Origin: a virus | Reading direction: 5' to 3' (one strand) | Length of the DNA: 49,956 nucleotides | Virus record (IMG/VR): IMGVR_UViG_3300035698_021428 | Shown here: piece by piece, positions 1 through 49,956 of the stretch | Position numbering within the stretch: position 1 is the stretch's first letter | Layout of the letters: every line of letters begins with the position of its first letter | Position numbers and translations under genes: made by a program | Notes under the pieces: model-generated | The model's input: the letters and a program-made list of their open reading frames with translations, nothing else | What the model was told of the DNA's origin: nothing | The model's database searches: none

Positions 1-90
1 AAGCATCAAAATAAATCAGATGAATGGTGGAGAGATACATTTGGAATCTTTCCAGAAGAACTTGAATCAATTCGTAGTATTTTAGGATAA
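1..90 (+). CDS. 3' end of a CDS entering from upstream of the window (...DEWWRDTFGIFPEELESIRSILG*), function unknown
   Basis: Frame 1 is open from the window edge to TAA at 88-90. The next gene starts 7 nt later. The overlapping minus ORF 6..293 looks spurious. Confidence 0.35.
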   Translation, partial: KHQNKSDEWWRDTFGIFPEELESIRSILG

Positions 91-96
91 ATCCAA

Positions 97-618
97 ATGC
101 CAAAGTTTGAAATAAAATCCAAAGAAATAATGTGTCGTCCTTTTGGTAAATGCGTTCGTTTGCTTGAGGATATACAAGGATGTCCTGGTAGTTTCGCCAA
201 CAGAAATACCAAGGATCTTATTTTATGCGATGGAAAAATTGAAACATCTGGAAAAGCAGATATAATCAATCTGGGGAATGTTCCTTCTGGCATATCATCA
301 GATGGTAAACAAGTTTTTATTGGTTTCTTCTACAAAATAGCACTACCAAATAACGTAATAATGTTTGTTCCTCAATATATGGTAAATATTATTGGCGGCG
401 AGCAAGATTACAAAGAAGAATATAATCGACAAAGAAACCAAATAAAACATGCGACTCCGTATGCCGAAGCTTGCAGCGATATTATTGCAGAAATCTTTAG
501 CAGAGAAATGAAAAAAGATCCAATAGGAAAGTGGGATTGCTTAAAACTACGAGCAGAAATAGAAAATGAATGTAATAAAGCCTGTGCAAAATCATGGTAT
601 CCCATAGAAAATTTGTAG
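97..618 (+). CDS. hypothetical protein (173 aa)
   Basis: ATG ORF from the track, tightly packed after the previous stop. No motif recognised. Ends in TAG. Confidence 0.6.
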   Translation: MPKFEIKSKEIMCRPFGKCVRLLEDIQGCPGSFANRNTKDLILCDGKIETSGKADIINLGNVPSGISSDGKQVFIGFFYKIALPNNVIMFVPQYMVNIIGGEQDYKEEYNRQRNQIKHATPYAEACSDIIAEIFSREMKKDPIGKWDCLKLRAEIENECNKACAKSWYPIENL

Positions 619-642
619 AAGTGAATAAGAATCTACTATAAT
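613..642 (+). promoter_or_regulatory. sigma70-like promoter candidate (TTGTAG - 18 nt - TATAAT) for the LysRS gene, possibly giving a leaderless mRNA
   Basis: TATAAT at 637-642 ends 6 nt before ATG 649 and there is no Shine-Dalgarno sequence. The 13-mer CTATAATAGCAAT (636-648) recurs at 49653-49665. Confidence 0.3.
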
Positions 643-648
643 AGCAAT

Positions 649-1803
649 ATGACAACACCTAATTGGACAGAAGACGTTAGAGCAAAAGGTAACACAAAAA
701 TTACCTGGGCCAATCATCTTTGCGATGACGAGCAAGCGAACGTTGTCGGTCGCGTCGTTTTTGTTCGATCATTCGGTTCGTTGACCTTCATCGTTATCCG
801 CGATGCGGCAGATAGTATACAGATTGGACTGAAGGGCAAGATTGCTCCGCCGCCGATGTGGAGCATTATCTCCGTTCATGGCGTAACTGGTAAGACCAAG
901 AAGGGCGAGCATACTGTTTGGACAGAGAAGTTTGAGTTGCTTGCTGAATGCAACGGAAATATGCCTGACAAGTTTCATGGCATCGAAAATGCTGAATACA
1001 TTTACAACAATAGGCCAGCGCATCTTATCGCTAATCCTGATCATTCTCATAATCTAATGATGCGTAGCCGAATTATTCGGGAGCTTCGTAGACGGCTTGA
1101 AGATGTTCATGCCTTTATGGAAGTCGAAACTCCCTTATTGAACGATGAACCTACAGGTGCCAATGCTAAGCCGTTCATAACTCATCATAATGCAGAGAGC
1201 GAAGACAAGTACCTGAGAATTGCTCTTGAGGTTCCGCTGAAGAAAGCTATCATTGCAGGTTTTCCTAATGTTTTTGAAATCGGTCGTGTATTCAGGAATG
1301 AAGGCGTTGACCGAACTCACCGCCCTGAGTTTACGATGGTTGAGATGTATTCATCTCCTGGTACGCTACAGAACATGAAGGATCTGTTCATTGACCTTGT
1401 ATCTCATTTGCGTGGAGAGTATATCAAGATTCCGACCTATGAGTATGACGACCTTGTAGCTGAACATGGCGAAGATTTTGATGAGCATATGCAGGAACTT
1501 TGCTTCGTCGCTGGTCAGCCTCTTGAACAGACACCGCTTTGCAAGGCTCGTGCTGATGGAAAGGCTGATAGGTTCGAGATCTTCGGTAGAGGCTTCGAGA
1601 TCGCCAACGCTTTTCAGGAGGTTCATACCGCCGAGGAACAGAGAGAGCGTCTTAGCGGCCAAACAGAAGGCTCTGATGACGGCTTGATTGGCGCTCTTGA
1701 GTACGGAATGGCTCCAACAGGCGGAATGGGTATCGGTATTGACCGATTGGTTATGTACCTGCTTGAAATAAACAATGTAAGAGACGTAATTCTTTTTCCA
1801 TAA
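649..1803 (+). CDS. lysS: lysyl-tRNA synthetase-like class II aminoacyl-tRNA synthetase, compact (384 aa)
   Basis: N-terminal OB-fold-like segment (VVGRVVFVRSFGSLTFIVIRD). Motif 2 'FEIGRVFRNEGVDRTHRPEFTMVEMY' is LysRS-type (FRNEG / H.PEFT). Motif 3 is 'GGMGIGIDRLVMYL'. About 120 aa shorter than bacterial LysS. Confidence 0.8.
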   Translation: MTTPNWTEDVRAKGNTKITWANHLCDDEQANVVGRVVFVRSFGSLTFIVIRDAADSIQIGLKGKIAPPPMWSIISVHGVTGKTKKGEHTVWTEKFELLAECNGNMPDKFHGIENAEYIYNNRPAHLIANPDHSHNLMMRSRIIRELRRRLEDVHAFMEVETPLLNDEPTGANAKPFITHHNAESEDKYLRIALEVPLKKAIIAGFPNVFEIGRVFRNEGVDRTHRPEFTMVEMYSSPGTLQNMKDLFIDLVSHLRGEYIKIPTYEYDDLVAEHGEDFDEHMQELCFVAGQPLEQTPLCKARADGKADRFEIFGRGFEIANAFQEVHTAEEQRERLSGQTEGSDDGLIGALEYGMAPTGGMGIGIDRLVMYLLEINNVRDVILFP

Positions 1804-1844
1804 AGAATTCAGTTTAATTTATACAATAAGTCGATAAAAAAGTT

Positions 1845-2036
1845 ATGGCAATCAATGATATTAAGAAACTAGGAGATCAGCTAGCAGGGCTCAAGACTCC
1901 TCAGGAAGCTCGTCAAGTTGGGCAGTCGCTTGATGCTGCTCTCAATGGACAAGAACCGCCAACAGCAGGAGAAGCCATTACAAAGGATCCTGCGCCAACT
2001 CAGCCGCCTTTATCAGCGGCAGCACGCCATCAGTGA
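1845..2036 (+). CDS. hypothetical protein (63 aa), weak call
   Basis: ORF track only. No clear RBS. The 3' end overlaps the tRNA at 2025. Confidence 0.3.
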   Translation: MAINDIKKLGDQLAGLKTPQEARQVGQSLDAALNGQEPPTAGEAITKDPAPTQPPLSAAARHQ

Positions 2037-2113
2037 GCGGCAGGACGCTCACCAGCCTCCTAAGCTGGCTCCTTCGAGAGAAGGTTTCTAGGTTCGAATC
2101 CTAGTGATGGCGC
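2025..2113 (+). tRNA. non-canonical long-variable-arm tRNA; hand-read anticodon CCU (2059-2061); an 8-bp acceptor / 5-bp T stem (tRNA-Sec-like fold) is possible
   Basis: Acceptor cgccatca/tgatggcg. D stem gagcg/cgctc. Anticodon arm ccagc-ctCCTaa-gctgg. The 19-nt variable arm has stem ccttc/gaagg and a GAGA loop. T arm is ctagg-ttcgaat-cctag. Confidence 0.6.
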
Positions 2114-2130
2114 TTTGACTAACAGATATT

Positions 2131-5115
2131 TTATGCTTCTCTTGCGGCTAAATATATTTTGTTATCTGCAAGTTGAACAAAAGTTAGCGGCATTCCGCCT
2201 AAAGCGGCTTCATAATACGCAACTGGAGTGCCTGTAACTTGCGTAAAAATAAGTTGGTTGTTTGCATTTACTGATAATGGAACTCCATTCCATGTAGTAG
2301 AATATGCAACTTGCGTTAAATAATTTCCAAGATCTTGTTCTTCAGTTATTGGCATATATCTTCTATTTTGGCTATCTATATATGTAGCAAATCGAGTGCC
2401 TTTATAAACAAAAGTTTGCGAATGTAGGTTTGCTGATTGGTTTTCAACCCAAACTCCAAGAGAGTTTTGACCAAGAGAATTTGTAAAATAAGTTGATGAT
2501 ATTCCTCCTAGAGAGACTACTCCTCCTGTTTCTGTAAAATCAGTTGAATAAACTACATTGAGACTATGGTCTTCGCTACTATTGGCAACTATAGCAATAG
2601 GATTTCCTCCTATTCTAACTGCATGATTTGCCATAATAGTAAAATTACTTACTGTAGAAGCAGCGGGCGGTAATGGCGTTGTTATCTCTTCAGGAACAAT
2701 TAGTATGGCAGCAGCCTTTGTTCCTGCTGGTTGACCGAATATAGTAGAAAATGGATCTTGTCCGCCGCTGCCGCCTTCGCCTGCTCCGACAGCGCTCGTT
2801 GCTCCTACATGAATATATCCAGCAGGCCAAGATCCATTAATAATACCTTCTATGTTTTGGCTTCCGCTAATTAAGCCAGTTAATATCAATGCTCGGCCTC
2901 TCGGCGGCGTAGAAACAGAAACTAATCGTCTTCCTGCTGCGGCAGTTACGCTAATAGTGCTTGCAACAGAAACAGTATCATCGACATCTATTTTCCAAAC
3001 ACCGACACCTGCAAAGAGAGTTGTTGCGCTCATTGTTACTATAAGATCCCCAGTAGAAGATGCTTGGACTTTATACCATTGAGTATGAAATCGATTAGAT
3101 GCTGAACTCGCATTGTCATCAGCAAGCTCTATAGTATCAAGATCGATTTCTCCGCCTGTTGGGGTTGTGTCATATACGGTACCTGCAACATCTAAAGTAA
3201 TAACATCTTTAAGCGTTCCGTCATTCATGACAGATATAACGCCAACAATATATTCACCTGTTGCAGCAAAAGCATTTGAAATTGTTTTTGTTGTAAAGTT
3301 GACAGTAGAAGCTTCAAATGCTTTGAATGCTGTTTCTGAACCATGATCAGAATAAACGTTTCTATCTACAGAAGAAGTGTTGGTAAGAGTTGCGCTCTCA
3401 GCAGTTGAATCTATTGTGAAATCATATTCTTGACTTGGATCAATCCCGCTAAAAGATGTTCCAAAACGAGCATTATTTGCCCTGGAAAGAGCTTGAGACT
3501 GAGTTAGCTCTGTTCCGTCCCATATAGCAATTCTGTTTACCTGGCAAGGCGCAGAATCATCATAATTTGTGCCATCGAAACGAACGCCTGAGGTTGTTAT
3601 TTTTGAATTTCCTGTACCGCCATAACTGTCTGCTGTCTTTGTTCCTAATCCTCCGAGCACAACTTCGTACTGAAAATCTTTAACAAGTTTACCATTTATA
3701 TAGATAAGCCAATGGCCATTGCCATCATGTGTTAATAAAATATGATATTCTTTTCCTGGCATAAGAGGTATGCCAGAGTTGAGATTATAGCTATTGATAC
3801 TTCCGCCTGTTCTCTCGATGGAAAGATAATTAAATTGCATACATCTCAGAACTAGGCCTTTCCAACCGTTAGCATCTGGATCTACTGTTGCAATATATAA
3901 ACCTCCATTGAATTCATTTGCTACAGCAAGACCAGTTGGAGGAACTTGGGGGTCGCCTTCTCCTAGAAGAAGCAAAGGATGAAGGATGCCCTCGCTATTG
4001 CCATCTACAATTCCATCTGTATCGAGAGGATATCTAGGGATGCCATACCATTCCATTGTTGATGGGCCAGCGTCTATAGAGTTATTTGCAAGAACAATTC
4101 GACCATCAGAGTTATTTAGCTTAACAGCTTTTGTATTTCCTTGAGCTAAATTTTCTTCTTCTTGTCCTGATAATTCAGAAAAAACTAAGGCATAATAGTT
4201 TCTTCCTGAAATATTGTAATCGCTATTAACAGTTATACCAGAAGCAGAAATGCCTACTATTTGACTATCTGTTTTTATAACGAGAGTCCCCCCTCCATCG
4301 TCATCAAGTATCTTGTAGTTATTTGAAAGCATGTCTTTTGTAATAAAAGCATGCGGCTCAATATTTAGGTTTCCTGCTGTATTGGGACCATCTATAATAA
4401 AAGCGGCAGAGCCATTTGTTGCTATAGAAATAACTCTTCCGTTTGAACCATCGCCTGTCCATGAAACAACTTCAAAATCACTTACAGGAGACTGCGTTGT
4501 AAAGAAAGCTAAAGCTTCTATACCTTCACCTAGAGATATGCCGTTATTTTGATTAACCTCAACATCACCTGTTAAAGTAATAGTTCCGTTTCCCAAAGCA
4601 GAAATACGGGCAGCAATGCCTCCTCCATAATCCATATGGATGTTATTTGGCATTGCCTGCGCATAAACAATGGCAGGCTGACTGCTATCCCTCTTTACAA
4701 AAACAGCTTGAGGAGTTGCGTTCTCATTACTGAAAGAGATAGTTCTGTCTGCTGTAGCGTTGCCTATCCAGGAGGTCTCTCTGAACATTCCGGAGCCATT
4801 ATCTTTTATGGCAAGATAATAATAAGCTATTCCGTCTACATTCGCATTTTCTGAAGCTCTGAATCCTTTTCCGTTGAATGGGTCAAAAACATGTCCGCCT
4901 AAAGGACCAATAGCCTCTTCGGAAGGACTAGCATCGAATCTTTGCGATCGACCATGCCATGAAATATTCGTTTTCCAAATAACTGGCAAATCACTAGCTG
5001 GAGCTATGATAACTAAATCAGGTTCAAAATCAAGATTGATAGCAAGCGATTCAGAGGAAACACCAGTATTACGAGATCCAGTATATGTTCCGACAGCAAT
5101 TAGGGGGGATGGCAT
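2131..5115 (-). CDS. large LamG/concanavalin-A-like lectin domain protein, probable fibre or receptor-binding protein (994 aa)
   Basis: Uninterrupted 994-aa ORF. LamG-type segment 'KEYHILLTHDGNGHWLIYINGKLVKDF'. Gly/Ser/Thr/Asn-rich beta-rich composition typical of phage fibres. Confidence 0.75.
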   Translation of the reverse strand: MPSPLIAVGTYTGSRNTGVSSESLAINLDFEPDLVIIAPASDLPVIWKTNISWHGRSQRFDASPSEEAIGPLGGHVFDPFNGKGFRASENANVDGIAYYYLAIKDNGSGMFRETSWIGNATADRTISFSNENATPQAVFVKRDSSQPAIVYAQAMPNNIHMDYGGGIAARISALGNGTITLTGDVEVNQNNGISLGEGIEALAFFTTQSPVSDFEVVSWTGDGSNGRVISIATNGSAAFIIDGPNTAGNLNIEPHAFITKDMLSNNYKILDDDGGGTLVIKTDSQIVGISASGITVNSDYNISGRNYYALVFSELSGQEEENLAQGNTKAVKLNNSDGRIVLANNSIDAGPSTMEWYGIPRYPLDTDGIVDGNSEGILHPLLLLGEGDPQVPPTGLAVANEFNGGLYIATVDPDANGWKGLVLRCMQFNYLSIERTGGSINSYNLNSGIPLMPGKEYHILLTHDGNGHWLIYINGKLVKDFQYEVVLGGLGTKTADSYGGTGNSKITTSGVRFDGTNYDDSAPCQVNRIAIWDGTELTQSQALSRANNARFGTSFSGIDPSQEYDFTIDSTAESATLTNTSSVDRNVYSDHGSETAFKAFEASTVNFTTKTISNAFAATGEYIVGVISVMNDGTLKDVITLDVAGTVYDTTPTGGEIDLDTIELADDNASSASNRFHTQWYKVQASSTGDLIVTMSATTLFAGVGVWKIDVDDTVSVASTISVTAAAGRRLVSVSTPPRGRALILTGLISGSQNIEGIINGSWPAGYIHVGATSAVGAGEGGSGGQDPFSTIFGQPAGTKAAAILIVPEEITTPLPPAASTVSNFTIMANHAVRIGGNPIAIVANSSEDHSLNVVYSTDFTETGGVVSLGGISSTYFTNSLGQNSLGVWVENQSANLHSQTFVYKGTRFATYIDSQNRRYMPITEEQDLGNYLTQVAYSTTWNGVPLSVNANNQLIFTQVTGTPVAYYEAALGGMPLTFVQLADNKIYLAAREA

Positions 5116-5250
5116 AAAATAAGTTCCTTAATAGTGATCTACTATAGTAATCGACATATTAGCTATTTTGATACACATCAGTCTTTTTCCTTTACTGGTG
5201 AGATTTTTGTGTGATAGAATATTTAAAGTCACCAAAAAAGGAAAGCGATT

Positions 5251-5457
5251 ATGGAAGAATTTATCGAACCTGAAATTGAAACCGGCATTCCCTGCTATAT
5301 CTGCGGAAAGCATTCAGGACTTGATTGCGCTGGAAGAGCGCCAGATGAAGCAACCAAATGCAAATTCTGTTTCAAGAAATGGTTGGACGAAGAACGTAGA
5401 TCACAAGAAGAACACGAAAAAGCCTATTTTAAAAAGCTCAATGACGAAAAATCCTAA
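5251..5457 (+). CDS. small Cys-rich (zinc-ribbon-like) protein, 68 aa
   Basis: CYIC...CKFC cysteine pairs. More protein-like than the overlapping 5168..5509 frame. Confidence 0.5.
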   Translation: MEEFIEPEIETGIPCYICGKHSGLDCAGRAPDEATKCKFCFKKWLDEERRSQEEHEKAYFKKLNDEKS

Positions 5458-5590
5458 CAATATACGAACTGCGTGGAATACGATTATTTACAAAGAAATA
5501 CTCCGATGAGGAAGGAAGTGTAGATCGCAGGGGGTATACTCATCAAGCAGAGTTGAAAGCCACTGACCATCAGCGGCAAGGAATAGAACA

Positions 5591-5707
5591 ATGAAGAATG
5601 CAATGAACTCAACATGCGGGACGACAGGAACGACACAAAGCGGCGGCGGTAGCTGCGGTTTTACATCGTCCCATACCCCAACGAGGTCTTGCCCTTCAGG
5701 TTTGTAA
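5591..5707 (+). CDS. candidate 38-aa Cys/Gly/Thr/Ser-rich peptide (MKNAMNSTCGTTGTTQSGGGSCGFTSSHTPTRSCPSGL)
   Basis: ATG 5591 is preceded by AAGGA about 10 nt upstream. TAA at 5705-5707 is followed by a plus-strand terminator at 5737. It competes with the minus ORF 5488..5721, which has a TTG start and no RBS. Confidence 0.25.
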   Translation: MKNAMNSTCGTTGTTQSGGGSCGFTSSHTPTRSCPSGL

Positions 5708-5736
5708 CATAATACAGACAATCAGAAGAGACGTAA

Positions 5737-5762
5737 GGCCTAGTTGAAAGACTAGGCTTTTT
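5737..5762 (+). terminator. rho-independent terminator
   Basis: Stem gcctagt/actaggc, loop tgaaag, then TTTTT. Confidence 0.8.
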
Positions 5763-5775
5763 CGTTTAACAGTAT

Positions 5776-5850
5776 GGCCGTCTACCAAAAATGGACAAAC
5801 GGCTCTGATTGCAAATCAGATGTGTGCGAGTTCGAGTCTCGCGGCGGCCT
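5776..5850 (+). tRNA. tRNA-Cys (GCA)
   Basis: Acceptor ggccgtc/ggcggcc. Anticodon arm tctga-ttGCAaa-tcaga. T arm gcgag-ttcgagt-ctcgc. Discriminator U. Confidence 0.8.
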
Positions 5851-5863
5851 TTGGAGAAATATC

Positions 5864-6052
5864 ATGAAAAAACCAACACTGGTTATAGGGACAATTGGAC
5901 ATGACGATCATGGAAAAACCAGCCTTACTCATGCCATGATGCTGAGAGCTAAAGCAAAAGGTAGAAACATAAACGTAGGTTGCGACATGGGCATGACTGA
6001 ACAAGGAAAATATCTGCTAGACAAAATATCTAGCATGAATAAAGATCAATAA
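5864..6052 (+). CDS. 62-aa EF-Tu N-terminal (P-loop / G1) fragment-like protein
   Basis: 'MKKPTLVIGTIGHDDHGKTSLTHAMMLRAKAKG' matches EF-Tu '[32 protein letters not shown]'. The ORF stops after about 60 codons, so no G3/G4 motifs or domains II/III are present. Confidence 0.55.
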   Translation: MKKPTLVIGTIGHDDHGKTSLTHAMMLRAKAKGRNINVGCDMGMTEQGKYLLDKISSMNKDQ

Positions 6053-6057
6053 AATTA

Positions 6058-6128
6058 GCAGGTATGGCATATTGGCTGTGCATCACTCTTCCAAGGTGAA
6101 TAAAGGAGTTCGATTCTCCTTACCTGCT
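6058..6128 (+). tRNA. tRNA-Gly (UCC)
   Basis: Perfect acceptor gcaggta/tacctgc. Anticodon arm tcact-ctTCCaa-ggtga. T arm aggag-ttcgatt-ctcct. Confidence 0.8.
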
Positions 6129-6491
6129 TTAGAAAGGAAAATTACAAACGAGTTCCAACCAATAGATAAAAGAGAATTTGATGGATGGCTTGACCCAAAA
6201 GGAAACTTCTATCAAACCCGATGTCATATAACATGGGCATCCGAAGATATAAAATACGAGAATAAAGAACTCTACAAAGCGTACAGGAAATGGTTCAGAC
6301 AAAGAAAATGCTTATCGAGTGAAACAGCGGTTGAATTTTTGATGAAGTATCATGGTTGGTGGAAGAGATCATCGATCGCAAATAGCAAATTGTGGTTGGG
6401 AGAAATGCCAGCTACTACTGCTCAAAGAAGATACATCAACAACGACATGGGCGAAAGACAGGATAACGGATATTTTGAAAAAGGATATTAG
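6072..6491 (+). CDS. hypothetical protein, start unresolved
   Basis: Open frame from the ORF track. Its TTG start lies inside tRNA-Gly, and no ATG/GTG/TTG occurs for about 95 codons after the tRNA end. The product '...FDGWLDPKGNFYQTRCHITWASEDI...' is not recognised. Confidence 0.4.
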   Translation: MAVHHSSKVNKGVRFSLPALERKITNEFQPIDKREFDGWLDPKGNFYQTRCHITWASEDIKYENKELYKAYRKWFRQRKCLSSETAVEFLMKYHGWWKRSSIANSKLWLGEMPATTAQRRYINNDMGERQDNGYFEKGY

Positions 6492-6498
6492 GTAAAAA

Positions 6499-6570
6499 GC
6501 GAGATTGATGTTAATGGTAGCATGACTGACTTCCACTCAGTTCGTATCAGTTCAAATCTGGTATCTCGCA
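6499..6570 (+). tRNA. second tRNA with UCC anticodon (tRNA-Gly-like)
   Basis: Acceptor gcgagat/atctcgc. D stem atgt/gcat. Anticodon arm actga-ctTCCac-tcagt. T arm atcag-ttcaaat-ctggt. Discriminator A. Confidence 0.7.
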
Positions 6571-6588
6571 TTTGGGCACAAGCTCATC

Positions 6589-6613
6589 GGAGACTTCGGT
6601 CTTCAACGTTTTT
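6589..6613 (+). terminator. terminator-like hairpin with UUCG loop
   Basis: ggagac-ttcg-gtcttc followed by aacgTTTTT. Confidence 0.4.
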
Positions 6614-6648
6614 GACAAGTGAATAGTTAGTTTTAAGTAATTTTCATT

Positions 6649-6679
6649 CCGCGGCGAAGGTTCGCCCTGCCGCGGTTTT
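6649..6679 (+). terminator. GC-rich hairpin plus T-run abutting the next tRNA
   Basis: Stem ccgcggc/gccgcgg (7 bp), 13-nt loop, then TTTT. It ends 1 nt before the tRNA at 6680. Confidence 0.4.
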
Positions 6680-6762
6680 GCTGATGTGAGCCGAATTGGT
6701 AAGGCAGCACTCTTGTAAAGTGCCGAGGAAACTCACTGCAGGTTCGAGTCCTGTCATCAGCT
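6680..6762 (+). tRNA. long-variable-arm (class II-like) tRNA; hand-read anticodon UGU (6714-6716)
   Basis: Perfect acceptor gctgatg/catcagc. Leu/Tyr-like D loop gaattggtaa. Anticodon arm gcact-ctTGTaa-agtgc. The 14-nt variable arm has stem gag/ctc and a GAAA loop. T arm gcagg-ttcgagt-cctgt. Confidence 0.6.
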
Positions 6763-6768
6763 TTCAAA

Positions 6769-7005
6769 CGAGAAGGAGAACAGCCAACCCATCGCTCTAC
6801 CCGTCACTGTTTCCATACGGATGAGAGGAAGGTCAGGACTGCACTTCGCAAAAACTCAGGAGGCCGTAAAATAGCCGTTCGAACTGGGGAGGCAGCAACC
6901 TCAAACAAGCCTAGCGTGGGCGAAGCGCTATAATGGTTGGGTTGGGGGCCACAAGATAAATGATGGGATAGAACAGGATCCTGCCTACGGGCACTTTCCT
7001 TCTCG
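6769..7005 (+). ncRNA. rnpB: RNase P RNA, bacterial type-A-like but compact (~237 nt)
   Basis: CR-I-like 'GAGGAAGGUCAGGAC' at 6825-6839 (E. coli: GAGGAAAGUCCGGGC). 'AGAUAAAUGAU' at 6954-6964 (E. coli: AGAUGAAUGAC). 'AUAGAAC..UCCUGCCUAC' at 6968-6988 (E. coli: ACAGAACCCGGCUUAU). The P4 helix 6830-6838/6979-6986 has bulged U6833 and three compensatory changes. The P1 helix is 6769-6779/6995-7005. No credible ORF. Confidence 0.8.
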
Positions 7006-7031
7006 TTTTTCAGTAGCATTGGTGTTAACGA

Positions 7032-7382
7032 TTAGCATTTCTGGTTATGTCTATTTTTTCTACCATTGCCTTTATTTAGATTACCGTAATTCGGCGTAAG
7101 AGAGTGACAATTAGGGCATAGTATTTCCAAATTAGTTTCTACATTATTTTTGTAGTTTCCATCTTTATGATGTATAGTAAGGGGCTTTTTGTTTGTAATT
7201 TTGTTTACTCTATCCCAATTACATTTTTCGCATTTTTCTCCTCGAATCAAATAAAGATATCTTCTAACAAAAGGTGAAATATTCTCGCCAGCTAGACCTG
7301 TTTTTTGTCCATTTTTCCATTTGCTAACATTCGTTTTAAAAACAAATTCCGAACTACATTTACGAGAGCAACATTTATTCAA
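7032..7382 (-). CDS. HNH homing-type endonuclease (116 aa)
   Basis: 'HHKDGNYKNNVETNLEILCPNCHS' HNH motif plus N-terminal Cys pairs. Free-standing inside the tRNA island. Confidence 0.85.
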   Translation of the reverse strand: MNKCCSRKCSSEFVFKTNVSKWKNGQKTGLAGENISPFVRRYLYLIRGEKCEKCNWDRVNKITNKKPLTIHHKDGNYKNNVETNLEILCPNCHSLTPNYGNLNKGNGRKNRHNQKC

Positions 7383-7452
7383 ATGAAAACTGACGAGTGA
7401 AAACTGAATGGACAGAACGAGAAGCTGTCGCCGGACGCATAACCGGCATTTT

Positions 7453-7553
7453 GTCTGCGTAGCTCAACGATAGAGCGCCCAACCTGCGATACAGTGTGCC
7501 CTTGGGAGACTGTCAGCTATGGGATGTTGCTGGTTCGAATCCAGTCGCAGACT
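7453..7553 (+). tRNA. tRNA-like gene (101 nt) with normal acceptor, D and T arms but a ~46-nt irregular anticodon region; anticodon not assignable by eye
   Basis: Acceptor gtctgcg/cgcagac. Arg-like D arm gtagctcaacgatagagc. T arm gctgg-ttcgaat-ccagt. Between them, cccaa...(a/t)tggg encloses the hairpin acagt-gtgcccttgggag-actgt. Confidence 0.5.
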
Positions 7554-7740
7554 TTTTGGATCGTTAGAGGTCTTCCACAGTTTTTATTCGGGCACGAATA
7601 ATGTTATTCTGGATCAAAGGAAGAGCCGGGTCTTTAGCCCTGTAGGAATCGCTGTCAAGGCGAGGAATCTCGAAATCACATTATGCGCATATGTCTTCGA
7701 GCAACGAGATCGGTGAAAGGCCGGCATAACGATCTGATAT

Positions 7741-7813
7741 TCCGTCTTAGCTCAATTGGCAGAGCAGCATACTCGTAATATGCAGGTTATCGGTTCGATG
7801 CCGGTAGACGGAT
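7741..7813 (+). tRNA. tRNA-Thr (CGU)
   Basis: Acceptor tccgtct/agacgga. D arm gctc-aattggc-agagc. Anticodon arm gcata-ctCGTaa-tatgc. T arm atcgg-ttcgatg-ccggt. Confidence 0.8.
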
Positions 7814-7886
7814 TTTAGTGAAAAAGAAGGAAAGCCAATATCGGATTTATTCTCAAAAATTAATGCCAAATTAAATCGATAAACTT

Positions 7887-8705
7887 TTATTCTGCATATG
7901 TTCTACGATACCAACCTTCATCTTGTTTGTGTTTAGATTCATTTAAGAACCAAGTGTAGTTACCTTTTTCTACAGATCCGTCTAACTTCTCGCTTCTAGC
8001 GGAACCATCTAAGAATCCAAAGTTGTTCTTATGATCTCCGTGCCAGTCGCCGTTGACAATATCTTTCTCGTATTTTTCTTCATCTGTATATCTACCTGAA
8101 TCCATCTGCGCCGCATCGCCGAGGACTATAAATCGAGATGGAACTGTCATGATATTGTGTATTTTCATTCGTTCGGTATAATTTCCGCCGCTACGATAAA
8201 GATTTTCAAACCCTTTTTTCGAACCTATATCACAATATAACCAGTCATTTGTAAAGTAACTTGTACCTAAAGCTCTCCCAACTGTGTGTTGATCTTGCTC
8301 ATTATGCCAAACAGTAGGCTCGCCGCTAGCGTAGTAACTTGTCCCGTTGTCTAACGGGCATGCAAAGATTTCTCCTCGTAAGCCAGTTGGGTAATATGCA
8401 TTTACTGGTCGAGCCTCTCTAAGAGTAAAGATATCTAAATCTGGATCATCAATAGCATCAAGAGATCCGCCCCACATCCATCGAACATTTCTTTCATAGT
8501 GCTCATCTGAAACAGGTACATTTTCATCATTTGAATCTGCATACATCGCCCAAGAAAGCAAATGCTGTCTTTGGTTGGATAAGCACTTAAGATTCATGGC
8601 AGTTTTTCTAGCAGAAGCAAGAGACGGAAGAAGAATAGCTATTAGAAGAGCTATGATGGATATAGAAACCAGCAACTCGATGAGGGTAAAACCTTGTTTG
8701 CGCAT
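7887..8705 (-). CDS. prepilin-type N-terminal cleavage/methylation domain protein (DUF1559-like pseudopilin), 272 aa
   Basis: 'MRKQGFTLIELLVSISIIALLIAILLPSL' is the type IV pilin-like leader plus hydrophobic helix. 'ARKTAMNLKCLSNQRQ' and the C-terminal 'HKNNFGFLDGS' resemble the DUF1559 family. Confidence 0.8.
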   Translation of the reverse strand: MRKQGFTLIELLVSISIIALLIAILLPSLASARKTAMNLKCLSNQRQHLLSWAMYADSNDENVPVSDEHYERNVRWMWGGSLDAIDDPDLDIFTLREARPVNAYYPTGLRGEIFACPLDNGTSYYASGEPTVWHNEQDQHTVGRALGTSYFTNDWLYCDIGSKKGFENLYRSGGNYTERMKIHNIMTVPSRFIVLGDAAQMDSGRYTDEEKYEKDIVNGDWHGDHKNNFGFLDGSARSEKLDGSVEKGNYTWFLNESKHKQDEGWYRRTYAE

Positions 8706-8826
8706 ATTTTACTCCGTAAGAATTAACTATGTATATATGCTTGTTTTTCGATAAAAATCCTTCATTGCAAAATCTACTCCCCAAGTGTGGCGGTAAAAAA
8801 TTAGTGTCATACATTTTTGGTATCAT

Positions 8827-9297
8827 ATGAAGAAAGGAGTTATGATGTCTAAGAAAAACGAAGATCATAAGATATATCTAACTTATGAATCTGGCGAAAG
8901 CGGCGGAGGAAATGTGCCAGGAGAATCTGGCCCATATTGCCGACAAGAAGATTCCTATGTAACATTCGAACTTCTTGGAGCATGGACAAAAGAATCAGAC
9001 TGGGTTGAAACAGTAACCGTTAACTTCTTGCCAAAAAGTAACGAAAGAATTTATGTTGTAGTAGTTCGTTATTCATCAGGACATACTTTCGGAAATTCAA
9101 GCGGGCACTGGCACATTGAGGGAGTATACAACAACCGAGACAATGCTGAAGCAATTGCCAAGACAATCGTTAATAAAACCTACAAAGAAGACGGCTACCT
9201 GCCTTGGGAAGGGTACTTCGAACGTCTCGAAGAGGTGAGTGTGGAAAGTATGGCCCCTGATGAAGGCAGGACCGTTTATAAAAATAAGAGTTACTAG
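8827..9297 (+). CDS. hypothetical protein (156 aa)
   Basis: ORF track. Ends in TAG and is followed at once by a strong terminator. Confidence 0.6.
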   Translation: MKKGVMMSKKNEDHKIYLTYESGESGGGNVPGESGPYCRQEDSYVTFELLGAWTKESDWVETVTVNFLPKSNERIYVVVVRYSSGHTFGNSSGHWHIEGVYNNRDNAEAIAKTIVNKTYKEDGYLPWEGYFERLEEVSVESMAPDEGRTVYKNKSY

Positions 9298-9304
9298 GTA
9301 TTCG

Positions 9305-9336
9305 CTGGTGCTGGACTAATCTTCAGCACCAGTTTT
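9305..9336 (+). terminator. rho-independent terminator
   Basis: Stem ctggtgctg/cagcaccag (9 bp), then TTTT. Confidence 0.75.
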
Positions 9337-9369
9337 CAAGTGCAATAAAAATATGATAAACTTGAGTGT

Positions 9370-9912
9370 ATGATTGATTACTCAAAAGATGATTGGTACG
9401 CCCTCGTAAGCAGAACCTACAAAGACCGCACAGAGGCTCGCTCAGGGCTTCCGCTCATGAACCATATCGATGAAGGTTTCAGGATCCTTGAGGCCATAGG
9501 AGCGAATGACGCTGCTATGAGAGCTTATTTCATCCATCCTCTTGTTCAGGATGATGAATCGCTCAAAAAATTCTTCTACGGCGAAGAACGAATAGAAAAT
9601 ATGTACGGCGCTGACTGGAACGGAGAAATCCTTCTTCTAGCCATGGAATACAGATCAGTAGCTAACGCATTTCTCTCTGACATGACTATTCTAGGAGTAG
9701 ACCAGATTCGTTTGAGCCCCCTAAAAGAAGTCAACGATATGTTGATTGCAAGCAAAGTTTTAGATCGCAAGAATTTTGAGAATCTTAAGAACATTTCTCG
9801 TGATTGTTTTGATATCCTTGACAAATATTTTAAGCTATGGCTTGAACGTTTAGGGATTTCAGAAAGGCAATATCAGAAACTTTGTAAAATATCGGTGAGA
9901 ACCTCATCATGA
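9370..9912 (+). CDS. hypothetical protein (180 aa)
   Basis: ORF track. ATGA overlap with the next gene. Confidence 0.6.
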   Translation: MIDYSKDDWYALVSRTYKDRTEARSGLPLMNHIDEGFRILEAIGANDAAMRAYFIHPLVQDDESLKKFFYGEERIENMYGADWNGEILLLAMEYRSVANAFLSDMTILGVDQIRLSPLKEVNDMLIASKVLDRKNFENLKNISRDCFDILDKYFKLWLERLGISERQYQKLCKISVRTSS

Positions 9913-10286
9913 ATAATGAAGAAGAATTGCTCAAAGCAGCTTTAGATCGTTGCGAGATCACTCATGAAGAGTTATCTTCTCACAAGATCTTTTATGAGCA
10001 GATATTCATGGGAGCAGGAGCTAGCCATAACTCTAAAGATAAAAATCGGTTCAATATGGATTTTTCAGGACAGGACTGCGCTTTACTTTACGAAAAAGTG
10101 AGAATAGCTTTATCTATGCTTTCTGGAGTCCAGCAATTAGAAACAAGCATATGTTCTTCACAAATGGAACCCGATGAGCACCTAGAAACGATTGAGTGCG
10201 AAACAGGACAATTAGAAATGATTGTTCAAGAAATAGCTATGGCTCTTACTGGAAAAGAAATAGGATTCAAAAATGAAAACGACTGA
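9909..10286 (+). CDS. hypothetical protein (125 aa)
   Basis: ORF track. Translationally coupled to both neighbours. Confidence 0.55.
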   Translation: MNNEEELLKAALDRCEITHEELSSHKIFYEQIFMGAGASHNSKDKNRFNMDFSGQDCALLYEKVRIALSMLSGVQQLETSICSSQMEPDEHLETIECETGQLEMIVQEIAMALTGKEIGFKNEND

Positions 10287-10701
10287 CAAAGTAGAACTTG
10301 TTGTTGGGGATTCTTATTGGTATGTCCAACTAGGACAAAGAATGACTGATGGGTCTTGGTTCTCTTCGCATCCAGTATATATATTTCCAGCAAAATATCT
10401 CGGACCAGAAGACAAGATGCACAAATTCGAACTAACATGCGCAATTGAAGGTAAAACTGAGCTTCTAGGCGGCTCTGATGAATATACAAGAATCAATGGT
10501 AGGATCTATGCTAATCAAATAAACGCTTGTAAAAGATCTGTGACTGTGAACAAAAAAGGTCGCAGGTTTCAGATGAGCAGAGTAAGAGAATTCAACAACG
10601 TTATTGCTGGACTCAAAACCACAATAGGAAAAATCGAAAAGCCTACCAGAAAAATGTGTTGTTGGCATTGTCACGGAACAGGCAAGCAAAATTACACCTG
10701 A
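10273..10701 (+). CDS. hypothetical protein (142 aa) with C-terminal CxxC pair
   Basis: ORF track. 'CCWHCHGTGKQ' at the C-terminus. Ends TGA TAA. Confidence 0.55.
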   Translation: MKTTDKVELVVGDSYWYVQLGQRMTDGSWFSSHPVYIFPAKYLGPEDKMHKFELTCAIEGKTELLGGSDEYTRINGRIYANQINACKRSVTVNKKGRRFQMSRVREFNNVIAGLKTTIGKIEKPTRKMCCWHCHGTGKQNYT

Positions 10702-11158
10702 TAAAAGAGCGTGGAGCATTGAGCGCGCATCCACTGAACGCCGAATCACTGAGCGACATAGTAGTCTTTTTGACTACATGAGCAAGTGAAGCTCTAAAGC
10801 GAACAAGGCGTTGTAGCAGATCCAAACGGACTGTAAAATCTCAAACCTTGTATGTCCCAACCATCGCAGCCCTGTCAGCCATCGAGCATGACAAGGTTAC
10901 TTGAAGGGTAGAGGCATGGATCTGCGATAAGCAGGTTGATGATTGGGAGAAAGTATACATGTTGGTAGTATGGAACCTTTCTGCGCTTAGTTGATCAGTG
11001 AAACAGATCTATAAAAATCTAACCAGCGCATTTACTTCGGGCCGCAGGACCGAAGTATGTGCCGAGCGAAGCGAGGCTACACAGAGAAAGACGTATATAA
11101 TATCTCAAAAATGACGAAGAAGTAATAGTGAGATCTTTTCAGCAACAGATCTTTAGAT
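10702..11158 (+). other. ~457-nt non-coding region rich in local hairpins, directly upstream of tRNA-His/Gln; candidate large structured RNA
   Basis: TAA/TGA stops are frequent in all frames. Hairpins include gtagtc-ttttt-gactac, acttcgg-gccgcagga-ccgaagt and agatct-tttcagcaac-agatct. Family not recognised. Confidence 0.25.
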
Positions 11159-11241
11159 GGTGGCTATGGCAGATTGGTAATGCACCTGGTTGTGGACCAG
11201 GAACCGTAAGGTTTATGCGGGTTCAAATCCCGTTAGTCACC
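11159..11241 (+). tRNA. tRNA-His (GUG) with encoded G-1 and an unusual 15-nt variable arm
   Basis: 5' g-gtggcta resembles E. coli tRNA-His GGUGGCUA. Anticodon arm cctgg-ttGTGga-ccagg. Variable arm aacc-gtaa-ggtt-tat. T arm gcggg-ttcaaat-cccgt. C73. Confidence 0.7.
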
Positions 11242-11249
11242 CTTTAGTT

Positions 11250-11321
11250 TGGGCTTTAGTGTAATCGGTAGCACAACAGTTTTTGATACTGTCAGTCTGG
11301 GTTCAAGTCCCAGTTGCCCAA
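11250..11321 (+). tRNA. tRNA-Gln (UUG)
   Basis: U1:A72. Anticodon arm acagt-ttTTGat-actgt, the same loop as E. coli tRNA-Gln. T arm ctggg-ttcaagt-cccag. Two U-U mismatches at the base of the acceptor stem. Confidence 0.7.
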
Positions 11322-11336
11322 TTTGAAAGGAAATAT

Positions 11337-11648
11337 ATGTCATCGCAATTTCCATCTAAAGTAAGTCAACTACTTCAAAATTTTGATGGTTGGCTTATCG
11401 GTTCTGCAGCTAATCCTGATAATCAAAACCCTAGAGACTTTGATATTCTCATCCCTTTTCATATGTGGCATAAAGCTTGTCTCTCAATACCTGAAAATGC
11501 CATTCCAAATAGCTTTGGCGGATGGAAGTTTATTGATAATAATGTTGAAATAGATATGTGGCCAGGCGATTTATCTTATCTTGCAGCAAGACCTAGATTT
11601 AAATACGCTTACCACTTAGCTAGCGATACCAGAATAAGTAAAATATAA
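11337..11648 (+). CDS. small nucleotidyltransferase-fold (Pol-beta-like) protein, 103 aa
   Basis: The ATG at 11337 follows the tRNA. 'WLIGSAANPDNQNPRDFDILI' fits the hG[GS]...D.D minimal NTase pattern. Confidence 0.5.
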   Translation: MSSQFPSKVSQLLQNFDGWLIGSAANPDNQNPRDFDILIPFHMWHKACLSIPENAIPNSFGGWKFIDNNVEIDMWPGDLSYLAARPRFKYAYHLASDTRISKI

Positions 11649-11672
11649 TCAAATACTTGAAAGGAAAAACAA

Positions 11673-12300
11673 ATGAGAATCGAGAAACAAGCAAAAGGCG
11701 TTAGACTACTCATGAACGACGAGGCTAAGAACCGGAGGTTGGTTCATCAATGCTTGCGTTGAAGCATCAGAAGCCGCTGGCTTCAATGAAATACTGCTTC
11801 CGCTCATTGAGCCAGAAAGTATCTATGAAGAAAAAGCGGGCACTGAGATTCTTAATCAAATGTACACCTTCAAAGACAAGGCAGGAAGAAACCTCTGTCT
11901 AAGACCCGAAGGTACTGCTACTGTCCAACTTGTTGCGCAGAAAATGCGGAACATGAAAGATGTGAAGCTATGGTATGAAACTCGTTGTTGGCGATACGAG
12001 CAGCCGCAGGCTGGGAGATACCGAGAATTCACTCAGTTCGGCGTAGAGTGGCTGAACCCCCGAAACCCTTCAGAGGCCCGAGAAAGTCTAGAAACGCTCG
12101 CCAGAGCGATTGTAGAGCGGCTGGGAGTTGATTACGAGTGGAACGGAACTGCCAAACGAGGATTGGCGTACTATATTGAAGATGGTTTTGAACTAAGCGT
12201 TCCGTCGCTTGTCGCTCAGAAGCAGGTGATTGGCGGTGGGGCTTATACTGAAGGCATCGGATTCGCCGTTGGCGTAGATCGTATTGCGTTGGCAATGTGA
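11673..12300 (+). CDS. histidyl-tRNA synthetase-like class II core (HisRS/HisZ-like, ~210 aa, no anticodon-binding domain), interrupted by a +1 frameshift near 11735-11745; possible pseudogene
   Basis: RBS plus ATG 11673 gives 29 codons, then TGA at 11760. The +1 frame continues with 'FINACVEASEAAGFNEILLPLIEP', 'LRPEGTA', motif 2 'RYEQPQAGRYREFTQFGVE', 'GGGAY' and motif 3 'GFAVGVDRIALAM'. Confidence 0.7.
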
Positions 12301-12374
12301 AAGGCATCCCGTGAAGGTGCGAATCTTTTCGGGATTTTAGACGATATGCTCTCTGCCTACAATAGGAGATTTTC

Positions 12375-12608
12375 ATGCCAGAGCTAACTGAAAAACGAAA
12401 ACGAATACTTGCCCTTGTTGAAACAATAACAGACGAACAAGCAATAGAATTGGTTTCTGAAGAAGAACTTGTTCCTAAGCTTCCTGTATTTCTACCTGCA
12501 AAAATAAGCAAAGAAAAGCTTCTCGAATTAGCTTTGGATATTAGAAAAACATGGCAGCAAAAAAGATCGTTGAAAAAGACGAGGATCTTAAGTGATCGAA
12601 GAATTTAA
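12375..12608 (+). CDS. hypothetical protein (77 aa)
   Basis: ORF track. AGGAG RBS upstream. Confidence 0.55.
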   Translation: MPELTEKRKRILALVETITDEQAIELVSEEELVPKLPVFLPAKISKEKLLELALDIRKTWQQKRSLKKTRILSDRRI

Positions 12609-12783
12609 GCTGTGCAAAGATTGCGGACGAAAAATAGCATACAAAGACGGAACTCCGATGGAGGGAGATTTTTGTACTGATGTCTGCGAATGGCATTACA
12701 ATGTTCCCCAGGAACAAAAAGATAAAATCAAAGAAATGCTTAAGAAAATAAAAGAAGAAGACAACAGAGAGAGCAGGTTCTAA
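12592..12783 (+). CDS. small zinc-ribbon-like protein (63 aa)
   Basis: GTG start. 'CKDCGRK...CTDVCEWH'. Confidence 0.45.
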   Translation: MIEEFKLCKDCGRKIAYKDGTPMEGDFCTDVCEWHYNVPQEQKDKIKEMLKKIKEEDNRESRF

Positions 12784-12788
12784 CCAGG

Positions 12789-13070
12789 ATGACGACAAAG
12801 AGACCTCTTACGACTCGGGAGAAGAATAGGGCTTTAGCTTCTTTATGTAAGAAAAAAGGATGCAAAGACTGCGGGTCTATGAAAAACCTGACTTTTCATC
12901 ACAAAGATCCAAGTCAAAAAATCATGAACATCAGCGACGGGGTGAGAAAAATGGGGGAATCTCGTTTTAGAAAAGAAATAAAGAAATGCGAAGTAGTATG
13001 TCGGGAGTGTCATGATAGGCTTCATGCTTTTGGGACTAGGTTGAATATATCAGTTAAGAGCATAACATGA
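12789..13070 (+). CDS. HNH endonuclease-like protein (93 aa)
   Basis: 'CKDCGS...LTFHHKDPSQK...CEVVCRECHDRLH'. Confidence 0.75.
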   Translation: MTTKRPLTTREKNRALASLCKKKGCKDCGSMKNLTFHHKDPSQKIMNISDGVRKMGESRFRKEIKKCEVVCRECHDRLHAFGTRLNISVKSIT

Positions 13071-13279
13071 CTGAAAATGAGTTAAAATACGGCAAAAAAT
13101 TAAACAGACTTCTTCATAAAAAAGCAATGGGATATGAGGGCTCTATGATTTTTTCTGAAGGAGTATTATACGGATGGAAGAATGCAGGTTTAATAACTGC
13201 TGCTGAAAGCAGTAGGCTTGTCAAGGCATTTTGTACTGAAAATGATGAAATCGATATGACTTACGAATATGGAAGATAA
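13067..13279 (+). CDS. hypothetical protein (70 aa)
   Basis: ATGA-coupled to the HNH gene. The last 9 nt overlap the tRNA-Ser 5' end. Confidence 0.5.
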   Translation: MTENELKYGKKLNRLLHKKAMGYEGSMIFSEGVLYGWKNAGLITAAESSRLVKAFCTENDEIDMTYEYGR

Positions 13280-13355
13280 TCCCGAACGGTGACGGGCACT
13301 ACTTGGAAAGTAGTTGGAGGTTAATAGCCTTGCGGTTCGATCCCGCTGTCTTCCT
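13271..13355 (+). tRNA. tRNA-Ser (GGA), long variable arm, best folded as 8-bp acceptor / 4-bp T stem
   Basis: Acceptor ggaagata/tgtcttcc. D stem cccg/cggg. Anticodon arm actac-ttGGAaa-gtagt. Variable arm tggaggttaatagcctt. T arm gcgg-ttcgatc-ccgc. Confidence 0.8.
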
Positions 13356-13358
13356 TTT

Positions 13359-13751
13359 ATGAACGAAGAAGAAAAAGAAAAACAAGAGTTGTTAGAAATA
13401 CTCAGAAGTAGCATGAAAGATATAGAGGATAGAAAGGCCTATGTCAAAGCCAATATAGATAAGTTTAGGCTACCTGAACTTGAATATGTAGAGCATGAGG
13501 ATTTACCTGGTATGTATTGGGAAGTATGCGCAATCCCGGTAGATTCCGATCCTCTTAATAAATATGAAGGTCGAGAAGGTAAGCCTTATATTCGTCTTGA
13601 GTGGGGCTGGGATGCGGGTATGTCTGAAGAAGATTTAGCCAAGATGTCTGATGATAGCCCCAGAGGAAAAGAATGGGTGTATTTGGATCTTAGATCGGTT
13701 AAAGGATTGAGAGATAAGCTGACAAAACTTATAGATAAATACGGCGAATAA
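13359..13751 (+). CDS. hypothetical acidic protein (130 aa)
   Basis: The ATG at 13359 lies just after the tRNA. The track ORF 13314 start lies inside the tRNA. Confidence 0.6.
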   Translation: MNEEEKEKQELLEILRSSMKDIEDRKAYVKANIDKFRLPELEYVEHEDLPGMYWEVCAIPVDSDPLNKYEGREGKPYIRLEWGWDAGMSEEDLAKMSDDSPRGKEWVYLDLRSVKGLRDKLTKLIDKYGE

Positions 13752-13780
13752 ATGATGACACCAGATGAAGCAATATTAAC

Positions 13781-13865
13781 GGAAAGTAATCCAGAACGGT
13801 GACTGGCGCTCATTGCTAATGAGTTGGAGGTTAATAGCCTTGGAGTTCAACCCTCCTGCTTTCCT
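13781..13865 (+). tRNA. tRNA-Ser (GCU), same 8/4-type fold and same variable arm
   Basis: Acceptor ggaaagta/tgctttcc. Anticodon arm gctca-ttGCTaa-tgagt. Variable arm tggaggttaatagcctt. T arm ggag-ttcaacc-ctcc. Confidence 0.8.
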
Positions 13866-13882
13866 TTTAGATAGGAATAAAA

Positions 13883-14059
13883 ATGGAATACGGTGCAGTT
13901 GAACGAAATAAAAACGGTAACGATCTTGTTGCAATCTCTGTAATCGTAGATGAAACCCAGGCGTATGAATTAAAGACTATACCTGAGTACAATGAACTCC
14001 TCAAGCAGGGTAATCTTGCCAAAAAGTGCAAAAATAAAAGCAACTGGATAAAAAAGTGA
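13883..14059 (+). CDS. hypothetical protein (58 aa; below the ORF-track size cut-off)
   Basis: ATG 13883 to TGA 14057-14059 (MEYGAVERNKNGNDLVAISVIVDETQAYELK...). Preferred over the minus ORF 13867..14106. Confidence 0.4.
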   Translation: MEYGAVERNKNGNDLVAISVIVDETQAYELKTIPEYNELLKQGNLAKKCKNKSNWIKK

Positions 14060-14065
14060 GTAATT

Positions 14066-14149
14066 GGAAGAGCTTCCGATGGAGCGGTAGTTTGTTTTGA
14101 AAACAAATGTGGTGTAAAAGCCTTGCAGGTTCGAGTCCTGTCTCATCCG
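14066..14149 (+). tRNA. tRNA-Ser (UGA), long variable arm, 7/5 fold with one A-A acceptor mismatch
   Basis: Acceptor ggaagag/ctcatcc. Anticodon arm tttgt-ttTGAaa-acaaa. T arm gcagg-ttcgagt-cctgt. Discriminator G. Confidence 0.7.
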
Positions 14150-14155
14150 TTTATT

Positions 14156-14641
14156 ATGAAAATTAGCTTCGCAACACTTTTAGATTTTTCTGAACTTAGG
14201 TTATTAATTGAATTTGTTCGCAATAAAAAACTTGATTACCCAGGTTATGATGATTGGATTAGCAAAACTAAATCTGAGCTAGACGCAGGTTGGAAAACAG
14301 CAATTATTGCTTGGGAAAATGACCGCATAGTCGGTAACGTTATTTTTCAACCACACAAACAATTAACTGGAATTAGAGAAATTAAAAACCTTAGAACAAT
14401 TAATAAGGTTGCGTCCCGTAAATTTGGTACATTTTTATTAAAACAAGCAGAATGGTACCAGCTAGATACCTATAATGAACTTCTTGCGGATTATCGAACA
14501 GGACAAAAAAGTATTGCGGCTCTTCTTGAAAGAGAAAGATATAAAATTGTCGGAATCAAGCCTTTATACGATGAAATAAATGATGTAATTGTTATGAAGA
14601 AAAATCCTTTCAAATCAATAAGAGATAAACATGAACATTGA
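14156..14641 (+). CDS. possible GNAT-family N-acetyltransferase (161 aa)
   Basis: ATG at 14156 after the tRNA. 'IVGNVIFQP...IKNLRT...ASRKFGTFLLKQAE' loosely fits GNAT motif A. Confidence 0.4.
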   Translation: MKISFATLLDFSELRLLIEFVRNKKLDYPGYDDWISKTKSELDAGWKTAIIAWENDRIVGNVIFQPHKQLTGIREIKNLRTINKVASRKFGTFLLKQAEWYQLDTYNELLADYRTGQKSIAALLERERYKIVGIKPLYDEINDVIVMKKNPFKSIRDKHEH

Positions 14642-14990
14642 TTTAGATATTGTTCCTTCGACTATTGAACAGGCTATTGATATACTTGAACGGTCGCTTT
14701 CAGATGAAGAGCGAAGCATGGTTATTCGGGATAAGGATGCTACTACCACGACTCATCACGGCGATGGCCGATGGATACGAAATAACTGGTCCCTTTGGCA
14801 AAAAGATCTACCGCTTGTTTTAGACTTCAATCGCAGAGGTATCCATCATGCAGACGATATGAGCGGGATACTCCTCACCAGTACCTCTCGACAGGTGAAA
14901 AAAGAACCGTTAGACTTAGATGAGCAGATCCAGTATTATCGAGATTACTGGCAAAGATCAGGTGTTGACCCTGATAACTTGGGAGGCTAA
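14631..14990 (+). CDS. hypothetical protein (119 aa)
   Basis: ORF track. Overlaps the previous gene by 11 nt. Confidence 0.55.
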   Translation: MNIDLDIVPSTIEQAIDILERSLSDEERSMVIRDKDATTTTHHGDGRWIRNNWSLWQKDLPLVLDFNRRGIHHADDMSGILLTSTSRQVKKEPLDLDEQIQYYRDYWQRSGVDPDNLGG

Positions 14991-14991
14991 A

Positions 14992-15540
14992 ATGTGTAGC
15001 AGCGATCGCAAACGCGCAAAAAAAGACCTAAGGCTTGCTACTTTTGTCGCAATATGTTCAATCCTTGCTTTTGTTCCGATTTGGTATTTTGCAATAAATG
15101 GCAGTATTATTGCTTCAACCTCAAACGATAATGATCCATTTCTAGTTGATATAAATATGATGTATATTGGCGATTTTGGGCTTGGTATTAGCACCTACCT
15201 TGATGAGAATCCACAATCAAGCGTCAAAGAAGCCTATAATGCAGCCTTATTGGATTCTGGGGCTAATTTCCGTAAAGCAATGAGCACGTTCACTGTGTAT
15301 CTAAATCCTAATCGTGAAATGTGGAAAGATTACTCACGATCAAAGGCAAGAAATGAAGCAATAAAACTTTTGATTCTTGCTAAATCTGTAGATAAAACTG
15401 GCGAGTATCTTGACCTGGTTATACTTGAGCATAGTAGCTGGATCGTTCGTAATCAAATTCTAACAGAAGAACTTGAAAAGCGACATCCTATGACAATATT
15501 TTCACAGTCAATATTACCAAATGATTTCATAGCAAAGTGA
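14992..15540 (+). CDS. hypothetical membrane-anchored protein (182 aa)
   Basis: GGGAGG RBS plus ATG 14992. One N-terminal TM helix (LATFVAICSILAFVPIWYFAI). Confidence 0.55.
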   Translation: MCSSDRKRAKKDLRLATFVAICSILAFVPIWYFAINGSIIASTSNDNDPFLVDINMMYIGDFGLGISTYLDENPQSSVKEAYNAALLDSGANFRKAMSTFTVYLNPNREMWKDYSRSKARNEAIKLLILAKSVDKTGEYLDLVILEHSSWIVRNQILTEELEKRHPMTIFSQSILPNDFIAK

Positions 15541-15585
15541 GGAAAAAGTTGCTAGACTGTGGGTTTCTTGAATCAGGGAGACAAG

Positions 15586-16215
15586 ATGTCTGAGCAAAAA
15601 AACGTATTGCCTAATAGCGACTGCAAAACCGGCGAAGCCAGTGCAATTAGGGATAAACACCCTTGCGAAGTTCCTCGTGATTATGTCTGTTCCATTTGCG
15701 ATCACAAAGGATCACTACATAGCGTTGGCATGATTCTTGAACGAGGCGATGACAGGGAAGACGGTGAAGACCAATACGCCTGCCCTAAATGCTTCTGGGA
15801 GCGAACCCCAATAGGAAAACACACGCCAGAGCCCTGGCATTGGCACATGGAAGATAGATCCACGATGTTTATTTCGGGCCTTCGTGATTACATCAAATAT
15901 CCTATTCTGAATGCAGCAAGATGCACAGCATGTCAAGATGCATGCGTTAATAATTTTCCTTGCGGATGGCCTTCTAAAGCTAATGCTGATCGTATCTGTA
16001 GTTGTGTCAACGCATGTACAGGTATTAAAGATCCTGAAAAAACAATAATTGAACTAAAGAGCGCCTTGCAAGATACTCTAGTGTTTGTAGGCAAAATAAT
16101 GAAAAATAAAAGGGATGCCGACCCAAACTATGATGAGTTCAATAACAAAGAATCAGAGATTTATGATAAACTTCACAGCGCTAGCCTGGCACTTAATAGT
16201 AAATATGGATGGTAG
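15586..16215 (+). CDS. Cys-rich hypothetical protein (209 aa)
   Basis: AGGGAG RBS plus ATG 15586. Multiple CxxC pairs. Confidence 0.55.
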   Translation: MSEQKNVLPNSDCKTGEASAIRDKHPCEVPRDYVCSICDHKGSLHSVGMILERGDDREDGEDQYACPKCFWERTPIGKHTPEPWHWHMEDRSTMFISGLRDYIKYPILNAARCTACQDACVNNFPCGWPSKANADRICSCVNACTGIKDPEKTIIELKSALQDTLVFVGKIMKNKRDADPNYDEFNNKESEIYDKLHSASLALNSKYGW

Positions 16216-16544
16216 AAGAAATTCAACAAGAAATTGACAAACTCCAACCGTTGTTTCGGGTTCTTGTCGAGTGGGATATAGTTGCTATCGTTGATAAGGA
16301 TTATCAATGCGAAGTTCATATCAACGAGAAAGAACGCAAAGCTTGTATCCTTCCTTGCTGTTGGGAAGGCTCAAAACCGAATGATTATGTATTTCATGAG
16401 CTAATGCATCTTTGTTGTCGAGAAATTAGTTTGGGAGAATATTCCGAACGGCGGGAAAAAGAAGAAATATTTGTTCAAGACTTAAGTAAGTTATTTAGAA
16501 GTTTTTTGGATCAATCCAACTATGAAGATTTATTGCGACATTGA
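16209..16544 (+). CDS. small protein with HExxH motif (HELMH), possible minimal metallopeptidase (111 aa)
   Basis: ORF track. 'YVFHELMHLCC'. Confidence 0.45.
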   Translation: MVEEIQQEIDKLQPLFRVLVEWDIVAIVDKDYQCEVHINEKERKACILPCCWEGSKPNDYVFHELMHLCCREISLGEYSERREKEEIFVQDLSKLFRSFLDQSNYEDLLRH

Positions 16545-16853
16545 CGGAACGCTTACAGACGAGCGATTCAAAACCTGGGGCAATCCTGTTATGCCTCGAA
16601 TAGACAAGCTAAAACAATTAATCAAAGATGGTAATCAGGTTGTTCTTTGGTCAGGGGAGGAACTAATTATGCTCGTAAATTTGCCAAGAAATATGGAATC
16701 AAAACTATTGCGGCTATAGGAAAACCAGATGTTGTTATTGATGACAACCCTAAGCTTCGTCCTGCAAAAAGAACAAAGTATCTATCTCCTGAACAATTTG
16801 AATCGCAAGATATTGATTCAGGACAGAAATGGTTAGATGTTTTGGGGGTTTGA
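16522..16853 (+). CDS. HAD-superfamily hydrolase/phosphatase split by a -1 frameshift at a G4 run (16654-16657); possible pseudogene or sequencing error
   Basis: Frame A carries 'MKIYCDIDGTLTD...NQVVLWSG' (HAD motif I DxDGT). Frame B carries 'GGTNYARKFAKKYGIKTIAAIGKPDVVIDDN'. One extra G would join them. Confidence 0.65.
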
Positions 16854-16855
16854 TT

Positions 16856-17161
16856 CTAGAAGCCGCTCAGATCGGGCCAACTATGAAGGGGTAGTCCTTC
16901 TCCTGCTCGCAGTTCATTGATCCAATCTCGATGGCGGCTAACGATTGTCCAATGCTTTTTTAGTTGATTATCTTGTTTAGCATCTGCGTCTGTATTCGAT
17001 GCAATACCATTAAGAGTTTGTTGCATAAGAGCAATTTGGATTTTAAGTTCTGCGTCTTTGTCATTGAGATCGTTAATACGGACCAATGACCATGTGAAAA
17101 GACCGCTGAGGATTAGGATCAAAAGTCCTAACAATGATTGTATAATTTTGTCTGAATTCAT
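16856..17161 (-). CDS. single-pass membrane protein with coiled-coil (101 aa)
   Basis: ATG at 17161 (MNSDKIIQSLLGLLILILSGLFTWSLV...). The longer track start would overlap tRNA-Ser. Confidence 0.5.
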   Translation of the reverse strand: MNSDKIIQSLLGLLILILSGLFTWSLVRINDLNDKDAELKIQIALMQQTLNGIASNTDADAKQDNQLKKHWTIVSRHRDWINELRAGEGLPLHSWPDLSGF

Positions 17162-17214
17162 AAAAGCTCTCCCTAAGAGTGTATGTTCTGCTGGTAAATA
17201 TTGAAATCCTTCCT

Positions 17215-17299
17215 GGAAGATAACCCCAAACGGCGACGGGCAATGTTTCGAAAACATTTGGAGGTTAATAGCCTTGCGGTTCGATCCCGCTGTCTTCCT
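17215..17299 (+). tRNA. tRNA-Ser (CGA), paralog of the 13271 tRNA (same acceptor, variable and T arms)
   Basis: Acceptor ggaagata/tgtcttcc. Anticodon arm aatgt-ttCGAaa-acatt. Variable arm tggaggttaatagcctt. T arm gcgg-ttcgatc-ccgc. Confidence 0.8.
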
Positions 17300-17401
17300 T
17301 TTTGAGTGAAATACTATAATCAGGTGAATATTGACTGTGGTACAATAGGAAAATCAACTGTTGCTATCGGATAAAGAATTAGATAAGGAGCTTGAAAATA
17401 A

Positions 17402-17872
17402 ATGAGTAGCAATGTATTTACCTATGGTATTCGGGCGCGCATACCTCAACTTAACGGCGCTGACGCAACTGCTGCCCTCGCATTCTTTCGGCCTTTGATC
17501 GGAGAACCAGAAGATATAGACGAGTCAGACGGCGTGGTGCGATACTTCTACTATGACGACTACTCAAATCCATATCCCGACCAATCCAAAAGTCGCAAGA
17601 GAGAGTATCAAGCTGTCAGAAACGAAACATACAAGCAAAAAGATCCAGGTTGGGGAGTACAGAAATCCTTCCATAGCATGTCTGACGAAGCAGGGCCAAC
17701 GGAAATGCTACTTTCGCTTGAGTTCATTCAGGACGAGATTCAGAAAATGGCAAAGAAATTTGGTCTGGATTCTTCACATATTATTGTATATGCGTACTCG
17801 TGGTATAATGGGACGAATGAGCCGATAACGCTGGATGCTAAGAATCCAGAGATCCTCATTGAGGAAAGTTAG
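17402..17872 (+). CDS. hypothetical protein (156 aa)
   Basis: ORF track. AGGAG upstream. Confidence 0.6.
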   Translation: MSSNVFTYGIRARIPQLNGADATAALAFFRPLIGEPEDIDESDGVVRYFYYDDYSNPYPDQSKSRKREYQAVRNETYKQKDPGWGVQKSFHSMSDEAGPTEMLLSLEFIQDEIQKMAKKFGLDSSHIIVYAYSWYNGTNEPITLDAKNPEILIEES

Positions 17873-17879
17873 GAATCAT

Positions 17880-18266
17880 ATGAAATGTTGCGAGCATCAA
17901 GACGTTTATTGGTATCCTTGTATAAATGAAGCAGGATGGAAGTGCCTGTCCTGCCAGAAAAAAGGCTTCGATCCAGAGCTTGATCGAGAATTTCTTGACA
18001 ATAAAGTTGAAGGCATTATACAAGATATGCAGGAAAGTAAATTTGTTTATTTTTCTAATAGTTCAGAAGGTGAGGCTGTTGTTGCAGCGGTCTGCGAAGA
18101 CTGCGAGAAACTAGGCCAATATGATCAGTACACGATTATCATGGAAATCATGAAGGTTTGCCAGCCTAGTCATGCGGCTTATTGGAAAAATAAACAGGCA
18201 GACGAGGAAAAGACAAAGAAATTCCCGAATATAGATTGGAATGGGATAGAGGCTGATCTGAAATAA
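17880..18266 (+). CDS. Cys-rich hypothetical protein (128 aa)
   Basis: AGGAA RBS plus ATG 17880 (MKCCEHQDVYWYPC...). Confidence 0.55.
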   Translation: MKCCEHQDVYWYPCINEAGWKCLSCQKKGFDPELDREFLDNKVEGIIQDMQESKFVYFSNSSEGEAVVAAVCEDCEKLGQYDQYTIIMEIMKVCQPSHAAYWKNKQADEEKTKKFPNIDWNGIEADLK

Positions 18267-18488
18267 GATACACCGTAAGCAATCAATTTTCGAGGACAGT
18301 ATAATGAAAATTTTAGTAACCCTGAACCTTCAAACTGTTGTTGAAGCAACAACAGACGAACAGTATCAAAAAGATATATTTAAGATGATAAGCCATCTCG
18401 AAGAGCATGGTTTTACTGTCAATATTGAGAGCGAAGAAAACGCAGAGTAATATCTCTTTCTTGTTTATGAAATTCGCATAGATCTTGT

Positions 18489-18510
18489 AGCCTTCTTCGG
18501 AAGGCTTTTA
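18489..18510 (+). terminator. rho-independent terminator
   Basis: agccttc-ttcg-gaaggct followed by TTTTATTTT. Confidence 0.8.
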
Positions 18511-18578
18511 TTTTGCGCAGAAGTGGCAGATAATTCCGCTACAATGATCTCGCTAATAGGCTTTTAGCGAGGAATGCA

Positions 18579-19538
18579 ATGACCGATCTGGTGACGTTTT
18601 CAAACTTTTTCATGATTTCTGGTTTTCTTTTGGCGGCTTATTCTGTAGTAGCCAACGATAGCGTTCAAACGCTTGGAACATTTATGGCCTCCAATAGCCA
18701 TAGGCGATGGTGGGTTCTTTGGTTGTCAGCGTCAGCAGTTCTTGTTGCTACGCTATTATTTAGCTGGTTTGTATATGATGGAGACATAAGTCAGGGGAGA
18801 TTAGACAGCATTCCATATGACGGCAATTTTCAATGGTACCATGCAGTAGCGCCTCTGATTCTTGTTTTCATGACTAGATTTGGGATACCTGTTTCTACAA
18901 CTTTTTTGGTTATCAGCGTATTTGCTAGTTCAGTTGTAATCGAAAAGGTTATATTAAAATCTGTGATGGGATATGGAGTTGCGGCGATAACGGCATATAC
19001 TCTATGGACAGTTTTGAGCAGATTCTTAGACGAACATGATAAAGTCGATCCCAAGAACCGCAATAGATGGTTTATAGCTCAATGGCTAACCACTGGCTTT
19101 TTGTGGTCTACCTGGTTGAGTCATGATATGGCAAACATCGCTGTCTACATGCCTCGGCAACTAAGCTTTCCATTGCTTCTAGTCGTCTTTGTTGTTCTTA
19201 TTAGCGGTTTGGCTATGACCTTCAAGCTTCGAGGCGGCAGGATCCAGAAAATCGTTCTCGACAAAACAGGCACTCGATATGCTAGAAGCGCGACCATTAT
19301 CGATTTCGTCTTTGCATGCATTCTCTTAGTTTTCAAAGAATGGTCCACGATACCAATGTCAACGACCTGGGTCTTCGTTGGTCTGCTTTGCGGTCGAGAA
19401 TTAGCGATTCATGCATCAGTAAAATTCGAGAGTACGAAAGCCGTATTCCCCATTATTGCCAAAGATTTTGCCAAGGTTCTTGTTGGGCTTGGCGTATCGC
19501 TAGTTCTTGTATGGATCATTCAAGGGACAAAAATATAG
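18579..19538 (+). CDS. polytopic membrane protein (319 aa), tentatively PiT/PHO4-like transporter
   Basis: About 9 hydrophobic segments. 'VVANDSVQTLGTF' and 'SHDMANIAVY' weakly resemble the duplicated GANDVAN signature of PiT phosphate transporters. Confidence 0.6.
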   Translation: MTDLVTFSNFFMISGFLLAAYSVVANDSVQTLGTFMASNSHRRWWVLWLSASAVLVATLLFSWFVYDGDISQGRLDSIPYDGNFQWYHAVAPLILVFMTRFGIPVSTTFLVISVFASSVVIEKVILKSVMGYGVAAITAYTLWTVLSRFLDEHDKVDPKNRNRWFIAQWLTTGFLWSTWLSHDMANIAVYMPRQLSFPLLLVVFVVLISGLAMTFKLRGGRIQKIVLDKTGTRYARSATIIDFVFACILLVFKEWSTIPMSTTWVFVGLLCGRELAIHASVKFESTKAVFPIIAKDFAKVLVGLGVSLVLVWIIQGTKI

Positions 19539-19636
19539 AAAGAGTAGAACAGTTGTTCATATTGCATATCTTGTAGAAGGAAAGAAAACGTTTCTTCGAG
19601 TAATAGAATGTATTGGTTCTAGTACAGGAGAACGCT

Positions 19637-19945
19637 ATGCCACAGTGTGTCAAATTCCCAAGTCAAGAAGGCAGGGCAACGGTACTTCCAGGAAATTTTG
19701 AAGTATACCTAAGTCTTGACGGCAAAAATGCTTGGATGGAATATATTCGTAATGCCTCTCAATGGGGAGCCTGGCGTCAGGCTGAACAAAAACTCTATTC
19801 GGTTCAGTTAGAGCAAAGCGGCAACGCTGAAGATTTATCAAGTAAGTTCCTTGCTCGCGAAACGCCATTTCGTAGAGCAGAAGAAGACATGTTTGATCTT
19901 GCTGCTCTTTGGGTCTCAGAAGGCCCTATTGAAGTTAAGCCATAA
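19637..19945 (+). CDS. hypothetical protein (102 aa)
   Basis: GGAGAA RBS plus ATG 19637. Confidence 0.5.
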   Translation: MPQCVKFPSQEGRATVLPGNFEVYLSLDGKNAWMEYIRNASQWGAWRQAEQKLYSVQLEQSGNAEDLSSKFLARETPFRRAEEDMFDLAALWVSEGPIEVKP

Positions 19946-19966
19946 TTCAAATCAAATCAAATGACA

Positions 19967-19998
19967 ACGCCGTTCTTTTCGTGAGGACGGCGTTTTCT
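19967..19998 (+). terminator. rho-independent terminator
   Basis: Stem aacgccgt/acggcgtt, then TTTT. Confidence 0.75.
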
Positions 19999-20069
19999 AT
20001 ACCCGAAGGCTTTTACCTTGTTTTGGTCGAAGAACTTGTAGAGTCATTTTATAAAATCTGGTAAAATAT

Positions 20070-21881
20070 ATGATTATTGAACGTCAGTTTGAAAGCGCAT
20101 TTTATCATGCTCCCATTGGATTCGCTATCGTCTCTTTCGAAGGATTGTTTTTACGAGTCAATAAGGCTCTCGAAGATCTTCTTGGCTACTCAGAAGAAGA
20201 ACTACTACGAATAACTTTCTATGACATAACTCATCCTGATGAACAAATACTCGGTAGGGAATGTATCGCAGAACTTATGAGCGGCGAGAAAGATTTTTGC
20301 CAGTTCGAAAAACGGTACATCCACAAAAACGGTCAATCAATATGGTGCCTGCTCAACACTTCCGTTGTTCGCAACGAGCGGAATGAACCTGTACATCTAG
20401 TTTCTCAAATACTAAACATACACGAGAAAAAAGAAGTTGATCTAAAACTACATAGAGAAAAACAACAGACTCAAAAAATACTTGATGCTATGGACTCTTT
20501 TATCTGGCATAAAGATACCAATAACAATATTCTTAGAACCAATAAAAAGGTAGCAGACAGTCTTGGCCTTAGAAGATCTGATATTGAAGGTCATTGTTCA
20601 ACTGAGTTTTACCCTATGGAATCGAAAAAACCGATATTTGGAATAACAGAACCAGTCTCTACCAAGAATGGCAAGAAATGGGTTTCAACTGACAAGATTC
20701 CAATGTTTGATGATGATGGAGAAGTTACAGGCATACTCGTTGTTTCAACTGATATAACCGAGATTAAACAACAAGAGCAAAAGCTTGAAGAGTATAGCAG
20801 TAGGCTTGAGGTTGCTCTCGATGCTGGCAATATAGGTATTTGGATATGGTATCCTAAAGAAAATCGTCTTGAATGGGATGATCGGATGTTCGATCTTTAT
20901 GGTAGAAAGAAAGATGATTTCAACGGAACTGTTGAAGACTGGTCTCGTTCTTTGGTTGAAGAAGACAGAGACAATGCCTGTGATAACATAGATCAATCGT
21001 TAGAGAAGGGCGTCCCGTTTATTAGCGAGTTTAGAATTCTAAAAAACGGAGAAATTCGGCACATTACAGCTTATGCGCTTCTTGAGTTAGATGACGAAGG
21101 CGAAATTGAAAGCATGATTGGCGCAAATTACGACATAACCGATATGAAGCGGACTGAGGCCAATCTAAGGAGATCCAATGAGGATCTTGAAAGGTTCGCC
21201 TATGCTGCGTCGCACGACCTTAGAGAGCCTCTTAGAACGATCAAGGGTTTTGCTGACCTGTTAGATTCTAAGTACAGCGACGGTTTTGATGAGACTGCTG
21301 AAAAGTACATGGCCTTCATAAAGCAAGGTTGTCTAAAAATGGAAACCCTCATTAACAGCCTGCTTGCTTATTCCAGAGTTGACAGAGATATGGAGTCTGA
21401 CGAAGTAGATGTCGATATGAATGCCACTGTCAGGACAGTATGCGAATCTTTGATGGCAAAAATAGCAGAGAATGATGCAGACATAGAATGGGATAAAAAT
21501 TTACCAGTAATACAGTCAAATTCTAATCTGATGTTTCAGCTATTGCTAAATCTTATAGGCAATGCGGTGAAGTTTAAAAGCGAAGACAGACGATGCAAGG
21601 TATGTATTACTTGCGAAAACTATGATACTGATGACGAGTTTTTAAAGTTTTGTGTCAGAGATAATGGTATAGGTATCGAGGAAAAATTCCAAGATCGTAT
21701 ATTTGAAATCTTTCAACGATTACATGACAGGTCTATGGAAGGGACAGGCGTTGGTTTGGCTCTTTGCAAGAAAATAGTAGAGAATTTTAATGGAAAGATA
21801 TGGGTGGAATCTGAGTATGGAAAAGGATCGTTATTCTGTTTTACACTCCCTAGGGGAAAGACTATCAATAAGAATAACTAA
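20070..21881 (+). CDS. cytoplasmic multi-PAS sensor histidine kinase (603 aa)
   Basis: Three PAS-like repeats. H-box 'FAYAASHDLREPLRTIKGF'. N box 'LLLNLIGNAVKF'. G1 'VRDNGIGIE'. G2 'GTGVGLALCKKIV'. No TM segment. Confidence 0.9.
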   Translation: MIIERQFESAFYHAPIGFAIVSFEGLFLRVNKALEDLLGYSEEELLRITFYDITHPDEQILGRECIAELMSGEKDFCQFEKRYIHKNGQSIWCLLNTSVVRNERNEPVHLVSQILNIHEKKEVDLKLHREKQQTQKILDAMDSFIWHKDTNNNILRTNKKVADSLGLRRSDIEGHCSTEFYPMESKKPIFGITEPVSTKNGKKWVSTDKIPMFDDDGEVTGILVVSTDITEIKQQEQKLEEYSSRLEVALDAGNIGIWIWYPKENRLEWDDRMFDLYGRKKDDFNGTVEDWSRSLVEEDRDNACDNIDQSLEKGVPFISEFRILKNGEIRHITAYALLELDDEGEIESMIGANYDITDMKRTEANLRRSNEDLERFAYAASHDLREPLRTIKGFADLLDSKYSDGFDETAEKYMAFIKQGCLKMETLINSLLAYSRVDRDMESDEVDVDMNATVRTVCESLMAKIAENDADIEWDKNLPVIQSNSNLMFQLLLNLIGNAVKFKSEDRRCKVCITCENYDTDDEFLKFCVRDNGIGIEEKFQDRIFEIFQRLHDRSMEGTGVGLALCKKIVENFNGKIWVESEYGKGSLFCFTLPRGKTINKNN

Positions 21882-22302
21882 AATACTTCTAGTTGAAGAT
21901 AACCCTGCGGATATAGAACTAACCAAAGAAGCTCTGAAATGCAAAACATGTCAACCTAGCTTACATGTTGTTACTGATGGAGAAAAAGCTATACAGTTTC
22001 TCCTAAACGAGGGAGATTACAAGGATTCTCCTAGACCTGATATTATTTTTTTGGATCTCAACCTTCCAAAAATGTGCGGAAAAGAGGTTCTTTCTATCAT
22101 AAAATCGAACGATGAATTGAAAAGTATACCTGTTATCGTTTTAACAACTTCTGAAAATGAGATTGACATAAATCAGACGTACCAAATGCATGCTAATTGC
22201 TATATTAGAAAACCTGTTGATTTTGAGTCTTTCAGAGAAGCTATACATTCAACAAAGAGTTTTTGGTTTACAGTTGCTAAACTACCGGAAAGCGAGAAGT
22301 AG
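21817..22302 (+). CDS. stand-alone CheY-like response-regulator receiver
   Basis: 'ILLVEDNPADIELTKEAL...PDIIFLDLNLPKMCG...PVIVLTTS...HANCYIRKPVDF'. The start is ATG 21817 or 21790, overlapping the kinase 3' end. Confidence 0.85.
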   Translation: MEKDRYSVLHSLGERLSIRITKILLVEDNPADIELTKEALKCKTCQPSLHVVTDGEKAIQFLLNEGDYKDSPRPDIIFLDLNLPKMCGKEVLSIIKSNDELKSIPVIVLTTSENEIDINQTYQMHANCYIRKPVDFESFREAIHSTKSFWFTVAKLPESEK

Positions 22303-22304
22303 CA

Positions 22305-22745
22305 ATGGACACGACTAGCGTTCTTCTTCTTGATGATGATCATGCATTTGCAAATTTGTTCAAAGAACACCTAACTGATCACGCCAAGGATCACTCAAAT
22401 ATAGAGCTTACTCACGTTGATTCGCTAAAAGCTATCGAGCTAGAGCAGCCTTTTGATATTTATTTTATTGATCACAGGCTCTACGGAAGACCTGCTTCCA
22501 TTGAAATTGTAGAAAGATTAAAAAACGCCGGTTTCGGTGGAAAGATTTTTGTTGTTTCTAAATATGGTGATTTTGATCTTCTCAAAGAACTCATGAAGCT
22601 GGGAATAGACGGGTTCATTGATAAAGATGAGATAAATTACGAAGAACTTGTCAGATTCATTGATAGTTTAAATGCTACTAAGTCTCTGCTTCGTAACCTG
22701 AACAATAAATTCGAAGAGCTAAAAAAGAAGCCTACAGACAGGTGA
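22305..22745 (+). CDS. second receiver-domain-like protein (146 aa), divergent
   Basis: 'VLLLDDDHAFANLFKEHL...FDIYFIDHRL...FVVSKYGD'. Starts 2 nt after the previous stop. Confidence 0.65.
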   Translation: MDTTSVLLLDDDHAFANLFKEHLTDHAKDHSNIELTHVDSLKAIELEQPFDIYFIDHRLYGRPASIEIVERLKNAGFGGKIFVVSKYGDFDLLKELMKLGIDGFIDKDEINYEELVRFIDSLNATKSLLRNLNNKFEELKKKPTDR

Positions 22746-22770
22746 ACAAAATAGTCGATATACTCGATAT

Positions 22771-22971
22771 ATGGTTACACTCACATTGGCAGGCATCGTT
22801 TCAAGCGGCTTCGGCCTTCTTTGGTTGATTCTCATCATTGTTGCTGTTCTCAGCGTCATTGGTTCTAAATCACACTCAGGATTGGCGAAAATTCTTTGAA
22901 TCGCATTTATTATTCTATTCCCATTGATCGGCATGATTTGCTGGGCAATCTTTGGACTGAATAAGGGTTGA
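22771..22971 (+). CDS. small two-TM PLDc_N-like (cardiolipin synthase N-terminal-like) membrane protein with an in-frame TGA at 22897-22899
   Basis: '...LSVIGSKSHSGLAKIL[TGA]IAFIILFPLIGMICWAIFGLNKG' matches the family pattern '..K.lW.llil.lP.lG...Y..fG'. The TGA falls on the conserved Trp. Confidence 0.5.
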
Positions 22972-23036
22972 ACATGATTTATTTTCGCATAGAAAGGTTG
23001 GTTTTCCTGTAATTATTTAATTACAAGGAGACCAAC

Positions 23037-23366
23037 ATGTGTAGAGCATCGCGCCGCCGAGAGACTCAAAGAGTACAGAAACGCAGGCACAACCTTATCG
23101 CTTCGATTCACGGGCGAGAGGGATATATCAGTTGGAGCGGAGTGTACATAGAAACTCTCTGGTGGCTGAATGAAAGAAACATTGGACAACTAAAGAACGA
23201 TTTACCAACAGAAATGATTTCGCCTTTTGGGAGCGAGCGGGATTATTGGCTGCGCGGAAAAAGAGCGAAAGCTGCTCGGTCCAATCTCTCTTTTGCAGAA
23301 GAACTTGAAAAACTCGGCTTCAGTCACAATATTAGTTTTAACATAGACGGTTCAACCAAACTTTGA
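23037..23366 (+). CDS. hypothetical basic protein (109 aa)
   Basis: AGGAGA RBS plus ATG. Confidence 0.55.
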   Translation: MCRASRRRETQRVQKRRHNLIASIHGREGYISWSGVYIETLWWLNERNIGQLKNDLPTEMISPFGSERDYWLRGKRAKAARSNLSFAEELEKLGFSHNISFNIDGSTKL

Positions 23367-23436
23367 GGCTAGCAGGTGATTGCGTTCTGTTATACAATGT
23401 GGCGAACACCATTTTATTCCTAACGGAGAACAAGTA

Positions 23437-26127
23437 ATGCAAGACAATGATTCCGGCGCAATCCGAGGATCATCAGGCGATCTTTTGATCCCTGAAGGTT
23501 CATATGCTCATTTTTAAGGACTAACAACTGGCGCAATTTCGACCAAGGTTGGGCCTGCAAGCGTTTCGCAATCGGGGCAAGAACGTCCTGTTGCGTTCGA
23601 TCCAGCAAGGCGACAATTCATTGAAGTTAGCCGAGAAAGTTCGGTCAAACTCAATGTTATCGCTGATGAAACCAGTTATGTTATTCTTTCAAATCCGTGC
23701 ATTGCAGTCGCAGACGGCGATGACCAGCTTATTTTTCCAGGATCTTCGGACAAGATTCCCAATCAAGGTCTAGAGAGCGGTCGAAAAGTTGTGGTTCATG
23801 GACCTGTCGAATTTTCGCTTTGGCCTGGACAGACTGCAGAAGTTGTCCCGGGTCATGCTCTTCGCTCAAATGAATATCTTGAACTTGTTGTTTATGATGC
23901 TGATGAAGCAAAAGCCAACTGGGAATCAGCCTCCGTTGTTGAGACCAAGAAAACTGGCGGCGATAAAGAAGATAAAGATGATACGCAGGTTACGTCTACT
24001 GCCCCTGCTGATCTTCTTATGGGACAACGATTGGTTGTCAAGGGAACTGAGGTTTCATTCTATCGTCCTCCAACTGGTATACAGGTTGTTCAGAACGAAG
24101 ACAATATCTTTATTCGACAAGCTGTTTCCCTTGAATTACTTGAATACTGTATTCTTATCGACGAAAATGGCAACAAAAGGTATGAGAAGGGACCAGCAGT
24201 TGTTCTTCCTCGTCCATCTGAACGATTTGAAAAAAGCTCTAGAGGCAATAGAAAATTTAGAGCCATTGAGCTTCAAGACCAGGCAGGCGTTCATATCAAA
24301 GCGCTCAAGACCTACCAGGATGACGACGGAAAAGATCGCAAAGCTGGTGATGAATTCTTCTTGACGGGCAAAGATCGTCCTATCTACTACCCTCGCGAAG
24401 AAGAAGCCGTTATTCCTTATAGCGATGGCGAAAAGATTCACTTCGCTGTTGCGGTTCCCAAGGGGGAAGGCCGCTACGTTATGAATAAGACCACCGGTGA
24501 GATCGCAACGATCATCGGCCCCAAGATGCTTCTTTGCGATCCGACTAATGAAGTCATCGTTCGTCGCATCCTTACTGACAGACAAAGTAATGATTGGTAT
24601 CCTGGTAATGATAACTCTAGGCAATACAATCGCAATCTTCGAGAGATTCAGGAAGCTGCAGGAACGGCTGGTGATTTTGTTGACGATACATCAACACGGC
24701 AGGCAGCAACCAGGGGGCTTCATTCGCTGCGAGAAAAAGGCAATCCAAGAGTAGGCGGAGCTTCGTTCTCAAGTATGTCCGCTTCCGCCGGATCGGAACG
24801 AGGTTTTGAAAGCTTCGAACAAGCTGGTTCAGCAATGATGGGAGAACTAGATCGGCCATCAAGCTATACAGAACCCAAAAGCATTACTCTTGATACACGT
24901 TTTGCAGGAGTTCCTGGTATTGAGCTTTGGACAGGCTACACCGTTATGGTCGTTGACAGAGAAGGAAACCGCCGAATCGTCAGCGGTCCAACCAATATTC
25001 TGCTCAATTATGACGAGTCATTAGAAATCATAGAACTTTCTACCGGCAAACCAAAATCAACAAAAGGATTGATTCGCACAGTATATCTTCGCAGAGATAA
25101 TAATAAGGTTTCCGATTATGTTGAAGTTGAGACAAAAGACCATGTGAAAGTACAAGTAAAACTGTCATTCCTGGTCAATTTTGTTGAAGACAATCCTAAT
25201 GACGATCAGGATGATACCGATTATCAAGAGCGTTGGTTTGCTAGCGAAAACTATGTCAAGCTTCTTTGCGATCATGTTCGCTCGATTCTTAAGGGCGAAG
25301 CTAAAAAGCACGATATCAATAACTTTTATATCAACTCAACATCTATCATCAGAGATATCATTCTTGGTAATCGTCAGGAAGATGGCAGAACAGGTATGTT
25401 CTTTGAACATAATGGTATGCATGTTATCGATGTTGAGGTTCTTGGAACAGAAATTCTTGATCACAGCATTGCTTCGCTACTTACTGGCTCTCAGCGAGAA
25501 GCAGTTGAATCAAGTATTCGTCTTCAGTCTGCCGAAAGAACGCTTAATGTAACTGAGCAAATGGAAGCGATGTCTCGTAAAGAAGCAGTTGCTAAGAATG
25601 AGACCAAGAAGCACGCACACGATCTAACGATAGAAAGCATTGGAAGAACTCTGAAGGAGTCCCTAGCAGACATATCTTCAGAACAAGACAAGTCCGTTCA
25701 TAGGCTTACTGCTCGTACTGCCGAAGCTGAAGCTACTAAAATGGCAAACGTTATTGAGGCCGAAGCTGCGGTCGCAGGAAGCGAGATTGAGCGAGAAGAT
25801 CAGAAACTCGATCATGAACAGAAAATCTTAGAAGCAGAAGAAATAGCTAGGCTTGACAAGGAAGCGATTGAAACCGAAGTCAAGGCCACAGTTGATAAGC
25901 TCAAGGCCCTTGAAGGTTCGGGGTTGACCGACGTTCTTGCTACGCTTGGTCGAGAAGACTTCTTGACCCGTATAGCTGAATCCAGCAATCTTGAACGATT
26001 GATTGGCGGAGCTAGCGTCCAAGATACTTTGACCGGAATTTTCGGCGTTGAGTCGCCTATTGCTAAGGCGTTCGTTGCTATCAAGGCAGGAAAGCCGCTT
26101 GCTCAATCTTTGCTCAATAGCGACTAG
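23437..26127 (+). CDS. major vault protein (MVP) homolog: vault repeats, SPFH-like shoulder and cap-helix (~896 codons) with one in-frame TAA at 23515-23517
   Basis: GGAGA RBS plus ATG 23437. 'LLIPEGSYAHF*GLTTGAISTKVGP..ERPVAF' vs human MVP '[25 protein letters not shown]..ERVLF'. 'GDEFFLTGKDRPIYYPREEEAVI' vs '[21 protein letters not shown]'. 'YVMNKTTGEIATIIGPKMLL' vs '[20 protein letters not shown]'. E/A/K-rich C-terminal helix. The track ORF 23791 starts at an internal GTG. Confidence 0.8.
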
Positions 26128-26158
26128 TAACGGCTGATATCAGCGATGATACGATTCA

Positions 26159-26188
26159 GAGCCTCCGTCTTTTGGCGGGGGCTCTTTT
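26159..26188 (+). terminator. rho-independent terminator after the MVP gene
   Basis: Stem gagcctccgtc/ggcgggggctc, loop tttt, then TTTT. Confidence 0.8.
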
Positions 26189-26302
26189 ATTTGTGTATCA
26201 TGTGAATAAAATATATGATAGAATAAACTTTGTACTAAAAGGCGGACAAGGCGCTGCCACTGACGAGGAAAATGTGCCGATGGGATAGTAGAACAATAAA
26301 CT

Positions 26303-26655
26303 GGGGGCGATATGGAATCGCTTCAGTAGGGTAGGAAGGATTGTTGCGAGCCGGGGAACCATGCTTAGGCCCCGTAAAAAAGTATGGAATAATTAGTTGC
26401 CAACAGCAACCCACTCCGCATCGCTGCTTGACAGCGGTGCCTGCAAGTCCTGAACGCCGATACGGGATACGCAGAAGATTTTCGGCTGGTCGTCTGAACA
26501 ACTGTTTCAACCAACAGACGATGAGATAAAGGATGAGACCGCTCCCTGTCGCAGACTGTCGCTGGTCGGCTAGGGGCTAAGATAAAACATCGACTACGCT
26601 CGTAGAAACGCCCAACAAACTACTGAACACGGCGGTTCGAATCCGCCCGCCTCCA
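26303..26655 (+). ncRNA. ssrA: tmRNA (SsrA), tag ANSNPLRIAA
   Basis: 5' GGGGGCGAUAUGGAAUCGC.. pairs with 3' ..GGCGGUUCGAAUCCGCCCGCCUCCA (G3:U70, T arm). The tag ORF GCC AAC AGC AAC CCA CTC CGC ATC GCT GCT TGA lies at 26399-26431. Confidence 0.85.
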
Positions 26656-26664
26656 TTTAGAAAG

Positions 26665-26690
26665 CCCGTATCCGCAAGGATGCGGGTTTT
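26665..26690 (+). terminator. rho-independent terminator after tmRNA
   Basis: cccgtatcc-gcaa-ggatgcggg followed by TTTT. Confidence 0.85.
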
Positions 26691-26760
26691 CTTTTGCGCA
26701 AATAAAATCTTCAGGTGCCCAGACGGTTATGTATAATGCATTTTATCAAGGAGCCAACAA

Positions 26761-26994
26761 ATGCGATTCATTCAATGGTTTATGCAATTGTTTATCGTTC
26801 CTCCTAAATCAAAACAGAAAAGAGCGTGCCTGGCCTGCGGCTGCATAGGAGACTATAACGATACTTCCTGGCACTGTTCTGTCGCTTCTATTGGGAGAAA
26901 TATTATAGAAGATGATTTTTGTCCTGATTGCAAAATAATGATTATTGAAAAATATGGCGAAGATATTCTTACACCAGTCGTTACTAGCAAGTGA
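26761..26994 (+). CDS. small zinc-ribbon-like protein (77 aa)
   Basis: AGGAG RBS. 'CLACGC...CPDC'. Confidence 0.55.
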   Translation: MRFIQWFMQLFIVPPKSKQKRACLACGCIGDYNDTSWHCSVASIGRNIIEDDFCPDCKIMIIEKYGEDILTPVVTSK

Positions 26995-27019
26995 TAGTAG
27001 CTCTTGTTATAATGTATCC

Positions 27020-27337
27020 ATGAATATCATCACTATCAACGGCAGACGATTTGAGGTCGAAGGAAATAATGTTTCCATTAGCAACGGGTGCGTGTCTGTT
27101 GATGGCAATCATGTTCTTGAGATATCAGGCGATATTAAAATCAAATGGCAAGGAGACCTGGCTAACCTGGAATGCGATAGATCAGTTAACTGCCATGATA
27201 TTAAGGGGAATGCATCTGCCGGCGGTTCTATCAATTGCGGCGATGTCAATGGCTCTGTTAAGGCCGGCGGCTCTGTCAACTGCGATGATGTAGGCAAATC
27301 TGTTAGCGCTGGCGGCTCTGTCAGAACGAATCAGTAA
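27020..27337 (+). CDS. beta-helix repeat protein, bactofilin-like (105 aa)
   Basis: Repeats 'AGGSINCGDVNGSVKAGGSVNCDDVGKSVSAGGSV'. TATAAT at 27008-27013 lies 6 nt before the ATG and there is no SD. Confidence 0.45.
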   Translation: MNIITINGRRFEVEGNNVSISNGCVSVDGNHVLEISGDIKIKWQGDLANLECDRSVNCHDIKGNASAGGSINCGDVNGSVKAGGSVNCDDVGKSVSAGGSVRTNQ

Positions 27338-27400
27338 AAGAGGTTGTTTAGGGCTGGATCAGTATTACTCTTTAGTGGATTATCGCTAAGGAGATATATT

Positions 27401-28564
27401 ATGGGTAGATTCCAAGACCTGATCGCAACTTCTGGTAGTATTGTAAATCTCAAAAATAAATTAGCATCTAAAGATGTTACTCCGAATAGAACTATTTTCT
27501 CTGCGCAGCTTCTTGCAAAACAAAAAGCCATTGTAGGTAAAGCTGTAGTTTCTATGCCTTTTACTGGCGTCAATCAACCGATTGAGCATCCAGATTTTAC
27601 TTACGACTATTTCATTAGCAATTTCTATTCTATGTGGCTCACCGGAACAAGCGATAATTTTGATAATATGAGTATGGGATGGGGAATTCCTACCAGAGGT
27701 TATCCTTACTTCTTTGATAATCTTATTCAACCGCTTATAGATAAAGGTTGTAAACGGTTTCATATCCATCTTCCTCACGGAAGACTGACGCCAGGAGTCA
27801 TGGATTTTTCTTCTTTGCTTCTTGCTATGGAAAACGGAAAGGATTTTGCTTACGAAGGTTTTTACGAAGCATTAGATGAAATTTATCTAAGCAATCCAGA
27901 TATAGTTTTTCTTTTGTACTTCGGGACAGTTCGTCTTGAGCGATATTTTCGAGATGCGCTTGACGAAAATAGGGTTGGAGATTGGATCAATAGAGCAATT
28001 GATAGCATTTTACCTGCTATTCATTCTCCGAATGTAGACATAGGGTTTGATGCTCCAATGGGAGATCCTGCTTCTTGGCCTCAAGATAATCCGGTATATC
28101 ATTTTATATCTTTAGTCAGGGCTCTTAAAGCAGAGCAAGGACGAGAAGTATATGTTGAGCCCCGACAACATGCTACAGGAACAAATTGGTTTGATTTCAA
28201 TGTTCTTAGCATAGAATCATTTTGGAACAGATCTGATCCTGATAGACATCAGGATGCTTCATGGGCAATTCATAACGGAGATATTCAAGCAAATGTTCTT
28301 CGAATGGATCTAACTCCTCTTCCGAAAGAAAACGGAGTAGTAACAGATTGGAGAACCTGGCTTCCCCAAAGAATTTCATCCATCATGATTGAAGACAAAT
28401 CCGGCAAACATCCATACATACATTCTCATGGACTTCATAGAGTTGCTGTCATGAATCCTCCTTCAACGGGTTCATATGGCCCCTTGGCAGAAAATATGAG
28501 AGAAATCTACGAAGCGACTATATCGTATGCTCAAGCCAATGGATCTTTATCTCCAATACAATAA
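27401..28564 (+). CDS. hypothetical protein (387 aa)
   Basis: AAGGAG RBS plus ATG 27401. No motif recognised. Confidence 0.65.
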   Translation: MGRFQDLIATSGSIVNLKNKLASKDVTPNRTIFSAQLLAKQKAIVGKAVVSMPFTGVNQPIEHPDFTYDYFISNFYSMWLTGTSDNFDNMSMGWGIPTRGYPYFFDNLIQPLIDKGCKRFHIHLPHGRLTPGVMDFSSLLLAMENGKDFAYEGFYEALDEIYLSNPDIVFLLYFGTVRLERYFRDALDENRVGDWINRAIDSILPAIHSPNVDIGFDAPMGDPASWPQDNPVYHFISLVRALKAEQGREVYVEPRQHATGTNWFDFNVLSIESFWNRSDPDRHQDASWAIHNGDIQANVLRMDLTPLPKENGVVTDWRTWLPQRISSIMIEDKSGKHPYIHSHGLHRVAVMNPPSTGSYGPLAENMREIYEATISYAQANGSLSPIQ

Positions 28565-28831
28565 TATATTACTTCCTGTAAGTTACAGAAGCCTAGCTGA
28601 ATACCGCCTCGAATAGGGGTTGTAGACAGTTTTTATTGGCGTGGAATAGTAGGTAGATGCCTTTTGGCTCGCCGATACATCTGAATCACTAGTAATAGCT
28701 AGCTTATTTTCAATATGGCTAGCAGGTGAATCAAATTCGACTAAACTTGTCGAACCATGAATCGTCGAACAGGGCTTGCGGCGGAGCCGCTGTTCGTATA
28801 CAAACCGACGCCGCAACAGGAGTGCGAAAGC

Positions 28832-30064
28832 ATGCGACTCAATAAGCTCAGTACGAGCATGACAATCATTGGAATGCTGTCTGCTGCATCTGCCTTTGCG
28901 CAGGATGGTGCCCAGGTCACGAATAGCGAGGACCATCAACGTATGATGTCATCTGAAATAATGAATGACGCAGTATCCCGCAGCGGTACACAATCTGGTC
29001 ATAATGGAAACGGATTCTTTTTCTCAGATCCCGATAGAGACTTCACCCTTAACATCGATGGACAGCTTCAGTTTCGCTACTATGCGAACTTTACTGACAT
29101 GGGAAAAACGGACACAACAACTGGTTTTGAGACGGCTCGAACAAAATTGAGATTTAGCGGCGATGTCAACACCTTCGATTATACAGTTGAAGGTGTTTTT
29201 GCTCCGTCAGGCGGCGGGTTTATGCTGCAAGACGCATTCTTCGGTCACTCTCTAGGTAGCAATGCCAACGTTCAGGTTGGTCAGTTTACGCTACCATTCA
29301 TGCGAGAACAGAACGTTGACAGTAGATATCAGCTTGCTGTTGAACGATCAGTTACCGATGCCGTATTTAATCAGGGCAGAGGCCAGGGTTTGCAGTTGAC
29401 GTTTACTCCTGTGGATATGGATAATGTTCGCTTTACAGCGGCATTCAGCGATGGGTTTAGCACGGCTAACACAGCGTACACATCTTCAATGGAAGCTGAT
29501 TACGCAATTACTGGTCGTTTAGATTGGCTCGCCGCAGGCGAATGGTCTCAGTTCGACGACTTTACTTCTCAACAAGATGAAGATTTTGGTTTCCTTGTAG
29601 GCCTTGCTGGTCACCTGCAGGAAGGCGGCGAAACTGGCGGAACTATGGACACTAAAATGTTCAGTTATACTGCAGATGCTAGCGTTGAGAATGGAGGGTT
29701 CAGTGCCTTTGTTTCAGGCGTTACTCGTTCTACCGAAACTACGGCAACTGAGTTCGATGATTTCGGGCTGGTCGCTCAAAGCGGTTTTAGGGTTACTGAA
29801 AAAGATGAACTATTCGCTCGATGGGATGCTGTCTACGCTGATAGCGATCGTGGTCTTACGAATGATGAGTTCAACTATCTGACCGCTGGCTACAATAGGT
29901 ATCTTGCTGGACACTCAGCTAAGTTCACAGCCGATGTTGTTTATGCTGTTGATGATACTGCTGGTATCGGAAGTCTGACCTCATCCCTTGGCGGACTTGG
30001 AATAATGAGCAGCATGGAAAGCGAAGATGTAGCCTTACGAGTACAGCTACAGCTTCTTTTCTGA
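28832..30064 (+). CDS. outer-membrane beta-barrel porin (porin O/P-like), 410 aa
   Basis: Signal peptide 'MRLNKLSTSMTIIGMLSAASAFA|QDG'. Alternating beta-strand pattern 'FTLNIDGQLQFRYYANF'. C-terminal '...LRVQLQLLF' with terminal Phe. Confidence 0.75.
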   Translation: MRLNKLSTSMTIIGMLSAASAFAQDGAQVTNSEDHQRMMSSEIMNDAVSRSGTQSGHNGNGFFFSDPDRDFTLNIDGQLQFRYYANFTDMGKTDTTTGFETARTKLRFSGDVNTFDYTVEGVFAPSGGGFMLQDAFFGHSLGSNANVQVGQFTLPFMREQNVDSRYQLAVERSVTDAVFNQGRGQGLQLTFTPVDMDNVRFTAAFSDGFSTANTAYTSSMEADYAITGRLDWLAAGEWSQFDDFTSQQDEDFGFLVGLAGHLQEGGETGGTMDTKMFSYTADASVENGGFSAFVSGVTRSTETTATEFDDFGLVAQSGFRVTEKDELFARWDAVYADSDRGLTNDEFNYLTAGYNRYLAGHSAKFTADVVYAVDDTAGIGSLTSSLGGLGIMSSMESEDVALRVQLQLLF

Positions 30065-30094
30065 TCTGATAGCGACATCTAAATCGTATTTGAG

Positions 30095-30131
30095 CGACGG
30101 GCTGCACGGATTGCGGCTCGTCGTTTCTTTT
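30095..30131 (+). terminator. rho-independent terminator after the porin gene
   Basis: Stem cgacgggctgc/gcggctcgtcg, then TTTCTTTT. Confidence 0.7.
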
Positions 30132-30197
30132 AACTGGTGTAGCTTTTTTTTGATATGATACACGCTTGATAGCAAAGCATATAGAAAAGGAAATGAA

Positions 30198-30446
30198 ATG
30201 CCTTACGATCCTCGACATCATTCTGAAGGCGGTAATAGGTCTACGACCAATGACGATCTTCAGGCACTAACTGGAGAATACAGAGTTGTTCTGGTAGACA
30301 CTTTCGATGGTAGCGATTGTGTTATCGGGAATTATAAAGACCTTGACGAAGCTACTAAAATAGCTGATAAAAAAGGCGGGCAAATGACTATTGTATATGT
30401 CTATGATAGCGCAGGAAAGATAGTATATAGCGCAGGTAGTTTTTAA
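30198..30446 (+). CDS. hypothetical protein (82 aa)
   Basis: AAGGAAA RBS plus ATG. Confidence 0.55.
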   Translation: MPYDPRHHSEGGNRSTTNDDLQALTGEYRVVLVDTFDGSDCVIGNYKDLDEATKIADKKGGQMTIVYVYDSAGKIVYSAGSF

Positions 30447-30700
30447 TGTTTTCAAATAGCTTGATTCGTATTCGTCATTTACAATTAAGCGAAATTCGCG
30501 CCCGTCTCATTCGTACTCGAAAGTTACTCACTCTATCTGATTCTCCAAAGACAAACAAAGAAATCATGACACAAATGTTTCTTAACCAACAGATTATGGC
30601 CGAGATGTTCGAAGGGCTTCTTCCTGAGCTTCCTGCCTCGTCAAACAACGAAGATATCACCGAGCAATCGGAATCTTTTAAGGAAGTTATTCAGGCCTAA
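30446..30700 (+). CDS. hypothetical protein (84 aa)
   Basis: TAATG coupling to the previous gene. Confidence 0.5.
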   Translation: MFSNSLIRIRHLQLSEIRARLIRTRKLLTLSDSPKTNKEIMTQMFLNQQIMAEMFEGLLPELPASSNNEDITEQSESFKEVIQA

Positions 30701-30722
30701 AGACAAAAGTACAGGAGTAGTT

Positions 30723-30977
30723 ATGAATAGCGATAAAAAGAATATGCCAACAAATATGGCATATCGAGATGTAGACTGGTCTATTGTTTATGAAGTAGAG
30801 AAAATTTGCACGGTTAGCGAAACTATTGTTATCAATTTTATCAACGGCAAAAGTTTTCGTGTTGCGCTACCAGGGGTTTTAATGAAGGCTATGATTCAAC
30901 ATGGTGTAGATAAAGCCGAAAAACTCTTCATTGAACAAGACCTTGATCGGGATGATAAAGAGCACGGGCTTTACTAG
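30723..30977 (+). CDS. hypothetical protein (84 aa)
   Basis: AGGAG RBS plus ATG. Confidence 0.55.
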   Translation: MNSDKKNMPTNMAYRDVDWSIVYEVEKICTVSETIVINFINGKSFRVALPGVLMKAMIQHGVDKAEKLFIEQDLDRDDKEHGLY

Positions 30978-31079
30978 TTAATATCTGCTCAAATCGTCAA
31001 AAACAAGCCACTGACGATCATCTGGTGAAGTCTTTTTGGATAGAATAACGTTTTCGATTCCTAGATAAGAAAGACCCTA

Positions 31080-32729
31080 ATGGCAACCAAACTTGGAAAA
31101 GGCGAGTATCCCAGCGATCATTCGCCAGAAGACTTTAAATGCTTTGGCCCTCCTGCTCAGGAAGACGGTCAGTTTGACGGCATGATGATGGCTGACATGG
31201 GCTGCTTCAAGCAAGATGGTACAGATTCCAACAAATTCTACCATGGCGCAGTTGTTCAATCCAAAAAAGATGATAGCTGGTATGCCTACTATGAATGGGG
31301 CAGAACTGGGAAAGGTTCTTCTGATAAGCAATTCGTTTGTTGTTCGTCGAAAGAAGAAGCTGAACAAGTATTCTGCAAGCAGATGCACTCCAAAAATGAC
31401 AAGCGAGGCGAATGGGTCAAGATAGGCAGTAAAGACATTCTAAGAGCGAAGACAGGCAAAGACTGCTACCTTATCCGTCCGCTCGCAAAGCGATCTCATG
31501 GCCTTCCAGACGCTCAGACAATCGTCCATGACGATAGCGGCAAAGCTGGCAGCGCCGTCGCTAAGAAAACAACCAAAAAGACCGGAAAGAAAACCAGCAA
31601 AAAGATTGCTAAGAAAAAATCAAACGTTGATCCAAAGACTCTTAGTCTTATGAAGGATATGAACGTTGCAGCGGTTGAATTTACTCGCTCGCAGGTTGAT
31701 AGCGATGCAGTCCCAACTCAAGGCGTTATCGATGAAGGCAGAGATGTTCTTATCGAAGCGGAAAAAAGAGTTAAGAAAATTGGATCAAAGCTTGAAGAAC
31801 AAATTAGCGATAGAGACCTTCGAGATCTAACGTATCATCTCTATTCTCGAATCGGGAAGCCAAAGCCTCTCAATACGCTTGAATCTGCCTGGATTCTTTC
31901 TCAAGACAACATCATGCGTTGGCGAATGGACCTTGATACATTTGAGCAGGCATTATATGCTCTTGACCTAGGCATTGGCAGCGATACTCAGAATACCTTT
32001 GATCCGTTCAATGGCATGAATATTGAGATGATTCATCTCGACCCGACTAAAACGGCTGAAGGTCAATTTATTCACAATTGGATGCCTGGCGCAACGAAAA
32101 ACGTCCACGGGCACGTTGGCGACATGAGTATTGTCAACGCATGGGGCGTTCGTCAAACTGATTTTGCACCAAAATTTGAAGCAACTGCTGCAAAGATTGG
32201 TAATCGCAATTTCACCCCATCTGACAAACCTATCAAGCAGCCCCGAAAACGATCTGATATCTCGCCAGAAATGGCTAAACTATTCGATCAAGCAAATGTC
32301 AATCTCTTATTCCATGGAACAAGATCTGTCAATGTTCCTGGCATTCTTCGCACAGGGCTAAGGCTCCCCAGAGAGCTTGTTGGAGTTGTCCTTACTGGCG
32401 CAATGTTTGGACCCGGTATCTATTGGGCCGATGATTGGAAAAAATCAGACGGTTACACTTCTCGACCAGGAACTTATTGGTCAAGAGGCGGGGGACAGGT
32501 CAAAGGTCGCAAGGCTTTTATGTTTGTTGCCAATGTTGCTCTTGGCAATCCTCATATTGCTCGCGGTCCTCAAGGATATACTGCTCCGCCGAAAGGTTGC
32601 GATTGTGTTGCAGGTCTTGCTAATAAGAGCAGCGTAGCCAACAACGAATGGATTGTTTACGACAGTATGCAAAATTCTCTTACATATCTTATTGAATACG
32701 AAGTTTCAGGCAGCAGCCGTCGCTGGTAA
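31080..32729 (+). CDS. poly(ADP-ribose) polymerase-like protein: WGR, Lys-rich linker, helical regulatory domain and PARP catalytic domain (549 aa)
   Basis: WGR 'FYHGAVVQSKKDDSWYAYYEWGRTGKG'. Linker 'AKKTTKKTGKKTSKKIAKKKS'. Catalytic H-Y-E triad: 'LLFHGTRSVNVPGIL', 'FGPGIYWADDW' and 'NNEWIVYDSMQNSLTYLIEYEV' (PARP1: '[22 protein letters not shown]'). Confidence 0.9.
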   Translation: MATKLGKGEYPSDHSPEDFKCFGPPAQEDGQFDGMMMADMGCFKQDGTDSNKFYHGAVVQSKKDDSWYAYYEWGRTGKGSSDKQFVCCSSKEEAEQVFCKQMHSKNDKRGEWVKIGSKDILRAKTGKDCYLIRPLAKRSHGLPDAQTIVHDDSGKAGSAVAKKTTKKTGKKTSKKIAKKKSNVDPKTLSLMKDMNVAAVEFTRSQVDSDAVPTQGVIDEGRDVLIEAEKRVKKIGSKLEEQISDRDLRDLTYHLYSRIGKPKPLNTLESAWILSQDNIMRWRMDLDTFEQALYALDLGIGSDTQNTFDPFNGMNIEMIHLDPTKTAEGQFIHNWMPGATKNVHGHVGDMSIVNAWGVRQTDFAPKFEATAAKIGNRNFTPSDKPIKQPRKRSDISPEMAKLFDQANVNLLFHGTRSVNVPGILRTGLRLPRELVGVVLTGAMFGPGIYWADDWKKSDGYTSRPGTYWSRGGGQVKGRKAFMFVANVALGNPHIARGPQGYTAPPKGCDCVAGLANKSSVANNEWIVYDSMQNSLTYLIEYEVSGSSRRW

Positions 32730-32743
32730 AAATTAGGAAAATT

Positions 32744-34927
32744 ATGCAAACTATTATTCGTCAAAGTCTTTCTGAATCAGAACTCCTTGATATGGCTAGA
32801 CAAGGTTGCACAGAAGACGCTATTCAAGATGATGGTAAAAAATTAACTCATTATCAAAATTCTGGCACCAATTATGCAGAGTCTCTTGGATTAAATCCTA
32901 AACGATATGAAATCGTTGCAAATGTAATCTATCCATCAAGAAACAGTAGAAATTATTTCTTCGGTCATCATAACACTCAAGAAATACCTGATAATGCAAA
33001 ATTGTTCTTAAAAGCTTCTTACAGCCGAGAACACTATAATGATAAATCAAAAGAAACAGTTCACAGATCTAAACTTTTGTTGAAAAACTTTTGTTTCAAG
33101 CATATCCAGCGACCACGGCATGACGGGTATAACTACGTTAGTCTAGACAAACAAAAATTTATTGCATGCGGAACCATTGAAATCGATGGCAAAGATATAC
33201 TCCTTCAAGGCGATTTTTCATTCTTCGTTGAAGCATTCGGCGTAACTCTAACCAAAGAACTTAAGCTTGACTGGGGCCAAGACAGTTCTCCAATGTTCGA
33301 TGATCTCCCCGCAACTATTTCCTGTATTAGTTATCTAAACGCTTGCTCTGGTCCCTATGGCTACTATGAAGAAAAACGGGATAGAAATAATTCTCAGTTC
33401 AATTTTGATTCCAGTGGCATATATGCCCTTGTTAGTAATTTCGGGTCTGACAAAACTATTATCAGCAATTTTCTTCATGGAATTCTTGCTGCAGGAATCG
33501 TTCCTCAAGCTATAGAGCCCAAAGGAATCTCCAAGATCTATAATAAAATCAGTGAGTATGCCGAATCATTGATGAAGACAGACCCGTATGCGGCATGTTG
33601 TTATCGACAGATTGCTAGGGAAGCAAAACGAACAATCAATAGCGTTAAGGTATCAGTTGTCTATAATGAACTTTTCGCTGGCGTTGACTCGGCAGAAACT
33701 CTCAAGTCTGTTCTTGAACCGTTTGAAGAATCGATGAGCGACCCAAGCAAATACAATGCGTTTGAGAATGCTCTTTCTGGTCTAGGAGCATTCAAGGATC
33801 GTCGTCGTAAAGCTCTAAAAAGTCAAGGGAACAGGGCTCTAACGAAAATCATGGAAGAGAAAGAATCTCTGACCTTTGATTTGAAAAAACACAAACGTCT
33901 TAATAAAGCTATTGAAGCTGGTGACATTCCCATCGGAACATTTTTCCGCAAAAAAGAACAGTTCTTTATTCTCAATGACAACTGGGATCTTTGGGAAAAG
34001 ATGCTCGCGCTCGATTACGATGTTACTGTCAAATTAGCTCAGGAAGTTTCTCGCAGGTCAACCTACGAGAAGGATCTGATGTCCTACTTCTATTTCGTAT
34101 TGGTCGATCTGCCAGCATACCTCAAGAAGCATACAGGATACAAATGGTCATGTATGCCAAGACTGGTTGACAGCGAAAGAGAACTCGAAGCGCCCAAAGT
34201 TGATGAGACAGGAACCGCTCGTTCTCGCTCTGCTCTAACGCCGATCGTTGACAACGATGCTAAAACCGTAACGGTTCCCTATGCGTCTCTCGCGATCGCC
34301 GGACGACAGACAACATATTGCTACAGTCATACCTATATGGCGATTCGCAAAGGTCTCATGTTCAATGGCAACGTCTCCACAGAAGATCTGGGAGAAAAGC
34401 TTAATGGTCGAGACGACTATGGGCTCATGTTCTATACATTGACTGGATCTTTCCAAGGTAGAGGATACCCGACATTTCTTATTATCTTCGAACGTCATTC
34501 TAAAAATGGCAGTAAAGATACAACTGTCCACTTTCATCGGGTTCATCCCAGCCGTTCCAAAGATGGCGACTATAACCCTATTCATAACTGGATTCGGGTC
34601 TGTTATAATTGGATGGCTGGCAATATCAACGCCAAGCGAATTAGGGCGCAGCAAGGCGATTTGTTCTTTGTTTCGACAGACAAGACTCCTGAGTTCGATA
34701 CTCGCGTTATGCAGTATGACAATCACAGGTTTGATAAGCCTGTTGGTTTCTCTCCATACGAAGGCAAGGATAAGAACATCCTTGGCTATATGAAGCTTGA
34801 CGAACCACTGACGCTAAACCATCACGAGCATGATAACGAGAATGTTCCTGCTGGGATCTTCGAGGTACGGCAATGCCGTAGCTGGGAAGCCAACCCCAAG
34901 GGCATTTGGACGATTAATATCGATTGA
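32744..34927 (+). CDS. large uncharacterised protein (727 aa) immediately downstream of the PARP
   Basis: AGGAAA RBS. 14-nt gap after the PARP stop. No PARG (GGG..QEE), macro or other motif recognised by eye. Confidence 0.7.
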   Translation: MQTIIRQSLSESELLDMARQGCTEDAIQDDGKKLTHYQNSGTNYAESLGLNPKRYEIVANVIYPSRNSRNYFFGHHNTQEIPDNAKLFLKASYSREHYNDKSKETVHRSKLLLKNFCFKHIQRPRHDGYNYVSLDKQKFIACGTIEIDGKDILLQGDFSFFVEAFGVTLTKELKLDWGQDSSPMFDDLPATISCISYLNACSGPYGYYEEKRDRNNSQFNFDSSGIYALVSNFGSDKTIISNFLHGILAAGIVPQAIEPKGISKIYNKISEYAESLMKTDPYAACCYRQIAREAKRTINSVKVSVVYNELFAGVDSAETLKSVLEPFEESMSDPSKYNAFENALSGLGAFKDRRRKALKSQGNRALTKIMEEKESLTFDLKKHKRLNKAIEAGDIPIGTFFRKKEQFFILNDNWDLWEKMLALDYDVTVKLAQEVSRRSTYEKDLMSYFYFVLVDLPAYLKKHTGYKWSCMPRLVDSERELEAPKVDETGTARSRSALTPIVDNDAKTVTVPYASLAIAGRQTTYCYSHTYMAIRKGLMFNGNVSTEDLGEKLNGRDDYGLMFYTLTGSFQGRGYPTFLIIFERHSKNGSKDTTVHFHRVHPSRSKDGDYNPIHNWIRVCYNWMAGNINAKRIRAQQGDLFFVSTDKTPEFDTRVMQYDNHRFDKPVGFSPYEGKDKNILGYMKLDEPLTLNHHEHDNENVPAGIFEVRQCRSWEANPKGIWTINID

Positions 34928-34958
34928 CATGGGGTCGCTGAAAAGTAGCAAGCGACCA

Positions 34959-34988
34959 ACGAAAGAGGTACTTATACGAAAGAGGTAC
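34959..34988 (+). repeat. 13-nt direct repeat ACGAAAGAGGTAC x2 (34959-34971, 34976-34988)
   Basis: Exact duplication separated by TTAT, ending 5 nt before ATG 34994. Each copy contains an AGAGG SD-like core. Confidence 0.7.
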
Positions 34989-34993
34989 ACACC

Positions 34994-35386
34994 ATGAATG
35001 GCGCAAAAGAATTTGATCAGACAATTGGAGCAGAAGGACACCGTATTCCTCGCAACGCAACGATGCTTTCCCAGCAGTTGACGAATATGGGATTCAAAAA
35101 AGTCAGGGCGCAGTGGACTGTTAAGTTCACAGCCGAGGCTCCTGACGGATCTGGCCGTTTAACCAAGAGCATCGTCGGAACGGTTGATAAACAGGTGCAT
35201 GGCAACGGTCCTCGTGCAATCGGTGGAAATGGCCAAACAGGTTTGTCTTCTGCTATCGCCAATTCAACAGGCGGAGGGAATGTATCAGCAGTTCCCAAAT
35301 CCGCTGCTAGTTCAGCAACTACTACCGCCCCTGTTCTTCCCAGCGCATTCGGCAGAGGCGGGATCGATAGAGGTTGTGGCGACTGA
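34994..35386 (+). CDS. hypothetical protein with Gly/Ser/Ala-rich C-terminal half (130 aa)
   Basis: ORF track. Confidence 0.5.
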   Translation: MNGAKEFDQTIGAEGHRIPRNATMLSQQLTNMGFKKVRAQWTVKFTAEAPDGSGRLTKSIVGTVDKQVHGNGPRAIGGNGQTGLSSAIANSTGGGNVSAVPKSAASSATTTAPVLPSAFGRGGIDRGCGD

Positions 35387-35417
35387 TTTCAAATAAATAA
35401 TTCCTTTCTGAAATTAG

Positions 35418-35443
35418 CCCCTGGTCTCCGGATCAGGGGTTTT
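35418..35443 (+). terminator. rho-independent terminator
   Basis: cccctggtc-tccg-gatcagggg followed by TTTT. Confidence 0.85.
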
Positions 35444-35513
35444 CTTATAATTTAATAACAAATTCAATCTAATAATCTAAAGGGAGACATGGTATTAAAG
35501 AGTAATACAAGGT

Positions 35514-38157
35514 ATGAGTATTCCACAAAATGCAGATCTTTCCATAGTATCTCAAGCTGAAGCCGATCGCCACAAGATGGTTACAGATAATAATGAAGTT
35601 GGAGGAACAAGGGCATTTGTTTCAAATCCTGATTCAAATTTCTCATTTTCTCATCCGAAGGTTCTTCAGCTTGGAAATACCACATCAAATAAAGACGCTG
35701 TTCTTGCGTATCGAATTCTAGTAGTAGAATCAGGCGGGAAAGCAAAGACCCCAGATTTTAATTGGCATTCTGGTATATTTTCTACAGGAGAAAATCTTCG
35801 GGTAACTCATAACGGATCATATTATTACCAGTTTAGAACAATGTGGGATGTTGGCACAAGCGGAAGCTTACCAGAAGGAACAAGTATTATTGAGCTTCTT
35901 GAAATGTATTCCACTGCTGAATCAGCAATTGCTTCAACGCAAAAAAATTGCTTTTTATATTCAAAAAAGCAGCGGCGTAAATCACTTAGTCTGCAAGCTT
36001 GCTGATCCTAATATAGGATACGAAGATCCCACAGAACTATTGCAAAATGGTGTTTGGTATGATATAAGAATGAAATATAAGCCAGAAACAGGAAGCTCAG
36101 CAGATGGAATTTTGCTTGTAGAACAAAAACTTGCGACAGCTAGCTCATGGACTACTTTGATAAATGTAACAAATCATACTCAGAATGCTGATATAATGTG
36201 GGTAGAATATCAGCACAAGGCCTCAAGCGGATTGTCTCCAGGCATAACATCTTCTAAAACCTGGATTGCTTCTAGTTATCAAAGATTAGATAGTTTTGAG
36301 GCTGACGATTATGAATATAATAGATTTAGAACGTCAACGTGCCTGGACGTATCTTCGTCTATAGCTAAAATTAGAGTTCACTGCGATGATGAAACAATTG
36401 ATACATCTTCTGGAGGGTTTATTGTTCAATACGGAACAAATTCGACTTTATCATCAGGTGTTATTGATTCATCCTATACAGCTTTTAGCGCTAGAACCCA
36501 TGACTGCGCTACCGTATCTCTAACTTCATTATCTGCTGATACAAGATATTATTACAGGTTAAAATTTCAAGATGACGAAAGTTCTCCTACCGATACTTAT
36601 ACTGTGCCAGAAATACGGTCATTCAAAACTCTAGCAACTACTACTGGCGGAACTCGAAAAATACTAATTGGAGGATGTAAGGGGCACGCAGGATGGAGAG
36701 GCGGCAATGCTGCTTTCGATCACTTAATAGCTGCTGAAGGCACTCCTGACATGATAATATTCAATGGAGACATGATATATGATACAGACCTAACGCAATT
36801 GGGTTCAGGAAATAGCGACTATGAACTATGGGACTTAACTGAGGATAATTATTCATCAGCTTATAGACTTTCATTTGGAGAATATGATTTCGCAAAAATA
36901 CTTTCTGAATGCGCTTTCTTTGGGATGTGCGAAGATCATGAATTCTTTAATTCATGTGATGGTAATATGCGAGGGCAAGCAGTCAATATGGGATTAGCAG
37001 TTGATAATGCTGGAACAGCATATCCTACTTCTCATATGAATACAACATATCTAAACGGAGGCGGCGCGCCAGTTACAGCCGATGGTATATTCACCATAGC
37101 CACTGATGTTATGGCGTCATGGTGGGGAAACGGAACAATAAACGCAGCCGACTCTGGTTCAGGACGAGATTATTATCGTTCGTTTGAGCATGGTAATGTA
37201 TTAGTTCTTATGTTAGATACCAGAACACGAAGCACTGCAACTAGCCTAATTACATCAGCACAAGAGACATGGATTCAAACAACTATAGCAGCTTCGGACG
37301 CCAAATATATTGTTATTAGTAGCCCCGCTTCATGGGGAGATTATCTTATCAATATAAGTCCAGCCGAGGCATGGGGAAGCAATGCAAATCTCAGAGCGCA
37401 ACGTGCTAGTATATTTAACTGGATAAAAAACAATGCTTCTGATAAAGTAGTTTATCTTATAGGCGGAGATAGGCATACTCCTTATGTTGCGTATCCTAGC
37501 GATTTAACCGGACCAGATGGTCCTCTCAAAAGAATTGCAATGGCATCGCCATTTAACCAAGATAACAATTTCAACACAAGCGCTATTACCGCAATGGCAT
37601 CTGACCCATCAGTCGTATCAGTTATAAGTACCGATGATTATACTGGCTTATCAATGGTCAGAACTTCTGGTTTATTAGTAGAAATTGACGAAGCAACGGA
37701 TACCGTTCGATTAGTTATGTATGATGATAATGGAAATAAATTGATAGATGAAAGCGACTCCTATGCATTATCAACCGAAACCAGTAATGAAATATCAAGG
37801 GCCATATCTATAACAACGGCTCCTACGCACATACCTTCTCCGACCTTTTCTCTAGCAGGAACAAGCTATGCAACAAGATTTATTGATCCGAACATAGAAG
37901 CTATGATAACAAAGCAAAATCTAAATGCGCCTGTTAGCGTTTCCTTTGAATCAGTAACTAATGATTATGAAATCCGCTATACCACAAATAGCAATAGAAA
38001 TCCAACAAGCAAGAGTATTCTATATTCTGGTCCTTTGAGCATAAGTAGAAACTTGACTGGCGTTGATAATACTGTTGTTAAAGCCAGGATATTCCACAAA
38101 AATAATCCTGGAATTCATAGCCGTATAACTAAGTTAGAATTCAACGTAATTATGTGA
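35514..38157 (+). CDS. LamG-like plus PhoD-like metallophosphatase (alkaline phosphatase D family) fusion, ~880 aa, read across a +1 frameshift at an A7 run (35941-35947)
   Basis: Track ORFs 35514..36005 and 35848..38157 overlap. Removing one A gives '...AIASTQKIAFYIQKSSGVNHLVCKLAD'. PhoD_N-like 'LSADTRYYYRLKF'. Metallophosphatase motifs 'FNGDMIYD' and 'GMCEDHEFFN'. Confidence 0.7.
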
Positions 38158-38916
38158 TCATAGTCCGGTTTTTGGATTTGGAGATTTTCCTTTTAGCCGT
38201 TTGTAGCATGGTAAATATTTATGGACTTCAATGTTTTCCCAGTTATTTCGAGAGTTCCAAAAATGGACTCCGTATGTTCCTGATTTGATATTGAACTGGT
38301 TATCAATAATATTCCCAATGTCATGCGGATGAAATGTTAGCACAGAATCCATAGCTATGTTTCCAAAATATTTTTGAACCGTATCTGACCATCGGTAAGG
38401 GCCGGTGGTCCATAAGCCCAATAATATTTGCGCAGCTTTCTGTCTTTTTTCTGGCATATCATTCTTACTGCAATAGCCATCTTTATACCTGAGTCTATCG
38501 AATGATTCTCTGATGTTATCAAAGTGTTGTTTAATAAGTGGGTGACCGGGAACTATCCCTATAACATCATTATTCAGGCACTTTTTGTTTGAATAACCAA
38601 GTTGTTTTGCGAAATAATATTCTCTGTTAGCAACAAGTTTATCAATGGGTTTTACCATCATGATATCTACATCTATGTAGACTCCTCCGTATTTTTCTAG
38701 GATCTCATATCGTAAAATATCTGCTTTGAATTGAGGATATTCGAAATAATCATAAATATCAGGTATGCGATTTTTAGGTATATTACTTTCATCCCACCAT
38801 TTGTATTCCCAGTCAGGATGCAATTCTTTCAAGTGTTGAATAAAAAACTTGAATGGCTCCGGTATATGACGTTTGCCAATCCATATCTGATGAATAATTT
38901 TAGGTATCTCTGACAT
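38158..38916 (-). CDS. DXD-motif glycosyltransferase (Gly_transf_sug / OCH1-like), 252 aa
   Basis: 'IPKIIHQIWIGKRHIPEPF' and 'YGGVYIDVDI'. Confidence 0.8.
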   Translation of the reverse strand: MSEIPKIIHQIWIGKRHIPEPFKFFIQHLKELHPDWEYKWWDESNIPKNRIPDIYDYFEYPQFKADILRYEILEKYGGVYIDVDIMMVKPIDKLVANREYYFAKQLGYSNKKCLNNDVIGIVPGHPLIKQHFDNIRESFDRLRYKDGYCSKNDMPEKRQKAAQILLGLWTTGPYRWSDTVQKYFGNIAMDSVLTFHPHDIGNIIDNQFNIKSGTYGVHFWNSRNNWENIEVHKYLPCYKRLKGKSPNPKTGL

Positions 38917-39628
38917 AACAGGGTAGTTCCTTATAGAGATCGTAAAGTTCTTCTTCTGGTTTTAAATAATGCATTAGATGGAAAGCATAAGACTCTTTAG
39001 GTATGTCTTGTATTCTCTTTATATTCTTTGTTCTTTTAGAACATAAAATCATCTTGTAACCTGGGGCGGCTATACTATTGTACTCATCTTGATAAAGACG
39101 GTTTAGCATTAGTACGCCTGTTGTTTTAAGACCAAGACGCCATTCTGCATTTAGTCGAGCTTTGCGATCTTTTATTTCTCTCCAATGAAAATCAGGATCG
39201 CCTTCTCGACACTCATCAAATGACCGACGCATCTCTTTCCATATCGAAGAAAAAATACGATGTTTCGATTTAACTGCCATAAAGCAGTTGCTAACACATC
39301 TTTTTGTTTGCGAACTATCTTGCTTGCATAACATGCATTTTGTGTTCCATACCAATGAATCAAATGGTTTCAAAGAAAACAGGTCAAAATCAAAATATAT
39401 ACCTCCGTACTTCTCTAGAATACCATAACGTAACATATCTGTTTTGAATATAGGATTGTCAAAATGGTTATAGATGTCTTGGTGCGGCGTCTTGGGGCAG
39501 TTTTTATCGTCCCACAAGGTATATGACCAATCTTCGTGCATCTCTCTTGTATGCTTCGAAAAATACTGAAAAGGTTCTGGTATATTTTCTCCCAACCAGA
39601 TTTGGTGCAAATTTCGTTCTATCTTCAT
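38900..39628 (-). CDS. paralogous DXD-motif glycosyltransferase, 242 aa
   Basis: 'NLHQIWLGENIPEPF' and 'YGGIYFDFDL'. Overlaps its paralog by 17 nt. Confidence 0.8.
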   Translation of the reverse strand: MKIERNLHQIWLGENIPEPFQYFSKHTREMHEDWSYTLWDDKNCPKTPHQDIYNHFDNPIFKTDMLRYGILEKYGGIYFDFDLFSLKPFDSLVWNTKCMLCKQDSSQTKRCVSNCFMAVKSKHRIFSSIWKEMRRSFDECREGDPDFHWREIKDRKARLNAEWRLGLKTTGVLMLNRLYQDEYNSIAAPGYKMILCSKRTKNIKRIQDIPKESYAFHLMHYLKPEEELYDLYKELPCYVRDT

Positions 39629-39748
39629 ACACTCTTATCGGCAAAGGAATTCGATCTCTTTAATCAGTAAAAGCTTTTATGTACATGGCGGGCAATTCAT
39701 CTAAGAAACAAAAACATAACTGGCTCGTCTCACAGGAAAGAGGTCGTT

Positions 39749-40579
39749 ATGCTCAGCGCATTTGTAGCAGCGACGGTCATACTGAGTTTATTCTTAGGAG
39801 GCTGTGTAAATCACAATAATAGAGTAGGGGTTGAAATACTAAACCCCCAGCAACTTGTTACTAGCGAACAAGAAATCTATTATTTGAGAACAAGAATTGT
39901 TGTAGAGGTCATGGGCGATGCAAACGCAAGATCTTACAGTAAAATTGTTGAAGATATTTGGTATGCGGAAAGTATCTTCGAACCGCTAGGTATCAAACTT
40001 GTTATCGTTGAAATAGCTATCGCCTTACCTAACCAATCATGGGACGGGTACAGAGATAGCGATGCTAATAAATACGAAAACACAATGTCAATTTATTATA
40101 TATTCAGCAAACCAACAATGCGGCGAGGGCCAGATATTGTAGGTATGGCAATGTTTCCGTGGTTTGAAAATCCACATGGTATTTTTATGCATGGGCCTTC
40201 CGTTGATAAAACAACTCTTTCTCACGAAATGGGTCATTACTTTGGCTTGTACCACACTTTTGGCGGCGGAGATCAGAAAGATGATTTCGTGGAAGATACT
40301 CTTACAAAAGAACAATATGCCGAAGAGACAGAAGGCAAAAAGCCGTATAATAGCTATAACAATATAATGAATTATCACTGGTTTAAAGGTAGGTCATTTA
40401 TAACAGAAGGTCAAGTCAACAGAATGAAACACTTTCTATTAACAGATAGAAAAAATATCATTATAGAAGATGTGGGAAGAACATTTCCTCCTGTTAGTAA
40501 AAGAGTAGAATCAACAAAAATAGTAGAAGATTTAAAGGAGATCAAAGATGCAGATGAGAGTATGGAAGTTAGGGAATGA
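39749..40579 (+). CDS. M43 (pappalysin/cytophagalysin-like) zinc metalloprotease, probable lipoprotein (276 aa)
   Basis: Lipobox-like 'LSLFLGGC'. Zinc site 'HEMGHYFGLYHTF' (HExxHxxGxxH). Confidence 0.85.
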   Translation: MLSAFVAATVILSLFLGGCVNHNNRVGVEILNPQQLVTSEQEIYYLRTRIVVEVMGDANARSYSKIVEDIWYAESIFEPLGIKLVIVEIAIALPNQSWDGYRDSDANKYENTMSIYYIFSKPTMRRGPDIVGMAMFPWFENPHGIFMHGPSVDKTTLSHEMGHYFGLYHTFGGGDQKDDFVEDTLTKEQYAEETEGKKPYNSYNNIMNYHWFKGRSFITEGQVNRMKHFLLTDRKNIIIEDVGRTFPPVSKRVESTKIVEDLKEIKDADESMEVRE

Positions 40580-40874
40580 AGGCGTGCCAGCGGAAGAATC
40601 CGATGTACCAAAATTTAAGAAAGTTTTAGAAGAAGCTCTCAAAAATCCGTCAAGCGATGGCAATATTGATATTGTATGGAAAGGAGAAGTCAGTTTACAC
40701 GAAAGCATGATACACAATGCTTCTACTTCTCAAACATTCGGCGGAGGGATCATTTCAAGCCCTGCGAGTATTGCCGTGCAGGGAGTAACATTCTCAGGTT
40801 TAAATACGCCAACACAAGAAAATACTACAAGTGAAAAACCAAAGCCTAAACTACGGATGGCAAACGAAGGCTAA
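40548..40874 (+). CDS. hypothetical protein (108 aa)
   Basis: AAGGAG RBS. Overlaps the protease 3' end. Confidence 0.5.
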   Translation: MQMRVWKLGNEGVPAEESDVPKFKKVLEEALKNPSSDGNIDIVWKGEVSLHESMIHNASTSQTFGGGIISSPASIAVQGVTFSGLNTPTQENTTSEKPKPKLRMANEG

Positions 40875-40894
40875 CAACGATTGGAATTGAAGCA

Positions 40895-41428
40895 ATGGAC
40901 TGGCTTACAGCAGATCTGCATTTGGGTCATGCGAACATTATCAAATTTTGCAAACGACCATTTCGTAATGTCGGAGAAATGGATCAAGCTATAATTAATA
41001 ACATCAACGAGAAGGTTGGCAAAGATGATCGTCTAATTGTTCTCGGAGATTTTTCTATGGGCAAAGAAAGGCCTCAATATATCAGGAGAATCAACTGCGA
41101 TAATATTTGGTTGATTACAGGAAATCACGACAAACGGCCAGGCACAAGCGATGGGTTCACAAGAGTAGAAGTCTATCACGAAGAAAAGTTTCAACTATCA
41201 GACGGAACCCATAAAGATATTGTTCTTTTTCATTATCCGATTTTAGAATGGAACAAATGGCACAGAGGTTCGTGGCACCTGTTCGGACACGTTCATCGAG
41301 GACGAAACAAGCAATACAAAGAAGAACTCGCGCTTGATGTCGGAGTCGATAATCATAACTACGAACCCTTGTGTATCGCTGATATTGAAAAAATTATGTC
41401 CAAGAAAAAAGTGGAAAAGCCCTTATGA
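40895..41428 (+). CDS. calcineurin-like metallophosphoesterase (177 aa)
   Basis: 'DLHLGH', 'VLGDFS', 'GNHD' and 'GHVH' motifs in the canonical order. Confidence 0.85.
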   Translation: MDWLTADLHLGHANIIKFCKRPFRNVGEMDQAIINNINEKVGKDDRLIVLGDFSMGKERPQYIRRINCDNIWLITGNHDKRPGTSDGFTRVEVYHEEKFQLSDGTHKDIVLFHYPILEWNKWHRGSWHLFGHVHRGRNKQYKEELALDVGVDNHNYEPLCIADIEKIMSKKKVEKPL

Positions 41429-41549
41429 AAAATGGGCAAAGCAAAATGATCTTTGGGTCACCGATGAAAAAATTGAAGACCGATCTATAACTGAAGGTTA
41501 CGGAGAATCTTAGCTTGCTGGTGAATACAGATGCTTATACAGTGTAGGC

Positions 41550-42167
41550 ATGACTGTAGTCCCCCTGCTTGATATCGCTTTGACCGATTTTTGTATAGAA
41601 CGCCTCTTCGATCCCAAGAAGGCTGGTACAACTATTCTGTCTTATACTCCATTAGAGTTTACGATGGAGATCCAGGTCCATTGGGGTGAAGCTTTTTGGC
41701 GTGAGCAAGAAGGCTATGCCCCATTTTGCAAGTTGGTTTTCATGAGAAACTGGATCGATTCTGTTCGAGCAGGGGCCGTCCCTATTACTCGCGAAAATCA
41801 ACATCTTGTCAAAAGCGGATATCTAGCAAGAACCGGCAAAGAATTACCTGTACTTACGCAGTGGATTGAGTGTTCCGAGGCTCCAAGAGCAGAGTATCTT
41901 GTCCTCGTATTGTATTCAAAAGAACAAATTGAACAGGAATCCAAAGACCAAGGCCAAGAAATTGAATTTGAAGCTGATTGGGGAGTTGTTGCTGTTTTAG
42001 GGCAGGTTTCAGATTCAGAAGAGCCTATGGCTCCTATAACAATGATGAGGAATGCTCTGGGGACGGCTGAGGGCGGCTCTGGATACCCTTTAGACAGAGA
42101 AGCGTATCAGAGATCGGCTGATTTCTGGGGCTCTCACGCTGTCGTAAAAACGCCACTGACCACTTAG
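41550..42167 (+). CDS. conserved hypothetical protein (205 aa)
   Basis: ORF track. 'PMAPITMMRNALGTAEGGSGYPLD' looks like a conserved family signature that I cannot name with confidence. Ends in TAG. Confidence 0.6.
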   Translation: MTVVPLLDIALTDFCIERLFDPKKAGTTILSYTPLEFTMEIQVHWGEAFWREQEGYAPFCKLVFMRNWIDSVRAGAVPITRENQHLVKSGYLARTGKELPVLTQWIECSEAPRAEYLVLVLYSKEQIEQESKDQGQEIEFEADWGVVAVLGQVSDSEEPMAPITMMRNALGTAEGGSGYPLDREAYQRSADFWGSHAVVKTPLTT

Positions 42168-42233
42168 CGGGTGAAACATGGTTGCAAACAGGGAAACAGT
42201 TGTTTTTAGGCAATAGCCAGTTGAGAAGAACAT

Positions 42234-42629
42234 ATGTCCGAATCAAAATGTAATATGTCGAAACCATGCAATGATTGTCCATTTCGACAAGATTCGACAA
42301 AAGGCTGGTTGGGGGCTTATTCGCCAGAAGAAGTCATTTCTGTAATTTCAAACGACCAGCCTTTCTATTGTCATGTTGATGTTCAGAATCGTCACGGGTA
42401 TGAAAAAGATGATTGGCAAGAATGGGCTGAAAATCATGGGGAACAATGCGCTGGAGCAATGATCTTCGCCAACAATATTTGTAAACTTAGTCGAGACCCG
42501 ATGAAAATGGCAGCGCAACAAAAACTTGGAAGAGATAAGGATACGGTCTTTAGTACGCCGCAACAGTTTATTGAGCATCACTCAGTAACGATCGACGGCA
42601 AAAGAAGAAAGCAAAGAATGGCAGACTAA
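42234..42629 (+). CDS. hypothetical Cys-rich protein (131 aa)
   Basis: ORF track. 'CNDCPFR'. Confidence 0.55.
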   Translation: MSESKCNMSKPCNDCPFRQDSTKGWLGAYSPEEVISVISNDQPFYCHVDVQNRHGYEKDDWQEWAENHGEQCAGAMIFANNICKLSRDPMKMAAQQKLGRDKDTVFSTPQQFIEHHSVTIDGKRRKQRMAD

Positions 42630-42648
42630 TCCGCATTAGTTTTTATTA

Positions 42649-42720
42649 GCTTCGTTAGCTCAATGGTAGAGCAATAGTTTCTAAAACTACAGGTTGTCGG
42701 TTCGAGTCCGACACGAGGCA
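42649..42720 (+). tRNA. suppressor tRNA, anticodon CUA (reads UAG); body resembles tRNA-Lys
   Basis: Acceptor gcttcgt/acgaggc. D arm gctc-aatggta-gagc. Anticodon arm atagt-ttCTAaa-actac (anticodon 42681-42683, A27-C43 mismatch). T arm gtcgg-ttcgagt-ccgac. A73. Confidence 0.75.
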
Positions 42721-42775
42721 TTGAAAGGGTTGAATTAAATGGATGGTCTTAACCGATTATAGCTAGGAGATAATC

Positions 42776-42982
42776 ATGTGTAGTAGAAATTGCAGAAGTT
42801 TGACAGTTGGAGAACAGGTTAGAGCCAAGCTTGGTACTATGTCTAGTAGAGAAGCAATGCGTCTCAATATAGACCATCGAGCGGGCCGTATCTGTGATAA
42901 AGATGTTCGAGATTCATTTGCTCTGCGAGACATTCGAAGCATTAATAACGGGACTCATCCAAGCCGTCGCAAGAATAGGTAA
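42776..42982 (+). CDS. hypothetical basic protein (68 aa)
   Basis: AGGAGA RBS plus ATG. Confidence 0.5.
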   Translation: MCSRNCRSLTVGEQVRAKLGTMSSREAMRLNIDHRAGRICDKDVRDSFALRDIRSINNGTHPSRRKNR

Positions 42983-42987
42983 TAATT

Positions 42988-49956: not shown

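Follow-up and report, generated by a model that had tools for sequence, protein, structure and literature searches.

The window, meaning the whole stretch of 49,956 nucleotides of viral DNA that was analyzed, carries on its plus strand a gene divided between two reading frames (positions 11673 to 12300). The first open reading frame (ORF1, 11673 to 11762) starts at an ATG at 11673, with the ribosome-binding site AAAGGA (11660 to 11665) 7 nt ahead of it, and contains 29 sense codons (MRIEKQAKGVRLLMNDEAKNRRLVHQCLR) before a TGA at 11760 to 11762. The rest of the gene, ORF2 (11746 to 12300, plus strand), lies in the +1 frame and comprises 184 codons from an ATC (Ile25) to a TGA at 12298 to 12300. 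The +1 frame is open from 11715 up to this TGA, and no ATG, GTG, or TTG occurs in it before 11860. This is the arrangement reported in the preliminary description of the locus, namely, a ribosome-binding site, an ATG, 29 codons, and a TGA, with the remainder continuing in the +1 frame without a start codon. Codons 1 to 24 of ORF1 represent the true N terminus of the enzyme, as residues 1 to 24 align gap-free to homologues encoded intact in one frame, and codons 25 to 29 (HQCLR) are translated only when no shift takes place.

A search of positions 11100 to 13100 against GenBank phages returned no DNA similarity, near or distant, and Pfam and PHROG scans of the neighboring ORFs, including a 103-aa ORF at 11337 to 11648, gave no matches or subthreshold ones. 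Recoding of TGA or TAG was rejected as the cause of the split, since the +1 frame upstream of 11715 has neither a start codon nor homology and the frame-0 N terminus is the true HisRS N terminus. When any single stop codon was treated as sense, the resulting ORF mergers in the window singled out no recoded codon. Two tRNA(CUA) genes are present in the window. Transcriptional slippage was likewise rejected, as the site lacks a homopolymer.

The conceptual fusion of the two ORFs is a 208-aa protein that corresponds to the catalytic core of HisRS. It matches the Pfam family tRNA-synt_His (PF13393) with an E value of 8e-21 and scores 148 bits against the NCBIfam hisS model (TIGR00442), which is under the cutoff of 286.75 bits because two domains are absent. 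The motifs LRPEGTA, RYEQPQAGRYREFTQ, KRGLAYY, GGGAY, and GIGFAVGVDR are present and align to Thermus thermophilus HisRS. Class II motifs 1 to 3 and the histidine-specific HisA and HisB motifs can all be recognized, and these positions are invariant across the family; a point against the assignment is that the HisB motif reads GGGAY here and GGGRYD in canonical HisRS. HisRS residues ∼153 to 231 and everything past residue ∼318 have no counterpart, which means that the insertion and anticodon-binding domains are missing. The profile matches and the alignment to the T. thermophilus enzyme thus bear out the earlier suggestion of a catalytic core of the HisRS type that lacks the anticodon-binding domain. 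An AlphaFold model of the fusion has a pLDDT of 90.6 and places the junction inside one continuous helix (residues 16 to 34; pLDDT, 90 to 97), and the best Foldseek matches of the model are HisRS structures (TM, 0.78 to 0.87).

The protein, which we refer to as mini-HisRS, shares with HisRS the class II core and motifs 1 to 3 and has HisRS structures as its best matches in both sequence and fold, but it is only 208 aa long and lacks the ∼80-residue insertion domain. HisZ and the engineered HisRS "urzymes" are similarly devoid of the anticodon-binding domain. Unlike HisZ, mini-HisRS retains the catalytic arginines of motif 2, of motif 3, and of the HisA motif, and its score against the HisZ model (TIGR00443; 79.5 bits versus a cutoff of 271.65) places it outside that family. 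No HisG-like match was found among the neighboring ORFs in the Pfam and PHROG scans. Some database records of relatives carry the name HisZ, which is an automatic label. The mini-HisRS family is natural and widespread, with more than 1,000 proteins. The product is a candidate for histidine activation and aminoacylation of tRNA(His), to which the tRNA-His genes with G-1 and C73 beside the gene in many loci lend indirect support.

The gene sits in a tRNA array that includes genes for tRNA-His(GUG) (11159 to 11242) and tRNA-Gln(UUG) (11249 to 11322; ARAGORN and Rfam), both on the plus strand. The tRNA-His, detected by ARAGORN (11160 to 11242, with G-1 at 11159) and by the Rfam tRNA model (58.4 bits), has an encoded G-1, C73, a normal 7-nt anticodon loop (TTGTGGA), and an unusually long variable region of ∼15 nt. 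It lies 430 nt upstream of the gene; the distance of 350 nt given in the preliminary description is that to tRNA-Gln. A frameshift-suppressor tRNA-His was considered and rejected, as the anticodon loop is normal. Across the family, 26 of 65 frameshifted loci have a tRNA-His gene no more than 3 kb away, again with G-1 and C73, and in at least 11 frameshifted loci the tRNA-His follows the mini-HisRS gene by 10 to 110 nt. In the Pseudomonas loci, the gene has no tRNA genes nearby, and the role of the product could differ there, for example, by being HisZ-like. An Rfam scan found no T-box or other Rfam element in the window.

The same arrangement, a frame-0 ORF1 continued in the +1 frame, was observed in 61 of 144 related loci, representing 50 distinct 42-nt cassettes and 54 distinct fused proteins. 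Identity to the window falls as low as 42% in this set, and the GC content ranges between 37 and 67%. Huge phages carry such loci, as do the cultured Sinorhizobium phage Phosso and the genomes of bacterial isolates (Pseudomonas, Chromobacterium, Azospirillum, and Thalassospira). The fused products are colinear with the intact one-frame homologues and align to them without gaps. As deep pairwise dS values are saturated, dN/dS was estimated for close pairs only, giving 0.09 to 0.15 for ORF1 and 0.065 to 0.086 for ORF2, values that indicate that both parts are under purifying selection. The recurrence of the same split with the same hexanucleotide in 61 independent loci upholds the proposed division of the gene by a +1 frame change and indicates that the split gene is real, far beyond chance. 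In a neighbor-joining tree without support values, intact genes are interspersed among at least six clades that have the cassette, and any count of independent origins would therefore be uncertain. Orthologues intact in one frame had been named as the observation that would speak against a genuine frameshift; the closest relatives share the frameshift, whereas more distant family members are indeed intact.

Comparison of the cassettes revealed a single invariant element, [C/G]TT CA[T/C], which is found in all 50 distinct cassettes and is followed by a pyrimidine in 49 of them. In the window, it consists of the putative slip codon GTT (Val24; 11742 to 11744, plus strand), which would occupy the P site, and of CAT (11745 to 11747, plus strand), the frame-0 A-site histidine codon that we propose acts as a "hungry" sensor. 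The slip codon is CTT in 36 cassettes and GTT in 14, and the histidine codon is CAT in 41 and CAC in 9. Elsewhere in the same genes, CTT accounts for 21% of Leu codons and GTT for 26% of Val codons. In the protein, the cassette takes four or five positions, which lie 16, 17, 21, 25, and ∼69 residues past the KGxR motif. The codon after the slip site is AYN in all frameshifted genes because the overlapping CAY forces it; at the same position, intact homologues have Leu codons in 47 of 69 cases and Ile in 9 of 69. Judged from these patterns, the A-site codon is selected as histidine.

Upstream of the slip codon lies a Shine-Dalgarno (SD)-like sequence, GGAGGT (11734 to 11739, plus strand; frame-0 codons CGG AGG), which is separated from it by 3 nt (TTG) and is proposed to act as a stimulator. 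The consensus [C/A]GG[A/G]GG at positions −12 to −7 is kept in 27 to 31 of 32 cassettes, and in most relatives a GGAGG, GGAG, or AGGGGG ends 3 nt ahead of the slip codon, which is the prfB register. Of the 50 cassettes, 43 match the SD consensus over 4 nt or more. Among the other seven, some are of the GGGGG type and two (L084 and L030) have nothing convincing; the element therefore seems to be a frequent helper and not a requirement. Intact homologues encode the same two arginines with AGA, CGT, or CGA (CGG in 2 of 69 and AGG in 3 of 69) and have no SD-like element there. We found no conserved stimulatory RNA structure with RNAalifold in cassette-anchored alignments of both main classes, where the energy was ∼0 and no better than that of column shuffles. 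Neither the hairpin AACC-GGAGGUU-GGUU of the window nor its modest downstream fold (z = −2.25) is conserved.

The CAT at 11745 to 11747 is the only histidine codon on the translated path of the gene. The fused protein of the window contains no histidine, nor do the first 36 distinct fused proteins (0 in 7,503 residues), whereas the intact homologues have 41 in 14,769 residues and 24 of 69 of them contain histidine (P = 1.2e-5 by Fisher's test against the fused set). In the enlarged set of 54 fused proteins, there are 4 histidines in 11,021 residues, 2 of which stem from a misset start in one locus (L133). The predicted fused products are thus essentially histidine-free. Many family members that are intact in one frame are also histidine poor, which suggests that the frameshift is an optional layer.

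We consider it probable that the gene encodes a 208-aa, catalytic-core-only HisRS relative made by programmed +1 frameshifting at GUU-CAU (11742 to 11747) in response to the level of His-tRNA(His). The ribosome would start at the ATG at 11673 and decode 24 codons, which would leave peptidyl-tRNA(Val) on GUU in the P site and CAU in the A site. With plentiful His-tRNA(His), CAU would be decoded and translation would end five codons further on at the TGA, yielding a 29-aa peptide and no enzyme. When charged tRNA(His) is scarce, the A site would stay empty while the GGAGGU 3 nt upstream pairs with the anti-SD sequence of 16S rRNA and strains the pairing in the P site. The peptidyl-tRNA could then slip by +1 onto UUC (11743 to 11745), exchanging a G34·U wobble for G34-C, after which Ile-tRNA would read AUC and the full-length protein would be made. 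The predicted junction is ...NRRLV-INACVEASEAAGFNEILLPLIEPESIYEEK, and the corresponding tryptic junction peptide of the window type would be LVINACVEASEAAGFNEILLPLIEPESIYEEK. As the product lacks histidine, its synthesis would be independent of the scarce tRNA, and if the enzyme charges tRNA(His), often encoded next door, a negative-feedback loop would be closed. Both the slip mechanism and its dependence on the level of His-tRNA(His) are inferred. In the CUU cassettes, re-pairing on UUC would involve G·U, A-U, and G-C pairs, as expected of a prfB-type slip codon, whereas GUU in the P site would leave a first-position C·U mismatch on UUC, which counts against the model.

The most serious alternative, although we regard it as unlikely, is a constitutive programmed +1 shift at the same GUU-CAU, which would fix enzyme production at a low level or produce an additional short peptide without any sensing. 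The conserved cassette shows that a frameshift is required and does not show that it is regulated; moreover, SD stimulation of the prfB kind can by itself give substantial shifting, and the intact members of the family manage without a frameshift. Constitutive shifting does not, however, explain why a histidine codon occupies the A site in 50 of 50 cassettes at several protein positions, why the overlapping residue is forced to be Ile or Thr where intact homologues prefer Leu, or why products of a histidine-specific enzyme family are devoid of histidine.

The preliminary description placed the switch at CGG-AGG, with the slow, rare AGG codon as the trigger, and in that form the shift could be modulated by a phage tRNA-Arg(CCU). 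CGG AGG is found in the window and in most cassettes at sites 16 and 17, and in E. coli tandem rare Arg codons provoke +1 shifts. ARAGORN predicts the claimed CCU-anticodon tRNA at 2026 to 2113, which fits this explanation, but Rfam at its gathering score does not recover it. The location is nevertheless contradicted by a close relative of the same clade (L043; 70% identical), in which a +1-frame TAG spans AGG-TTA-G (..GGT TAG TTC..), directly after GGA-GGT, and ends at the first base of the slip codon, so that a shift at CGG-AGG would be terminated at once. In addition, A occupies position −9 in only 22 of 32 cassettes, so that 10 or more of them have no AGG there. Several cassettes have AGG nowhere, reading, for example, CGG GTG, CGG AAC, CGG AGC, CGA GGT, or CTC AAC, and it is wholly missing in L027, L036, L037, L031, L084, L030, L005, Phosso, and the Pseudomonas loci. 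The invariant TT-CAY of the [C/G]TT-CAY element, two codons downstream, would also be left unexplained, and the junction would become ...NR-GGWFINAC.... A rare AGG does not occupy the A site during the shift, as it would in a Ty1-like case. We therefore consider a shift at CGG-AGG very improbable, and CGGAGG is better read, from its position, as an SD-like stimulator that precedes the slip codon by 3 nt, the spacing of prfB. Other cassettes have a frame-0 stop directly after CAY (L093, L119, L121, and most site-25 loci), and together with +1 stops of the L043 type these pin the shift to the NTT-CAY dicodon. The comparison hence indicates that the frameshift is obligatory and occurs at NUU-CAY.

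Two further explanations keep the dicodon in view, and we give both of them very little credence. According to the first, two polypeptides are made, a 29-aa N-terminal peptide and a C-terminal protein reinitiated at AUC or AUU, with GGAGG 7 nt upstream as the ribosome-binding site. The spacing from GGAGG to the ATC at 11746 suits this purpose, and many site-25 cassettes end ORF1 at CAT-TGA, overlapping ATT. Nine of the 50 cassettes, however, have CAC, which makes the +1 codon ACU, not an initiator; the modeled junction would fall in the middle of the helix described above; and neither the invariant third-position T of the Leu or Val codon nor the histidine codon would be accounted for. According to the second, a special tRNA-His reads the quadruplets CAUC or CAUU, inserting histidine and moving the ribosome to the +1 frame, which would agree with the constant histidine codon and the pyrimidine after it and with the unusual tRNA-His encoded nearby. 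Against such decoding, the oddity of the tRNA-His in the window is in its variable region and not in its 7-nt anticodon loop, the Pseudomonas loci have no nearby tRNA, the conserved NUU codon and the SD-like element are left unexplained, and histidine would stand where homologues have Leu or Ile.

An assembly or sequencing indel or a decaying pseudogene, either of which one window lacking a +1-frame start codon before 11860 could not by itself exclude, is next to inconceivable, given the recurrence of the split in 61 loci, some of them in isolate genomes, across many projects and sequencing platforms, a site without a homopolymer, purifying selection on both parts, invariant catalytic residues, and a cassette that recurs at different positions. 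Of the three options originally offered, the sequencing indel and the pseudogene are consequently discarded, and programmed +1 frameshifting is retained.

Frameshifting at NUU-CAY resembles that of the bacterial gene for RF2 (prfB), whose +1 cassette is AGG GGG UAU CUU UGA C and whose features have been summarized previously (PMC5009743, PMC3711429). Both have a short frame-0 ORF of ∼25 codons, with the main ORF in the +1 frame and a colinear fused product; E. coli prfB slips at codon 25, and the window gene would do so at codon 24. In both, an NUU slip codon is read with a G34·U wobble and would re-pair on the overlapping +1 codon, an SD-like element ends 3 nt before the slip codon (some mini-HisRS relatives carry an identical AGGGGG), and no downstream RNA structure is needed. 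In each case, the shift competes with decoding of an A-site codon on which the gene product itself is proposed to act. They differ in that UGA and a release factor in prfB are replaced by CAU or CAC and proposed sensing of an aminoacyl-tRNA, and in that re-pairing takes place on UUU in prfB and on UUC in the mini-HisRS cassette. Moreover, the prfB cassette has one ancestral position, whereas the mini-HisRS cassette occupies several positions within one gene family and is found in phages and some bacteria in an aaRS-like gene. Layout, re-pairing codon, and SD-like element thus correspond to prfB, but the A-site codon is not UGA, and the cassette is therefore a variant that would work like prfB and not a member of the prfB cassette family. 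It would follow the logic of RF2 autoregulation, except that a sense codon replaces UGA and an aminoacyl-tRNA replaces the release factor.

The proposed mechanism also has parallels in hungry-codon frameshifting, in which a slow A-site sense codon lets a slippery P-site peptidyl-tRNA (on CUU in Ty1) move by +1. Such frameshifting in E. coli was reportedly described by Gallant and coworkers. The E. coli cases are starvation-induced error events and not devices of gene expression. The yeast Ty1 site, CUU-AGG-C, relies on a constitutively rare tRNA-Arg(CCU), which, unlike the tRNA in the proposed mini-HisRS loop, is not one whose charging the product could restore. Attenuation by the his operon leader peptide and the T-box riboswitches of aaRS genes couple expression to the supply of charged cognate tRNA, the same functional goal as that proposed for the mini-HisRS cassette. 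Their effect is on the termination or initiation of transcription and is mediated by RNA structures of the 5′ leader, whereas the mini-HisRS gene would sense through one codon of the coding sequence itself and respond by changing the reading frame. To our knowledge, programmed +1 frameshifting in bacteria is essentially limited to prfB and a few other genes. A full-text literature search found no prior description of the mini-HisRS frameshift or of the mini-HisRS family. A "+1 tRNA synthetase" cluster appears in the GeneTack survey (PMC3711429), which gives no details and classes it only under putative phase variation; the cluster could not be tied to the mini-HisRS family. According to a 2016 review, no hungry-codon frameshifting that yields functional starvation-specific trans-frame proteins is known (PMC5009743).

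For a productive use of hungry-codon frameshifting, the mini-HisRS family offers a clean and testable candidate. It seems to us somewhat probable that this is the first natural sense-codon ("hungry codon") programmed frameshift that serves as a sensor: a histidine codon in an RF2-like cassette would gauge His-tRNA(His) and switch on a histidine-free minimal HisRS-like enzyme that restores the supply, a device that would have been invented or moved several times within one gene family and would be spread across huge phages and proteobacterial chromosomes. In this arrangement, a codon for the amino acid handled by the enzyme would gate the making of the enzyme. The cassette is present in cultured systems, namely, phage Phosso with Sinorhizobium meliloti and several Pseudomonas species. 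Dozens of genes annotated from internal starts, as fragments, or as truncated would actually be complete; misannotated examples include Phosso XYS97181.1 and the 146- to 197-aa database entries P0001 to P0008. A natural 208-aa HisRS core is relevant to minimal synthetases, orthogonal pairs, and synthetase evolution, and the cassette could be put to use as a compact sensor for the level of an aminoacyl-tRNA. For the biology of huge phages, the proposed device suggests that, during infection, they keep watch on how well one specific tRNA is charged and correct its charging.

The 0-frame part of the gene (ORF1, 11673-11762) runs on the plus strand from an ATG at 11673, preceded by AAAGGA, to a TGA at 11760-11762 and comprises 29 codons (MRIEKQAKGVRLLMNDEAKNRRLVHQCLR). 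The +1 frame (ORF2, plus strand) is open from 11715 to the TGA at 12298-12300 but lacks any ATG, GTG, or TTG before 11860. Fused, the two ORFs give a protein of ∼208 aa that matches Pfam tRNA-synt_His (E = 8e-21) and scores 148 bits against NCBIfam hisS, under the cutoff of 286.75, and only 79.5 bits against hisZ. Aligned to Thermus HisRS, this protein keeps motif 1/LRPEGTA, motif 2 (RYEQPQAGRYREFTQ), HisA KRGLAYY, GGGAY, and motif 3 (GIGFAVGVDR) and is missing the insertion domain (∼80 residues) and the entire anticodon-binding domain. ORF layout, family matches, and alignment therefore bear out the preliminary description of a HisRS-like core (here, mini-HisRS) that has no anticodon-binding domain and is split by a +1 frameshift. 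That description had also put a tRNA-His 350 nt upstream of the gene; the tRNA at 350 nt is a tRNA-Gln, and the tRNA-His lies at 430 nt.

Fused proteins align with intact homologues without gaps over the junction, and catalytic positions are invariant in the mini-HisRS family. In pairs close enough to estimate, dN/dS was 0.09 to 0.15 for ORF1 (frame 0) and 0.065 to 0.086 for ORF2 (frame +1). AlphaFold modeled the fused window protein with confidence (pLDDT, 90.6; pTM, 0.87), placing the junction (V24/I25) inside one continuous helix (residues 16 to 34), and the model's best structural matches are HisRS catalytic domains (query TM-scores, 0.78 to 0.87). These results indicate that ORF1 and ORF2 are translated as one chain, and we therefore reject a sequencing or assembly error or a pseudogene.

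A protein search returned 1,051 relatives, most of which have 208 to 216 aa in a single uninterrupted frame (MELKIEKQAKGVRII.GEQAKNRRKVLNQMIE...). Proteins of the eight closest clusters (69 to 71% identity) are 194 to 197 aa long and all start with the +1-frame text xxxxGGxFIN, which is the expected gene-caller output if the same frameshift is present. That they share the split, as these protein starts imply, was confirmed by the DNA; L001, from a 488-kb viral contig, has ATG..CTG CGG AGG CGT CTT CAT CAA CTC TCT CGC TGA, then +1. We retrieved 202 loci from collections of viral, metagenome, and genome sequences, together with an annotated phage record, a sample biased toward relatives of the window, and classified the 144 belonging to the mini family. 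Of these, 79 were intact, 61 carried an automatically detected cassette (the shift-site segment of slip codon and CAY histidine codon, usually preceded by a Shine-Dalgarno [SD]-like element and a 3-nt spacer), L114 was frameshifted by inspection, and 3 were cut at contig ends or uninterpretable. Many family members manage without the frameshift.

The 61 cassette loci reduce to 50 distinct 42-mers and 54 distinct fused proteins, and the GC content of frameshifted loci ranges from 37 to 67%. Among them is the cultured Sinorhizobium phage Phosso (469 kb; L203, PV764938.1, positions 2414-3055), whose deposited "histidyl-tRNA synthetase" CDS (XYS97181.1) begins at an internal +1-frame ATG; the real ORF1 is unannotated upstream (ATG at L203:2414, MLRGTRVISGNEARAYTNAIDTLRGCLHRS*, cassette CGA GGT TGT CTT CAT). 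Database proteins P0001-P0008, P0015, P0031, and P0041 are similarly truncated gene calls. The frameshifted gene also occurs in isolate genomes of Pseudomonas grimontii, P. amygdali, P. cerasi, P. fragi, P. syringae, Chromobacterium vaccinii, Azospirillum lipoferum, and Thalassospira xianhensis. Copies in cultured bacteria that are chromosomal (L126-L141 and L150) come from Pseudomonas, Chromobacterium, Azospirillum, Thalassospira, and myxobacterial genomes.

When all cassettes are anchored on the frame change, the sole invariant element is [C/G]TT CA[T/C]. Over the 50 distinct cassettes, the slip codon is CTT in 36 and GTT in 14, the next codon is CAT in 41 and CAC in 9, and the base following CAY is a pyrimidine in 49. 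Positions -12 to -7 read [C/A]GG[A/G]GG in 27 to 31 of 32 cassette sequences; the SD-like element is GGAGG or AGGGGG and ends 3 nt upstream of the slip codon. Of the 50 cassettes, 43 match the SD consensus over at least 4 nt, and 7 have no clear SD-like match. In L043, a locus of the window's clade (70% identical), the cassette CGG AGG TTA GTT CAT places a TAG in the +1 frame (GGT TAG TTC), so the frame cannot change before the GTT codon. In L093, L119, L121, and most loci with the cassette 25 residues after the KGxR motif, a 0-frame stop directly follows CAY, and the frame must therefore change at this codon or earlier. Together, these limits bracket the shift to the NTT-CAY dicodon and exclude CGG-AGG, where it had initially been placed. 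Several cassettes have no AGG at all (e.g., CGG GTG TGT, CGG AAC TGT, CGG AGC TAT, CGA GGT TGT, and CTC AAC TGT). Comparison of the loci shows that a frameshift is obligatory, where it lies, and which sequence marks it.

The cassette sits 16, 17, 21, or 25 residues after KGxR, and in L005 at about residues 69 to 73, within the CL/IPE motif (GTG TGT CTT CAT CCC TGA). In a neighbor-joining tree computed with the junction region left out and no support values, frameshifted genes occupy at least six clades, with intact genes interspersed among them. In-frame NTTCAY is absent from the intact homologues, where at least 12 different codons encode the hydrophobic residue matching the slip codon and the conserved Arg-Arg codons are AGA, CGT, CGA, or CGC (CGG, 2/69; AGG, 3/69). 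At other positions of the frameshifted genes, only 21% of Leu codons are CTT and only 26% of Val codons are GTT. In Pseudomonas, where CTT seldom encodes Leu (10/154 Leu codons in the neighboring genes of P. grimontii), every copy nonetheless has CTT CAT. The cassette is thus selected for rather than accidentally inherited.

Two independent observations single out the histidine codon. First, the residue directly after the slip is encoded by Leu codons in 47/69 intact homologues and by Ile codons in 9; in frameshifted genes it is always Ile or Thr (AYN). An overlapping CAY in frame 0 dictates exactly these residues, and it is the protein that has given way to the codon rather than the codon to the protein. 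Second, there is no histidine in the 7,503 residues of the first 36 distinct fused proteins and there are 4 in the 11,021 residues of the enlarged set (a mis-set start accounts for two of these), against 41 in 14,769 residues of intact homologues, 24/69 of which contain histidine (P = 1.2e-5 by Fisher's test). With fused products essentially histidine free, the shift-site CAY is thus the only histidine codon that the ribosome meets on the mRNA, and a successful shift bypasses it. The entire family is histidine poor (0.28%); intact members with histidine usually have one, at residue 92/93 (L011-L016, L065-L072, L081, L108, L110, L120, and L122).

The arrangement is that of prfB, whose cassette reads AGG GGG UAU CUU UGA C and whose slip in E. 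coli occurs at codon 25 (PMC5009743, PMC3711429). Both have a short ORF1 (slip at codon 24 in mini-HisRS), an SD-like element 3 nt upstream of the slip codon, and an NUU codon read via G34·U wobble and followed by a slow A-site codon. Neither has conserved RNA structure; none was found at the mini-HisRS cassette (alifold energy, ∼0). We infer a slip mechanism, a dependence on His-tRNA(His), and enzymatic activity of the product. Under a shortage of charged tRNA(His), CAU or CAC would be slow, the peptidyl-tRNA (Leu-GAG or Val-GAC) would shift its pairing to UUC and gain a G34-C pair, and the +1 codon would then be read by Ile- or Thr-tRNA. GUU-to-UUC re-pairing leaves a first-position mismatch. 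With ample His-tRNA(His), histidine would be decoded and termination would follow 1 to 14 codons on. With a HisRS-like enzyme as its product, the proposed loop would correct itself.

A constitutive frameshift at the same NTT-CAY site is possible but accounts for neither the histidine codon nor the histidine-free product. There is no support for quadruplet decoding by a special tRNA-His: that of the window (11159-11242, 83 nt) has a normal anticodon loop, its oddity being a variable region of ∼15 nt, and no tRNA lies near the Pseudomonas loci. Re-initiation at AUC/AUU, with the internal GGAGG in front, does not work for the nine CAC cassettes, whose +1 codon is ACU, and would split one helix; transcriptional slippage lacks a homopolymer, and recoding of stop codons leaves the gene in two frames.

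The gene surroundings fit a self-correcting His-tRNA(His) loop. The gene belongs to tRNA arrays; 26/65 frameshifted loci have tRNA-His genes, with encoded G-1 and C73, no farther than 3 kb away, and in at least 11 loci these lie 10 to 110 nt downstream of the mini-HisRS stop codon. HisRS relies chiefly on G-1:C73 in the acceptor stem, so an enzyme without the anticodon-binding domain could still recognize tRNA(His). In mini-HisRS loci, nearly all tRNA-His genes are preceded by AT plus the encoded G-1, and C73 is present; tRNA-His genes of 87 to 91 nt adjoin intact mini-HisRS genes (L007, L049, L050, L053, L054, and L060). The tRNA-His features might mark a phage-specific tRNA-His/mini-HisRS pair. 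In Pseudomonas, the gene lies outside tRNA arrays, between neighbors that their ORF translations, as we read them, suggest to be a GntR-type regulator, a TrmK-like methyltransferase, and a chemoreceptor gene, and the product's role there may differ.

Near the window gene, a 103-aa ORF (11337-11648) between tRNA-Gln and mini-HisRS has no Pfam or PHROG match; its GSAANPD...DFDIL resembles a minimal nucleotidyltransferase motif. A small ORF just downstream of the tRNA/mini-HisRS block (12789-13070) has a weak, below-cutoff HNH-endonuclease match (E = 0.0024). The window also encodes a tmRNA (26303-26658; Rfam, 129.6 bits; tag peptide ANSNPLRIAA) and two CUA-anticodon tRNAs (amber suppressors) that ARAGORN labels Pyl (42649-42720 and 45505-45577; Rfam tRNA, 68.6 and 63.9 bits). 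Recoding of TAG is not evident in the window ORFs: reading TAG as sense merges ORFs no more than the same treatment of TGA or TAA does. The tRNA finders disagree: a 101-nt Rfam tRNA (7453-7553), possibly intron bearing, was missed by ARAGORN, and ARAGORN's 88-nt tRNA-Arg(CCU) (2026-2113) and both tRNA-Ser (13271-13355 and 14065-14150) are not on the Rfam gathering-score list.

In full-text literature searches, we found neither this frameshift nor the mini-HisRS family described, and a 2016 recoding review states that there are no known examples of hungry-codon frameshifting that gives functional trans-frame proteins under starvation (PMC5009743). What we rate as new here is RF2-like +1 frameshifting in which a cognate sense codon would act as the sensor, and cultured phage-host and bacterial systems exist for direct tests of the mini-HisRS frameshift.

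Follow-up and report, generated by a model that had tools for sequence, protein, structure and literature searches.

Does a virus carry a two-component sensory system of its own, and if so, what might it serve? The question is raised by a stretch of 49,956 nucleotides from the IMG/VR virus record IMGVR_UViG_3300035698_021428 (hereafter the window), in which a gene for a histidine kinase is followed by genes for two receiver proteins. Two-component signalling is the main sensory system of bacteria. Phages eavesdrop through peptide (arbitrium) or quorum-sensing receptors, and to our knowledge classical two-component signalling lies outside the current picture of phage biology. It is unmentioned in the reviews and surveys of jumbo and huge phages that were searched, and a literature search returned no paper with wording such as 'phage-encoded histidine kinase'. 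The parts of the cassette are ordinary two-component biochemistry; it is the viral setting that is unusual.

A preliminary description had placed a complete two-component module, one kinase and two receivers, between positions 20070 and 22745. All three open reading frames were found at these coordinates on the + strand, each with Pfam matches and intact catalytic residues:

20070..21881, + strand: soluble sensor histidine kinase of 603 aa, PAS-PAS-PAS-HisKA-HATPase_c (open reading frame and Pfam).
20085..20420, + strand: PAS1, aa 6-117 of the kinase (Pfam PAS/PAS_3/PAS_9).
20484..20762, + strand: PAS2, aa 139-231 (best Pfam PAS_4 stretch).
20805..21149, + strand: PAS3, aa 246-360 (second PAS_3 and third PAS_4 stretches; alignment to the orthologue P0001).
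21186..21383, + strand: HisKA/DHp domain, aa 373-438 (Pfam HisKA, E=1e-11, 45.1 bits against a cutoff of 26.9).
21525..21854, + strand: HATPase_c domain, aa 486-595, with N, G1, F and G2 boxes (Pfam, E=2.5e-26, 92.7 bits).
21868..22302, + strand: receiver 1, a single-domain response regulator of the Rcp1/RcpA type, in the open reading frame 21790-22302 (Pfam Response_reg and PDB matches).
22305..22745, + strand: receiver 2, a divergent single-domain receiver of 146 aa (Pfam Response_reg and AlphaFold model).

The kinase is of the HisKA type, with a DHp domain that bears the phospho-accepting histidine and a GHKL ATP-binding domain that bears its characteristic boxes. His382 is encoded at 21213-21215 within the H-box FAYAASHDLREPL, and the N-box (LNLIGNAVKF), G1 box (DNGIGI), F-box and G2 box (GTGVGLA) are all there. 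The core is closest to PDB 8f71 (E=4e-43), HK853 and the bacteriophytochrome kinases. Pfam matches to PAS_3 (two stretches), PAS_4 (three stretches), PAS and PAS_9 delimit the three PAS domains approximately as listed above. As the peak 19-residue Kyte-Doolittle mean is only 1.38, no transmembrane segment is predicted, and the earlier picture of a soluble triple-PAS kinase with intact H, N, G1 and G2 boxes is upheld. At His+4 there is Glu, not Thr or Asn (HDLRE). Glu at this position is typical of Cph1-type kinases and, by the HisKA E/DxxT/N motif, suggests weak phosphatase activity. The named homologues of the kinase come from Desulfobacterota, Gemmatimonadota, Bacteroidota, Archaea and Firmicutes and do not point clearly to any host or donor.

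The sensory part of the protein is variable. PAS1 is the only sensor domain common to the kinases of all relatives; it is 60% identical to PAS1 of a 360-aa orthologue (P0002), and an alignment of five phage kinases shows THP..., KRYI.K and W92 to be invariant. PAS3 is also present in a 499-aa orthologue (P0001) encoded on a 502-kb contig, while PAS2 occurs in the window's kinase only, as the alignment shows it in neither P0001 nor P0002. The light, redox or metabolic inputs suggested in the preliminary description must be regarded as guesses. Light sensing of the LOV type is not supported by a motif search, in that NCRF, the core of the flavin-Cys motif GxNCRFLQ, is found nowhere in the kinase; LOV structures match PAS1 weakly (E about 3e-4). 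The structures closest to PAS1 are of the ARNT/HIF type, in weak matches that are uninformative on ligand, and nothing in the kinase analysis points to heme.

Receiver 1 is a receiver by its profile match (Response_reg, E=6.7e-20, 71.8 bits against a Pfam cutoff of 30.2). Its best PDB sequence matches, each over about 136-140 residues, are 5te9 (2.3e-42), 1i3c (3.9e-37) and 1k68 (6.9e-36). It resembles Rcp1/RcpA over its full length, stands alone as a receiver and has an alpha5 helix that is extended C-terminally. The active site comprises an E/D acidic pair, Asp (FLDLN), Thr (LTTS) and Lys (IRKP), with E, D, D, T and K aligning with CheY D12/D13, D57, T87 and K109. Counted from 21868, the gene overlaps the kinase stop by 14 nt, as had been described for this stand-alone CheY/Rcp1-like protein, with the qualification that the orthologous start codon reads ATA in the window, whereas the aligned start in the relatives is ATG. 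ATA is a permitted though weak bacterial start codon, and the nearest in-frame ATGs lie at 21817 and 21790.

Receiver 2 begins 2 nt past the receiver-1 stop. It had been called divergent, in keeping with a Response_reg match not far above threshold (E=1.4e-8, 35.3 bits against a Pfam cutoff of 30.2), and it passes as a REC domain on its predicted fold and its five active-site residues D, D, D, S and K, found at DDD10-12, D56, S85 and K107. The AlphaFold model (pLDDT 86) has the (beta-alpha)5 receiver fold; its alpha5 runs on to residue 141, giving a C-terminal extension of roughly 30 residues with a heptad-like pattern, and the best 50 Foldseek PDB matches listed for it are all response-regulator or receiver structures (probability 1.00). 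Profile searching recovered about 50 full-length representatives, with a length near 140 aa, and seven representatives at E<1e-30. Among 185,579 species genomes, a motif-limited scan gave a single weak match, and a metagenome scan with the receiver-2 profile gave, among the matches listed, weak generic receivers only. Judged by these searches, receiver 2 belongs to a rare and apparently virus-restricted subfamily. In one fragmentary homologue (P0121) the acceptor position is occupied by Glu, which hints that phosphorylation may not always be needed. In agreement with the preliminary description, Pfam and NCBIfam searches of both receivers, and the receiver-2 model, revealed no output domain, DNA-binding or otherwise.

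Two kinds of cellular system offer themselves for comparison. The Cph1-Rcp1 and bacteriophytochrome pairs are the nearest: receiver 1 matches their regulators (1i3c/1jlk, 1k68, RcpB 1k66 and Deinococcus BphR 6xvu) full-length at E=1e-23 to 1e-37, the NCY(I/L)xKP and C-terminal FW segments included, the kinase core has matches among bacteriophytochrome kinase modules, and here too the receiver gene lies directly 3' of the kinase gene. The H-box of the window's kinase has the pattern FAYxxSHDLxEPL, which is typical of this subclass. Unlike the phytochrome kinases, the window's kinase has PAS-family domains only, with no GAF, PHY or bilin-binding module in Pfam, so that the system would work like a Cph1-Rcp1 pair rather than as a phytochrome system; it also differs from Cph1-Rcp1 in its unrelated second receiver and its phage-like genome setting. 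One-kinase, two-receiver designs are known from CheA with its CheY1/CheY2 phosphate sink and from Spo0F-type relay carriers. In the window, one kinase gene is likewise followed by two output-less receivers, Spo0F is among the best solved-structure sequence matches of receiver 2 (E=3e-4 to 3e-3), and receiver 2 has an aromatic residue at T+2, as in Spo0F. However, no Hpt or Spo0B-like phosphotransferase, CheA-type P1 domain or motor target is found near the cassette.

The cassette is flanked by two further elements:

19966..19994, + strand: terminator-like element, a 12-bp GC-rich hairpin followed by TTTTCTAT, 3' of an upstream 110-aa open reading frame (read from the sequence).
23037..23366, + strand: G4, an open reading frame of 109 aa with an arginine-rich N-terminus, directly downstream of receiver 2.

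The RNA fold of 19946-20069 has an energy of -31.6 kcal/mol (z=-3.07), and the 75-nt AT-rich spacer after the hairpin would hold a putative promoter of the cassette's own. This reading of terminator and promoter is of low confidence, since a consensus terminator scan did not list the hairpin and a sigma-70 scan gave no significant match, its matches being no commoner than in shuffled sequence. Homologues of G4 occupy the same position in the close clade only (L001, L011, L002 and L004; 41-45% identity), and the deeper clade lacks it. G4 has no Pfam, NCBIfam or PADLOC match, and its membership in the signalling system is uncertain. It was considered as an Hpt protein and rejected, having no His conserved across its orthologues and no family match. 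An anti-phage defence system was likewise rejected, PADLOC matching neither the cassette nor G4, nor the vault-like protein and the PARP encoded in the window.

Whether the cassette is likely to work can be judged from its relatives. The order kinase-receiver-receiver recurs in a circular-looking contig of 502 kb, in a 98%-identical IMG/VR viral genome of 498.6 kb and in 10.8-kb contigs, the closest syntenic relatives measuring 502,461 bp (L001) and 498,568 bp (IMG/VR). The triad is collinear in L001, L011/L027 (the IMG/VR genome) and L002-L004, within longer collinear stretches that extend over 16.5 to 28.5 kb of the window in L001 and L011 and over 20 to 42 kb in L002/L003. In a deeper clade (L007 and L023-L026, contigs of 77-149 kb), the kinase, receiver 1 and a homologous receiver 2 are kept at about 28-40% identity. 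The gene overlaps of the cassette recur in the relatives, where kinase and receiver 1 overlap. Near-identical DNA is absent from the phage collection, and single-protein queries of IMG/VR with the kinase or the vault-like protein gave no match. Two cellular kinase homologues that were inspected are orphan kinases with no adjoining receivers, which makes the triad a feature of the phage cassettes.

Catalytic His and Asp residues, whose absence the preliminary description had named as grounds for abandoning its reading, are present on proper alignment. His382 is invariant in both kinase alignments, and the SH[DE] box, like the acidic pair, Asp, Thr/Ser and Lys of both receivers, is kept in all eight triads examined. 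Motif patterns and alignments show the N, G1, F and G2 boxes in the kinases of the close and deeper clades; for the most distant pair of triads, L008 and L006, simple patterns failed to pick up, respectively, the N-box and the N- and G1-boxes. Since strong profile matches recur in orthologues, chance matches are excluded for the cassette. Between the sister genomes L001 and L011, pN/pS is 0-0.12 across the cassette, with 0.06 for the kinase, 0.12 for receiver 2, and ten synonymous but no nonsynonymous changes in receiver 1. These ratios indicate that the cassette is under purifying selection in related giant-phage genomes. Because these phages keep the three genes under such selection, it is probable that the viruses themselves sense the state of the infected cell.

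The favoured reading, which is judged to be rather likely, is that the virus encodes a working cassette for His-Asp phosphotransfer and expresses it in the infected cell; within this reading we infer phosphotransfer, the receiver served, a cue, targets and an effect on infection. The soluble kinase would dimerise via its DHp helices, and its PAS domains would read an intracellular cue, above all PAS1, singled out here for its presence in all relatives. The cue would set the rate of autophosphorylation of His382, from which receiver 1, translationally coupled to the kinase, would take the phosphoryl group on its conserved Asp; receiver 2 would probably be served as well, in a branched design of one kinase and two receivers. 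The kinase core and receiver 1 are both of the subclass that pairs in Cph1-Rcp1/bacteriophytochrome systems. As neither receiver has an output domain, both would act through phosphorylation-dependent protein-protein contacts with phage or host targets, receiver 1 as an Rcp1-like dimer and receiver 2 via its extended alpha5/coiled-coil tail. One receiver may double as a phosphate sink, so resetting the other.

Profile searches recognised no effector, Hpt protein or DNA-binding partner in the window, so the pathway has no visible end. The suggestion that the circuit is self-contained may not hold, there being no identifiable output or target, and nothing in the analysis shows the tuning of infection that had been proposed with it. 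It is with considerable doubt that an autonomous phage sensory pathway can be put forward for the ~500-kb phages and the deeper clade, in which the cytoplasmic PAS kinase would gauge the physiology of the infected cell and signal to the phage-restricted receiver 2 and the Rcp1-type receiver, and these in turn to phage targets (for example G4, or the timing of late genes). Such a pathway would allow state-dependent viral decisions without host regulators, and would form a class of decision circuit so far undescribed in phages, beside arbitrium and the quorum-sensing receptors.

Alternatively, the cassette might plug into the two-component network of the host instead of forming a closed phage circuit. 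The phage kinase would then phosphorylate host regulators, and/or the receivers, as decoys or phosphate sinks, would drain host kinases of the Cph1/Rcp1 subclass, so that the responses of the host are silenced or rewired during takeover. Output-less receivers are what would be expected of sinks or decoys, and cross-talk of receiver 1 with host kinases is plausible, given that it is an ordinary member of a widespread cellular subclass. There is also a precedent in soil viromes, where phage phoR/phoB 'auxiliary' genes have been reported and host PhoB has been suggested as the target of a phage-borne phoR (PMC10987575). These genes lie as kinase and regulator on phage contigs, and the window also has phosphate-acquisition genes (PHO4-like transporter, porin O/P and PhoD), for which reason an identity with PhoR/PhoB was considered. 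It was rejected: the kinase falls below the NCBIfam cutoffs for PhoR (TIGR02966, 147.4 bits against 334.2) and PnpS (195 bits against 400) and has no membrane anchor, and the match to the PhoB model is receiver-only (46.9 bits against 296.2), with no Trans_reg_C domain in Pfam. The receivers lack a winged-helix domain, so the window has no equivalent of PhoB. Capture of a host network is unlikely on three counts. In every relative, kinase and receivers stay together with translational coupling, as cognate pairs usually do; the receiver 2 subfamily, being almost absent from cellular species genomes in the motif-limited scan, mimics no common host protein; and no host partner can be named.

The working viral cassette also presupposes that the genome is viral. 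The window looks like part of the genome of a huge bacteriophage of about 500 kb; huge or jumbo phages are those with genomes above 200 kb, a size that its two closest syntenic relatives exceed. The opposite case, that the genes form an ordinary cellular or plasmid operon and that the window and its ~500-kb relatives belong to a bacterium with a reduced genome or to a giant extrachromosomal element wrongly classed as a virus, would account for the lack of virion hallmark genes (capsid, portal, terminase, tail) in the 50-kb window and in the flanks analysed. Cell-like genes in the window, namely two aminoacyl-tRNA synthetases, a porin, PhoD, a pilin-like protein and glycosyltransferases, are also in its favour. 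It is nonetheless improbable. The 498.6-kb relative is listed as a viral genome by IMG/VR, and the window has no ribosomal or core housekeeping genes. It does carry ten dispersed tRNAs, a tmRNA, two amber-suppressor tRNAs, many ORFans, PHROG-only families and HNH endonucleases, features of the kind described as huge-phage hallmarks (PMC7162821). The two aminoacyl-tRNA synthetases can also be counted towards a phage-like genome. The vault-like gene, moreover, finds matches in the phage collection only in the curated huge phages LR756500, LR756501 and LR756503. The phage-like genome of the preliminary description thus stands on indirect evidence, since the 50-kb window holds no virion hallmark gene.

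A similarly small probability attaches to the idea that this genome carries the cassette, functional in the lineage, as a decaying passenger. Three transitions, all disruptive, fall within 1.7 kb: ATG to ATA at the receiver-1 start, a TGA at a conserved Trp in the 66-codon open reading frame 22771-22971 and, in the vault-like gene, a TAA where Gln is conserved. With this start and the in-frame stops in two downstream genes, the copy could be impaired or the sequence locally error-prone. Against decay, all three cassette frames are full length with every catalytic residue intact, receiver 1 retains its upstream in-frame ATGs besides an allowed if weak start, and the three changes could be consensus or sequencing errors. 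Recoding of stop codons as an influence on the calling of open reading frames was rejected. Open reading frames end in TGA, TAA and TAG, and neither of the two in-frame stops at conserved positions is TAG; there is no signal of recoding, because turning any stop into a sense codon lengthens open reading frames equally on both strands. A chimeric assembly or contaminating host DNA at a junction, the other flaw that the preliminary description had named, found no support, the cassette GC (0.34-0.39) being only slightly under the window mean. Very improbable, it is refuted by the synteny: the region is collinear with three independent relatives from separate data sets (ENA, JGI and IMG/VR). Its GC3, moreover, lies within the range of neighbouring genes, and there is no compositional break.

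Two-component genes in phages are not wholly new, as Microcoleus phage My-WqHQDG and other huge-phage genomes carry them. My-WqHQDG (OR578706.1, Caudoviricetes, a 163-kb record) has a like three-gene layout (WOL31350-WOL31352), in which a 545-aa PAS-HisKA-HATPase_c protein, annotated as hypothetical, overlaps a 138-aa receiver that is followed by a 171-aa receiver. The proteins are about 30-34% identical to those of the window, but the second receiver is unrelated to receiver 2 (BLASTP E=76) and groups with that of L008. The literature search found no publication discussing this phage. Elsewhere the components are fused, unlike the split kinase and two free receivers of the window: the 735-kb phage LR756501 encodes a 737-aa PAS-HisKA-HATPase-REC protein, L029/L030 encode a 1186-aa hybrid kinase with three receiver domains and a second kinase, and L033 encodes a receiver and a REC-kinase (the last three being IMG/VR contigs of 211-408 kb). 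These hybrid kinases are about 22-29% identical to the window's kinase.

With a conserved cassette to hand, it becomes testable whether very large phages monitor host physiology with sensors of their own, and what they adjust in response. The proteins are small, soluble and readily expressed, so phosphotransfer assays and searches for partners should be straightforward, and receiver 2 offers a compact, apparently virus-restricted subfamily in which to seek new receiver outputs. As a divergent receiver-like domain in a large phage, receiver 2 recalls the cREC domains of jumbo phages, which are defined as never being associated with histidine kinases and have been linked to NAD+/ADP-ribose enzymes (PMC7824862, PMC9503650). 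It departs from that published definition in that its gene always comes next to a kinase-receiver pair, on the downstream side; it also retains the Thr/Ser and Lys of receivers that accept phosphate. The window further encodes a PARP-type ADP-ribosyltransferase, 8 kb downstream.

Three tightly packed open reading frames occupy positions 20070-22745 of the plus strand, exactly where a preliminary description had placed a module of a triple-PAS histidine kinase and two receivers. They encode, in order, the kinase, receiver 1 and receiver 2, the outer two lying as follows:

20070-21881, plus strand: histidine kinase, 603 aa, first of the three ORFs
22305-22745, plus strand: receiver 2, 146 aa, third ORF

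Pfam places PAS-family domains at three points in the kinase (about aa 6-117, 139-231 and 246-360), followed in its C-terminal half by HisKA (aa 373-438) and HATPase_c (aa 486-595). The H-box, FAYAASHDLREPL, puts the phospho-acceptor at His382, and the N-box, G1 (DNGIGI), F-box and G2 (GTGVGLA) are all present; like the H-box, they align with those of homologues. The kinase is soluble, since its highest hydrophobicity over a 19-residue window, found within PAS1, is just 1.38, in keeping with the earlier claim that it has no transmembrane segment. The HisKA phosphatase motif is E/DxxT/N; here, the residue at His+4 is Glu and not Thr/Asn (HDLRE). Lineages differ in having three, two or one PAS domains; PAS1 alone is present in every case, with 60% identity between the window and a one-PAS orthologue, and it weakly resembles ligand-free ARNT/HIF-type PAS domains. 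The kinase does not reach the level of any equivalog model of characterised kinases. Light had been one of the proposed cues, but LOV-type sensing is not supported, as the LOV motif is absent.

Among solved structures, receiver 1 is closest to the single-domain phytochrome regulators Rcp1, RcpA and RcpB and to 5te9, a homologue that is uncharacterised, all matched over the full length (E=1e-23 to 2e-42). At the positions of CheY D12, D13, D57, T87 and K109 it has E, D, D, T and K. Its two closest orthologues begin with an ATG and overlap the kinase stop, by 14 or 8 nt. In the window this codon is replaced by ATA (21868); the nearest in-frame ATGs lie further upstream, within the kinase gene, at distances of 51 and 78 nt.

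Receiver 2 is more divergent and only narrowly exceeds the Pfam receiver cutoff (35.3 against 30.2 bits); it keeps the active-site residues (DDD10-12, D56, S85 and K107). The AlphaFold model (pLDDT 86.4), for which 11 family sequences were aligned, shows a standard (beta-alpha)5 receiver with its last helix extended to residue 141, and the best 50 Foldseek matches listed from the PDB are response-regulator or receiver structures throughout. Read from the sequence, the alpha5 extension has a 3-4 hydrophobic spacing (L114, F117, L121, T124, L128, L131, F135, L138), which suggests a coiled-coil dimer or a docking helix on the alpha4-beta5-alpha5 switch face. Neither receiver has any further domain, so the earlier statement that both are without output domains holds. 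The structural interpretation in the preliminary description is correct.

Receiver 2 belongs to a rare subfamily. In word-indexed searches of 5.8 billion proteins, the single sequence brought up one fragment and the family profile 12 clusters. When 1.84 billion representatives were searched exhaustively with a profile, the yield was seven at E<1e-30 and about 50 full-length proteins of about 140 aa, beyond which generic receivers appear, while a motif-limited scan of 185,579 species genomes gave one weak match only. The closest homologue, a fragment on a 522-bp ENA contig (P0121, 58% identity), has Glu in place of the phospho-acceptor Asp (FVEHKL, FIDHRL in receiver 2).

In the databases the kinase is most similar to P0001 (52% identity), which is encoded on a 502,461-bp ENA contig (L001) and is followed there by receivers of 144 and 140 aa and a vault-like gene, in the order seen in the window. 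A genome of 498,568 bp that IMG/VR lists as viral (L011, UViG_3300020429_000529) is 98% identical to this contig. In a third lineage, known from ENA and JGI contigs of 10.8 kb, the kinase is 360 aa long and is accompanied by the two receivers, by the 109-aa ORF that also follows them in the window, and further on by a porin, an M43 peptidase and other genes with counterparts at 28-42 kb in the window. In a deeper clade (contigs of 31.9, 77 and 149 kb; L007 and L023-L026) the triad consists of a 468-aa two-PAS kinase, a receiver 1 of 141-142 aa and a receiver 2 of 139-140 aa, the last homologous to that of the window (28-31% identity, same C-terminal helix); its neighbours are ORFans, PHROG families and a homing endonuclease. 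The same layout with a different second receiver occurs in a phage-like 25-kb contig (L008) and in the phage-like GenBank record of Microcoleus phage My-WqHQDG. The H-box and G2 box of the kinase and the five receiver active-site residues are kept in all eight triads; an apparent Lys-to-Asn change in receiver 1 of L007 is an alignment slip adjoining a Lys, and in the two most distant kinases simple motif patterns missed the N-box (L008) or the N- and G1-boxes (L006). Both cellular kinase homologues inspected are orphans with no adjoining receiver. Between the two sister genomes of about 500 kb, substitutions in the cassette are overwhelmingly synonymous.

Substitutions in the cassette between the sister genomes L001 and L011
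Kinase: 97 synonymous, 22 nonsynonymous, pN/pS 0.06
Receiver 1: 10 synonymous, 0 nonsynonymous, pN/pS 0
Receiver 2: 7 synonymous, 3 nonsynonymous, pN/pS 0.12

Over nt 400-1300 of the kinase gene (10401-11300 in L001) these two genomes diverge by about 12%, mainly synonymously, against 1-2% in the flanks. The tract spans the second PAS domain, the DHp and the start of the ATPase domain, and suggests recombination.

Given its canonical phosphotransfer anatomy, the kinase would autophosphorylate and pass the phosphoryl group to the receivers. Kinase and receiver 1 are predicted to be a cognate pair, because both fall in the Cph1-Rcp1/bacteriophytochrome pairing subclass and the cassette genes are translationally coupled in every relative. 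Since receiver 2 is always the next gene, the kinase most likely phosphorylates it as well. The two receivers would act through protein contacts, and one may serve as a phosphate sink, a role made plausible by the Glu at His+4, which suggests weak phosphatase activity of the kinase. A self-contained circuit tuning infection to redox or metabolism, as first proposed, is a reasonable hypothesis. Alternatively, the cassette may be tied into the host network: its kinase may act on regulators of the host, or its receivers may divert host kinases as decoys or sinks.

Transcription of the cassette probably starts from a promoter of its own. Between the upstream ORF and the cassette lies a strong hairpin with a T-run after it (19966-19994, z=-3.07); no convincing sigma-70 consensus was found. 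In relatives the kinase start overlaps by 4 nt the end of an upstream gene that has no Pfam match (970 aa in L002 and L004, at 1709-4621 in L004; 258 aa in L001, at 9228-10004); unlike these, the window has the hairpin and a spacer ahead of the kinase.

The window genome is very probably that of a phage. It contains ten dispersed tRNAs (ARAGORN) and a tmRNA (Rfam, 129.6 bits) with the tag ANSNPLRIAA, together with two aminoacyl-tRNA synthetases, HNH endonucleases, many ORFans and PHROG-only families, a profile described for huge phages (PMC7162821). That its vault-like gene has its matches in the phage collection among curated huge phages is further evidence. The genome may nevertheless be cellular and not viral; no capsid, portal, terminase or tail genes were found in the window or in the fetched flanks.

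2026-14150 and 26303-26658: tRNA and tmRNA genes (ARAGORN, Rfam)
42649-42720 and 45505-45577, plus strand: two tRNAs with CUA anticodons (amber suppressors), labelled Pyl by ARAGORN and confirmed by Rfam

At its gathering score Rfam misses the Arg tRNA (2026-2113) and both Ser tRNAs, and it alone reports one more tRNA-like match, 101 nt long and possibly intron-bearing (7453-7553). The CUA tRNAs may serve recoded genes elsewhere in the genome; the conserved genes checked have no in-frame TAG, and the window carries no global recoding signal.

Three codon-disrupting transitions fall within 1.7 kb: ATG to ATA (21868), TGG to TGA (22897) and CAA to TAA (23515). The last two affect these features:

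22771-22971, plus strand: 66-codon ORF directly after receiver 2, with two hydrophobic helices
23437-26127, plus strand: major-vault-protein (MVP) homologue (Pfam Vault, Vault_3, MVP_shoulder)
23515-23517: in-frame TAA in the vault-like gene, Gln in the orthologues of L001 and phage LR756500

The TGA (22897-22899) of the 66-codon ORF aligns with a Trp of the L002 orthologue; by eye, the second half of this ORF is like a PLDc_N motif. Homology of the vault-like gene begins at ATG 23437, and the ORF finder begins it at GTG 23791 because of the TAA, which could be a nonsense mutation, an error or a site of read-through. The clustering of the three transitions here is the reason to consider that the window copy of the cassette may be decaying; consensus error, strain variation and deamination may also account for them. 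The 16-42 kb stretch with homologues showed no further in-frame stops, and cassette GC and GC3 are within the range of neighbouring genes. An assembly chimera, or a host fragment at a chimeric junction, is refuted by synteny, since relatives repeat the cassette with its neighbours and three independent assemblies share the gene order of the window over at least 25 kb.

The type of system is very well known, and this member of it is virus-borne. In mode of action the cassette is likened to the Cph1-Rcp1 pair, its kinase core and receiver 1 belonging to the same subclass. It is not a phytochrome system, because the kinase lacks a GAF or PHY domain. A cREC system is likewise rejected: receiver 2 accompanies a kinase, which cREC by definition never does (PMC7824862, PMC9503650).

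Viral genomes with two-component genes are already known. Hybrid histidine kinases are encoded by phaeoviruses such as EsV-1 and by the 735-kb phage LR756501 (737 aa), and elaborate ones are found on IMG/VR contigs of 211-408 kb. The triad of the Microcoleus phage record is annotated and apparently undiscussed. Phage phoR/phoB 'auxiliary' genes are already on record (PMC10987575); a PhoR/PhoB identity of the present cassette was rejected, as its proteins fall short of the equivalog cutoffs and lack both a membrane anchor and a winged helix. The jumbo- and huge-phage overviews searched do not mention histidine kinases or two-component signalling as a phage function, and 'phage-encoded histidine kinase' and its variants are absent from the literature searched. 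The interest of the cassette lies in its conservation across huge-phage lineages, its apparently phage-restricted receiver 2 and its easy experimental access.

Several neighbouring genes deserve mention:

18579-19538, 28757-30064 and 35848-38157: phosphate-acquisition theme (PHO4-like membrane protein, phosphate-selective porin O/P, PhoD-like phosphatase)
23037-23366, plus strand: G4, a 109-aa ORF right after receiver 2, kept in the close clade
31080-32729, plus strand: WGR and PARP catalytic protein, 5 kb downstream of the vault-like gene

The PHO4-like protein has a weak Pfam match below cutoff, yet is 83% identical in L004, and the PhoD-like phosphatase bears Fn3-associated domains; His_Phos_1, Metallophos and RelA/SpoT-type HD_4 domains are also present. 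No link was found in the window between the phosphate-acquisition genes and the kinase. Cell-like genes (649-1803, 7887-8705 and 46815-47693) include a class II Asp/Asn/Lys-type tRNA synthetase, a HisRS-like protein, a SpoU methylase, a pilin-like protein with an N-terminal methylation motif, glycosyltransferases and a radical SAM enzyme. G4, whose N-terminus is MCRASRRRETQRVQKRRHNLI, has an arginine-rich stretch that is conserved in L001 and L002 and resembles the RNA-binding arginine-rich motif of lambdoid N proteins. The protein may be an output partner of the cassette.

The vault-like gene may be more surprising than the cassette. Its product matches rat and human MVP in the PDB (E=2e-25, aa 385-720), is 56% identical to that of the 502-kb relative and, within the phage collection, has matches solely in the curated huge phages LR756500 (462 kb) and LR756501/LR756503 (735 kb). 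The literature search yielded no paper that connects vault proteins with huge phages. In LR756500 the MVP gene has a PARP-like stretch 7 kb away, and the vault-like and PARP genes there and in the window recall the eukaryotic MVP-vPARP pairing.

Follow-up and report, generated by a model that had tools for sequence, protein, structure and literature searches.

An in-frame ochre codon in the major vault protein gene of a huge-phage-like element most probably arose through a recent, ordinary nonsense mutation or through the miscalling of a base

Can a major vault protein (MVP) be made from a gene whose frame is closed by an ochre codon after 26 residues? The question is raised by a 49,956-nucleotide stretch of viral DNA (IMG/VR record IMGVR_UViG_3300035698_021428, the whole of which is called the window below), in which the frame of an MVP homolog has TAA as its 27th codon. 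The original prediction had put three options side by side: readthrough or suppression of the ochre codon, an error in the sequence, or fresh inactivation of the gene. Our results speak against ochre suppression and in favor of the two more mundane options, and we conclude that the genetic code is most likely read here as usual, the TAA being either a recent nonsense mutation of the ordinary kind or an error of base calling.

The interrupted gene and its relatives

The MVP frame lies on the plus strand at 23437–26127 and comprises 896 codons. Its start region (23437–23514) consists of 26 sense codons, beginning with ATG, that encode MQDNDSGAIRGSSGDLLIPEGSYAHF; 15 of the 26 residues are identical to those of the closest MVP, P0001, which is encoded on a 498.6-kb marine contig listed in IMG/VR as a viral genome (L001, L077). 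A Shine-Dalgarno sequence, GGAG (23425–23428, plus strand), stands 8 nt 5′ of the ATG (local sequence, taacGGAGaacaagtaATG), and ACGGAGA is also found before the ATG of the ortholog. The ochre codon occupies 23515–23517 and is followed by 91 in-frame codons homologous to the first MVP repeats (23518–23790), and then by the rest of the frame (23791–26127), at the head of which GTG 23791, the first possible restart, opens a 778-codon ORF that appears in the ORF listing in the same frame. The ribosome binding site is present as predicted, and from the ATG to this GTG all of these coordinates are exactly those originally given. The stretch behind the TAA indeed contains no in-frame ATG, GTG, or TTG, and the TAA is, as claimed, the sole interruption, with the frame open for 869 more codons up to TAG 26125–26127. 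A second stop, TAA 26128–26130, adjoins that TAG; this tandem would cap readthrough of the TAG after one residue, amber suppressors being encoded in the window.

Farther upstream, a motif of the form TAGCAGGTG...GCGTT...TACAAT (23370–23398, plus strand) was recognized by DNA alignment with the 498.6-kb contig and is a putative promoter, which a simple sigma-70 scan did not detect. In the pairwise alignment, this motif, the ribosome binding site, and the ATG of the MVP gene are all conserved with the ortholog. On the 3′ side of the gene, a hairpin of 12 pairs (8 of them G-C) followed by a T-tract (26158–26195, plus strand) resembles a strong intrinsic terminator. Because an in-frame start is lacking over 91 codons and all of the ancestral expression signals (promoter-like motif, ribosome binding site, and ATG) lie upstream of the stop, an intact MVP could be made only by reading through the TAA, in agreement with the original prediction.

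To judge from its matches, the conceptual protein is a genuine MVP homolog. The shoulder domain (Pfam MVP_shoulder, PF11978) was recovered at 87.8 bits, where the cut-off is 25 (E 6.7e-25), and the vault repeat domains PF01505 and PF17795 (Pfam Vault and Vault_3) at 29.4 versus 27 bits and 33.5 versus 28.8 bits, respectively, each of the three being over its Pfam gathering cut-off; solved MVP chains matched the conceptual protein at E 8e-25. There are 2384 homologs in the databases, the best of them 55% identical across 99% of the length, and identity to 60 homologs was 40–57% in full-length, collinear alignments that included the N-terminal repeat. The start-less stretch past the TAA had been described as still MVP-like, and this held: residues 1–163, stop included, are 56% identical to the best homolog. 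The 26-residue peptide before the TAA scored 12.6 bits on a profile of the homologs' N-termini, as compared to 7.3 bits for the best of 2000 shuffles. The homology on both sides of the TAA is real and beyond chance.

MVP homologs in bacteria and phages have already been described in preprints, and the gene studied here, classified by its sequence, is a new, divergent member of this known family in a huge-phage-like element. With the known phage and viral homologs it shares a common domain set and a collinear full-length alignment, N-terminus included. It differs from them in having just 55% identity to the nearest known sequence and in lacking the uninterrupted frame for the whole protein that characterizes the family, one in-frame TAA breaking it at codon 27.

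Comparison with relatives identified the residue that the stop replaces. In an alignment of 60 close homologs, the TAA column contained Gln in 59 and Ala in 1, and the codons TAT TTC CAG TCA of the syntenic ortholog correspond to CAT TTT TAA GGA in the window. The stop had originally been aligned with the Leu of the MVP 'HVLD' segment, which we reproduced against eukaryotic MVP; the bacterial and phage relatives have Gln there. More variation appears at the column when 84 viral loci are compared (Q 44, L 22, S 10, R 3, E 3, K 1, T 1), all of the nearest relatives having Q. Intact, unannotated MVP homologs are also present in LR756500 (462 kb) and LR756501 (735 kb), two published genomes of huge phages, and both have Gln at the column. 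IMG/VR viral contigs hold at least 225 MVP loci, and among the 85 viral MVP copies examined, that of the window alone is broken by a stop; none of the 84 other loci has an internal stop, the lone asterisk (L010) marking that gene's natural end. The stop is therefore shared by no relative (CAG in the ortholog, 0 of 84 loci), where the nearest relative is 55% identical.

The sense codon that, according to the original prediction, orthologs might reveal at this site is present, as CAG in the syntenic ortholog and as Gln in nearly all close homologs. This result points to the ordinary options, and orthologs at 55% identity cannot tell a real mutation and an assembly error apart. No match to the same genome or to a close relative was obtained by megablast against phages or by exact DNA pattern in IMG/VR; peptide patterns of the window had no match in IMG/VR, JGI metagenomes, or GTDB genomes, and neither did an exact look-up of two neighbouring proteins. 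Because CAA is the commoner Gln codon in the window (270 CAA versus 163 CAG), a single C-to-T transition would be enough to generate the TAA.

Is TAA read as sense in the window?

In this window, TAA is an ordinary terminator. Of 55 curated genes, 19 have TAA as their stop, as do 25 of 66 when ORFs are counted (35–38%), and two of these ends are verified by orthology: the histidine kinase 5′ of MVP and a 387-aa protein 3′ of MVP each end where the ortholog ends. All three stop codons are used as gene terminators, and a genome-wide reassignment of TAA, TAG, or TGA was rejected for this reason; opening any one stop raised the ORF cover of the window from 86% to 94–96%, which is not diagnostic. 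When the window was scanned systematically for open segments with a single stop between them, MVP was the sole interrupted gene among the ∼55–66 in the window, and no window gene contained an in-frame TAG. One further candidate, an in-frame TAA at 27335 that would join 26942–27334 to 27338–28561, is a true stop, as AAGGAG and ATG 27401 start the next gene and the ortholog aligns only downstream of this start.

Functional suppression would mean that the TAA is decoded as Gln by a phage suppressor and that MVP synthesis is conditional on its expression. The suppressor would be either a UUA-anticodon tRNA encoded outside the window or a CUA tRNA with C34 modified to read A. Several features of the window would fit such an arrangement. 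Along with a tmRNA and two aminoacyl-tRNA synthetases, it encodes two different tRNAs with anticodon CUA (amber suppressors), at 42649–42720 (68.6 bits) and 45505–45577 (63.9 bits), both on the plus strand, which are the best-scoring tRNAs of the window. The stop lies on a Gln column, Gln being the usual meaning of recoded TAG in phages; the frame downstream is intact; and the window covers about 10% of a genome that is probably about 500 kb. Conditional synthesis by suppressor tRNA has also been proposed already for phages in which TAG or TGA is recoded.

A phage-like genome with suppressor tRNAs and a stop on a Gln column is indeed what this locus has in common with known phage stop recoding (TAG to Gln, code 15; TGA to Trp, code 4). 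However, the codon is TAA, a routine terminator here, and it occurs once, in a single gene, whereas many such codons are found in the genes of recoded phages. The encoded suppressors, moreover, are unable to read it, as the anticodon CUA pairs by standard pairing with UAG only and not with UAA. The search for a UUA-anticodon tRNA proposed for the rest of the genome was run on the window only and gave none among its 14 tRNA genes, a permissive covariance-model scan included. In IMG/VR, no relatives of the two tRNA(CUA) genes were found by exact pattern, and the one hit for TTA-anticodon relatives of these genes was a chance match and no tRNA. TAG ends 12–15 window genes, and no pattern of back-up stops close behind them, as in adaptation to amber suppression, was seen. 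At the TAA itself we found neither a leaky stop context (base +4 is G, UAA-G) nor a stimulatory RNA structure downstream (fold z = −0.48).

Published surveys of phage recoding likewise name TAG and TGA as the recoded stops, with TAA still the preferred terminator (10.1101/2021.08.26.457843); for huge phages, genetic code 6 has been excluded explicitly (PMC7162821), and no recoding of TAA in phages is reported in these surveys (10.1101/2021.08.26.457843, PMC7162821). With the 84 related loci free of internal stops as well, the readthrough or suppression that had been proposed found no support, and we consider functional ochre suppression improbable. Less probable again is its more specific version, in which the ochre codon serves as a switch, TAA-27 being read as Gln only when a phage ochre-reading tRNA is expressed, so that MVP is conditionally translated. 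If true, it would give phages their first natural example of regulation by TAA suppression, and decoding of TAA would matter in a genome endowed with suppressor tRNAs, a tmRNA, and aminoacyl-tRNA synthetases. To our knowledge, neither a reassignment of ochre nor its use as a programmed sense codon has been observed in any phage or bacterium.

Near-cognate decoding would operate on a different scale. In E. coli and yeast, UAA is read through by tRNA-Gln(UUG) by means of a G36-U wobble at the first codon position, and the window carries a tRNA-Gln(UUG) gene (11249–11322, plus strand), its only near-cognate UAA decoder. This tRNA could give low-level readthrough and would insert the ancestral residue, Gln. 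Unlike programmed recoding, this is a low-level error process, and the window offers no stimulatory context for it.

Several other candidates at the site were rejected. A frameshift or bypass at the T-run TTTTTAA is unnecessary, as homology resumes in the same frame at the very next codon. For a non-canonical restart, the AAGGA within TAAGGAC lies 15 nt from the nearest ATT, and no ATG, GTG, or TTG comes after it. A gene on the minus strand was likewise dismissed: just short ORFs (46–62 aa), without support, overlap the site.

Nature and age of the lesion

The explanation that we favor, and hold to be probable, is a single C-to-T change at the conserved Gln codon, carried in the DNA of the sequenced population, that leaves the allele null or very leaky. 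The Gln-27 codon, CAA (or CAG by way of CAA or TAG), would have become TAA by transition; ribosomes would initiate at the intact ribosome binding site and ATG 23437 and terminate normally after 26 codons; and, with no restart for the next 91 codons, the allele would be null or, at most, very leaky, with UAA decoded by the near-cognate tRNA-Gln(UUG), and the original Gln restored, at a level well under a few percent. We infer that termination at codon 27 actually happens and that the T is present in the DNA and not in the consensus alone. A disabling lesion at codon 27 with no restart for 91 codons is what defines a nonsense allele, and the gene resembles fresh nonsense alleles and pseudogenes of accessory genes (e.g., natural amber or ochre phage mutants) in having one disabling transition at a CAA/CAG codon, intact expression signals, and no more decay. 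We found no feature in which the MVP gene of the window departs from this category.

An artefact of consensus or base calling is possible but doubtful. The gene would then be intact with CAA (Gln) as its true codon, the T at 23515 lengthening a run of T's (CATTTTCAAGG read as CATTTTTAAGG). The site does abut a T homopolymer, and the lesion is a lone transition that falls on a conserved Gln codon, the 896-codon gene being perfect elsewhere and bearing no other sign of degradation. However, consensus substitution errors are rare in assemblies, and a noisy long-read assembly should carry frameshifts, of which there are none in ∼55 genes. Because the neighbouring genes are collinear with their orthologs without frame breaks, and Pfam domains are complete, a real allele is favored over a noisy consensus, and a real null allele is in our view more likely than a consensus error. 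Three points run counter to the nonsense allele: the pristine 869-codon frame after the stop is equally expected of a functional read-through gene, the two amber suppressor tRNAs show that the genome tampers with termination, and the window covers only about a tenth of that genome.

In another reading, translation would begin within the frame, at GTG 23791 (778 aa) or some later ATG, and yield an N-truncated functional MVP, the TAA doing no more than shortening the protein. The GTG does open a 778-codon ORF, and the shoulder, Vault_3, and Vault domains all lie 3′ of it. Nevertheless, no convincing Shine-Dalgarno sequence precedes the GTG, and such a protein would lose ∼118 conserved N-terminal residues that are kept in the 60 homologs and the 84 viral loci, so we give this possibility very little credence. 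In the vaults of eukaryotes, it is through the N-terminal repeats that the two half-shells touch at the waist. Under either mundane reading, mutation or base-call error, the consequences are in practice confined to annotation: the locus is properly entered as an MVP homolog whose frame is disrupted by a stop at codon 27, in place of a 778-aa protein that begins at GTG 23791.

The gene shows little sign of age as a pseudogene. Conservation of the N-terminal region spanning the stop (56%) is about that of the whole protein (55–57%), deviations at highly conserved columns (32 of 236) compare with 24–29 in the nearest relatives, and no second lesion was found in the MVP gene. Among the ∼8,050 possible single-base changes in the gene, 335 (∼4%) create a stop, from which one would expect a 95% chance of a second stop at ∼72 neutral substitutions, or ∼2.7% divergence. 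Because there is no second lesion even though ∼4% of changes create a stop, any inactivation is, by this reckoning, recent.

Genome neighborhood

Apart from its stop, the locus is of interest as an MVP homolog in a ∼500-kb phage lineage with conserved synteny to a two-component system. The window contains 14 tRNA genes, a tmRNA, two aminoacyl-tRNA synthetase-like genes, a PAS histidine kinase, two response regulators, a PARP/WGR protein, and HNH endonucleases, and most of its ORFs have no Pfam match. Its gene order in the MVP region is also that of the 498.6-kb contig (kinase, two response regulators, a small ORF, and MVP, then tmRNA and porin), with 44–68% amino-acid identity between syntenic genes. 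The PAS histidine kinase, the two response regulators, and a 109-aa ORF lie directly 5′ of MVP, at 20070–23366 (plus strand) in the window and at 7173–9918 in the contig. Because this kinase/regulator block adjoins MVP in both genomes, the arrangement suggests that MVP may be under two-component control or may function together with that system.

The tmRNA gene (26303–26658, plus strand; 129.6 bits) begins 176 nt past the MVP stop and specifies the tag ANSNPLRIAA; its syntenic counterpart behind MVP in the 498.6-kb contig (13972–14325) specifies ANSNTLRMAA. About 5 kb downstream of MVP, at 31080–32729 (plus strand), lies a gene for a protein with PARP catalytic and WGR domains. PARP-like sequence was also found 1.4–6.3 kb from MVP in two other viral loci (L011, 2204–2617; L003, 3321–3713), the huge phage LR756500 included, and was absent from the 10-kb flanks of MVP in the nearest relative. 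The proximity of PARP to MVP may echo the pairing of MVP with vPARP in eukaryotes, or may be a coincidence.

Among the tRNA genes, a 229-nt match to bacterial class A RNase P RNA was found at 6775–7003 (plus strand; 49.9 bits versus a gathering cut-off of 100, E 1.8e-12). The core motifs GAGGAAGGUCAGG, AGAUAAAUG, and ACAGGAUCCUGCCUA are kept and ∼110 nt of the specificity domain is missing; the segment may be a minimised RNase P RNA in a phage-like genome, and the 22 kb of the related contig L001 gave no counterpart. Some of the tRNA genes are themselves unusual. One of 101 nt (7453–7553, plus strand; 46.9 bits), missed by ARAGORN, has an insertion of ∼30 nt in the anticodon region, and those for tRNA-His(GUG) (11160–11242), tRNA-Thr(UGU) (6680–6762), and tRNA-Arg(CCU) (2026–2113), all on the plus strand and 82–88 nt long, have long variable arms that are unusual for these acceptors. 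Of the synthetase-like genes, one is of the class II Asp/Lys/Asn type (649–1803, plus strand; E 9.7e-60) and the other is a HisRS-like ORF; a SpoU-type RNA methylase is also encoded in the window, whose load of translation genes is typical of huge phages. Finally, a predicted 163-aa ORF (35514–36005) overlaps by 158 nt, in another frame, the start of a gene for a 769-aa PhoD-like phosphatase (35848–38157, plus strand).

Follow-up and report, generated by a model that had tools for sequence, protein, structure and literature searches.

A major vault protein homolog and a WGR-type PARP as probable, facultatively linked accessory genes in a genome of the huge-phage type

The stretch of viral DNA analysed here (IMG/VR record IMGVR_UViG_3300035698_021428; 49,956 nucleotides in full length, hereafter the window) carries a major vault protein (MVP) homolog and, a few kilobases downstream, a WGR-type poly(ADP-ribose) polymerase (PARP). 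The explanation that we hold to be reasonably probable is that the two are linked accessory genes of huge phages, not obligate partners, acting in the way proposed below. Both genes are real and their linkage is suggestive but facultative; they do not amount to a homolog of the eukaryotic vault particle. Of the vault-like module proposed in the initial annotation, both homologies and their recurrence stand, whereas the genes are not predicted to form an operon and the eukaryotic particle is not reproduced.

The genome is of the huge-phage type, with the window representing an accessory-gene stretch. Related to it are viral contigs of ~0.5 Mb as well as three huge phages already published (LR756500, LR756501, LR756511); in a phage collection, tblastn with MVP gave matches solely in LR756500 and LR756501/3, and LR756511 encodes a full-length PARP homolog. 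Besides a tmRNA, the window encodes a class II aaRS, 10 ordinary tRNAs and two suppressor-type tRNAs (anticodon CTA). The MVP gene is directly preceded by a PAS histidine kinase (20070-21881, plus strand; Pfam PAS_3 2e-31, HATPase_c 2.5e-26, HisKA 1e-11) and two response-regulator receiver proteins (21790-22302 and 22305-22745, plus strand; Response_reg 6.7e-20 and 1.4e-8), in an order identical to that in the closest relative (L001), a 498-kb IMG/VR/ENA contig in which kinase, receivers, MVP, tmRNA, 406-aa protein, porin-like protein and PARP are all syntenic.

The vault protein gene and its interrupted frame

The frame at 23437-26127 (plus strand), comprising 26 codons, an in-frame TAA and 869 codons up to a TAG end, is a true MVP-family gene of the bacterial type, and not a generic band-7 protein. 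Its Pfam matches (MVP_shoulder 6.4e-25, Vault_3 4.1e-8, Vault 7.4e-7) all exceed the gathering scores, and phmmer matches the protein to human, rat and rabbit MVP (6.8e-25). With an AlphaFold2 monomer model (pLDDT 71, pTM 0.43), the best 12 Foldseek matches are full-length MVPs (E 5e-31 to 2e-24), the crystal structure of repeats R1-R7 is found at 3e-11, and no generic SPFH protein does better than 5e-7. These searches bear out both the identity that the initial annotation had given to the gene and the build it had described, a repeat array followed by an SPFH-like shoulder and then by the cap helix, which here measures ~150 residues. Numbered from 23518, the shoulder spans residues ~528-648 and the cap helix 649-798; the human boundaries we take to be 520-646 and 647-802. 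The 2384 homologs found include a best match of 55% identity, located on a ~498-kb contig.

Could the protein, rather than forming a free vault, be a membrane scaffold of the SPFH/band-7 type, akin to the cages of HflK/C, flotillin or prohibitin? In its fold, the shoulder does resemble SPFH proteins (Foldseek 5e-7 to 1e-4), and the homolog in LR756500 matches Pfam Band_7 (5e-6). We nevertheless regard this as very improbable: the matches to full-length MVP are better by over 20 orders of magnitude and extend across the repeat array that SPFH proteins lack, the translation shows no N-terminal hydrophobic anchor, and both Vault and Vault_3 clear the Pfam cut-offs, as would not be so in the generic SPFH/band-7 protein without vault repeats that had been considered initially.

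The frame and homology of the ~896-codon gene called at the outset are real, but the reading frame is not intact, as a premature TAA at codon 27 (23515-23517, plus strand) had been overlooked. It replaces a family-invariant Gln, present in the 11 aligned homologs and encoded by CAG in three relatives, and coding is conserved on either side; a standard ORF call begins only at GTG 23791, the next in-frame start. With its frame broken, the shell is perhaps not made at all in this genome. This copy could hence be a recently inactivated pseudogene devoid of vault-related function, its PARP neighborhood merely inherited synteny, a reading to which we grant substantial weight without preferring it. 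It would accord with the position of the stop at an invariant residue, with both suppressor-type tRNAs reading TAG and not TAA, and with our finding no TAA recoding when looking for it elsewhere in the window; moreover, a restart at GTG 23791 would remove ~118 N-terminal residues, and the stop is followed by G, TAAG probably being an efficient termination context. On the other hand, the TAA is the sole lesion across 896 codons, with full conservation on both sides, so that any inactivation would need to be very recent; it is equally likely that the TAA stems from a single-base error in sequencing or assembly or from a minority variant; and the relatives keep intact MVP genes of 890-916 aa.

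The PARP gene and its surroundings

By its sequence, the protein encoded at 31080-32729 (plus strand, 549 aa) is a PARP1/2/3-like WGR-helical-ART enzyme with an intact NAD+ site. It matches Pfam PARP (8.7e-21) and WGR (2.8e-7), its best PDB relative is PARP1 (6e-12), and the residues of the H-Y-E triad, H412, Y448 and E523, are invariant in an alignment of five phage PARPs, only one of which yields a Pfam PARP_reg match for the helical domain between WGR and ART. The PARP1-like assignment made initially, with WGR, helical domain and catalytic H-Y-E, is supported. A search of the window PARP for the PARP4-type domains BRCT, VIT, vWA and MINT found none. Homologs number 809 at E<=1e-10, many of them on contigs of 0.2-0.6 Mb.

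Past the MVP stop codon, a terminator-like hairpin follows after 31 nt (26158-26185, plus strand; 12-bp stem with 8 GC pairs and a T-rich tail) and a tmRNA gene after 176 nt (26303-26658, plus strand; ARAGORN 26303-26655; Rfam RF00023, 129.6 bits, E 1.7e-50; tag peptide ANSNPLRIAA), with a further hairpin from the consensus scan behind it (26670-26687). The structured RNA noted after MVP in the initial annotation is real, but it is a canonical tmRNA by both ARAGORN and Rfam, and the Rfam Vault RNA family gave no match at gathering thresholds. Only the closest relative and L029 retain the tmRNA beside MVP; L260, L261 and L262 do not. Next come a 130-aa repeat-rich protein (26945-27337, plus strand; GGS[VI]NC motifs, PHROG 3163), similar to ORFs just after PARP in L060, L053 and L088-L090 by matches that may be repeat-driven, and a 406-aa conserved protein (27344-28564, plus strand) with no family match and with syntenic homologs in L001/L052 (59% identical) and L054 (42%).

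A Porin_O_P-like protein of 435 aa (28757-30064, plus strand; Pfam Porin_O_P 3.4e-9; NCBIfam porin_ExtI 2e-6, below cut-off) is the most consistently conserved neighbor of the PARP gene, lying 2-3.5 kb upstream in L052, L053, L055, L056, L058, L060, L069 and L072 and 1.8-4.1 kb upstream in L260 and L261. It is followed by a strong terminator-like hairpin of 15 pairs (30092-30126, plus strand) and by three small ORFs of 82, 84 and 84 aa (30198-30977, plus strand), two of which are conserved in L001/L052 (74% and 49% identity). Only 15 nt separate the PARP stop codon from a 727-aa ORF (32744-34927, plus strand), conserved in contigs of huge-phage size, whose product belongs to an orphan family with no match in Pfam, PHROG, NCBIfam or PADLOC and none by fold. 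A 130-aa ORF (34994-35386, plus strand; 73% identical in L052, 40% in L260), members of whose family directly follow PARP in the closest relatives, precedes a last hairpin from the consensus scan (35416-35441). Such terminator calls are consensus matches only, 14 being found against 10.4 +/- 2.9 expected; the hairpins with T-tracts at 26158, 26670, 30092 and 35416 all fall at gene ends. Because of these strong sites, MVP and PARP are predicted to belong to different transcription units and not to an operon, the units being MVP; tmRNA; 130-aa, 406-aa and porin-like proteins; and the three small ORFs with PARP, the 727-aa and the 130-aa protein.

Recurrence of the pair and a possible coupling

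Seven genomes carry MVP and PARP at a distance of 1.4-11 kb, namely the window (4.95 kb), four relatives in which the gene order is conserved and two lineages further removed; the other gaps are 11.1 kb in 3300020429_000529, 5.2 kb in L260, 6.9 kb in L261, 6.8 kb in L007, 1.4 kb in L011 and 6.2 kb in LR756500, whose MVP forms a distant branch of the MVP tree. The order MVP, porin-like, PARP is conserved within one huge-phage clade. Where IMG/VR contigs contain both genes, they are less than 12 kb apart in four of five, a proximity with a chance probability of 8e-4 under naive uniform placement and 0.02 in a conservative version. Co-occurrence and synteny, proposed initially as a check, thus hold in part, as the pairing is facultative: 44 of 47 IMG/VR MVP loci lack a PARP within 10 kb, most PARP loci, among them ~20 with full-length PARP, are without MVP, and none of 80 bacterial genome loci, mostly from Myxococcota, has a PARP near MVP. 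A set of 80 metagenome MVP loci adds only the L011 contig, recurring as L231 (PARP 100% identical), and a lone WGR match in L184; the block from porin-like to PARP occurs without MVP in at least seven loci, and a conserved MVP neighbor sought across 130 loci was not found. Together, this is suggestive of linked accessory genes that are not obligate partners. Still, the proximity is kept at MVP identities of 36-55% despite changing intervening genes, which exceeds the expectation from simple synteny and may indicate a tighter functional link.

As linked accessory genes, the two could act as follows. Inside infected cells, an intact MVP would assemble by itself, through the cap helix, to give a soluble vault-like shell; this step rests on homology and one monomer model, since to our knowledge a vault particle from a prokaryote or phage has not been visualized to date. 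Nucleic-acid ends would activate the PARP through its WGR domain, and with NAD+ as substrate the activated enzyme would then ADP-ribosylate targets of the host or the phage, a step in takeover or counter-defense. The two might conceivably also be coupled, for example if the shell bound NAD+/ADP-ribose or harbored products of the PARP.

A stronger version, in which shell and PARP cooperate as an integrated vault-like ADP-ribosylation device, a compartment for takeover or anti-defense analogous to vault-PARP4, appears rather unlikely to us. In such a device, NAD+/ADP-ribose might be concentrated by the shell, or the PARP or its targets kept inside it, and several observations point this way. The proximity in seven genomes spans divergent PARPs (25% identity) as well as the distant MVP branch, and in LR756500 a Macro-domain gene (ADP-ribose reader or eraser) lies two genes from MVP. 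The vault shoulder natively binds ADP-ribose (bioRxiv 10.64898/2026.05.01.722283), and the residues at the core of the 'keyhole loop' in human MVP, R504-P-K506, which touch the NAD+ diphosphate (PMC12280208), align with K511-P512-K513 of the window MVP, a triplet in which P512 and K513 never vary and K511 hardly does across 34 phage and bacterial MVPs. However, most remaining NAD+-pocket residues differ, as we mapped them on the sequence alignment from human to window MVP (H509->K, L517->R, F522->K, W545->V, K573->D), and the phage PARP lacks any additional domain, MINT-like or other, by which it could dock in the cage. Furthermore, most phages with one gene are without the other, PARP is absent at bacterial MVP loci, predicted terminators and the tmRNA gene separate the two genes, and PARP4 binding in eukaryotes is a late, vertebrate-type addition.

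Relation to known vaults and phage PARPs

Compared with the eukaryotic vault (rat 4V60, human 9BW5/9BW6), the window MVP is nearly colinear in domain order and lengths, with Foldseek E-values down to 5e-31, it has a PARP-family enzyme nearby, and the G-[KR]-P-K core of the keyhole loop that binds NAD+ is retained; in sequence, however, it is just 17-19% identical, and most of the NAD+ pocket differs. The analogy drawn initially to the full set of MVP, PARP4, TEP1 and vault RNA is not supported, as the PARP is of the PARP1-3 type with WGR and without MINT or other PARP4 domains, no TEP1/TROVE, NACHT or WD40 protein was found among ~30 scanned ORFs, and the RNA next to MVP is the tmRNA. If real, an MVP-PARP coupling would represent convergence on the vertebrate MVP-PARP4 association and not descent from it.

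The closer kin are bacterial and phage MVPs. To those of Myxococcota the window MVP is ~43% identical over its full length, with the identical Pfam set (Vault_3, MVP_shoulder) and a common predicted build of repeats, shoulder and cap helix. Like the MVPs of the gut phages ctOa11 and ct2Ri15 (bioRxiv 10.1101/2023.11.10.566534), it is far nearer to bacterial than to eukaryotic MVP; it differs from them in its aquatic huge-phage lineage of the ~0.5-Mb class, the WGR-PARP a few kilobases away and the premature TAA. A view of phage MVPs as undescribed is outdated, and phage MVPs and phage PARPs have each been published. The recurrent linkage of the two, for which the initial annotation knew of no described phage system, itself appears to be undescribed, given that the same preprint found vPARP and TEP1 absent from its two phages.

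Phage and bacterial WGR-PARPs, noted by Iyer et al. (PMC7824862, PMC9503650) and earlier read as host-modifying enzymes, are annotated in Xanthomonas phage XacN1, Cellulophaga phi17:2 and Klebsiella FBKp34. With PARPs of cultured phages the window enzyme shares the ART fold, the H-Y-E triad, PHROG 23333 and 31-42% identity over the catalytic domain. It departs from the known forms in its full-length WGR-helical-ART architecture with an N-terminal extension of ~45 residues, in its 42-71% identity mainly with uncultured huge-phage contigs, and in belonging to a type that has a conserved porin-like neighbor and, in a subset, MVP.

A major vault protein gene with a premature stop

What does the gene at window positions 23437-26127 encode? 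Its frame consists of 26 codons, a TAA (23515-23517) and a further 869 codons terminated by TAG; a standard ORF call finds a start only at GTG 23791. The 869-residue part matches three Pfam profiles, each beyond its gathering score: MVP_shoulder (6.4e-25, profile positions 2-118 of 118), Vault_3 (4.1e-8, 33.7 bits versus a cut-off of 28.8) and Vault (7.4e-7, 29.5 bits versus a cut-off of 27). The solved human, rabbit and rat major vault proteins (MVPs) are matched by phmmer at 6.8e-25. An AlphaFold2 monomer model built from 34 homologues (pLDDT 71, pTM 0.43) has a beta-rich repeat array over residues 1-350, a disordered insert at 403-455, a mixed alpha/beta shoulder and a single continuous helix over 649-798 (pLDDT about 70-81), which aligns in phmmer with the human cap-helix region. 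In a Foldseek search of this model against the PDB, the first twelve matches are full-length vault MVP chains (E 5e-31 to 2e-24), followed by murine R1-R7 repeat crystal structures (3e-11), while the SPFH proteins flotillin, HflK/C and prohibitin come in at 5e-7 or worse. A generic SPFH protein and nothing more is ruled out because both the vault chains, by far, and the R1-R7 repeats outrank these proteins. The gene is a member of the MVP family with vault repeats, an SPFH-like shoulder and a long cap-helix, as the initial annotation had proposed by eye; the Pfam search recovers the repeats and the shoulder, and the modelled fold retrieves full-length vault structures.

That annotation had also described a gene of about 896 codons. 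The conserved frame does extend over 23437-26127, but the TAA at 23515-23517 had been overlooked. At the position of the stop, all eleven aligned homologues have Gln (...YAY[FM]Q...), the 26 codons 5' of it and the codons 3' of it are both conserved in the same alignment, and three relatives carry CAG at the matching codon. Therefore, the ancestral start is 23437 and the window copy carries a nonsense codon, one confined to this copy, the reading frames of the relatives being intact. A frameshift is excluded, since the conserved frame is identical on both sides of the TAA. Recoding was likewise rejected: all three stop codons end window ORFs, MVP itself ends in TAG, and the other same-frame ORF pairs split by one stop all turned out to be overlapping genes, tRNAs or intergenic DNA. 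Neither does suppression by tRNA account for the stop, the two suppressor-type tRNAs (at 42649 and 45505) having the anticodon CTA, which corresponds to TAG and not to TAA. As the TAA is the sole lesion across 896 codons, it marks an inactivation that is very recent, reflects a variant within the population, or is an error made in assembly or sequencing.

A PARP1-like enzyme and its genomic setting

The gene at 31080-32729 encodes 549 residues whose Pfam domains are PARP (8.7e-21) and WGR (2.8e-7, 31 bits versus a cut-off of 22) only; BRCT, VIT, vWA and MINT are all absent. Both domains are present in five of five MVP-linked or related phage PARPs (best WGR 7.7e-13), and an alignment of the five shows H412, Y448, E523 and the WGR motif to be invariant. 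The region between WGR and ART also aligns among them, with Q214, E219, I258 and D286 invariant; PARP_reg (PF02877) is matched by one of the five (6.2e-6), the window protein being without a match. PARP1 is the best solved relative in a PDB search (6e-12, with PARP4 at 6e-7), and its sequence lines up with the HG[ST]R and G.Y[FW]A motifs. Judged from sequence, the architecture is of the PARP1/2/3 type (WGR, a probable helical domain, ART) and not that of PARP4, given the absence of BRCT, VIT, vWA and MINT. The Pfam domains, the PDB ranking and the invariant triad thus agree with the initial assignment as a PARP1-like enzyme with WGR and H-Y-E. Homologues of the full-length WGR-helical-ART form number 809 at E<=1e-10, and many of these are on contigs of 0.2-0.6 Mb; PARPs are also annotated in cultured phages, and phage PARPs have been published (PMC7824862; PMC9503650).

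The closest relative, with MVP 55% and PARP 71% identical, is a contig of 498 kb that occurs in ENA, in IMG/VR and in a metagenome set. Among 50,697 phage records, MVP matches were confined to the huge phages LR756500 and LR756501/3, and the best PARP match was LR756511; a megablast of the 12-kb region against these records gave no match, nor did a single-sequence scan of IMG/VR. Since the window holds no virion gene, the label 'huge phage' rests on these relatives.

Directly upstream of MVP, at 20070-22745, lie a PAS histidine kinase and two response-regulator receiver proteins, and the same kinase-receiver-receiver order precedes MVP in the closest relative (L001 7173-9515). It is unusual in its own right for a phage to encode a two-component system. 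The auxiliary genes include a phosphate-related cluster of a PHO4-like transporter fragment (18579-19538), a Porin_O_P-like protein (28757-30064), a PhoD-like phosphatase of 769 aa (35848-38157) and a histidine phosphatase (43646-44377). The start of the PhoD-like gene is overlapped by 158 nt, in another frame, by a 163-aa ORF (35514-36005); the two may be one gene split by a frameshift, real or erroneous. Glycosyltransferases, a SpoU methylase, an HD protein and a radical-SAM protein are also encoded. PADLOC-DB defence models matched none of the MVP, PARP, 727-aa, 406-aa and porin-like proteins, nor the 994-aa ORF (2131-5115, minus strand), which is equally without a match in Pfam, PHROGs and NCBIfam and adjoins a class II (Asp/Asn/Lys-type) aminoacyl-tRNA synthetase (649-1803).

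Besides this synthetase, the translation genes comprise a tmRNA, ten ordinary tRNAs and the two amber-suppressor-type tRNAs with anticodon CTA (42649-42720 and 45505-45577). Such CTA tRNAs recur across this group of huge-phage contigs (L007 13658-13732; L052 18183-18254; L053 1521-1672; L054 8334-8410 and 14400-14472; L055 1390-1463), yet TAG ends MVP and many other window ORFs; this may point to partial or stage-specific read-through of TAG.

Recurrent but facultative linkage of the two genes

MVP and PARP are separated by 4.95 kb in the window, 11.1 kb in the 498-kb relative, 5.2 kb in L260 (a 212-kb contig), 6.9 kb in L261, 6.8 kb in L007 (a 258-kb contig), 6.2 kb in LR756500 and 1.4 kb in L011, where PARP lies upstream. 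Four of the five IMG/VR contigs found with both genes hold them within 12 kb, a closeness with a chance of about 8e-4 under uniform placement, or about 0.02 after related genomes are merged and a short contig is dropped. The PARPs of L011 and LR756500 are only about 25% identical to that of the window, a rough NJ tree places the LR756500 MVP well apart from the other MVPs, and the intervening genes vary among genomes. In LR756500 (L003 8930-20872, minus strand), PARP is followed on the same strand by an R2K ATP-grasp, an AAA ATPase, an RNA ligase, an HD + AAA_33 kinase, DFP and MVP, with two unknowns and a Macro-domain gene just past it, a run that looks like a gene set for RNA repair and ADP-ribose. 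In L261 and L262, too, R2K ATP-grasp genes lie upstream of MVP, at a distance of 5-8 kb.

Several observations speak against a fixed module. No PARP lies within 10 kb of MVP in 44 of 47 IMG/VR MVP loci. PARP beside MVP is not a bacterial feature either: none is found near MVP at 80 bacterial genome loci, mostly of Myxococcota, and 80 metagenome loci yielded nothing beyond a second copy of L011 and a solitary WGR protein. Conversely, none of about 20 full-length PARP loci, on contigs of up to 572 kb, contains MVP; what is conserved beside PARP in them is the porin-like gene. When 2480 neighbouring ORFs from 130 loci were clustered, no universal partner of MVP emerged, the large clusters being an antisense-ORF artefact and generic kinases. 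Strong hairpin and T-tract sites, called as consensus matches only, stand exactly after MVP (26158), the tmRNA (26670) and the porin-like gene (30092), and at 35416 after the ORF that follows the 727-aa gene; because such sites lie between them, MVP and PARP fall into different predicted transcription units. The linkage is thus real, recurrent and facultative, and it is not an operon.

Other neighbours were seen along the way. In eight or more huge-phage loci that lack MVP within 10 kb, the porin-like gene is retained upstream of PARP at a distance of 2-3.5 kb. A Ser/Thr-protein-kinase-like gene lies directly 3' of MVP in at least ten Myxococcota-type loci (L121, L124, L125, L132, L144, L150, L170, L173, L210 and L245), in genomes where such kinases are highly abundant. 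Proteins that have a WGR but no PARP domain adjoin bacterial MVP at L184 2905-5997, L116 7763-7987 and L126 5777-5989; in the first, the WGR protein of 1030 aa begins 32 nt downstream of the MVP gene, and an AAA-type ATPase comes next. Viral MVP genes sit in or beside large tRNA arrays in about nine of 45 loci scanned for tRNAs (L008, L014, L016, L018, L019, L020, L021, L023 and L048), and six viral loci (L011, L025, L028, L030, L033 and L038) have a gene for a metallophosphatase beside MVP.

Relation to the eukaryotic vault

The likeness to the eukaryotic vault set drawn in the initial annotation did not hold beyond MVP. The structured RNA gene noted right after MVP was confirmed as a canonical tmRNA (26303-26658; ARAGORN; Rfam 129.6 bits). 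It is not an analogue of vault RNA, and its position is not conserved: it adjoins MVP only in the closest relative and L029, and not in L260, L261 or L262. When the whole window was scanned with Rfam at gathering thresholds, only this tmRNA and tRNAs came up, and no vault RNA. Among about 30 window ORFs scanned, the TROVE, NACHT and WD40 Pfam domains of a TEP1-like protein are absent, as is vWA, the PARP is not of the PARP4 type, and a fold search with the 727-aa ORF (32744-34927) returned no match.

PARP4, the NADase TEP1 and a pocket of MVP for nucleotides all connect the eukaryotic vault with the chemistry of NAD+/ADP-ribose (PMC12280208; bioRxiv 10.64898/2026.05.01.722283). In the human protein, the keyhole-loop core R504-P505-K506 contacts the NAD+ diphosphate (PMC12280208). 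It aligns with K511-P512-K513 of the window MVP, where P512 and K513 are invariant and K511 nearly so in 34 phage and bacterial MVPs. Most NAD+-pocket residues outside the loop core differ, the human H509, L517, F522, W545 and K573 being replaced. As only vertebrates have the MVP residues to which PARP4 binds (PMC12280208), any link between MVP and PARP in phages would be convergent.

The reading of the window as a vault-like module is therefore only partly supported: the linkage recurs, but it is facultative, there is no operon, and the other vault components are absent. MVP and PARP would then be two linked accessory genes of one huge-phage clade. MVP, when intact, could form a vault-like shell, and PARP may act as a nucleic-acid-activated ADP-ribosyl transferase in takeover or counter-defence. 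That the two truly cooperate seems rather doubtful to us. We likewise consider it unlikely that this clade builds a vault-like shell in infected bacteria which acts with the phage PARP, and in LR756500 with the Macro-domain protein, as a compartment based on NAD+/ADP-ribose.

Neither phage PARPs nor the MVP homologues of Myxococcota and phages are new. The pairing of the two in phages, of which the initial annotation knew no description, did not appear in the literature searched, and the preprint in which phage MVPs were published explicitly found no vPARP (bioRxiv 10.1101/2023.11.10.566534). What appears to be new here is that MVP and a WGR-PARP stay within 1-11 kb of each other in several huge-phage lineages while the intervening genes change. 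A functional linkage would give a simple microbial system of two genes in which the role of the MVP shell in ADP-ribosylation could be tested; shared residence in an accessory island and nothing more would make the finding a further instance of two known auxiliary genes carried by huge phages. To our knowledge, the function of the vault is still unknown about forty years after its discovery. The eukaryotic ribonucleoprotein is composed of MVP, PARP4, TEP1 and vault RNA; the window has a homologue of the first, and the other three were not found. Should a shell and PARP nevertheless form a compartment in these phages, prokaryotic viruses would possess their own, independent counterpart to the vault-PARP association, one that offers an experimentally tractable route to vault function.

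Follow-up and report, generated by a model that had tools for sequence, protein, structure and literature searches.

A conserved tmRNA gene with its own tag on a large virus-like replicon

Within a 49,956-nt stretch of viral DNA (the window), we identified a one-piece tmRNA gene at positions 26,303–26,655. We consider it probable that this is a functional gene carried by an uncommon, virus-like replicon some 0.5 Mb in size, which is most likely that of a marine megaphage. By analogy with characterized tmRNAs, its most likely function would be trans-translation during infection, in concert with the SmpB, AlaRS and EF-Tu of the host. Phage tmRNAs are already known; the gene described here extends them by one lineage, that of the roughly 0.5-Mb marine replicons, and its tag is specific to that lineage. 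Taken by itself, another large-phage lineage with its own ribosome-rescue RNA is of little weight. The family does, however, provide a natural experiment on tmRNA tags, and, since one element carries both a tmRNA and amber suppressor tRNAs, an idea about phage translation becomes open to experiment, as set out below.

Identification of the tmRNA gene

Running ARAGORN on the window returned a one-piece tmRNA at 26,303–26,655 (+ strand, as are the terminators and the two suppressor tRNAs given below) with the tag ANSNPLRIAA*, its coding part occupying 97–129 of the gene, that is, window positions 26,399–26,431. The Rfam tmRNA model RF00023 aligned to 26,303–26,658 along its entire length (model positions 1–374 of 374) with 129.6 bits and E = 1.7e-50, which, set against a gathering score of 47 bits, excludes a chance match. 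A sequence-only reading of this DNA had proposed an element-encoded tmRNA with this tag and had named ARAGORN and the Rfam model as checks; the two agree, and both recover the gene over its full length.

The gene has a mature length of 353 nt and ends at the discriminator A. Its acceptor stem is formed by GGGGGCG (26,303–26,309), which contributes G3 of the G3:U70 alanine identity pair, and by CGCCUCC, which contains U70 and is followed by the discriminator A (together 26,648–26,655). The T arm reads GGCGG-UUCGAAU-CCGCC (26,631–26,647), with a T loop of the GGUUCGAAUCC type, and the tRNA-Ala-like ends noticed in the earlier reading are thereby seen directly in the sequence. Beyond the discriminator A the sequence runs ...CCUCCA then UUU, and CCA is not encoded. 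A long H2 helix replaces the anticodon arm, its 5′ strand (UUCAGUAG ... GCGAGC; 26,322–26,351) pairing with a 3′ strand (GCUCGU AGA ... CUACUGAA; 26,598–26,627) at a predicted −22.5 kcal/mol (RNAduplex).

Between the two H2 strands, the remaining parts of a tmRNA follow one another in order. PK1 (CGGGG/CCCCG and CCAUGCU/AGUAUGG) spans 26,352–26,387, and the resume context UUAGUU together with the tag frame spans 26,393–26,431. The tag ORF, GCC AAC AGC AAC CCA CUC CGC AUC GCU GCU UGA, has the typical ending in two alanine codons and a stop that had been noticed before, and its UGA sits within the loop of the H5 hairpin (GCAUCGCUG / CAGCGGUGC; 26,418–26,440). Downstream lie PK2 (CUGC..GUCCUG/CGGGAU..GCAG, with the loop pairing GCCGA/UCGGC; 26,441–26,486), PK3 (UCGUCUG/CAGACGA and GUUUCA/UGAGAC, of perfect complementarity; 26,490–26,539) and PK4 (GC-CCCU/AGGGGC and GAC/GUC, with the loop pairing GUCGCUG/CAUCGAC; 26,541–26,594). 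The window tmRNA passes all sequence-level tests of membership in RF00023. The identification was to be abandoned if the pseudoknots or the tRNA-like domain could not be recovered; PK1–PK4 and the tRNA-like domain can all be traced and are backed by comparison with relatives, and this ground falls away.

The gene appears to be a transcription unit of its own. An intrinsic terminator begins 10 nt downstream of it, with a 9-bp stem and a GCAA loop (26,665–26,686) leading into a T-run (CCCGUAUCC-GCAA-GGAUGCGGG then UUUUCUUUU; 26,665–26,695 in all, predicted core 26,670–26,687); that the gene has its own terminator had been noted in the earlier reading. Relatives carry a different hairpin and T-run at the same place, and every lineage has its own terminator. 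Because the upstream gene, which encodes a Major Vault Protein (MVP) homologue, ends in a predicted terminator of its own (12-bp stem and T-run; 26,158–26,185), the tmRNA is separated from it as a transcription unit. The spacer left between them (117 nt; 26,186–26,302) must hold both the tmRNA promoter and the leader removed by RNase P. We found no convincing promoter for the tmRNA, just a weak sigma-70-like match at 26,172–26,201. A leader, CCTCTTTGACAAC(T/C)T, is common to the relatives upstream of their tmRNAs and is absent from the window.

Structural conservation among element copies

To retrieve homologues, we searched IMG/VR and metagenome contigs with the 20-mer AATTAGTTGCCAACAGCAAC, which lies across the resume codon; look-ups of neighbouring proteins added two more. 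The exact DNA pattern of the tag and a peptide pattern from MVP had no match in IMG/VR, whereas the shorter 20-mer did; the PARP protein of the window, looked up as an exact sequence, had no record. Related contigs include ERZ17089788 NODE_1289088, ERZ25074452 ctg12106 and the UViGs IMGVR_UViG_3300020429_000529 and _000539. This gave eight distinct element copies: that of the window, those on contigs of 498.6 kb (L001), 502.5 kb (L023) and 488 kb (L003), those on L007, L005 and L011, and a partial copy on L012. The copies are 56–98% identical to one another, those of the relatives all score above the Rfam threshold (55–119 bits each), and the 20-mer is unchanged in all eight.

We wrote the canonical tmRNA helices, including the pseudoknots, onto the alignment and counted pairs over seven aligned homologues from independent assemblies. 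Standard pairs fill 97.3% of the 440 cells, compared with 34–45% when the partners are slid by 1–3 columns, and compensatory changes occur in 26 of the 67 pairs, compared with 1–3 when slid; none of 500 shuffles reached the observed values. The covariation is located in the acceptor stem, the T arm, PK1, H5, PK2 and PK4. All seven acceptor-stem pairs form in the full-length copies, with G3:U invariant in the six that are aligned and represented by the same bases in L023, and with compensatory changes at pairs 5, 6 and 7. The T arm keeps its five pairs in every copy, three of them with compensatory changes. For H2, the predicted duplex energy is −21 to −26 kcal/mol in all relatives, and H2d is fully paired (6/6) in all copies.

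The pseudoknots behave in the same way to differing degrees. Both stems of PK1 are 100% paired across the seven sequences, with G-C replaced by A-U in stem 1 and C-G set against G-C in stem 2. In PK2, 8 of the 10 pairs of stem 1 are compensatory and stem 2 switches between G-C and U-A; in PK4 the counts are 5/7 and 3/7, the window copy having six of seven pairs in stem 2. PK3 aligns poorly, and in four lineages both of its stems recur in place, built from different sequences. RNAalifold had placed long-range pairs at 81–86/254–259 and 182–186/245–249, which we replaced by the canonical pseudoknot pairings, as these suit all sequences. While the remaining RNA diverges to 56% identity, the resume region is kept, and with it the tag frame ANSN-x-LR-x-AA. 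Judged from these alignments, the structure of the tmRNA is evidently under purifying selection across the element copies.

These observations bear on whether the gene could be a passenger, a decaying copy or an integration-site mimic that has no function in the element. Phages often carry 3′ fragments of tRNA or tmRNA genes as att sites, and the neighbourhood of the gene is rearranged between relatives, both of which would suit such an origin. Here, however, the gene is full-length, compensatory substitutions hold every helix at divergence to 56%, and the gene, with a terminator of its own in every lineage, has been retained through the local rearrangement. We regard a functionless copy as very unlikely.

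The tag peptide and the host

The window tag, ANSNPLRIAA, differs from the ANSNTLRMAA of six copies and the ANSNTLRAAA of L023, the pattern being ANSN[T/P]LR[M/I/A]AA. Position −3, which corresponds to the Leu of the canonical LAA tail, is variable (I, M or A; codons AUC, AUG and GCG), while the Arg at −4 is fixed, and wherever the codon at −3 changes, the opposite strand of H5 changes with it. It is this combination, a tag frame that is kept, a varying position at the Leu of LAA and an H5 compensation for each change, that makes the family a natural experiment on tmRNA tags. The tag stop is UGA or UAA in the family copies and never UAG.

The bacterial tmRNAs that share the 20-mer are Planctomycetota-like, as judged by SmpB names, with the tags ANSNFALAA, ANSNYALAA and ANGNYALAA. 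It had been suggested that comparison of the tag with candidate host tags could reveal the host, and this led to no host: the ANSN start is shared with the Planctomycetota-like tmRNAs, but overall identity does not rise above an E. coli baseline. Element copies are 61–66% identical to those bacterial tmRNAs and 60–62% identical to an E. coli tmRNA sequence; because the former is no better than the latter, we claim no donor or host. A scan of a genome collection yielded only a chance match, which had no tmRNA, and therefore no lead to a host species. At a broader level, a porin and a prepilin-type protein encoded in the window suggest a diderm host. A Shine-Dalgarno-like motif stands ahead of 22 of 46 genes, the background being 13%.

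The recovered bacterial tmRNAs end in (Y/F)ALAA and the element tags in R-[I/M/A]-AA, raising the possibility that the phage tmRNA acts by interference or re-tagging. It would then compete for SmpB, and its odd tail would be handled differently by host ClpXP and adaptors, or responses based on trans-translation would be blunted. The consistent difference in the tail, the freedom at −3 beside a fixed Arg and the failure to find smpB in the element are in keeping with this idea, and a TLD-only phage tmRNA, that of DS6A, has been suggested to act by titrating SmpB (PMC4131195). Yet conservation extends to the whole messenger part, the resume context, H5 and the final AA, so productive tagging fits better than mere titration. 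We therefore hold interference to be distinctly unlikely and favour productive tagging.

Residence of the gene in the element

In the window, the tmRNA lies in a series made up of a histidine kinase (HK), two response regulators (RR), a small ORF, the MVP homologue, the tmRNA, a 406-aa protein without a family, a porin and a PARP/WGR protein. The order HK-RR-RR-(MVP)-tmRNA-406aa-porin-PARP recurs on L001 and L023; on L003 the neighbourhood is rearranged and lacks MVP, and it is rearranged also on shorter contigs. Two of these syntenic homologues are on IMG/VR UViGs, of 488,051 and 498,568 bp, and the third is on a 502,461-bp contig (assembly name ctg..._c, 378x) that would be circular if the _c suffix is so read, a reading taken from the name alone. 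With syntenic homologues on contigs of 488–502 kb, two of them classed as viral by IMG/VR, the proposal that a large non-chromosomal element carries the gene is supported.

We also considered a functional pairing of MVP with the tmRNA, modelled on that of vault RNA, and set it aside because their adjacency is not kept among relatives: one gene lies between them in L001 and L023, and MVP is missing from the locus in L003 and L021. Likewise, a HisRS split across the ORFs at 14,920–16,544 was dropped, Pfam having found nothing there.

The gene content of the window is mixed. One strand dominates, and about half of the ORFs, many of them small, have no Pfam family. Phage-type matches comprise a phosphoesterase (phrog_547), an Fe-S oxidoreductase common to Microcystis phages and Lak megaphages, and HNH endonucleases; the window also encodes aaRS, a two-component system, a porin, PhoD and 13 tRNAs, one of these called by Rfam only. 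No core cellular genes (ribosomal, replication or core metabolic) were seen in this 50-kb part of a genome of about 0.5 Mb. We infer that the replicon is a phage from the IMG/VR listing of its relatives and from its PHROG-type and non-cellular gene content; as neither the window nor the readable related loci contain a capsid, portal or terminase gene, we regard this assignment as probable.

Several details tie the tmRNA to the element. No element copy encodes CCA, the gene running into a UUU or CUU trailer, but the bacterial tmRNAs of L013 and L019 do. Downstream of the tmRNA the window continues with TTT, and TT likewise follows 12 of the 13 tRNAs, TA the remaining one; being CCA-less with the same TT-rich trailer, the tmRNA follows the element's own style of tRNA gene. 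The high-GC contigs L009 and L013, which share the 20-mer, are bacterial, with smpB adjoining ssrA, CCA encoded and the tag ANSNFALAA. In the window, unlike in L013, there is no smpB beside the tmRNA, and no SmpB was found by Pfam or tblastn in the window or across roughly 150 kb of related loci; in an SmpB scan of IMG/VR, the related contigs were absent among the best 80 matches, which were dominated by smpB genes in prophage flanks. From these sequence features, the tmRNA is evidently encoded by the element and long resident in it and is not the ssrA of a host.

If instead the window were a piece of a bacterial, possibly small, genome, the gene would be an ordinary chromosomal ssrA. tmRNA is near-universal in bacteria, the aaRS, tRNAs, two-component system, porin and PhoD would be at home in such a genome, and about 0.5 Mb overlaps the size of reduced bacterial genomes. 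Against this, the relatives are listed as viral, and in place of ribosomal, replication and core metabolic genes the 50 kb hold small family-less ORFs on one strand, HNH endonucleases and phage-type families. In addition, smpB is not adjacent as it is in L013, suppressor tRNAs and in-frame stops are present, and the scan of the genome collection gave no species genome with a tmRNA of the element type. A chromosomal origin is thus highly improbable, and we retain residence in a virus-like element.

Suppressor tRNAs and stop-codon readthrough

The earlier reading had placed the tmRNA together with suppressor tRNAs, PTH2 and interrupted genes and had proposed that ribosome rescue might be linked to stop-codon readthrough. 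The suppressor tRNAs are real. Both ARAGORN and Rfam recover two tRNAs with the anticodon CUA, at 42,649–42,720 (discriminator A; Rfam tRNA, 68.6 bits) and at 45,505–45,577 (discriminator G; 63.9 bits); the window contains no UUA tRNA. The other two parts held up less well. A PTH2-like ORF (48,233–48,622; 129 aa) scores 21 bits against a Pfam cut-off of 23, and its domain-length product needs readthrough of the TAG at 48,371 and possibly also of that at 48,245. In-frame stops amount to a TAG in this one ORF and a TAA in one gene, MVP, which starts at 23,437 and whose TAA at 23,515 aligns with a Gln of the closest homologue. This stop, being TAA, would not be read by a CUA tRNA.

Recoding leaves little trace in the window at large. 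Coding coverage rises from 0.876 under code 11 to 0.916 once TAG is recoded, a gain barely above that for the other two stops, and the window as a whole reads mostly in the standard code. TAG ends 19 of the 75 ORFs; the distance from these ORFs to the next stop equals the chance expectation, so there is no signal of a backup stop. Among the relatives, a CUA tRNA lies 3.5 kb from the tmRNA in L005, no CUA tRNA was found in the 20-kb loci around the tmRNA of L001 and L023, and in L021/L022, a relative further removed, a CUA tRNA but no tmRNA is present in the 20 kb retrieved.

With analogy to E. coli as its basis, a functional link between ribosome rescue and readthrough is plausible. In E. coli, suppressor tRNAs lead to more SsrA tagging (Ueda 2002, as cited in PMC3985003), and tmRNA comes to the rescue of ribosomes at UAG codons left unassigned (PMC6207430). 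In a specialized form of this link, the tmRNA would be chiefly a relief mechanism for the amber suppression of the element. It would clear ribosomes that the CUA tRNAs have carried past UAG stops of host and early genes into 3′ UTRs, or that are stalled at UAG with RF1 inhibited, and would tag the extended proteins. The two CUA tRNAs of the window and the neighbouring one in L005 are consistent with such a role, as are the E. coli precedents; the 19 TAG-ending ORFs would be extended by suppression, and the tag stop of the family is never the codon that would be suppressed. UAA is the usual tmRNA stop codon anyway, which weakens the last of these points. What is observed, moreover, is co-occurrence alone: the L001 and L023 loci have no nearby CUA tRNA, the CUA tRNA of L021/L022 has no nearby tmRNA, the evidence of recoding in the window is thin, and tmRNAs also occur in phages that are not reported to recode, such as mycobacteriophages and phage G. 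We consider a tmRNA dedicated mainly to amber suppression possible but doubtful, and prefer a general role in trans-translation.

A bolder version would make recoding and rescue one co-evolved module. Amber suppressors would derail UAG termination in the host, the tmRNA would clear the resulting ribosomes, and its LR-x-AA tail, differing from (Y/F)ALAA, would reroute extended host proteins; if this were true, the module would bring about a selective shut-off and recycling of host proteins. We think this unlikely, and offer it as speculation. The co-residence of a tmRNA and an amber suppressor nonetheless makes a simpler proposition testable, namely that phages that tamper with termination must raise their rescue capacity, for which E. 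coli gives a precedent.

Proposed function

We infer the expression and charging of the tmRNA, its partners and the fate of tagged proteins by analogy, and on that basis trans-translation would proceed as follows. The tmRNA would be transcribed as its own unit between the two terminators, and RNase P would cut its 5′ end. The 3′ end would be trimmed at the U-rich trailer and CCA then added, as must also happen to the CCA-less tRNAs of the element; with CCA encoded in no element copy, post-transcriptional addition would be needed. AlaRS would charge the RNA with alanine by way of G3:U70, and SmpB and EF-Tu would bring it to ribosomes stalled at the 3′ ends of mRNAs, the SmpB presumably being that of the host, since no smpB was seen in the element. 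The ribosome would move to the GCC resume codon, add ANSNPLRIAA and stop at UGA, leaving the ribosome freed and the peptide marked. In this way, ribosomes may be kept available during infection, when decay of host mRNA and readthrough of UAG by amber suppressors would generate non-stop complexes.

Comparison with known tmRNAs

That tmRNAs occur in very large phages, as the sequence-only reading had stated, is documented (PMC7162821, PMC4131195, PMC12484599). Among 50,697 GenBank phage records, we found no match to the window tmRNA (blastn), to 24 kb of the window (megablast) or to its 406-aa and 994-aa ORFs (tblastn).

The RNA itself resembles bacterial ssrA (RF00023) throughout, with an Ala-type tRNA-like domain with G3:U70, H2, PK1, a U-A-G-U resume context, a 10-residue tag ending in AA, a stop in the H5 loop and PK2–PK4. 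It differs from bacterial ssrA in its setting on a virus-like replicon of about 0.5 Mb, in having no adjacent smpB and no encoded CCA, and in its LR[I/M/A]AA tail in place of (Y/F)ALAA.

Stop-codon-recoded phages (Borges et al., bioRxiv 10.1101/2021.08.26.457843) share with the window the CUA tRNAs and at least one conserved-domain ORF, here the sub-threshold PTH2-like one, that needs UAG readthrough. Unlike them, the window is mostly in the standard code, and its best-supported interrupted gene, MVP, has a TAA. That preprint mentions tmRNA 0 times.

Mycobacteriophages of cluster C (Bxz1, Cali, Catera and others) likewise carry a full-length phage ssrA next to large sets of tRNAs, and their tmRNAs are documented together with that of Bacillus phage G (PMC4131195, PMC1475703). 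Unlike the present replicon, the cluster C phages are of about 155 kb and infect Actinobacteria, and they are unrelated to it in sequence. We know of no report of a suppressor-tRNA context for their tmRNAs.

The closest parallels are the tmRNAs of huge phages and megaphages. Huge phages carry tmRNA together with a phage SmpB (Al-Shayeb et al. 2020, PMC7162821), the marine megaphage Mar_Mega_1 encodes a tmRNA (bioRxiv 10.1101/2021.07.26.453748), and the tag of the Bacillus phage G tmRNA is AKLNITNNELQVA (PMC12484599, 2025). In all of these, as in the window, a phage-like genome several hundred kilobases long encodes a tmRNA together with a large set of tRNAs, aaRS and further translation genes. 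The window and its related loci differ from all of these in forming a separate lineage with a tag of its own, and from the huge phages of Al-Shayeb et al. in that no SmpB was found in them. The rationale would be the same as for the huge-phage tmRNAs, that of keeping translation running.

tRNA and tmRNA genes of the window and its relatives

We examined the tRNA genes of the window together with the element-encoded tmRNA (26303-26655, +). CCA is encoded in none of the 14 genes (13 window tRNAs plus the tmRNA), and the immediate 3' flank is TT in 13 of the 14 and TA in the remaining one, suggesting a 3'-processing signal common to the tRNAs and the tmRNA. Several of the tRNA genes exceed the usual length. 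These are Arg(CCU) at 2026-2113 (88 nt), Thr(UGU) and His (83 nt each, at 6680-6762 and 11160-11242), and a 101-nt gene at 7453-7553, called by Rfam only, with ~30 additional nucleotides in the neighbourhood of its anticodon and variable region. These genes may contain insertions or introns.

Upstream of the tmRNA, five relatives of the element that carry tmRNA copies (L001, L003, L005, L007, and L011) have the leader CCTCTTTGACAAC(T/C)T in common; it is located ~15 nt before the start of the tmRNA and directly abuts the mature 5' end. This leader is not present in the window. It contains TTGACA, which we ruled out as a -35 box of the tmRNA because the 5' end is too close. The partial tmRNA of a further relative (L012, 787-1047) looks recombinant from its sequence, with a 5' part of the L005 type and a 3' part of the L003 type. 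In a more distant relative, ARAGORN called a tRNA with a four-base anticodon, ttgg (L021, 7755-7828; L022, 4193-4266), besides a CUA suppressor tRNA; the former could be a frameshift-suppressor-like tRNA.

Translation-related genes and a possible host type

Near the two CUA suppressor tRNAs of the window (42649-42720 and 45505-45577), we observed further genes of translation or stringent-response type, encoding an HD_4 protein resembling RelA/SpoT-type hydrolases (45580-46179), a SpoU-family RNA methyltransferase (42988-43659), and a class II aminoacyl-tRNA synthetase of the Asp/Asn/Lys type (649-1803). A PTH2-like reading frame (48233-48622, +) is interrupted by an in-frame TAG at 48371, and perhaps by a second at 48245; the Pfam PTH2 match runs across the TAG, at a sub-threshold score (21 bits against a threshold of 23). 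Two further proteins of the element, one bearing a prepilin-type N-terminal methylation motif (7887-8705, -) and the other homologous to phosphate-selective porin O/P (28757-30064, +), each hint at a diderm host.

A Major Vault Protein homologue

The tmRNA lies directly downstream of a gene for a full-length Major Vault Protein (MVP) homologue (23437-26130, +), which has Vault, Vault_3, and MVP_shoulder domains, shares 55% identity with a 915-aa protein of the relative on the 498.6-kb contig, and is closed by a tandem TAG-TAA (26125-26130). Codon 27 is an in-frame TAA (23515-23517) where the closest homologue has Gln; within the 91 conserved codons that come after it, no ATG, GTG, or TTG start codon occurs before 23791. 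This TAA may reflect a nonsense mutation, an error of assembly, or UAA readthrough; we found no UUA tRNA within the window. No MVP is present at the corresponding locus of L003 and L021.

A protein with PARP-catalytic and WGR domains is encoded 5 kb downstream (31080-32729, +). In the searchable literature, we found MVP reports for Borgs only and none for phages. In this putative megaphage, two components are of the vault-particle type, the MVP homologue and the PARP/WGR protein.

Follow-up and report, generated by a model that had tools for sequence, protein, structure and literature searches.

A PARP1-like gene of a huge phage and the separable orphan gene that follows it

Locus and source phage

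Does a viral gene for a PARP1-like enzyme, followed after 14 nt by a long gene of no recognisable kind, form a dedicated pair with it? The question comes from a sequence-only reading of a 49,956-nt stretch of viral DNA (IMG/VR record IMGVR_UViG_3300035698_021428; hereafter the window), which took the two genes to be translationally linked and suggested that the second product, here ORF2, may be a target, eraser or effector of the first. The source is a huge aquatic bacteriophage of roughly the 0.5 Mb class: the window encodes a LysRS, a tmRNA and 12 tRNAs, and its gene order runs collinear to that of an IMG/VR contig of 498 kb. The best match of the PARP in the phage database belongs to a 595-kb uncultured phage.

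Both open reading frames are present as described, at 31080-32729 (549 aa) and 32744-34927 (727 aa), with the 14-nt gap and its AGGA, and neither is a chance ORF, since both have many homologues of matching length. The features around them are:

32730-32743, + strand: intergenic spacer of 14 nt, with AGGA at 32735-32738, 5 nt before the ORF2 ATG
34994-35386, + strand: 130-aa gene, 73% identical to L015:11689-12099; directly after PARP in the closest relative
35416-35441, + strand: terminator-like hairpin (11 bp, 6 GC, T-rich tail), from a consensus scan only

Translational linkage overstates this arrangement, as ORF2 has an ordinary ribosome-binding site in the gap and its start codon does not overlap the PARP stop. 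The consensus scan placed no terminator-like site between PARP and ORF2, the first strong one being at 35416-35441, so the closely spaced PARP, ORF2 and 130-aa genes are probably co-transcribed, and the hairpin likely marks the end of their transcription unit. The leader of the 130-aa gene (gaggtacttaYacgaaagaggtacacaccATG) is conserved.

The PARP1-like gene

Judged by its domains, the first gene encodes a PARP1-3-type ADP-ribosyltransferase with a WGR domain, a variable basic linker, an HD-like region and an ART domain:

31080-32729, + strand: PARP gene, 549 aa, ATG to TAA; ORF with Pfam PF05406 and PF00644 above cut-offs
31212-31403, + strand: WGR domain, aa 45-108; Pfam WGR PF05406, E 2.8e-07, aligns with the PARP1 WGR
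31563-31619, + strand: Lys-rich linker KKTTKKTGKKTSKKIAKKK, aa 162-180; in the gapped stretch where the aligned orthologues vary most (columns about 160-195)
31737-32114, + strand: HD-like helical region, about aa 220-345, limits approximate; collinear profile match to the PARP1 helical domain
32112-32699, + strand: ART (PARP catalytic) domain; Pfam PF00644, aa 345-517
32313-32315, 32421-32423 and 32646-32648, + strand: codons of the triad residues H412, Y448 and E523, in the ART domain

Both Pfam matches clear their cut-offs, with 31 bits against 22 for PF05406 and 74.8 bits against 26.7 for PF00644 (E 8.7e-21). The H-Y-E triad, formed by H412 (LLFHGTR), Y448 (GIYWAD) and E523 (NNEWIVY), is invariant in 16/16 orthologues, and a profile built from these 16 sequences finds PARP1 among PDB entries (E 5e-26) in a match collinear across WGR/HD/ART. 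The earlier assignment to a PARP1-like enzyme is thereby confirmed. The regulatory helical domain that it included stands as a collinear but marginal match to the PARP1 HD (profile positions 213-353, per-domain i-Evalue 0.018), while Pfam PARP_reg gave no match in this gene at E<=0.01. The Lys-rich linker is indeed there, in a segment that is non-conserved and variable in length.

The domain order of WGR, putative helical region and ART is that of eukaryotic PARP1/2/3, and PARP1 WGR-HD-CAT constructs are the best PDB matches. The phage protein differs from these enzymes in having neither zinc fingers nor a BRCT domain, in being bacteriophage-encoded, in its marginal HD match, and in an identity of about 30-35% that applies to the ART core only. 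In place of an automodification domain upstream of the WGR, it has a basic linker, short and variable, that separates the WGR from the HD-like region.

PARPs of phages and bacteria have been noted before, and PARP-clade ART domains are on record from jumbo phages, for example Xanthomonas phage XacN1 (BBA65562.1) and Cellulophaga phage phi4:1, with host-protein modification or action as a 'DNA damage sensor' as proposed roles (PMC7824862, PMC11662467). Unlike these, the family in the window has the full-length WGR-HD-ART architecture. Such full-length orthologues, 44-71% identical along almost their whole length, were seen on uncultured huge-phage contigs only; matches from isolate phages cover the ART third only, at 31-43% identity. 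The family is conserved in huge phages. In the comparison with catalogued anti-phage defence and anti-defence systems, PADLOC models matched neither the PARP nor ORF2 nor their neighbours.

The downstream orphan gene

ORF2 belongs to a phage-restricted orphan family and falls into three regions:

32744-34927, + strand: ORF2, 727 aa, ATG to TGA
32744-33403, + strand: N-terminal variable alpha/beta region (by secondary structure), aa 1-220; column identity 0.15-0.43
33404-34138, + strand: helical middle region, aa 221-465; helices at 223-464, conservation rising from aa 340
34139-34924, + strand: beta-rich conserved C-terminal domain, aa 466-727, with the invariant or near-invariant residues

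Its homologues (n=116) are about 650-780 aa long and carry a Pfam domain in 0/116 cases. The family comprises 176 representatives among 1.84e9 proteins, without a distant tail, and across 185,579 species genomes it turns up on just 7 contigs, all from MAGs. A tblastn search of 50,697 phage records with ORF2 gave no match, and the exact sequence from the window was not found in public assemblies.

Pfam, PHROGs, NCBIfam and PADLOC hold no match to the whole protein, a fold search likewise gave none, and splitting ORF2 into five segments (E<=10) still drew nothing from the four collections. Against all PDB sequences, a profile built from 43 family members returned only noise (E>=0.15, in the helical region), and ten divergent or longer relatives from an exhaustive search contained 0 Pfam domains. 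The absence of PARG, macro, ARH or other recognisable domains, first judged by eye, is borne out by these searches. AF2 models of the family are confident (pLDDT 83 for ORF2), and a well-conserved, phage-only family that has such models and lacks detectable fold relatives is a promising place to look for a new enzyme or binding fold.

Positions that are invariant or nearly so in the C-terminal domain are R495, D557/D558, E583, H596/H598/H601, K606, Q637-G638-D639, H661, H693/E695/H696, N717 and the terminal D727. Strong conservation of this His/Asp/Arg-rich domain suggests an enzyme, possibly metal-dependent, with a substrate of its own. The C-terminal tail is predicted to be disordered, yet is conserved down to the last residue.

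The motif HFHRxHPSRSKDGDYNPIH, in a beta-beta-alpha context, has a His-Me/HNH-like look by eye, which we do not claim as an assignment. A 1191-aa relative (P0113) was considered as an intein or fusion and rejected, as it diverges after aa 594 and never returns to family sequence; it has no Pfam domain and is probably a chimeric gene call.

Distribution of PARP and ORF2 among related loci

PARP is the commonest neighbour of ORF2, found in 7/60 non-redundant loci and directly upstream in 4/60 (the window, L007, L010 and L033, with gaps of 14-29 nt). It lies within 4 kb without being adjacent in L031 and L005, and L009 has a different PARP type 3.3 kb away. All PARP-linked loci except L009, which is outside the main ORF2 subclade, form one ORF2 subclade, within which His_Phos_1, metallophosphatase and glycosyltransferase genes are equally syntenic. 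Each non-PARP neighbour family occurs in <=5/60 loci. The PARP-ORF2 adjacency has outlasted divergence of both proteins to about 50% identity, and selection for co-expression could be the reason.

The closest relative, L015, has a 71% identical PARP at the same locus and ORF2 is cleanly absent: the PARP stop is followed by 45 nt and then the 130-aa gene, exactly the point at which the window carries the ORF2 cassette. PARP clade B is divided in the same way, with ORF2 present in L007, L010 and L033 and absent from L017, L018, L019, L026 and L027 (PARPs 81-84% identical to that of L007). In IMG/VR there are 23 contigs with PARP and 8 with ORF2, of which 2 are common to both. ORF2 occurs in 0/14 of the PARP-bearing contigs of >=164 kb, by a motif scan that recovered 103/104 known family members, and the 595-kb phage LR756511.1 also has PARP and no ORF2. 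Conversely, PARP is missing from at least 20 ORF2 loci whose flanks reach >=5 kb on each side. Most ORF2 loci lack PARP, and most related PARP genomes lack ORF2.

We read ORF2 as an accessory gene that can be separated from PARP: phages gain and lose it independently, so it is unlikely to be a dedicated PARP partner. Synteny in relatives, the refuting test proposed with the first reading, gives a mixed outcome: adjacency is kept in one lineage, but most ORF2 loci are without PARP and the nearest relative is without ORF2. An obligate pair of a writer with its target, eraser or effector is not supported, since L015 and the five clade-B relatives have PARP without ORF2 at the same position and the 14 large IMG/VR contigs lack ORF2 as well.

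Gene neighbourhood of ORF2

The 143 nearest neighbours of ORF2 include PARP (5), ARH (2), NUDIX (2) and Macro (1), along with CCA-adding enzyme (2), Thg1, RNA ligase and Apyc1. In the distal control set, NADAR (2) is the only ADP-ribose family among the 25 families listed. The ADP-ribose families are enriched near ORF2 relative to this control of 25 listed families (Fisher p = 0.035); leaving PARP out, the comparison becomes 5/143 vs at least 2/143 (p = 0.45) and the enrichment is gone. In L005, ORF2 is flanked by a NAPRTase-family gene and an NMNAT-type gene, and in L008 it follows ARH and a DFP/aldolase-like gene. HNH homing endonucleases adjoin ORF2 in three loci, with gaps of 1-2 nt in L014 and L083, a placement typical of conserved genes that serve as homing targets.

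ORF2 lies in NAD/ADP-ribose-rich islands and is probably an enzyme. Because it recurs among genes for PARP, ARH, Macro, NUDIX, NAD salvage and RNA repair, it may act in an NAD+/ADP-ribose/nucleic-acid island for host takeover or counter-defence, the weakest of our inferences.

Explanations for the arrangement

The explanation we prefer, with middling confidence, is a genuine PARP1-3-type enzyme beside a separable ORF2 accessory cassette with a role in an NAD+/ADP-ribose island. By analogy with PARP1-3, the PARP would meet broken or nicked nucleic acid through its WGR, acting as the sensor, and would then ADP-ribosylate itself or other proteins from NAD+, with the HD-like region presumably autoinhibitory. 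ORF2, directly after PARP in the lineage of the window and probably on the same transcript as PARP and the 130-aa gene, would be an enzyme, possibly metal-dependent, with its own substrate. As the weakest step, it may serve the phage in NAD+/ADP-ribose/nucleic-acid host takeover or counter-defence.

ORF2 could instead be unconnected with NAD+/ADP-ribose, a nucleic-acid-processing enzyme or other host-takeover factor in a hypervariable, recombination-prone region, its place beside PARP being inherited gene order. Extremely variable surroundings, in which no non-PARP family exceeds 5/60 loci, the adjoining homing endonucleases in three loci, the clean indel nature of the cassette and the loss of significance once PARP is removed (p = 0.45) all fit such a gene. 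Against it, ARH, Macro, NUDIX, NAD-salvage genes and two PARP types stand beside ORF2 in different clades, above the distal control (25 families listed), and we regard it as rather unlikely.

A dedicated PARP partner, supplied with the PARP from one transcript as an unconventional PAR/MAR hydrolase, an HPF1-like cofactor that would complete the active site or redirect it, or the main automodification-type target, appears somewhat less likely still. It would account for the tight spacing without a terminator, for PARP as the top neighbour family (directly upstream in four loci, <=4 kb away in two), for the independent PARP type near ORF2 in L009 and for the other ADP-ribose-processing genes that adjoin ORF2 in PARP-less loci; the conserved, predicted-disordered C-terminal tail may likewise suggest a partner-binding peptide. 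It sits badly with PARP without ORF2 in L015, five clade-B relatives, 14/14 large IMG/VR contigs and LR756511.1, with at least 20 well-flanked ORF2 loci without PARP, and with the single subclade of PARP-linked ORF2s, in which other neighbours are equally syntenic. All that ORF2 has in common with HPF1, PARG, ARH3 and macrodomain hydrolases is a gene beside a writer; it is unlike PARG, macro, ARH, NUDIX and HPF1 in sequence or fold, and its co-inheritance with PARP is inconsistent. As an HPF1-type cofactor it shows neither a Pfam match nor strict co-occurrence with PARP.

More doubtful again is that ORF2 represents a new, structurally unprecedented class in the NAD+/ADP-ribose systems of huge phages, either a non-canonical hydrolase or reader of ADP-ribose adducts or a facultative modulator that retargets the phage PARP. 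If true, the adducts would be those made by the phage PARP or by host ART/NADase defences, and the presence of ORF2 beside PARP, ARH, Macro, NUDIX and NAD-salvage genes across phage lineages would be explained.

Vault particles consist of MVP, vPARP/PARP4 and TEP1, and the window has an MVP-like gene (23437-26127, with an in-frame TAA) about 5 kb upstream of PARP. A phage 'vault' with PARP as vPARP and ORF2 as TEP1 is rejected, as the PARP is PARP1-like with a WGR (PARP4 matches are weaker and ART only), ORF2 has no TROVE, NACHT or WD40 domain, and an MVP gene lies <=10 kb from PARP in 0/28 related loci. Scanning IMG/VR with the MVP-like gene brought up no close relative.

Implications

With a genuine PARP1-3-type enzyme and a separable ORF2 as our preferred reading, tests of a writer with a partner should expect a facultative rather than an obligate relationship, for which L015-type phages, with PARP and without ORF2, are natural controls. 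Phage PARP1-like enzymes with a DNA-sensing WGR have barely been studied, and a phage PARP could reveal what poly- or mono-ADP-ribosylation does in an infected bacterial cell.

The PARP-ORF2 gene pair

Both open reading frames are genuine at the coordinates proposed by the sequence-only reading:

31080-32729, + strand, PARP gene, 549 aa
32744-34927, + strand, ORF2, 727 aa
35416-35441, first strong terminator-like site, after the 130-aa gene (34994-35386, + strand); 11-bp stem, T-rich tail

The TAA stop of PARP ends at 32729, and the 14-nt spacer to ORF2 (aaattaggaaaatt) has AGGA 5 nt 5' of the ORF2 ATG. This is ordinary operon spacing, with ORF2 having its own ribosome-binding site; there is no stop/start overlap, so the suggested translational linkage overstates what is close spacing. 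No terminator-like site was found between the two genes, and ORF2 is probably co-transcribed with PARP. The frequency of promoter-like matches did not exceed that seen after shuffling the sequence. A leader with a duplicated AGAGGTAC motif, abutting the 5' end of the 130-aa gene, is conserved between the window (34963-34993) and L015 (11661-11688), the closest relative. A 7-bp hairpin 3' of the ORF2 stop (34933-34957) occurs only in the window, without a counterpart in L015.

The PARP protein

Pfam identified WGR (aa 45-108) and PARP catalytic (aa 345-517) domains, both above curated cut-offs. The His-Tyr-Glu triad (H412, Y448, E523) is invariant across 16 aligned orthologues with identities of 46-71%, and a profile of these matched human PARP1 WGR-HD-CAT constructs (E 5e-26) in three collinear segments, with i-E values of 0.019 (WGR), 0.018 (helical domain) and 4.5e-15 (catalytic domain). 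The regulatory helical domain earlier ascribed to this protein is plausible but marginally supported, because its collinear match has an i-E of 0.018 and Pfam PARP_reg gave no match. The Lys-rich linker is present (aa 162-180) but not conserved: the alignment is at its most variable and gapped there, and the stretch is basic in the window and in the related loci L015, L001 and L005, and not basic in PARP clades B and C. PARPs of jumbo phages have previously been noted (PMC7824862; PMC11662467), and the window gene adds another member to this known kind.

A huge-phage setting

The window comes from a huge phage. It encodes 12 tRNAs and one tmRNA, has nearly all genes on one strand and is collinear with L015, a 498-kb IMG/VR contig. 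In the phage database, the PARP has its top match, with 50% identity over 98% of the protein, in an uncultured phage of 595 kb. The order 406-aa gene, porin, two small genes, PARP and 130-aa gene is common to the window and L015, followed in both by glycosyltransferase, SpoU-like and His_Phos_1 genes; PARP is 71% and the 130-aa gene 73% identical. Other features of the window are:

649-1803, + strand, LysRS homologue (short, 384 aa; E 4e-70 to PDB LysRS)
11860-12300, + strand, 146-aa ORF, HisRS-fragment look by eye only
23437-26127, + strand, major-vault-protein (MVP)-like gene (Pfam Vault, Vault_3, MVP_shoulder; E 5e-25)
26303-26658, + strand, tmRNA (Rfam 129.6 bits; tag peptide ANSNPLRIAA)
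42649-42720, + strand, tRNA with anticodon CTA (ARAGORN label Pyl)
45505-45577, + strand, tRNA with anticodon CTA (ARAGORN label Pyl)

The 146-aa ORF lies downstream of tRNA-His and tRNA-Gln genes (11160-11322). The two CTA-anticodon tRNAs are amber suppressors; 10 other tRNAs are spread over 2026-14150. The suppressors hint that some genes of this phage are recoded or read through at TAG; of the 29 ATG-initiated + strand ORFs with 150 aa or more, 9 stop at TAG. The limits of PARP and ORF2 are unaffected, because their stops are TAA and TGA.

Along its full length, the MVP-like gene shares 55% identity with the 915-aa protein P0117 of a 498-kb marine contig. It has a single in-frame TAA (23515-23517), aligned with Gln in P0117, and therefore appears as just 778 aa, from 23791, in a mechanical ORF list; the gene may be a pseudogene or be read through, or the stop may be a sequencing error. 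Its homologues number more than 2,900, and a 2023 preprint reported MVPs in phages in which vPARP and TEP1 were not found. PARP lies 5 kb downstream of it in the window, a proximity not found in related loci. The tmRNA is directly 3' of the MVP-like gene.

The pair is flanked by phosphate-acquisition-type auxiliary genes: a phosphate-selective porin O/P-like gene (28757-30064, + strand) upstream of PARP, a synteny kept in many related loci, and a PhoD-like phosphatase with Fn3-associated C-terminal domains (35848-38157, + strand). The segment 35514-38157 (163-aa ORF plus PhoD) is missing from L015, as is ORF2.

ORF2 with and without PARP

Assemblies, IMG/VR and metagenomes supplied 81 ORF2 loci (60 non-redundant), in which we clustered all ORFs neighbouring ORF2. 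No neighbour family is commoner than PARP, yet it occurs at just 7 of the 60 non-redundant loci; all others reach at most five. It lies directly upstream, with gaps of 14-29 nt, in the window and in L007, L010 and L033, 2.1 kb upstream in L031 and 3.8 kb downstream in L005, while L009 has a different, 436-aa PARP 3.3 kb downstream. The six window-type PARP-linked copies form one subclade of the ORF2 C-terminal-domain tree, in which metallophosphatase, His_Phos_1 and glycosyltransferase genes are equally syntenic. About 20 ORF2 loci whose flanks reach 5 kb or more on each side have no PARP. That ORF2 has a wholly unrelated function, its adjacency to PARP being purely inherited, is unlikely.

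Searching IMG/VR with the window PARP placed ORF2 within 10 kb at only 2 of 14 loci, and by family profile 23 contigs carried PARP, 8 ORF2 and two both. A motif scan for ORF2 would recover all but one of the 104 full-length members known (103). In L015, 45 nt separate the PARP stop from the 130-aa gene; the window has the ORF2 cassette between the PARP stop and the conserved leader gaggtacttaYacgaaagaggtacacaccATG, with clean junctions. In a second PARP clade ORF2 is present in L007, L010 and L033 and absent from L017, L018, L019, L026 and L027; the PARPs of these five share 81-84% identity with that of L007. Synteny in relatives thus holds in the first three, but ORF2 is missing from the other five and L015. 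The simplest history is an old PARP-ORF2 arrangement with repeated loss of ORF2 and retention of PARP; ORF2 also persists in PARP-less contexts. That ORF2 is a dedicated eraser, cofactor or target of PARP is also unlikely, the tight spacing speaking for it and the PARPs retained without ORF2 against it. The proposed pairing of a writer with a target, eraser or effector is ruled out as an obligate one because each gene occurs without the other, ORF2 being found in 0 of 14 PARP-positive IMG/VR contigs of at least 164 kb.

The ORF2 family

The claim that ORF2 has no recognisable domain was borne out with tools: Pfam, PHROGs, NCBIfam and PADLOC gave no matches, segments at E<=10 included, nor did divergent relatives have any domain matches. 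A word-indexed search returned 116 homologues, mostly 650-780 aa, all without Pfam domains or informative names. HMMER, run exhaustively against 1.84 billion cluster representatives, retrieved just 176 relatives at E<=1e-3 (134 at 1e-30), with no tail of distant ones. Across 185,579 species-representative genomes, ORF2 occurs in only 7 MAG contigs (CPR bins and one Armatimonadota bin) and in no isolate; a search of 50,697 phage records on deposit did not turn it up. The family is uncharacterised, and no relative is detectable by fold.

Homologues vary over the first 220 aa, conservation climbs across the helical middle region, and the last ~330 aa are strongly conserved (column identity 0.6-0.88). 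(Near-)invariant residues include R495, D557/D558, E583, H596/H598/H601, K606, Q637-G-D639, H661, H693/E695/H696, N717 and the terminal D727, a pattern that suggests an enzyme, possibly metal-dependent. AF2 models were confident, reaching pLDDT 83 for the full-length protein and pLDDT 83, pTM 0.80 for the C-terminal domain. The last 12 residues (aa 716-727; window 34716-34927), ..ANPKGxWxxxID, are conserved to the terminal Asp and predicted to be disordered in both models (pLDDT<50), which would fit a peptide docking onto another subunit or partner.

Other neighbours and possible function

Pfam matches among the 143 nearest ORF2 neighbours (each at least 155 aa) were PARP/WGR (5), HNH (3), ARH, NUDIX, CCA-adding enzyme and Aldolase_II (2 each), with single cases of Macro, Thg1, RNA ligase, His_Phos_1 and anti-Pycsar Apyc1. 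Among the matches listed for 143 control ORFs at least 4.5 kb from ORF2 in the same loci, NADAR (2) was the only ADP-ribose family. The difference in ADP-ribose genes (10 vs at least 2) is nominally significant (p = 0.035) and disappears once PARP is left out (p = 0.45). Single loci are nevertheless suggestive. In L005, ORF2 is flanked by NAPRTase-family and cytidylyltransferase/NMNAT-type genes, with a PRPP-synthetase-like gene upstream; in the PARP-less L008, an ADP-ribosylglycohydrolase (ARH) lies two genes upstream, and directly upstream is a ~430-aa DFP (PPCS-like)/class II aldolase-like gene (Pfam), found in these and other loci:

L008, 8052-9338
L010, 6133-7431
L007, 15406-16665

Clade-B phages carry this gene 2-4 kb downstream of PARP irrespective of ORF2, and the window lacks it. 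An HNH endonuclease gene begins 1-2 nt after ORF2 in the PARP-less L014 (11154-11819) and L083 (11111-11779), which suggests that homing endonucleases land at the ORF2 3' end, a highly conserved stretch. ORF2 may thus tend to occupy the NAD+/ADP-ribose/RNA-repair accessory island of these phages, a weak hint of its function.

The best-supported reading, which we hold with moderate confidence as a whole, is a genuine huge-phage PARP1-like enzyme followed by a separable, probably co-transcribed accessory gene of an orphan family, whose product would likely be an enzyme acting on a substrate of its own in the sphere of NAD, ADP-ribose or nucleic-acid conflict. The two genes may be facultative partners; on present evidence they are not a new 'PARP system', and ORF2 merits structural and biochemical attention.
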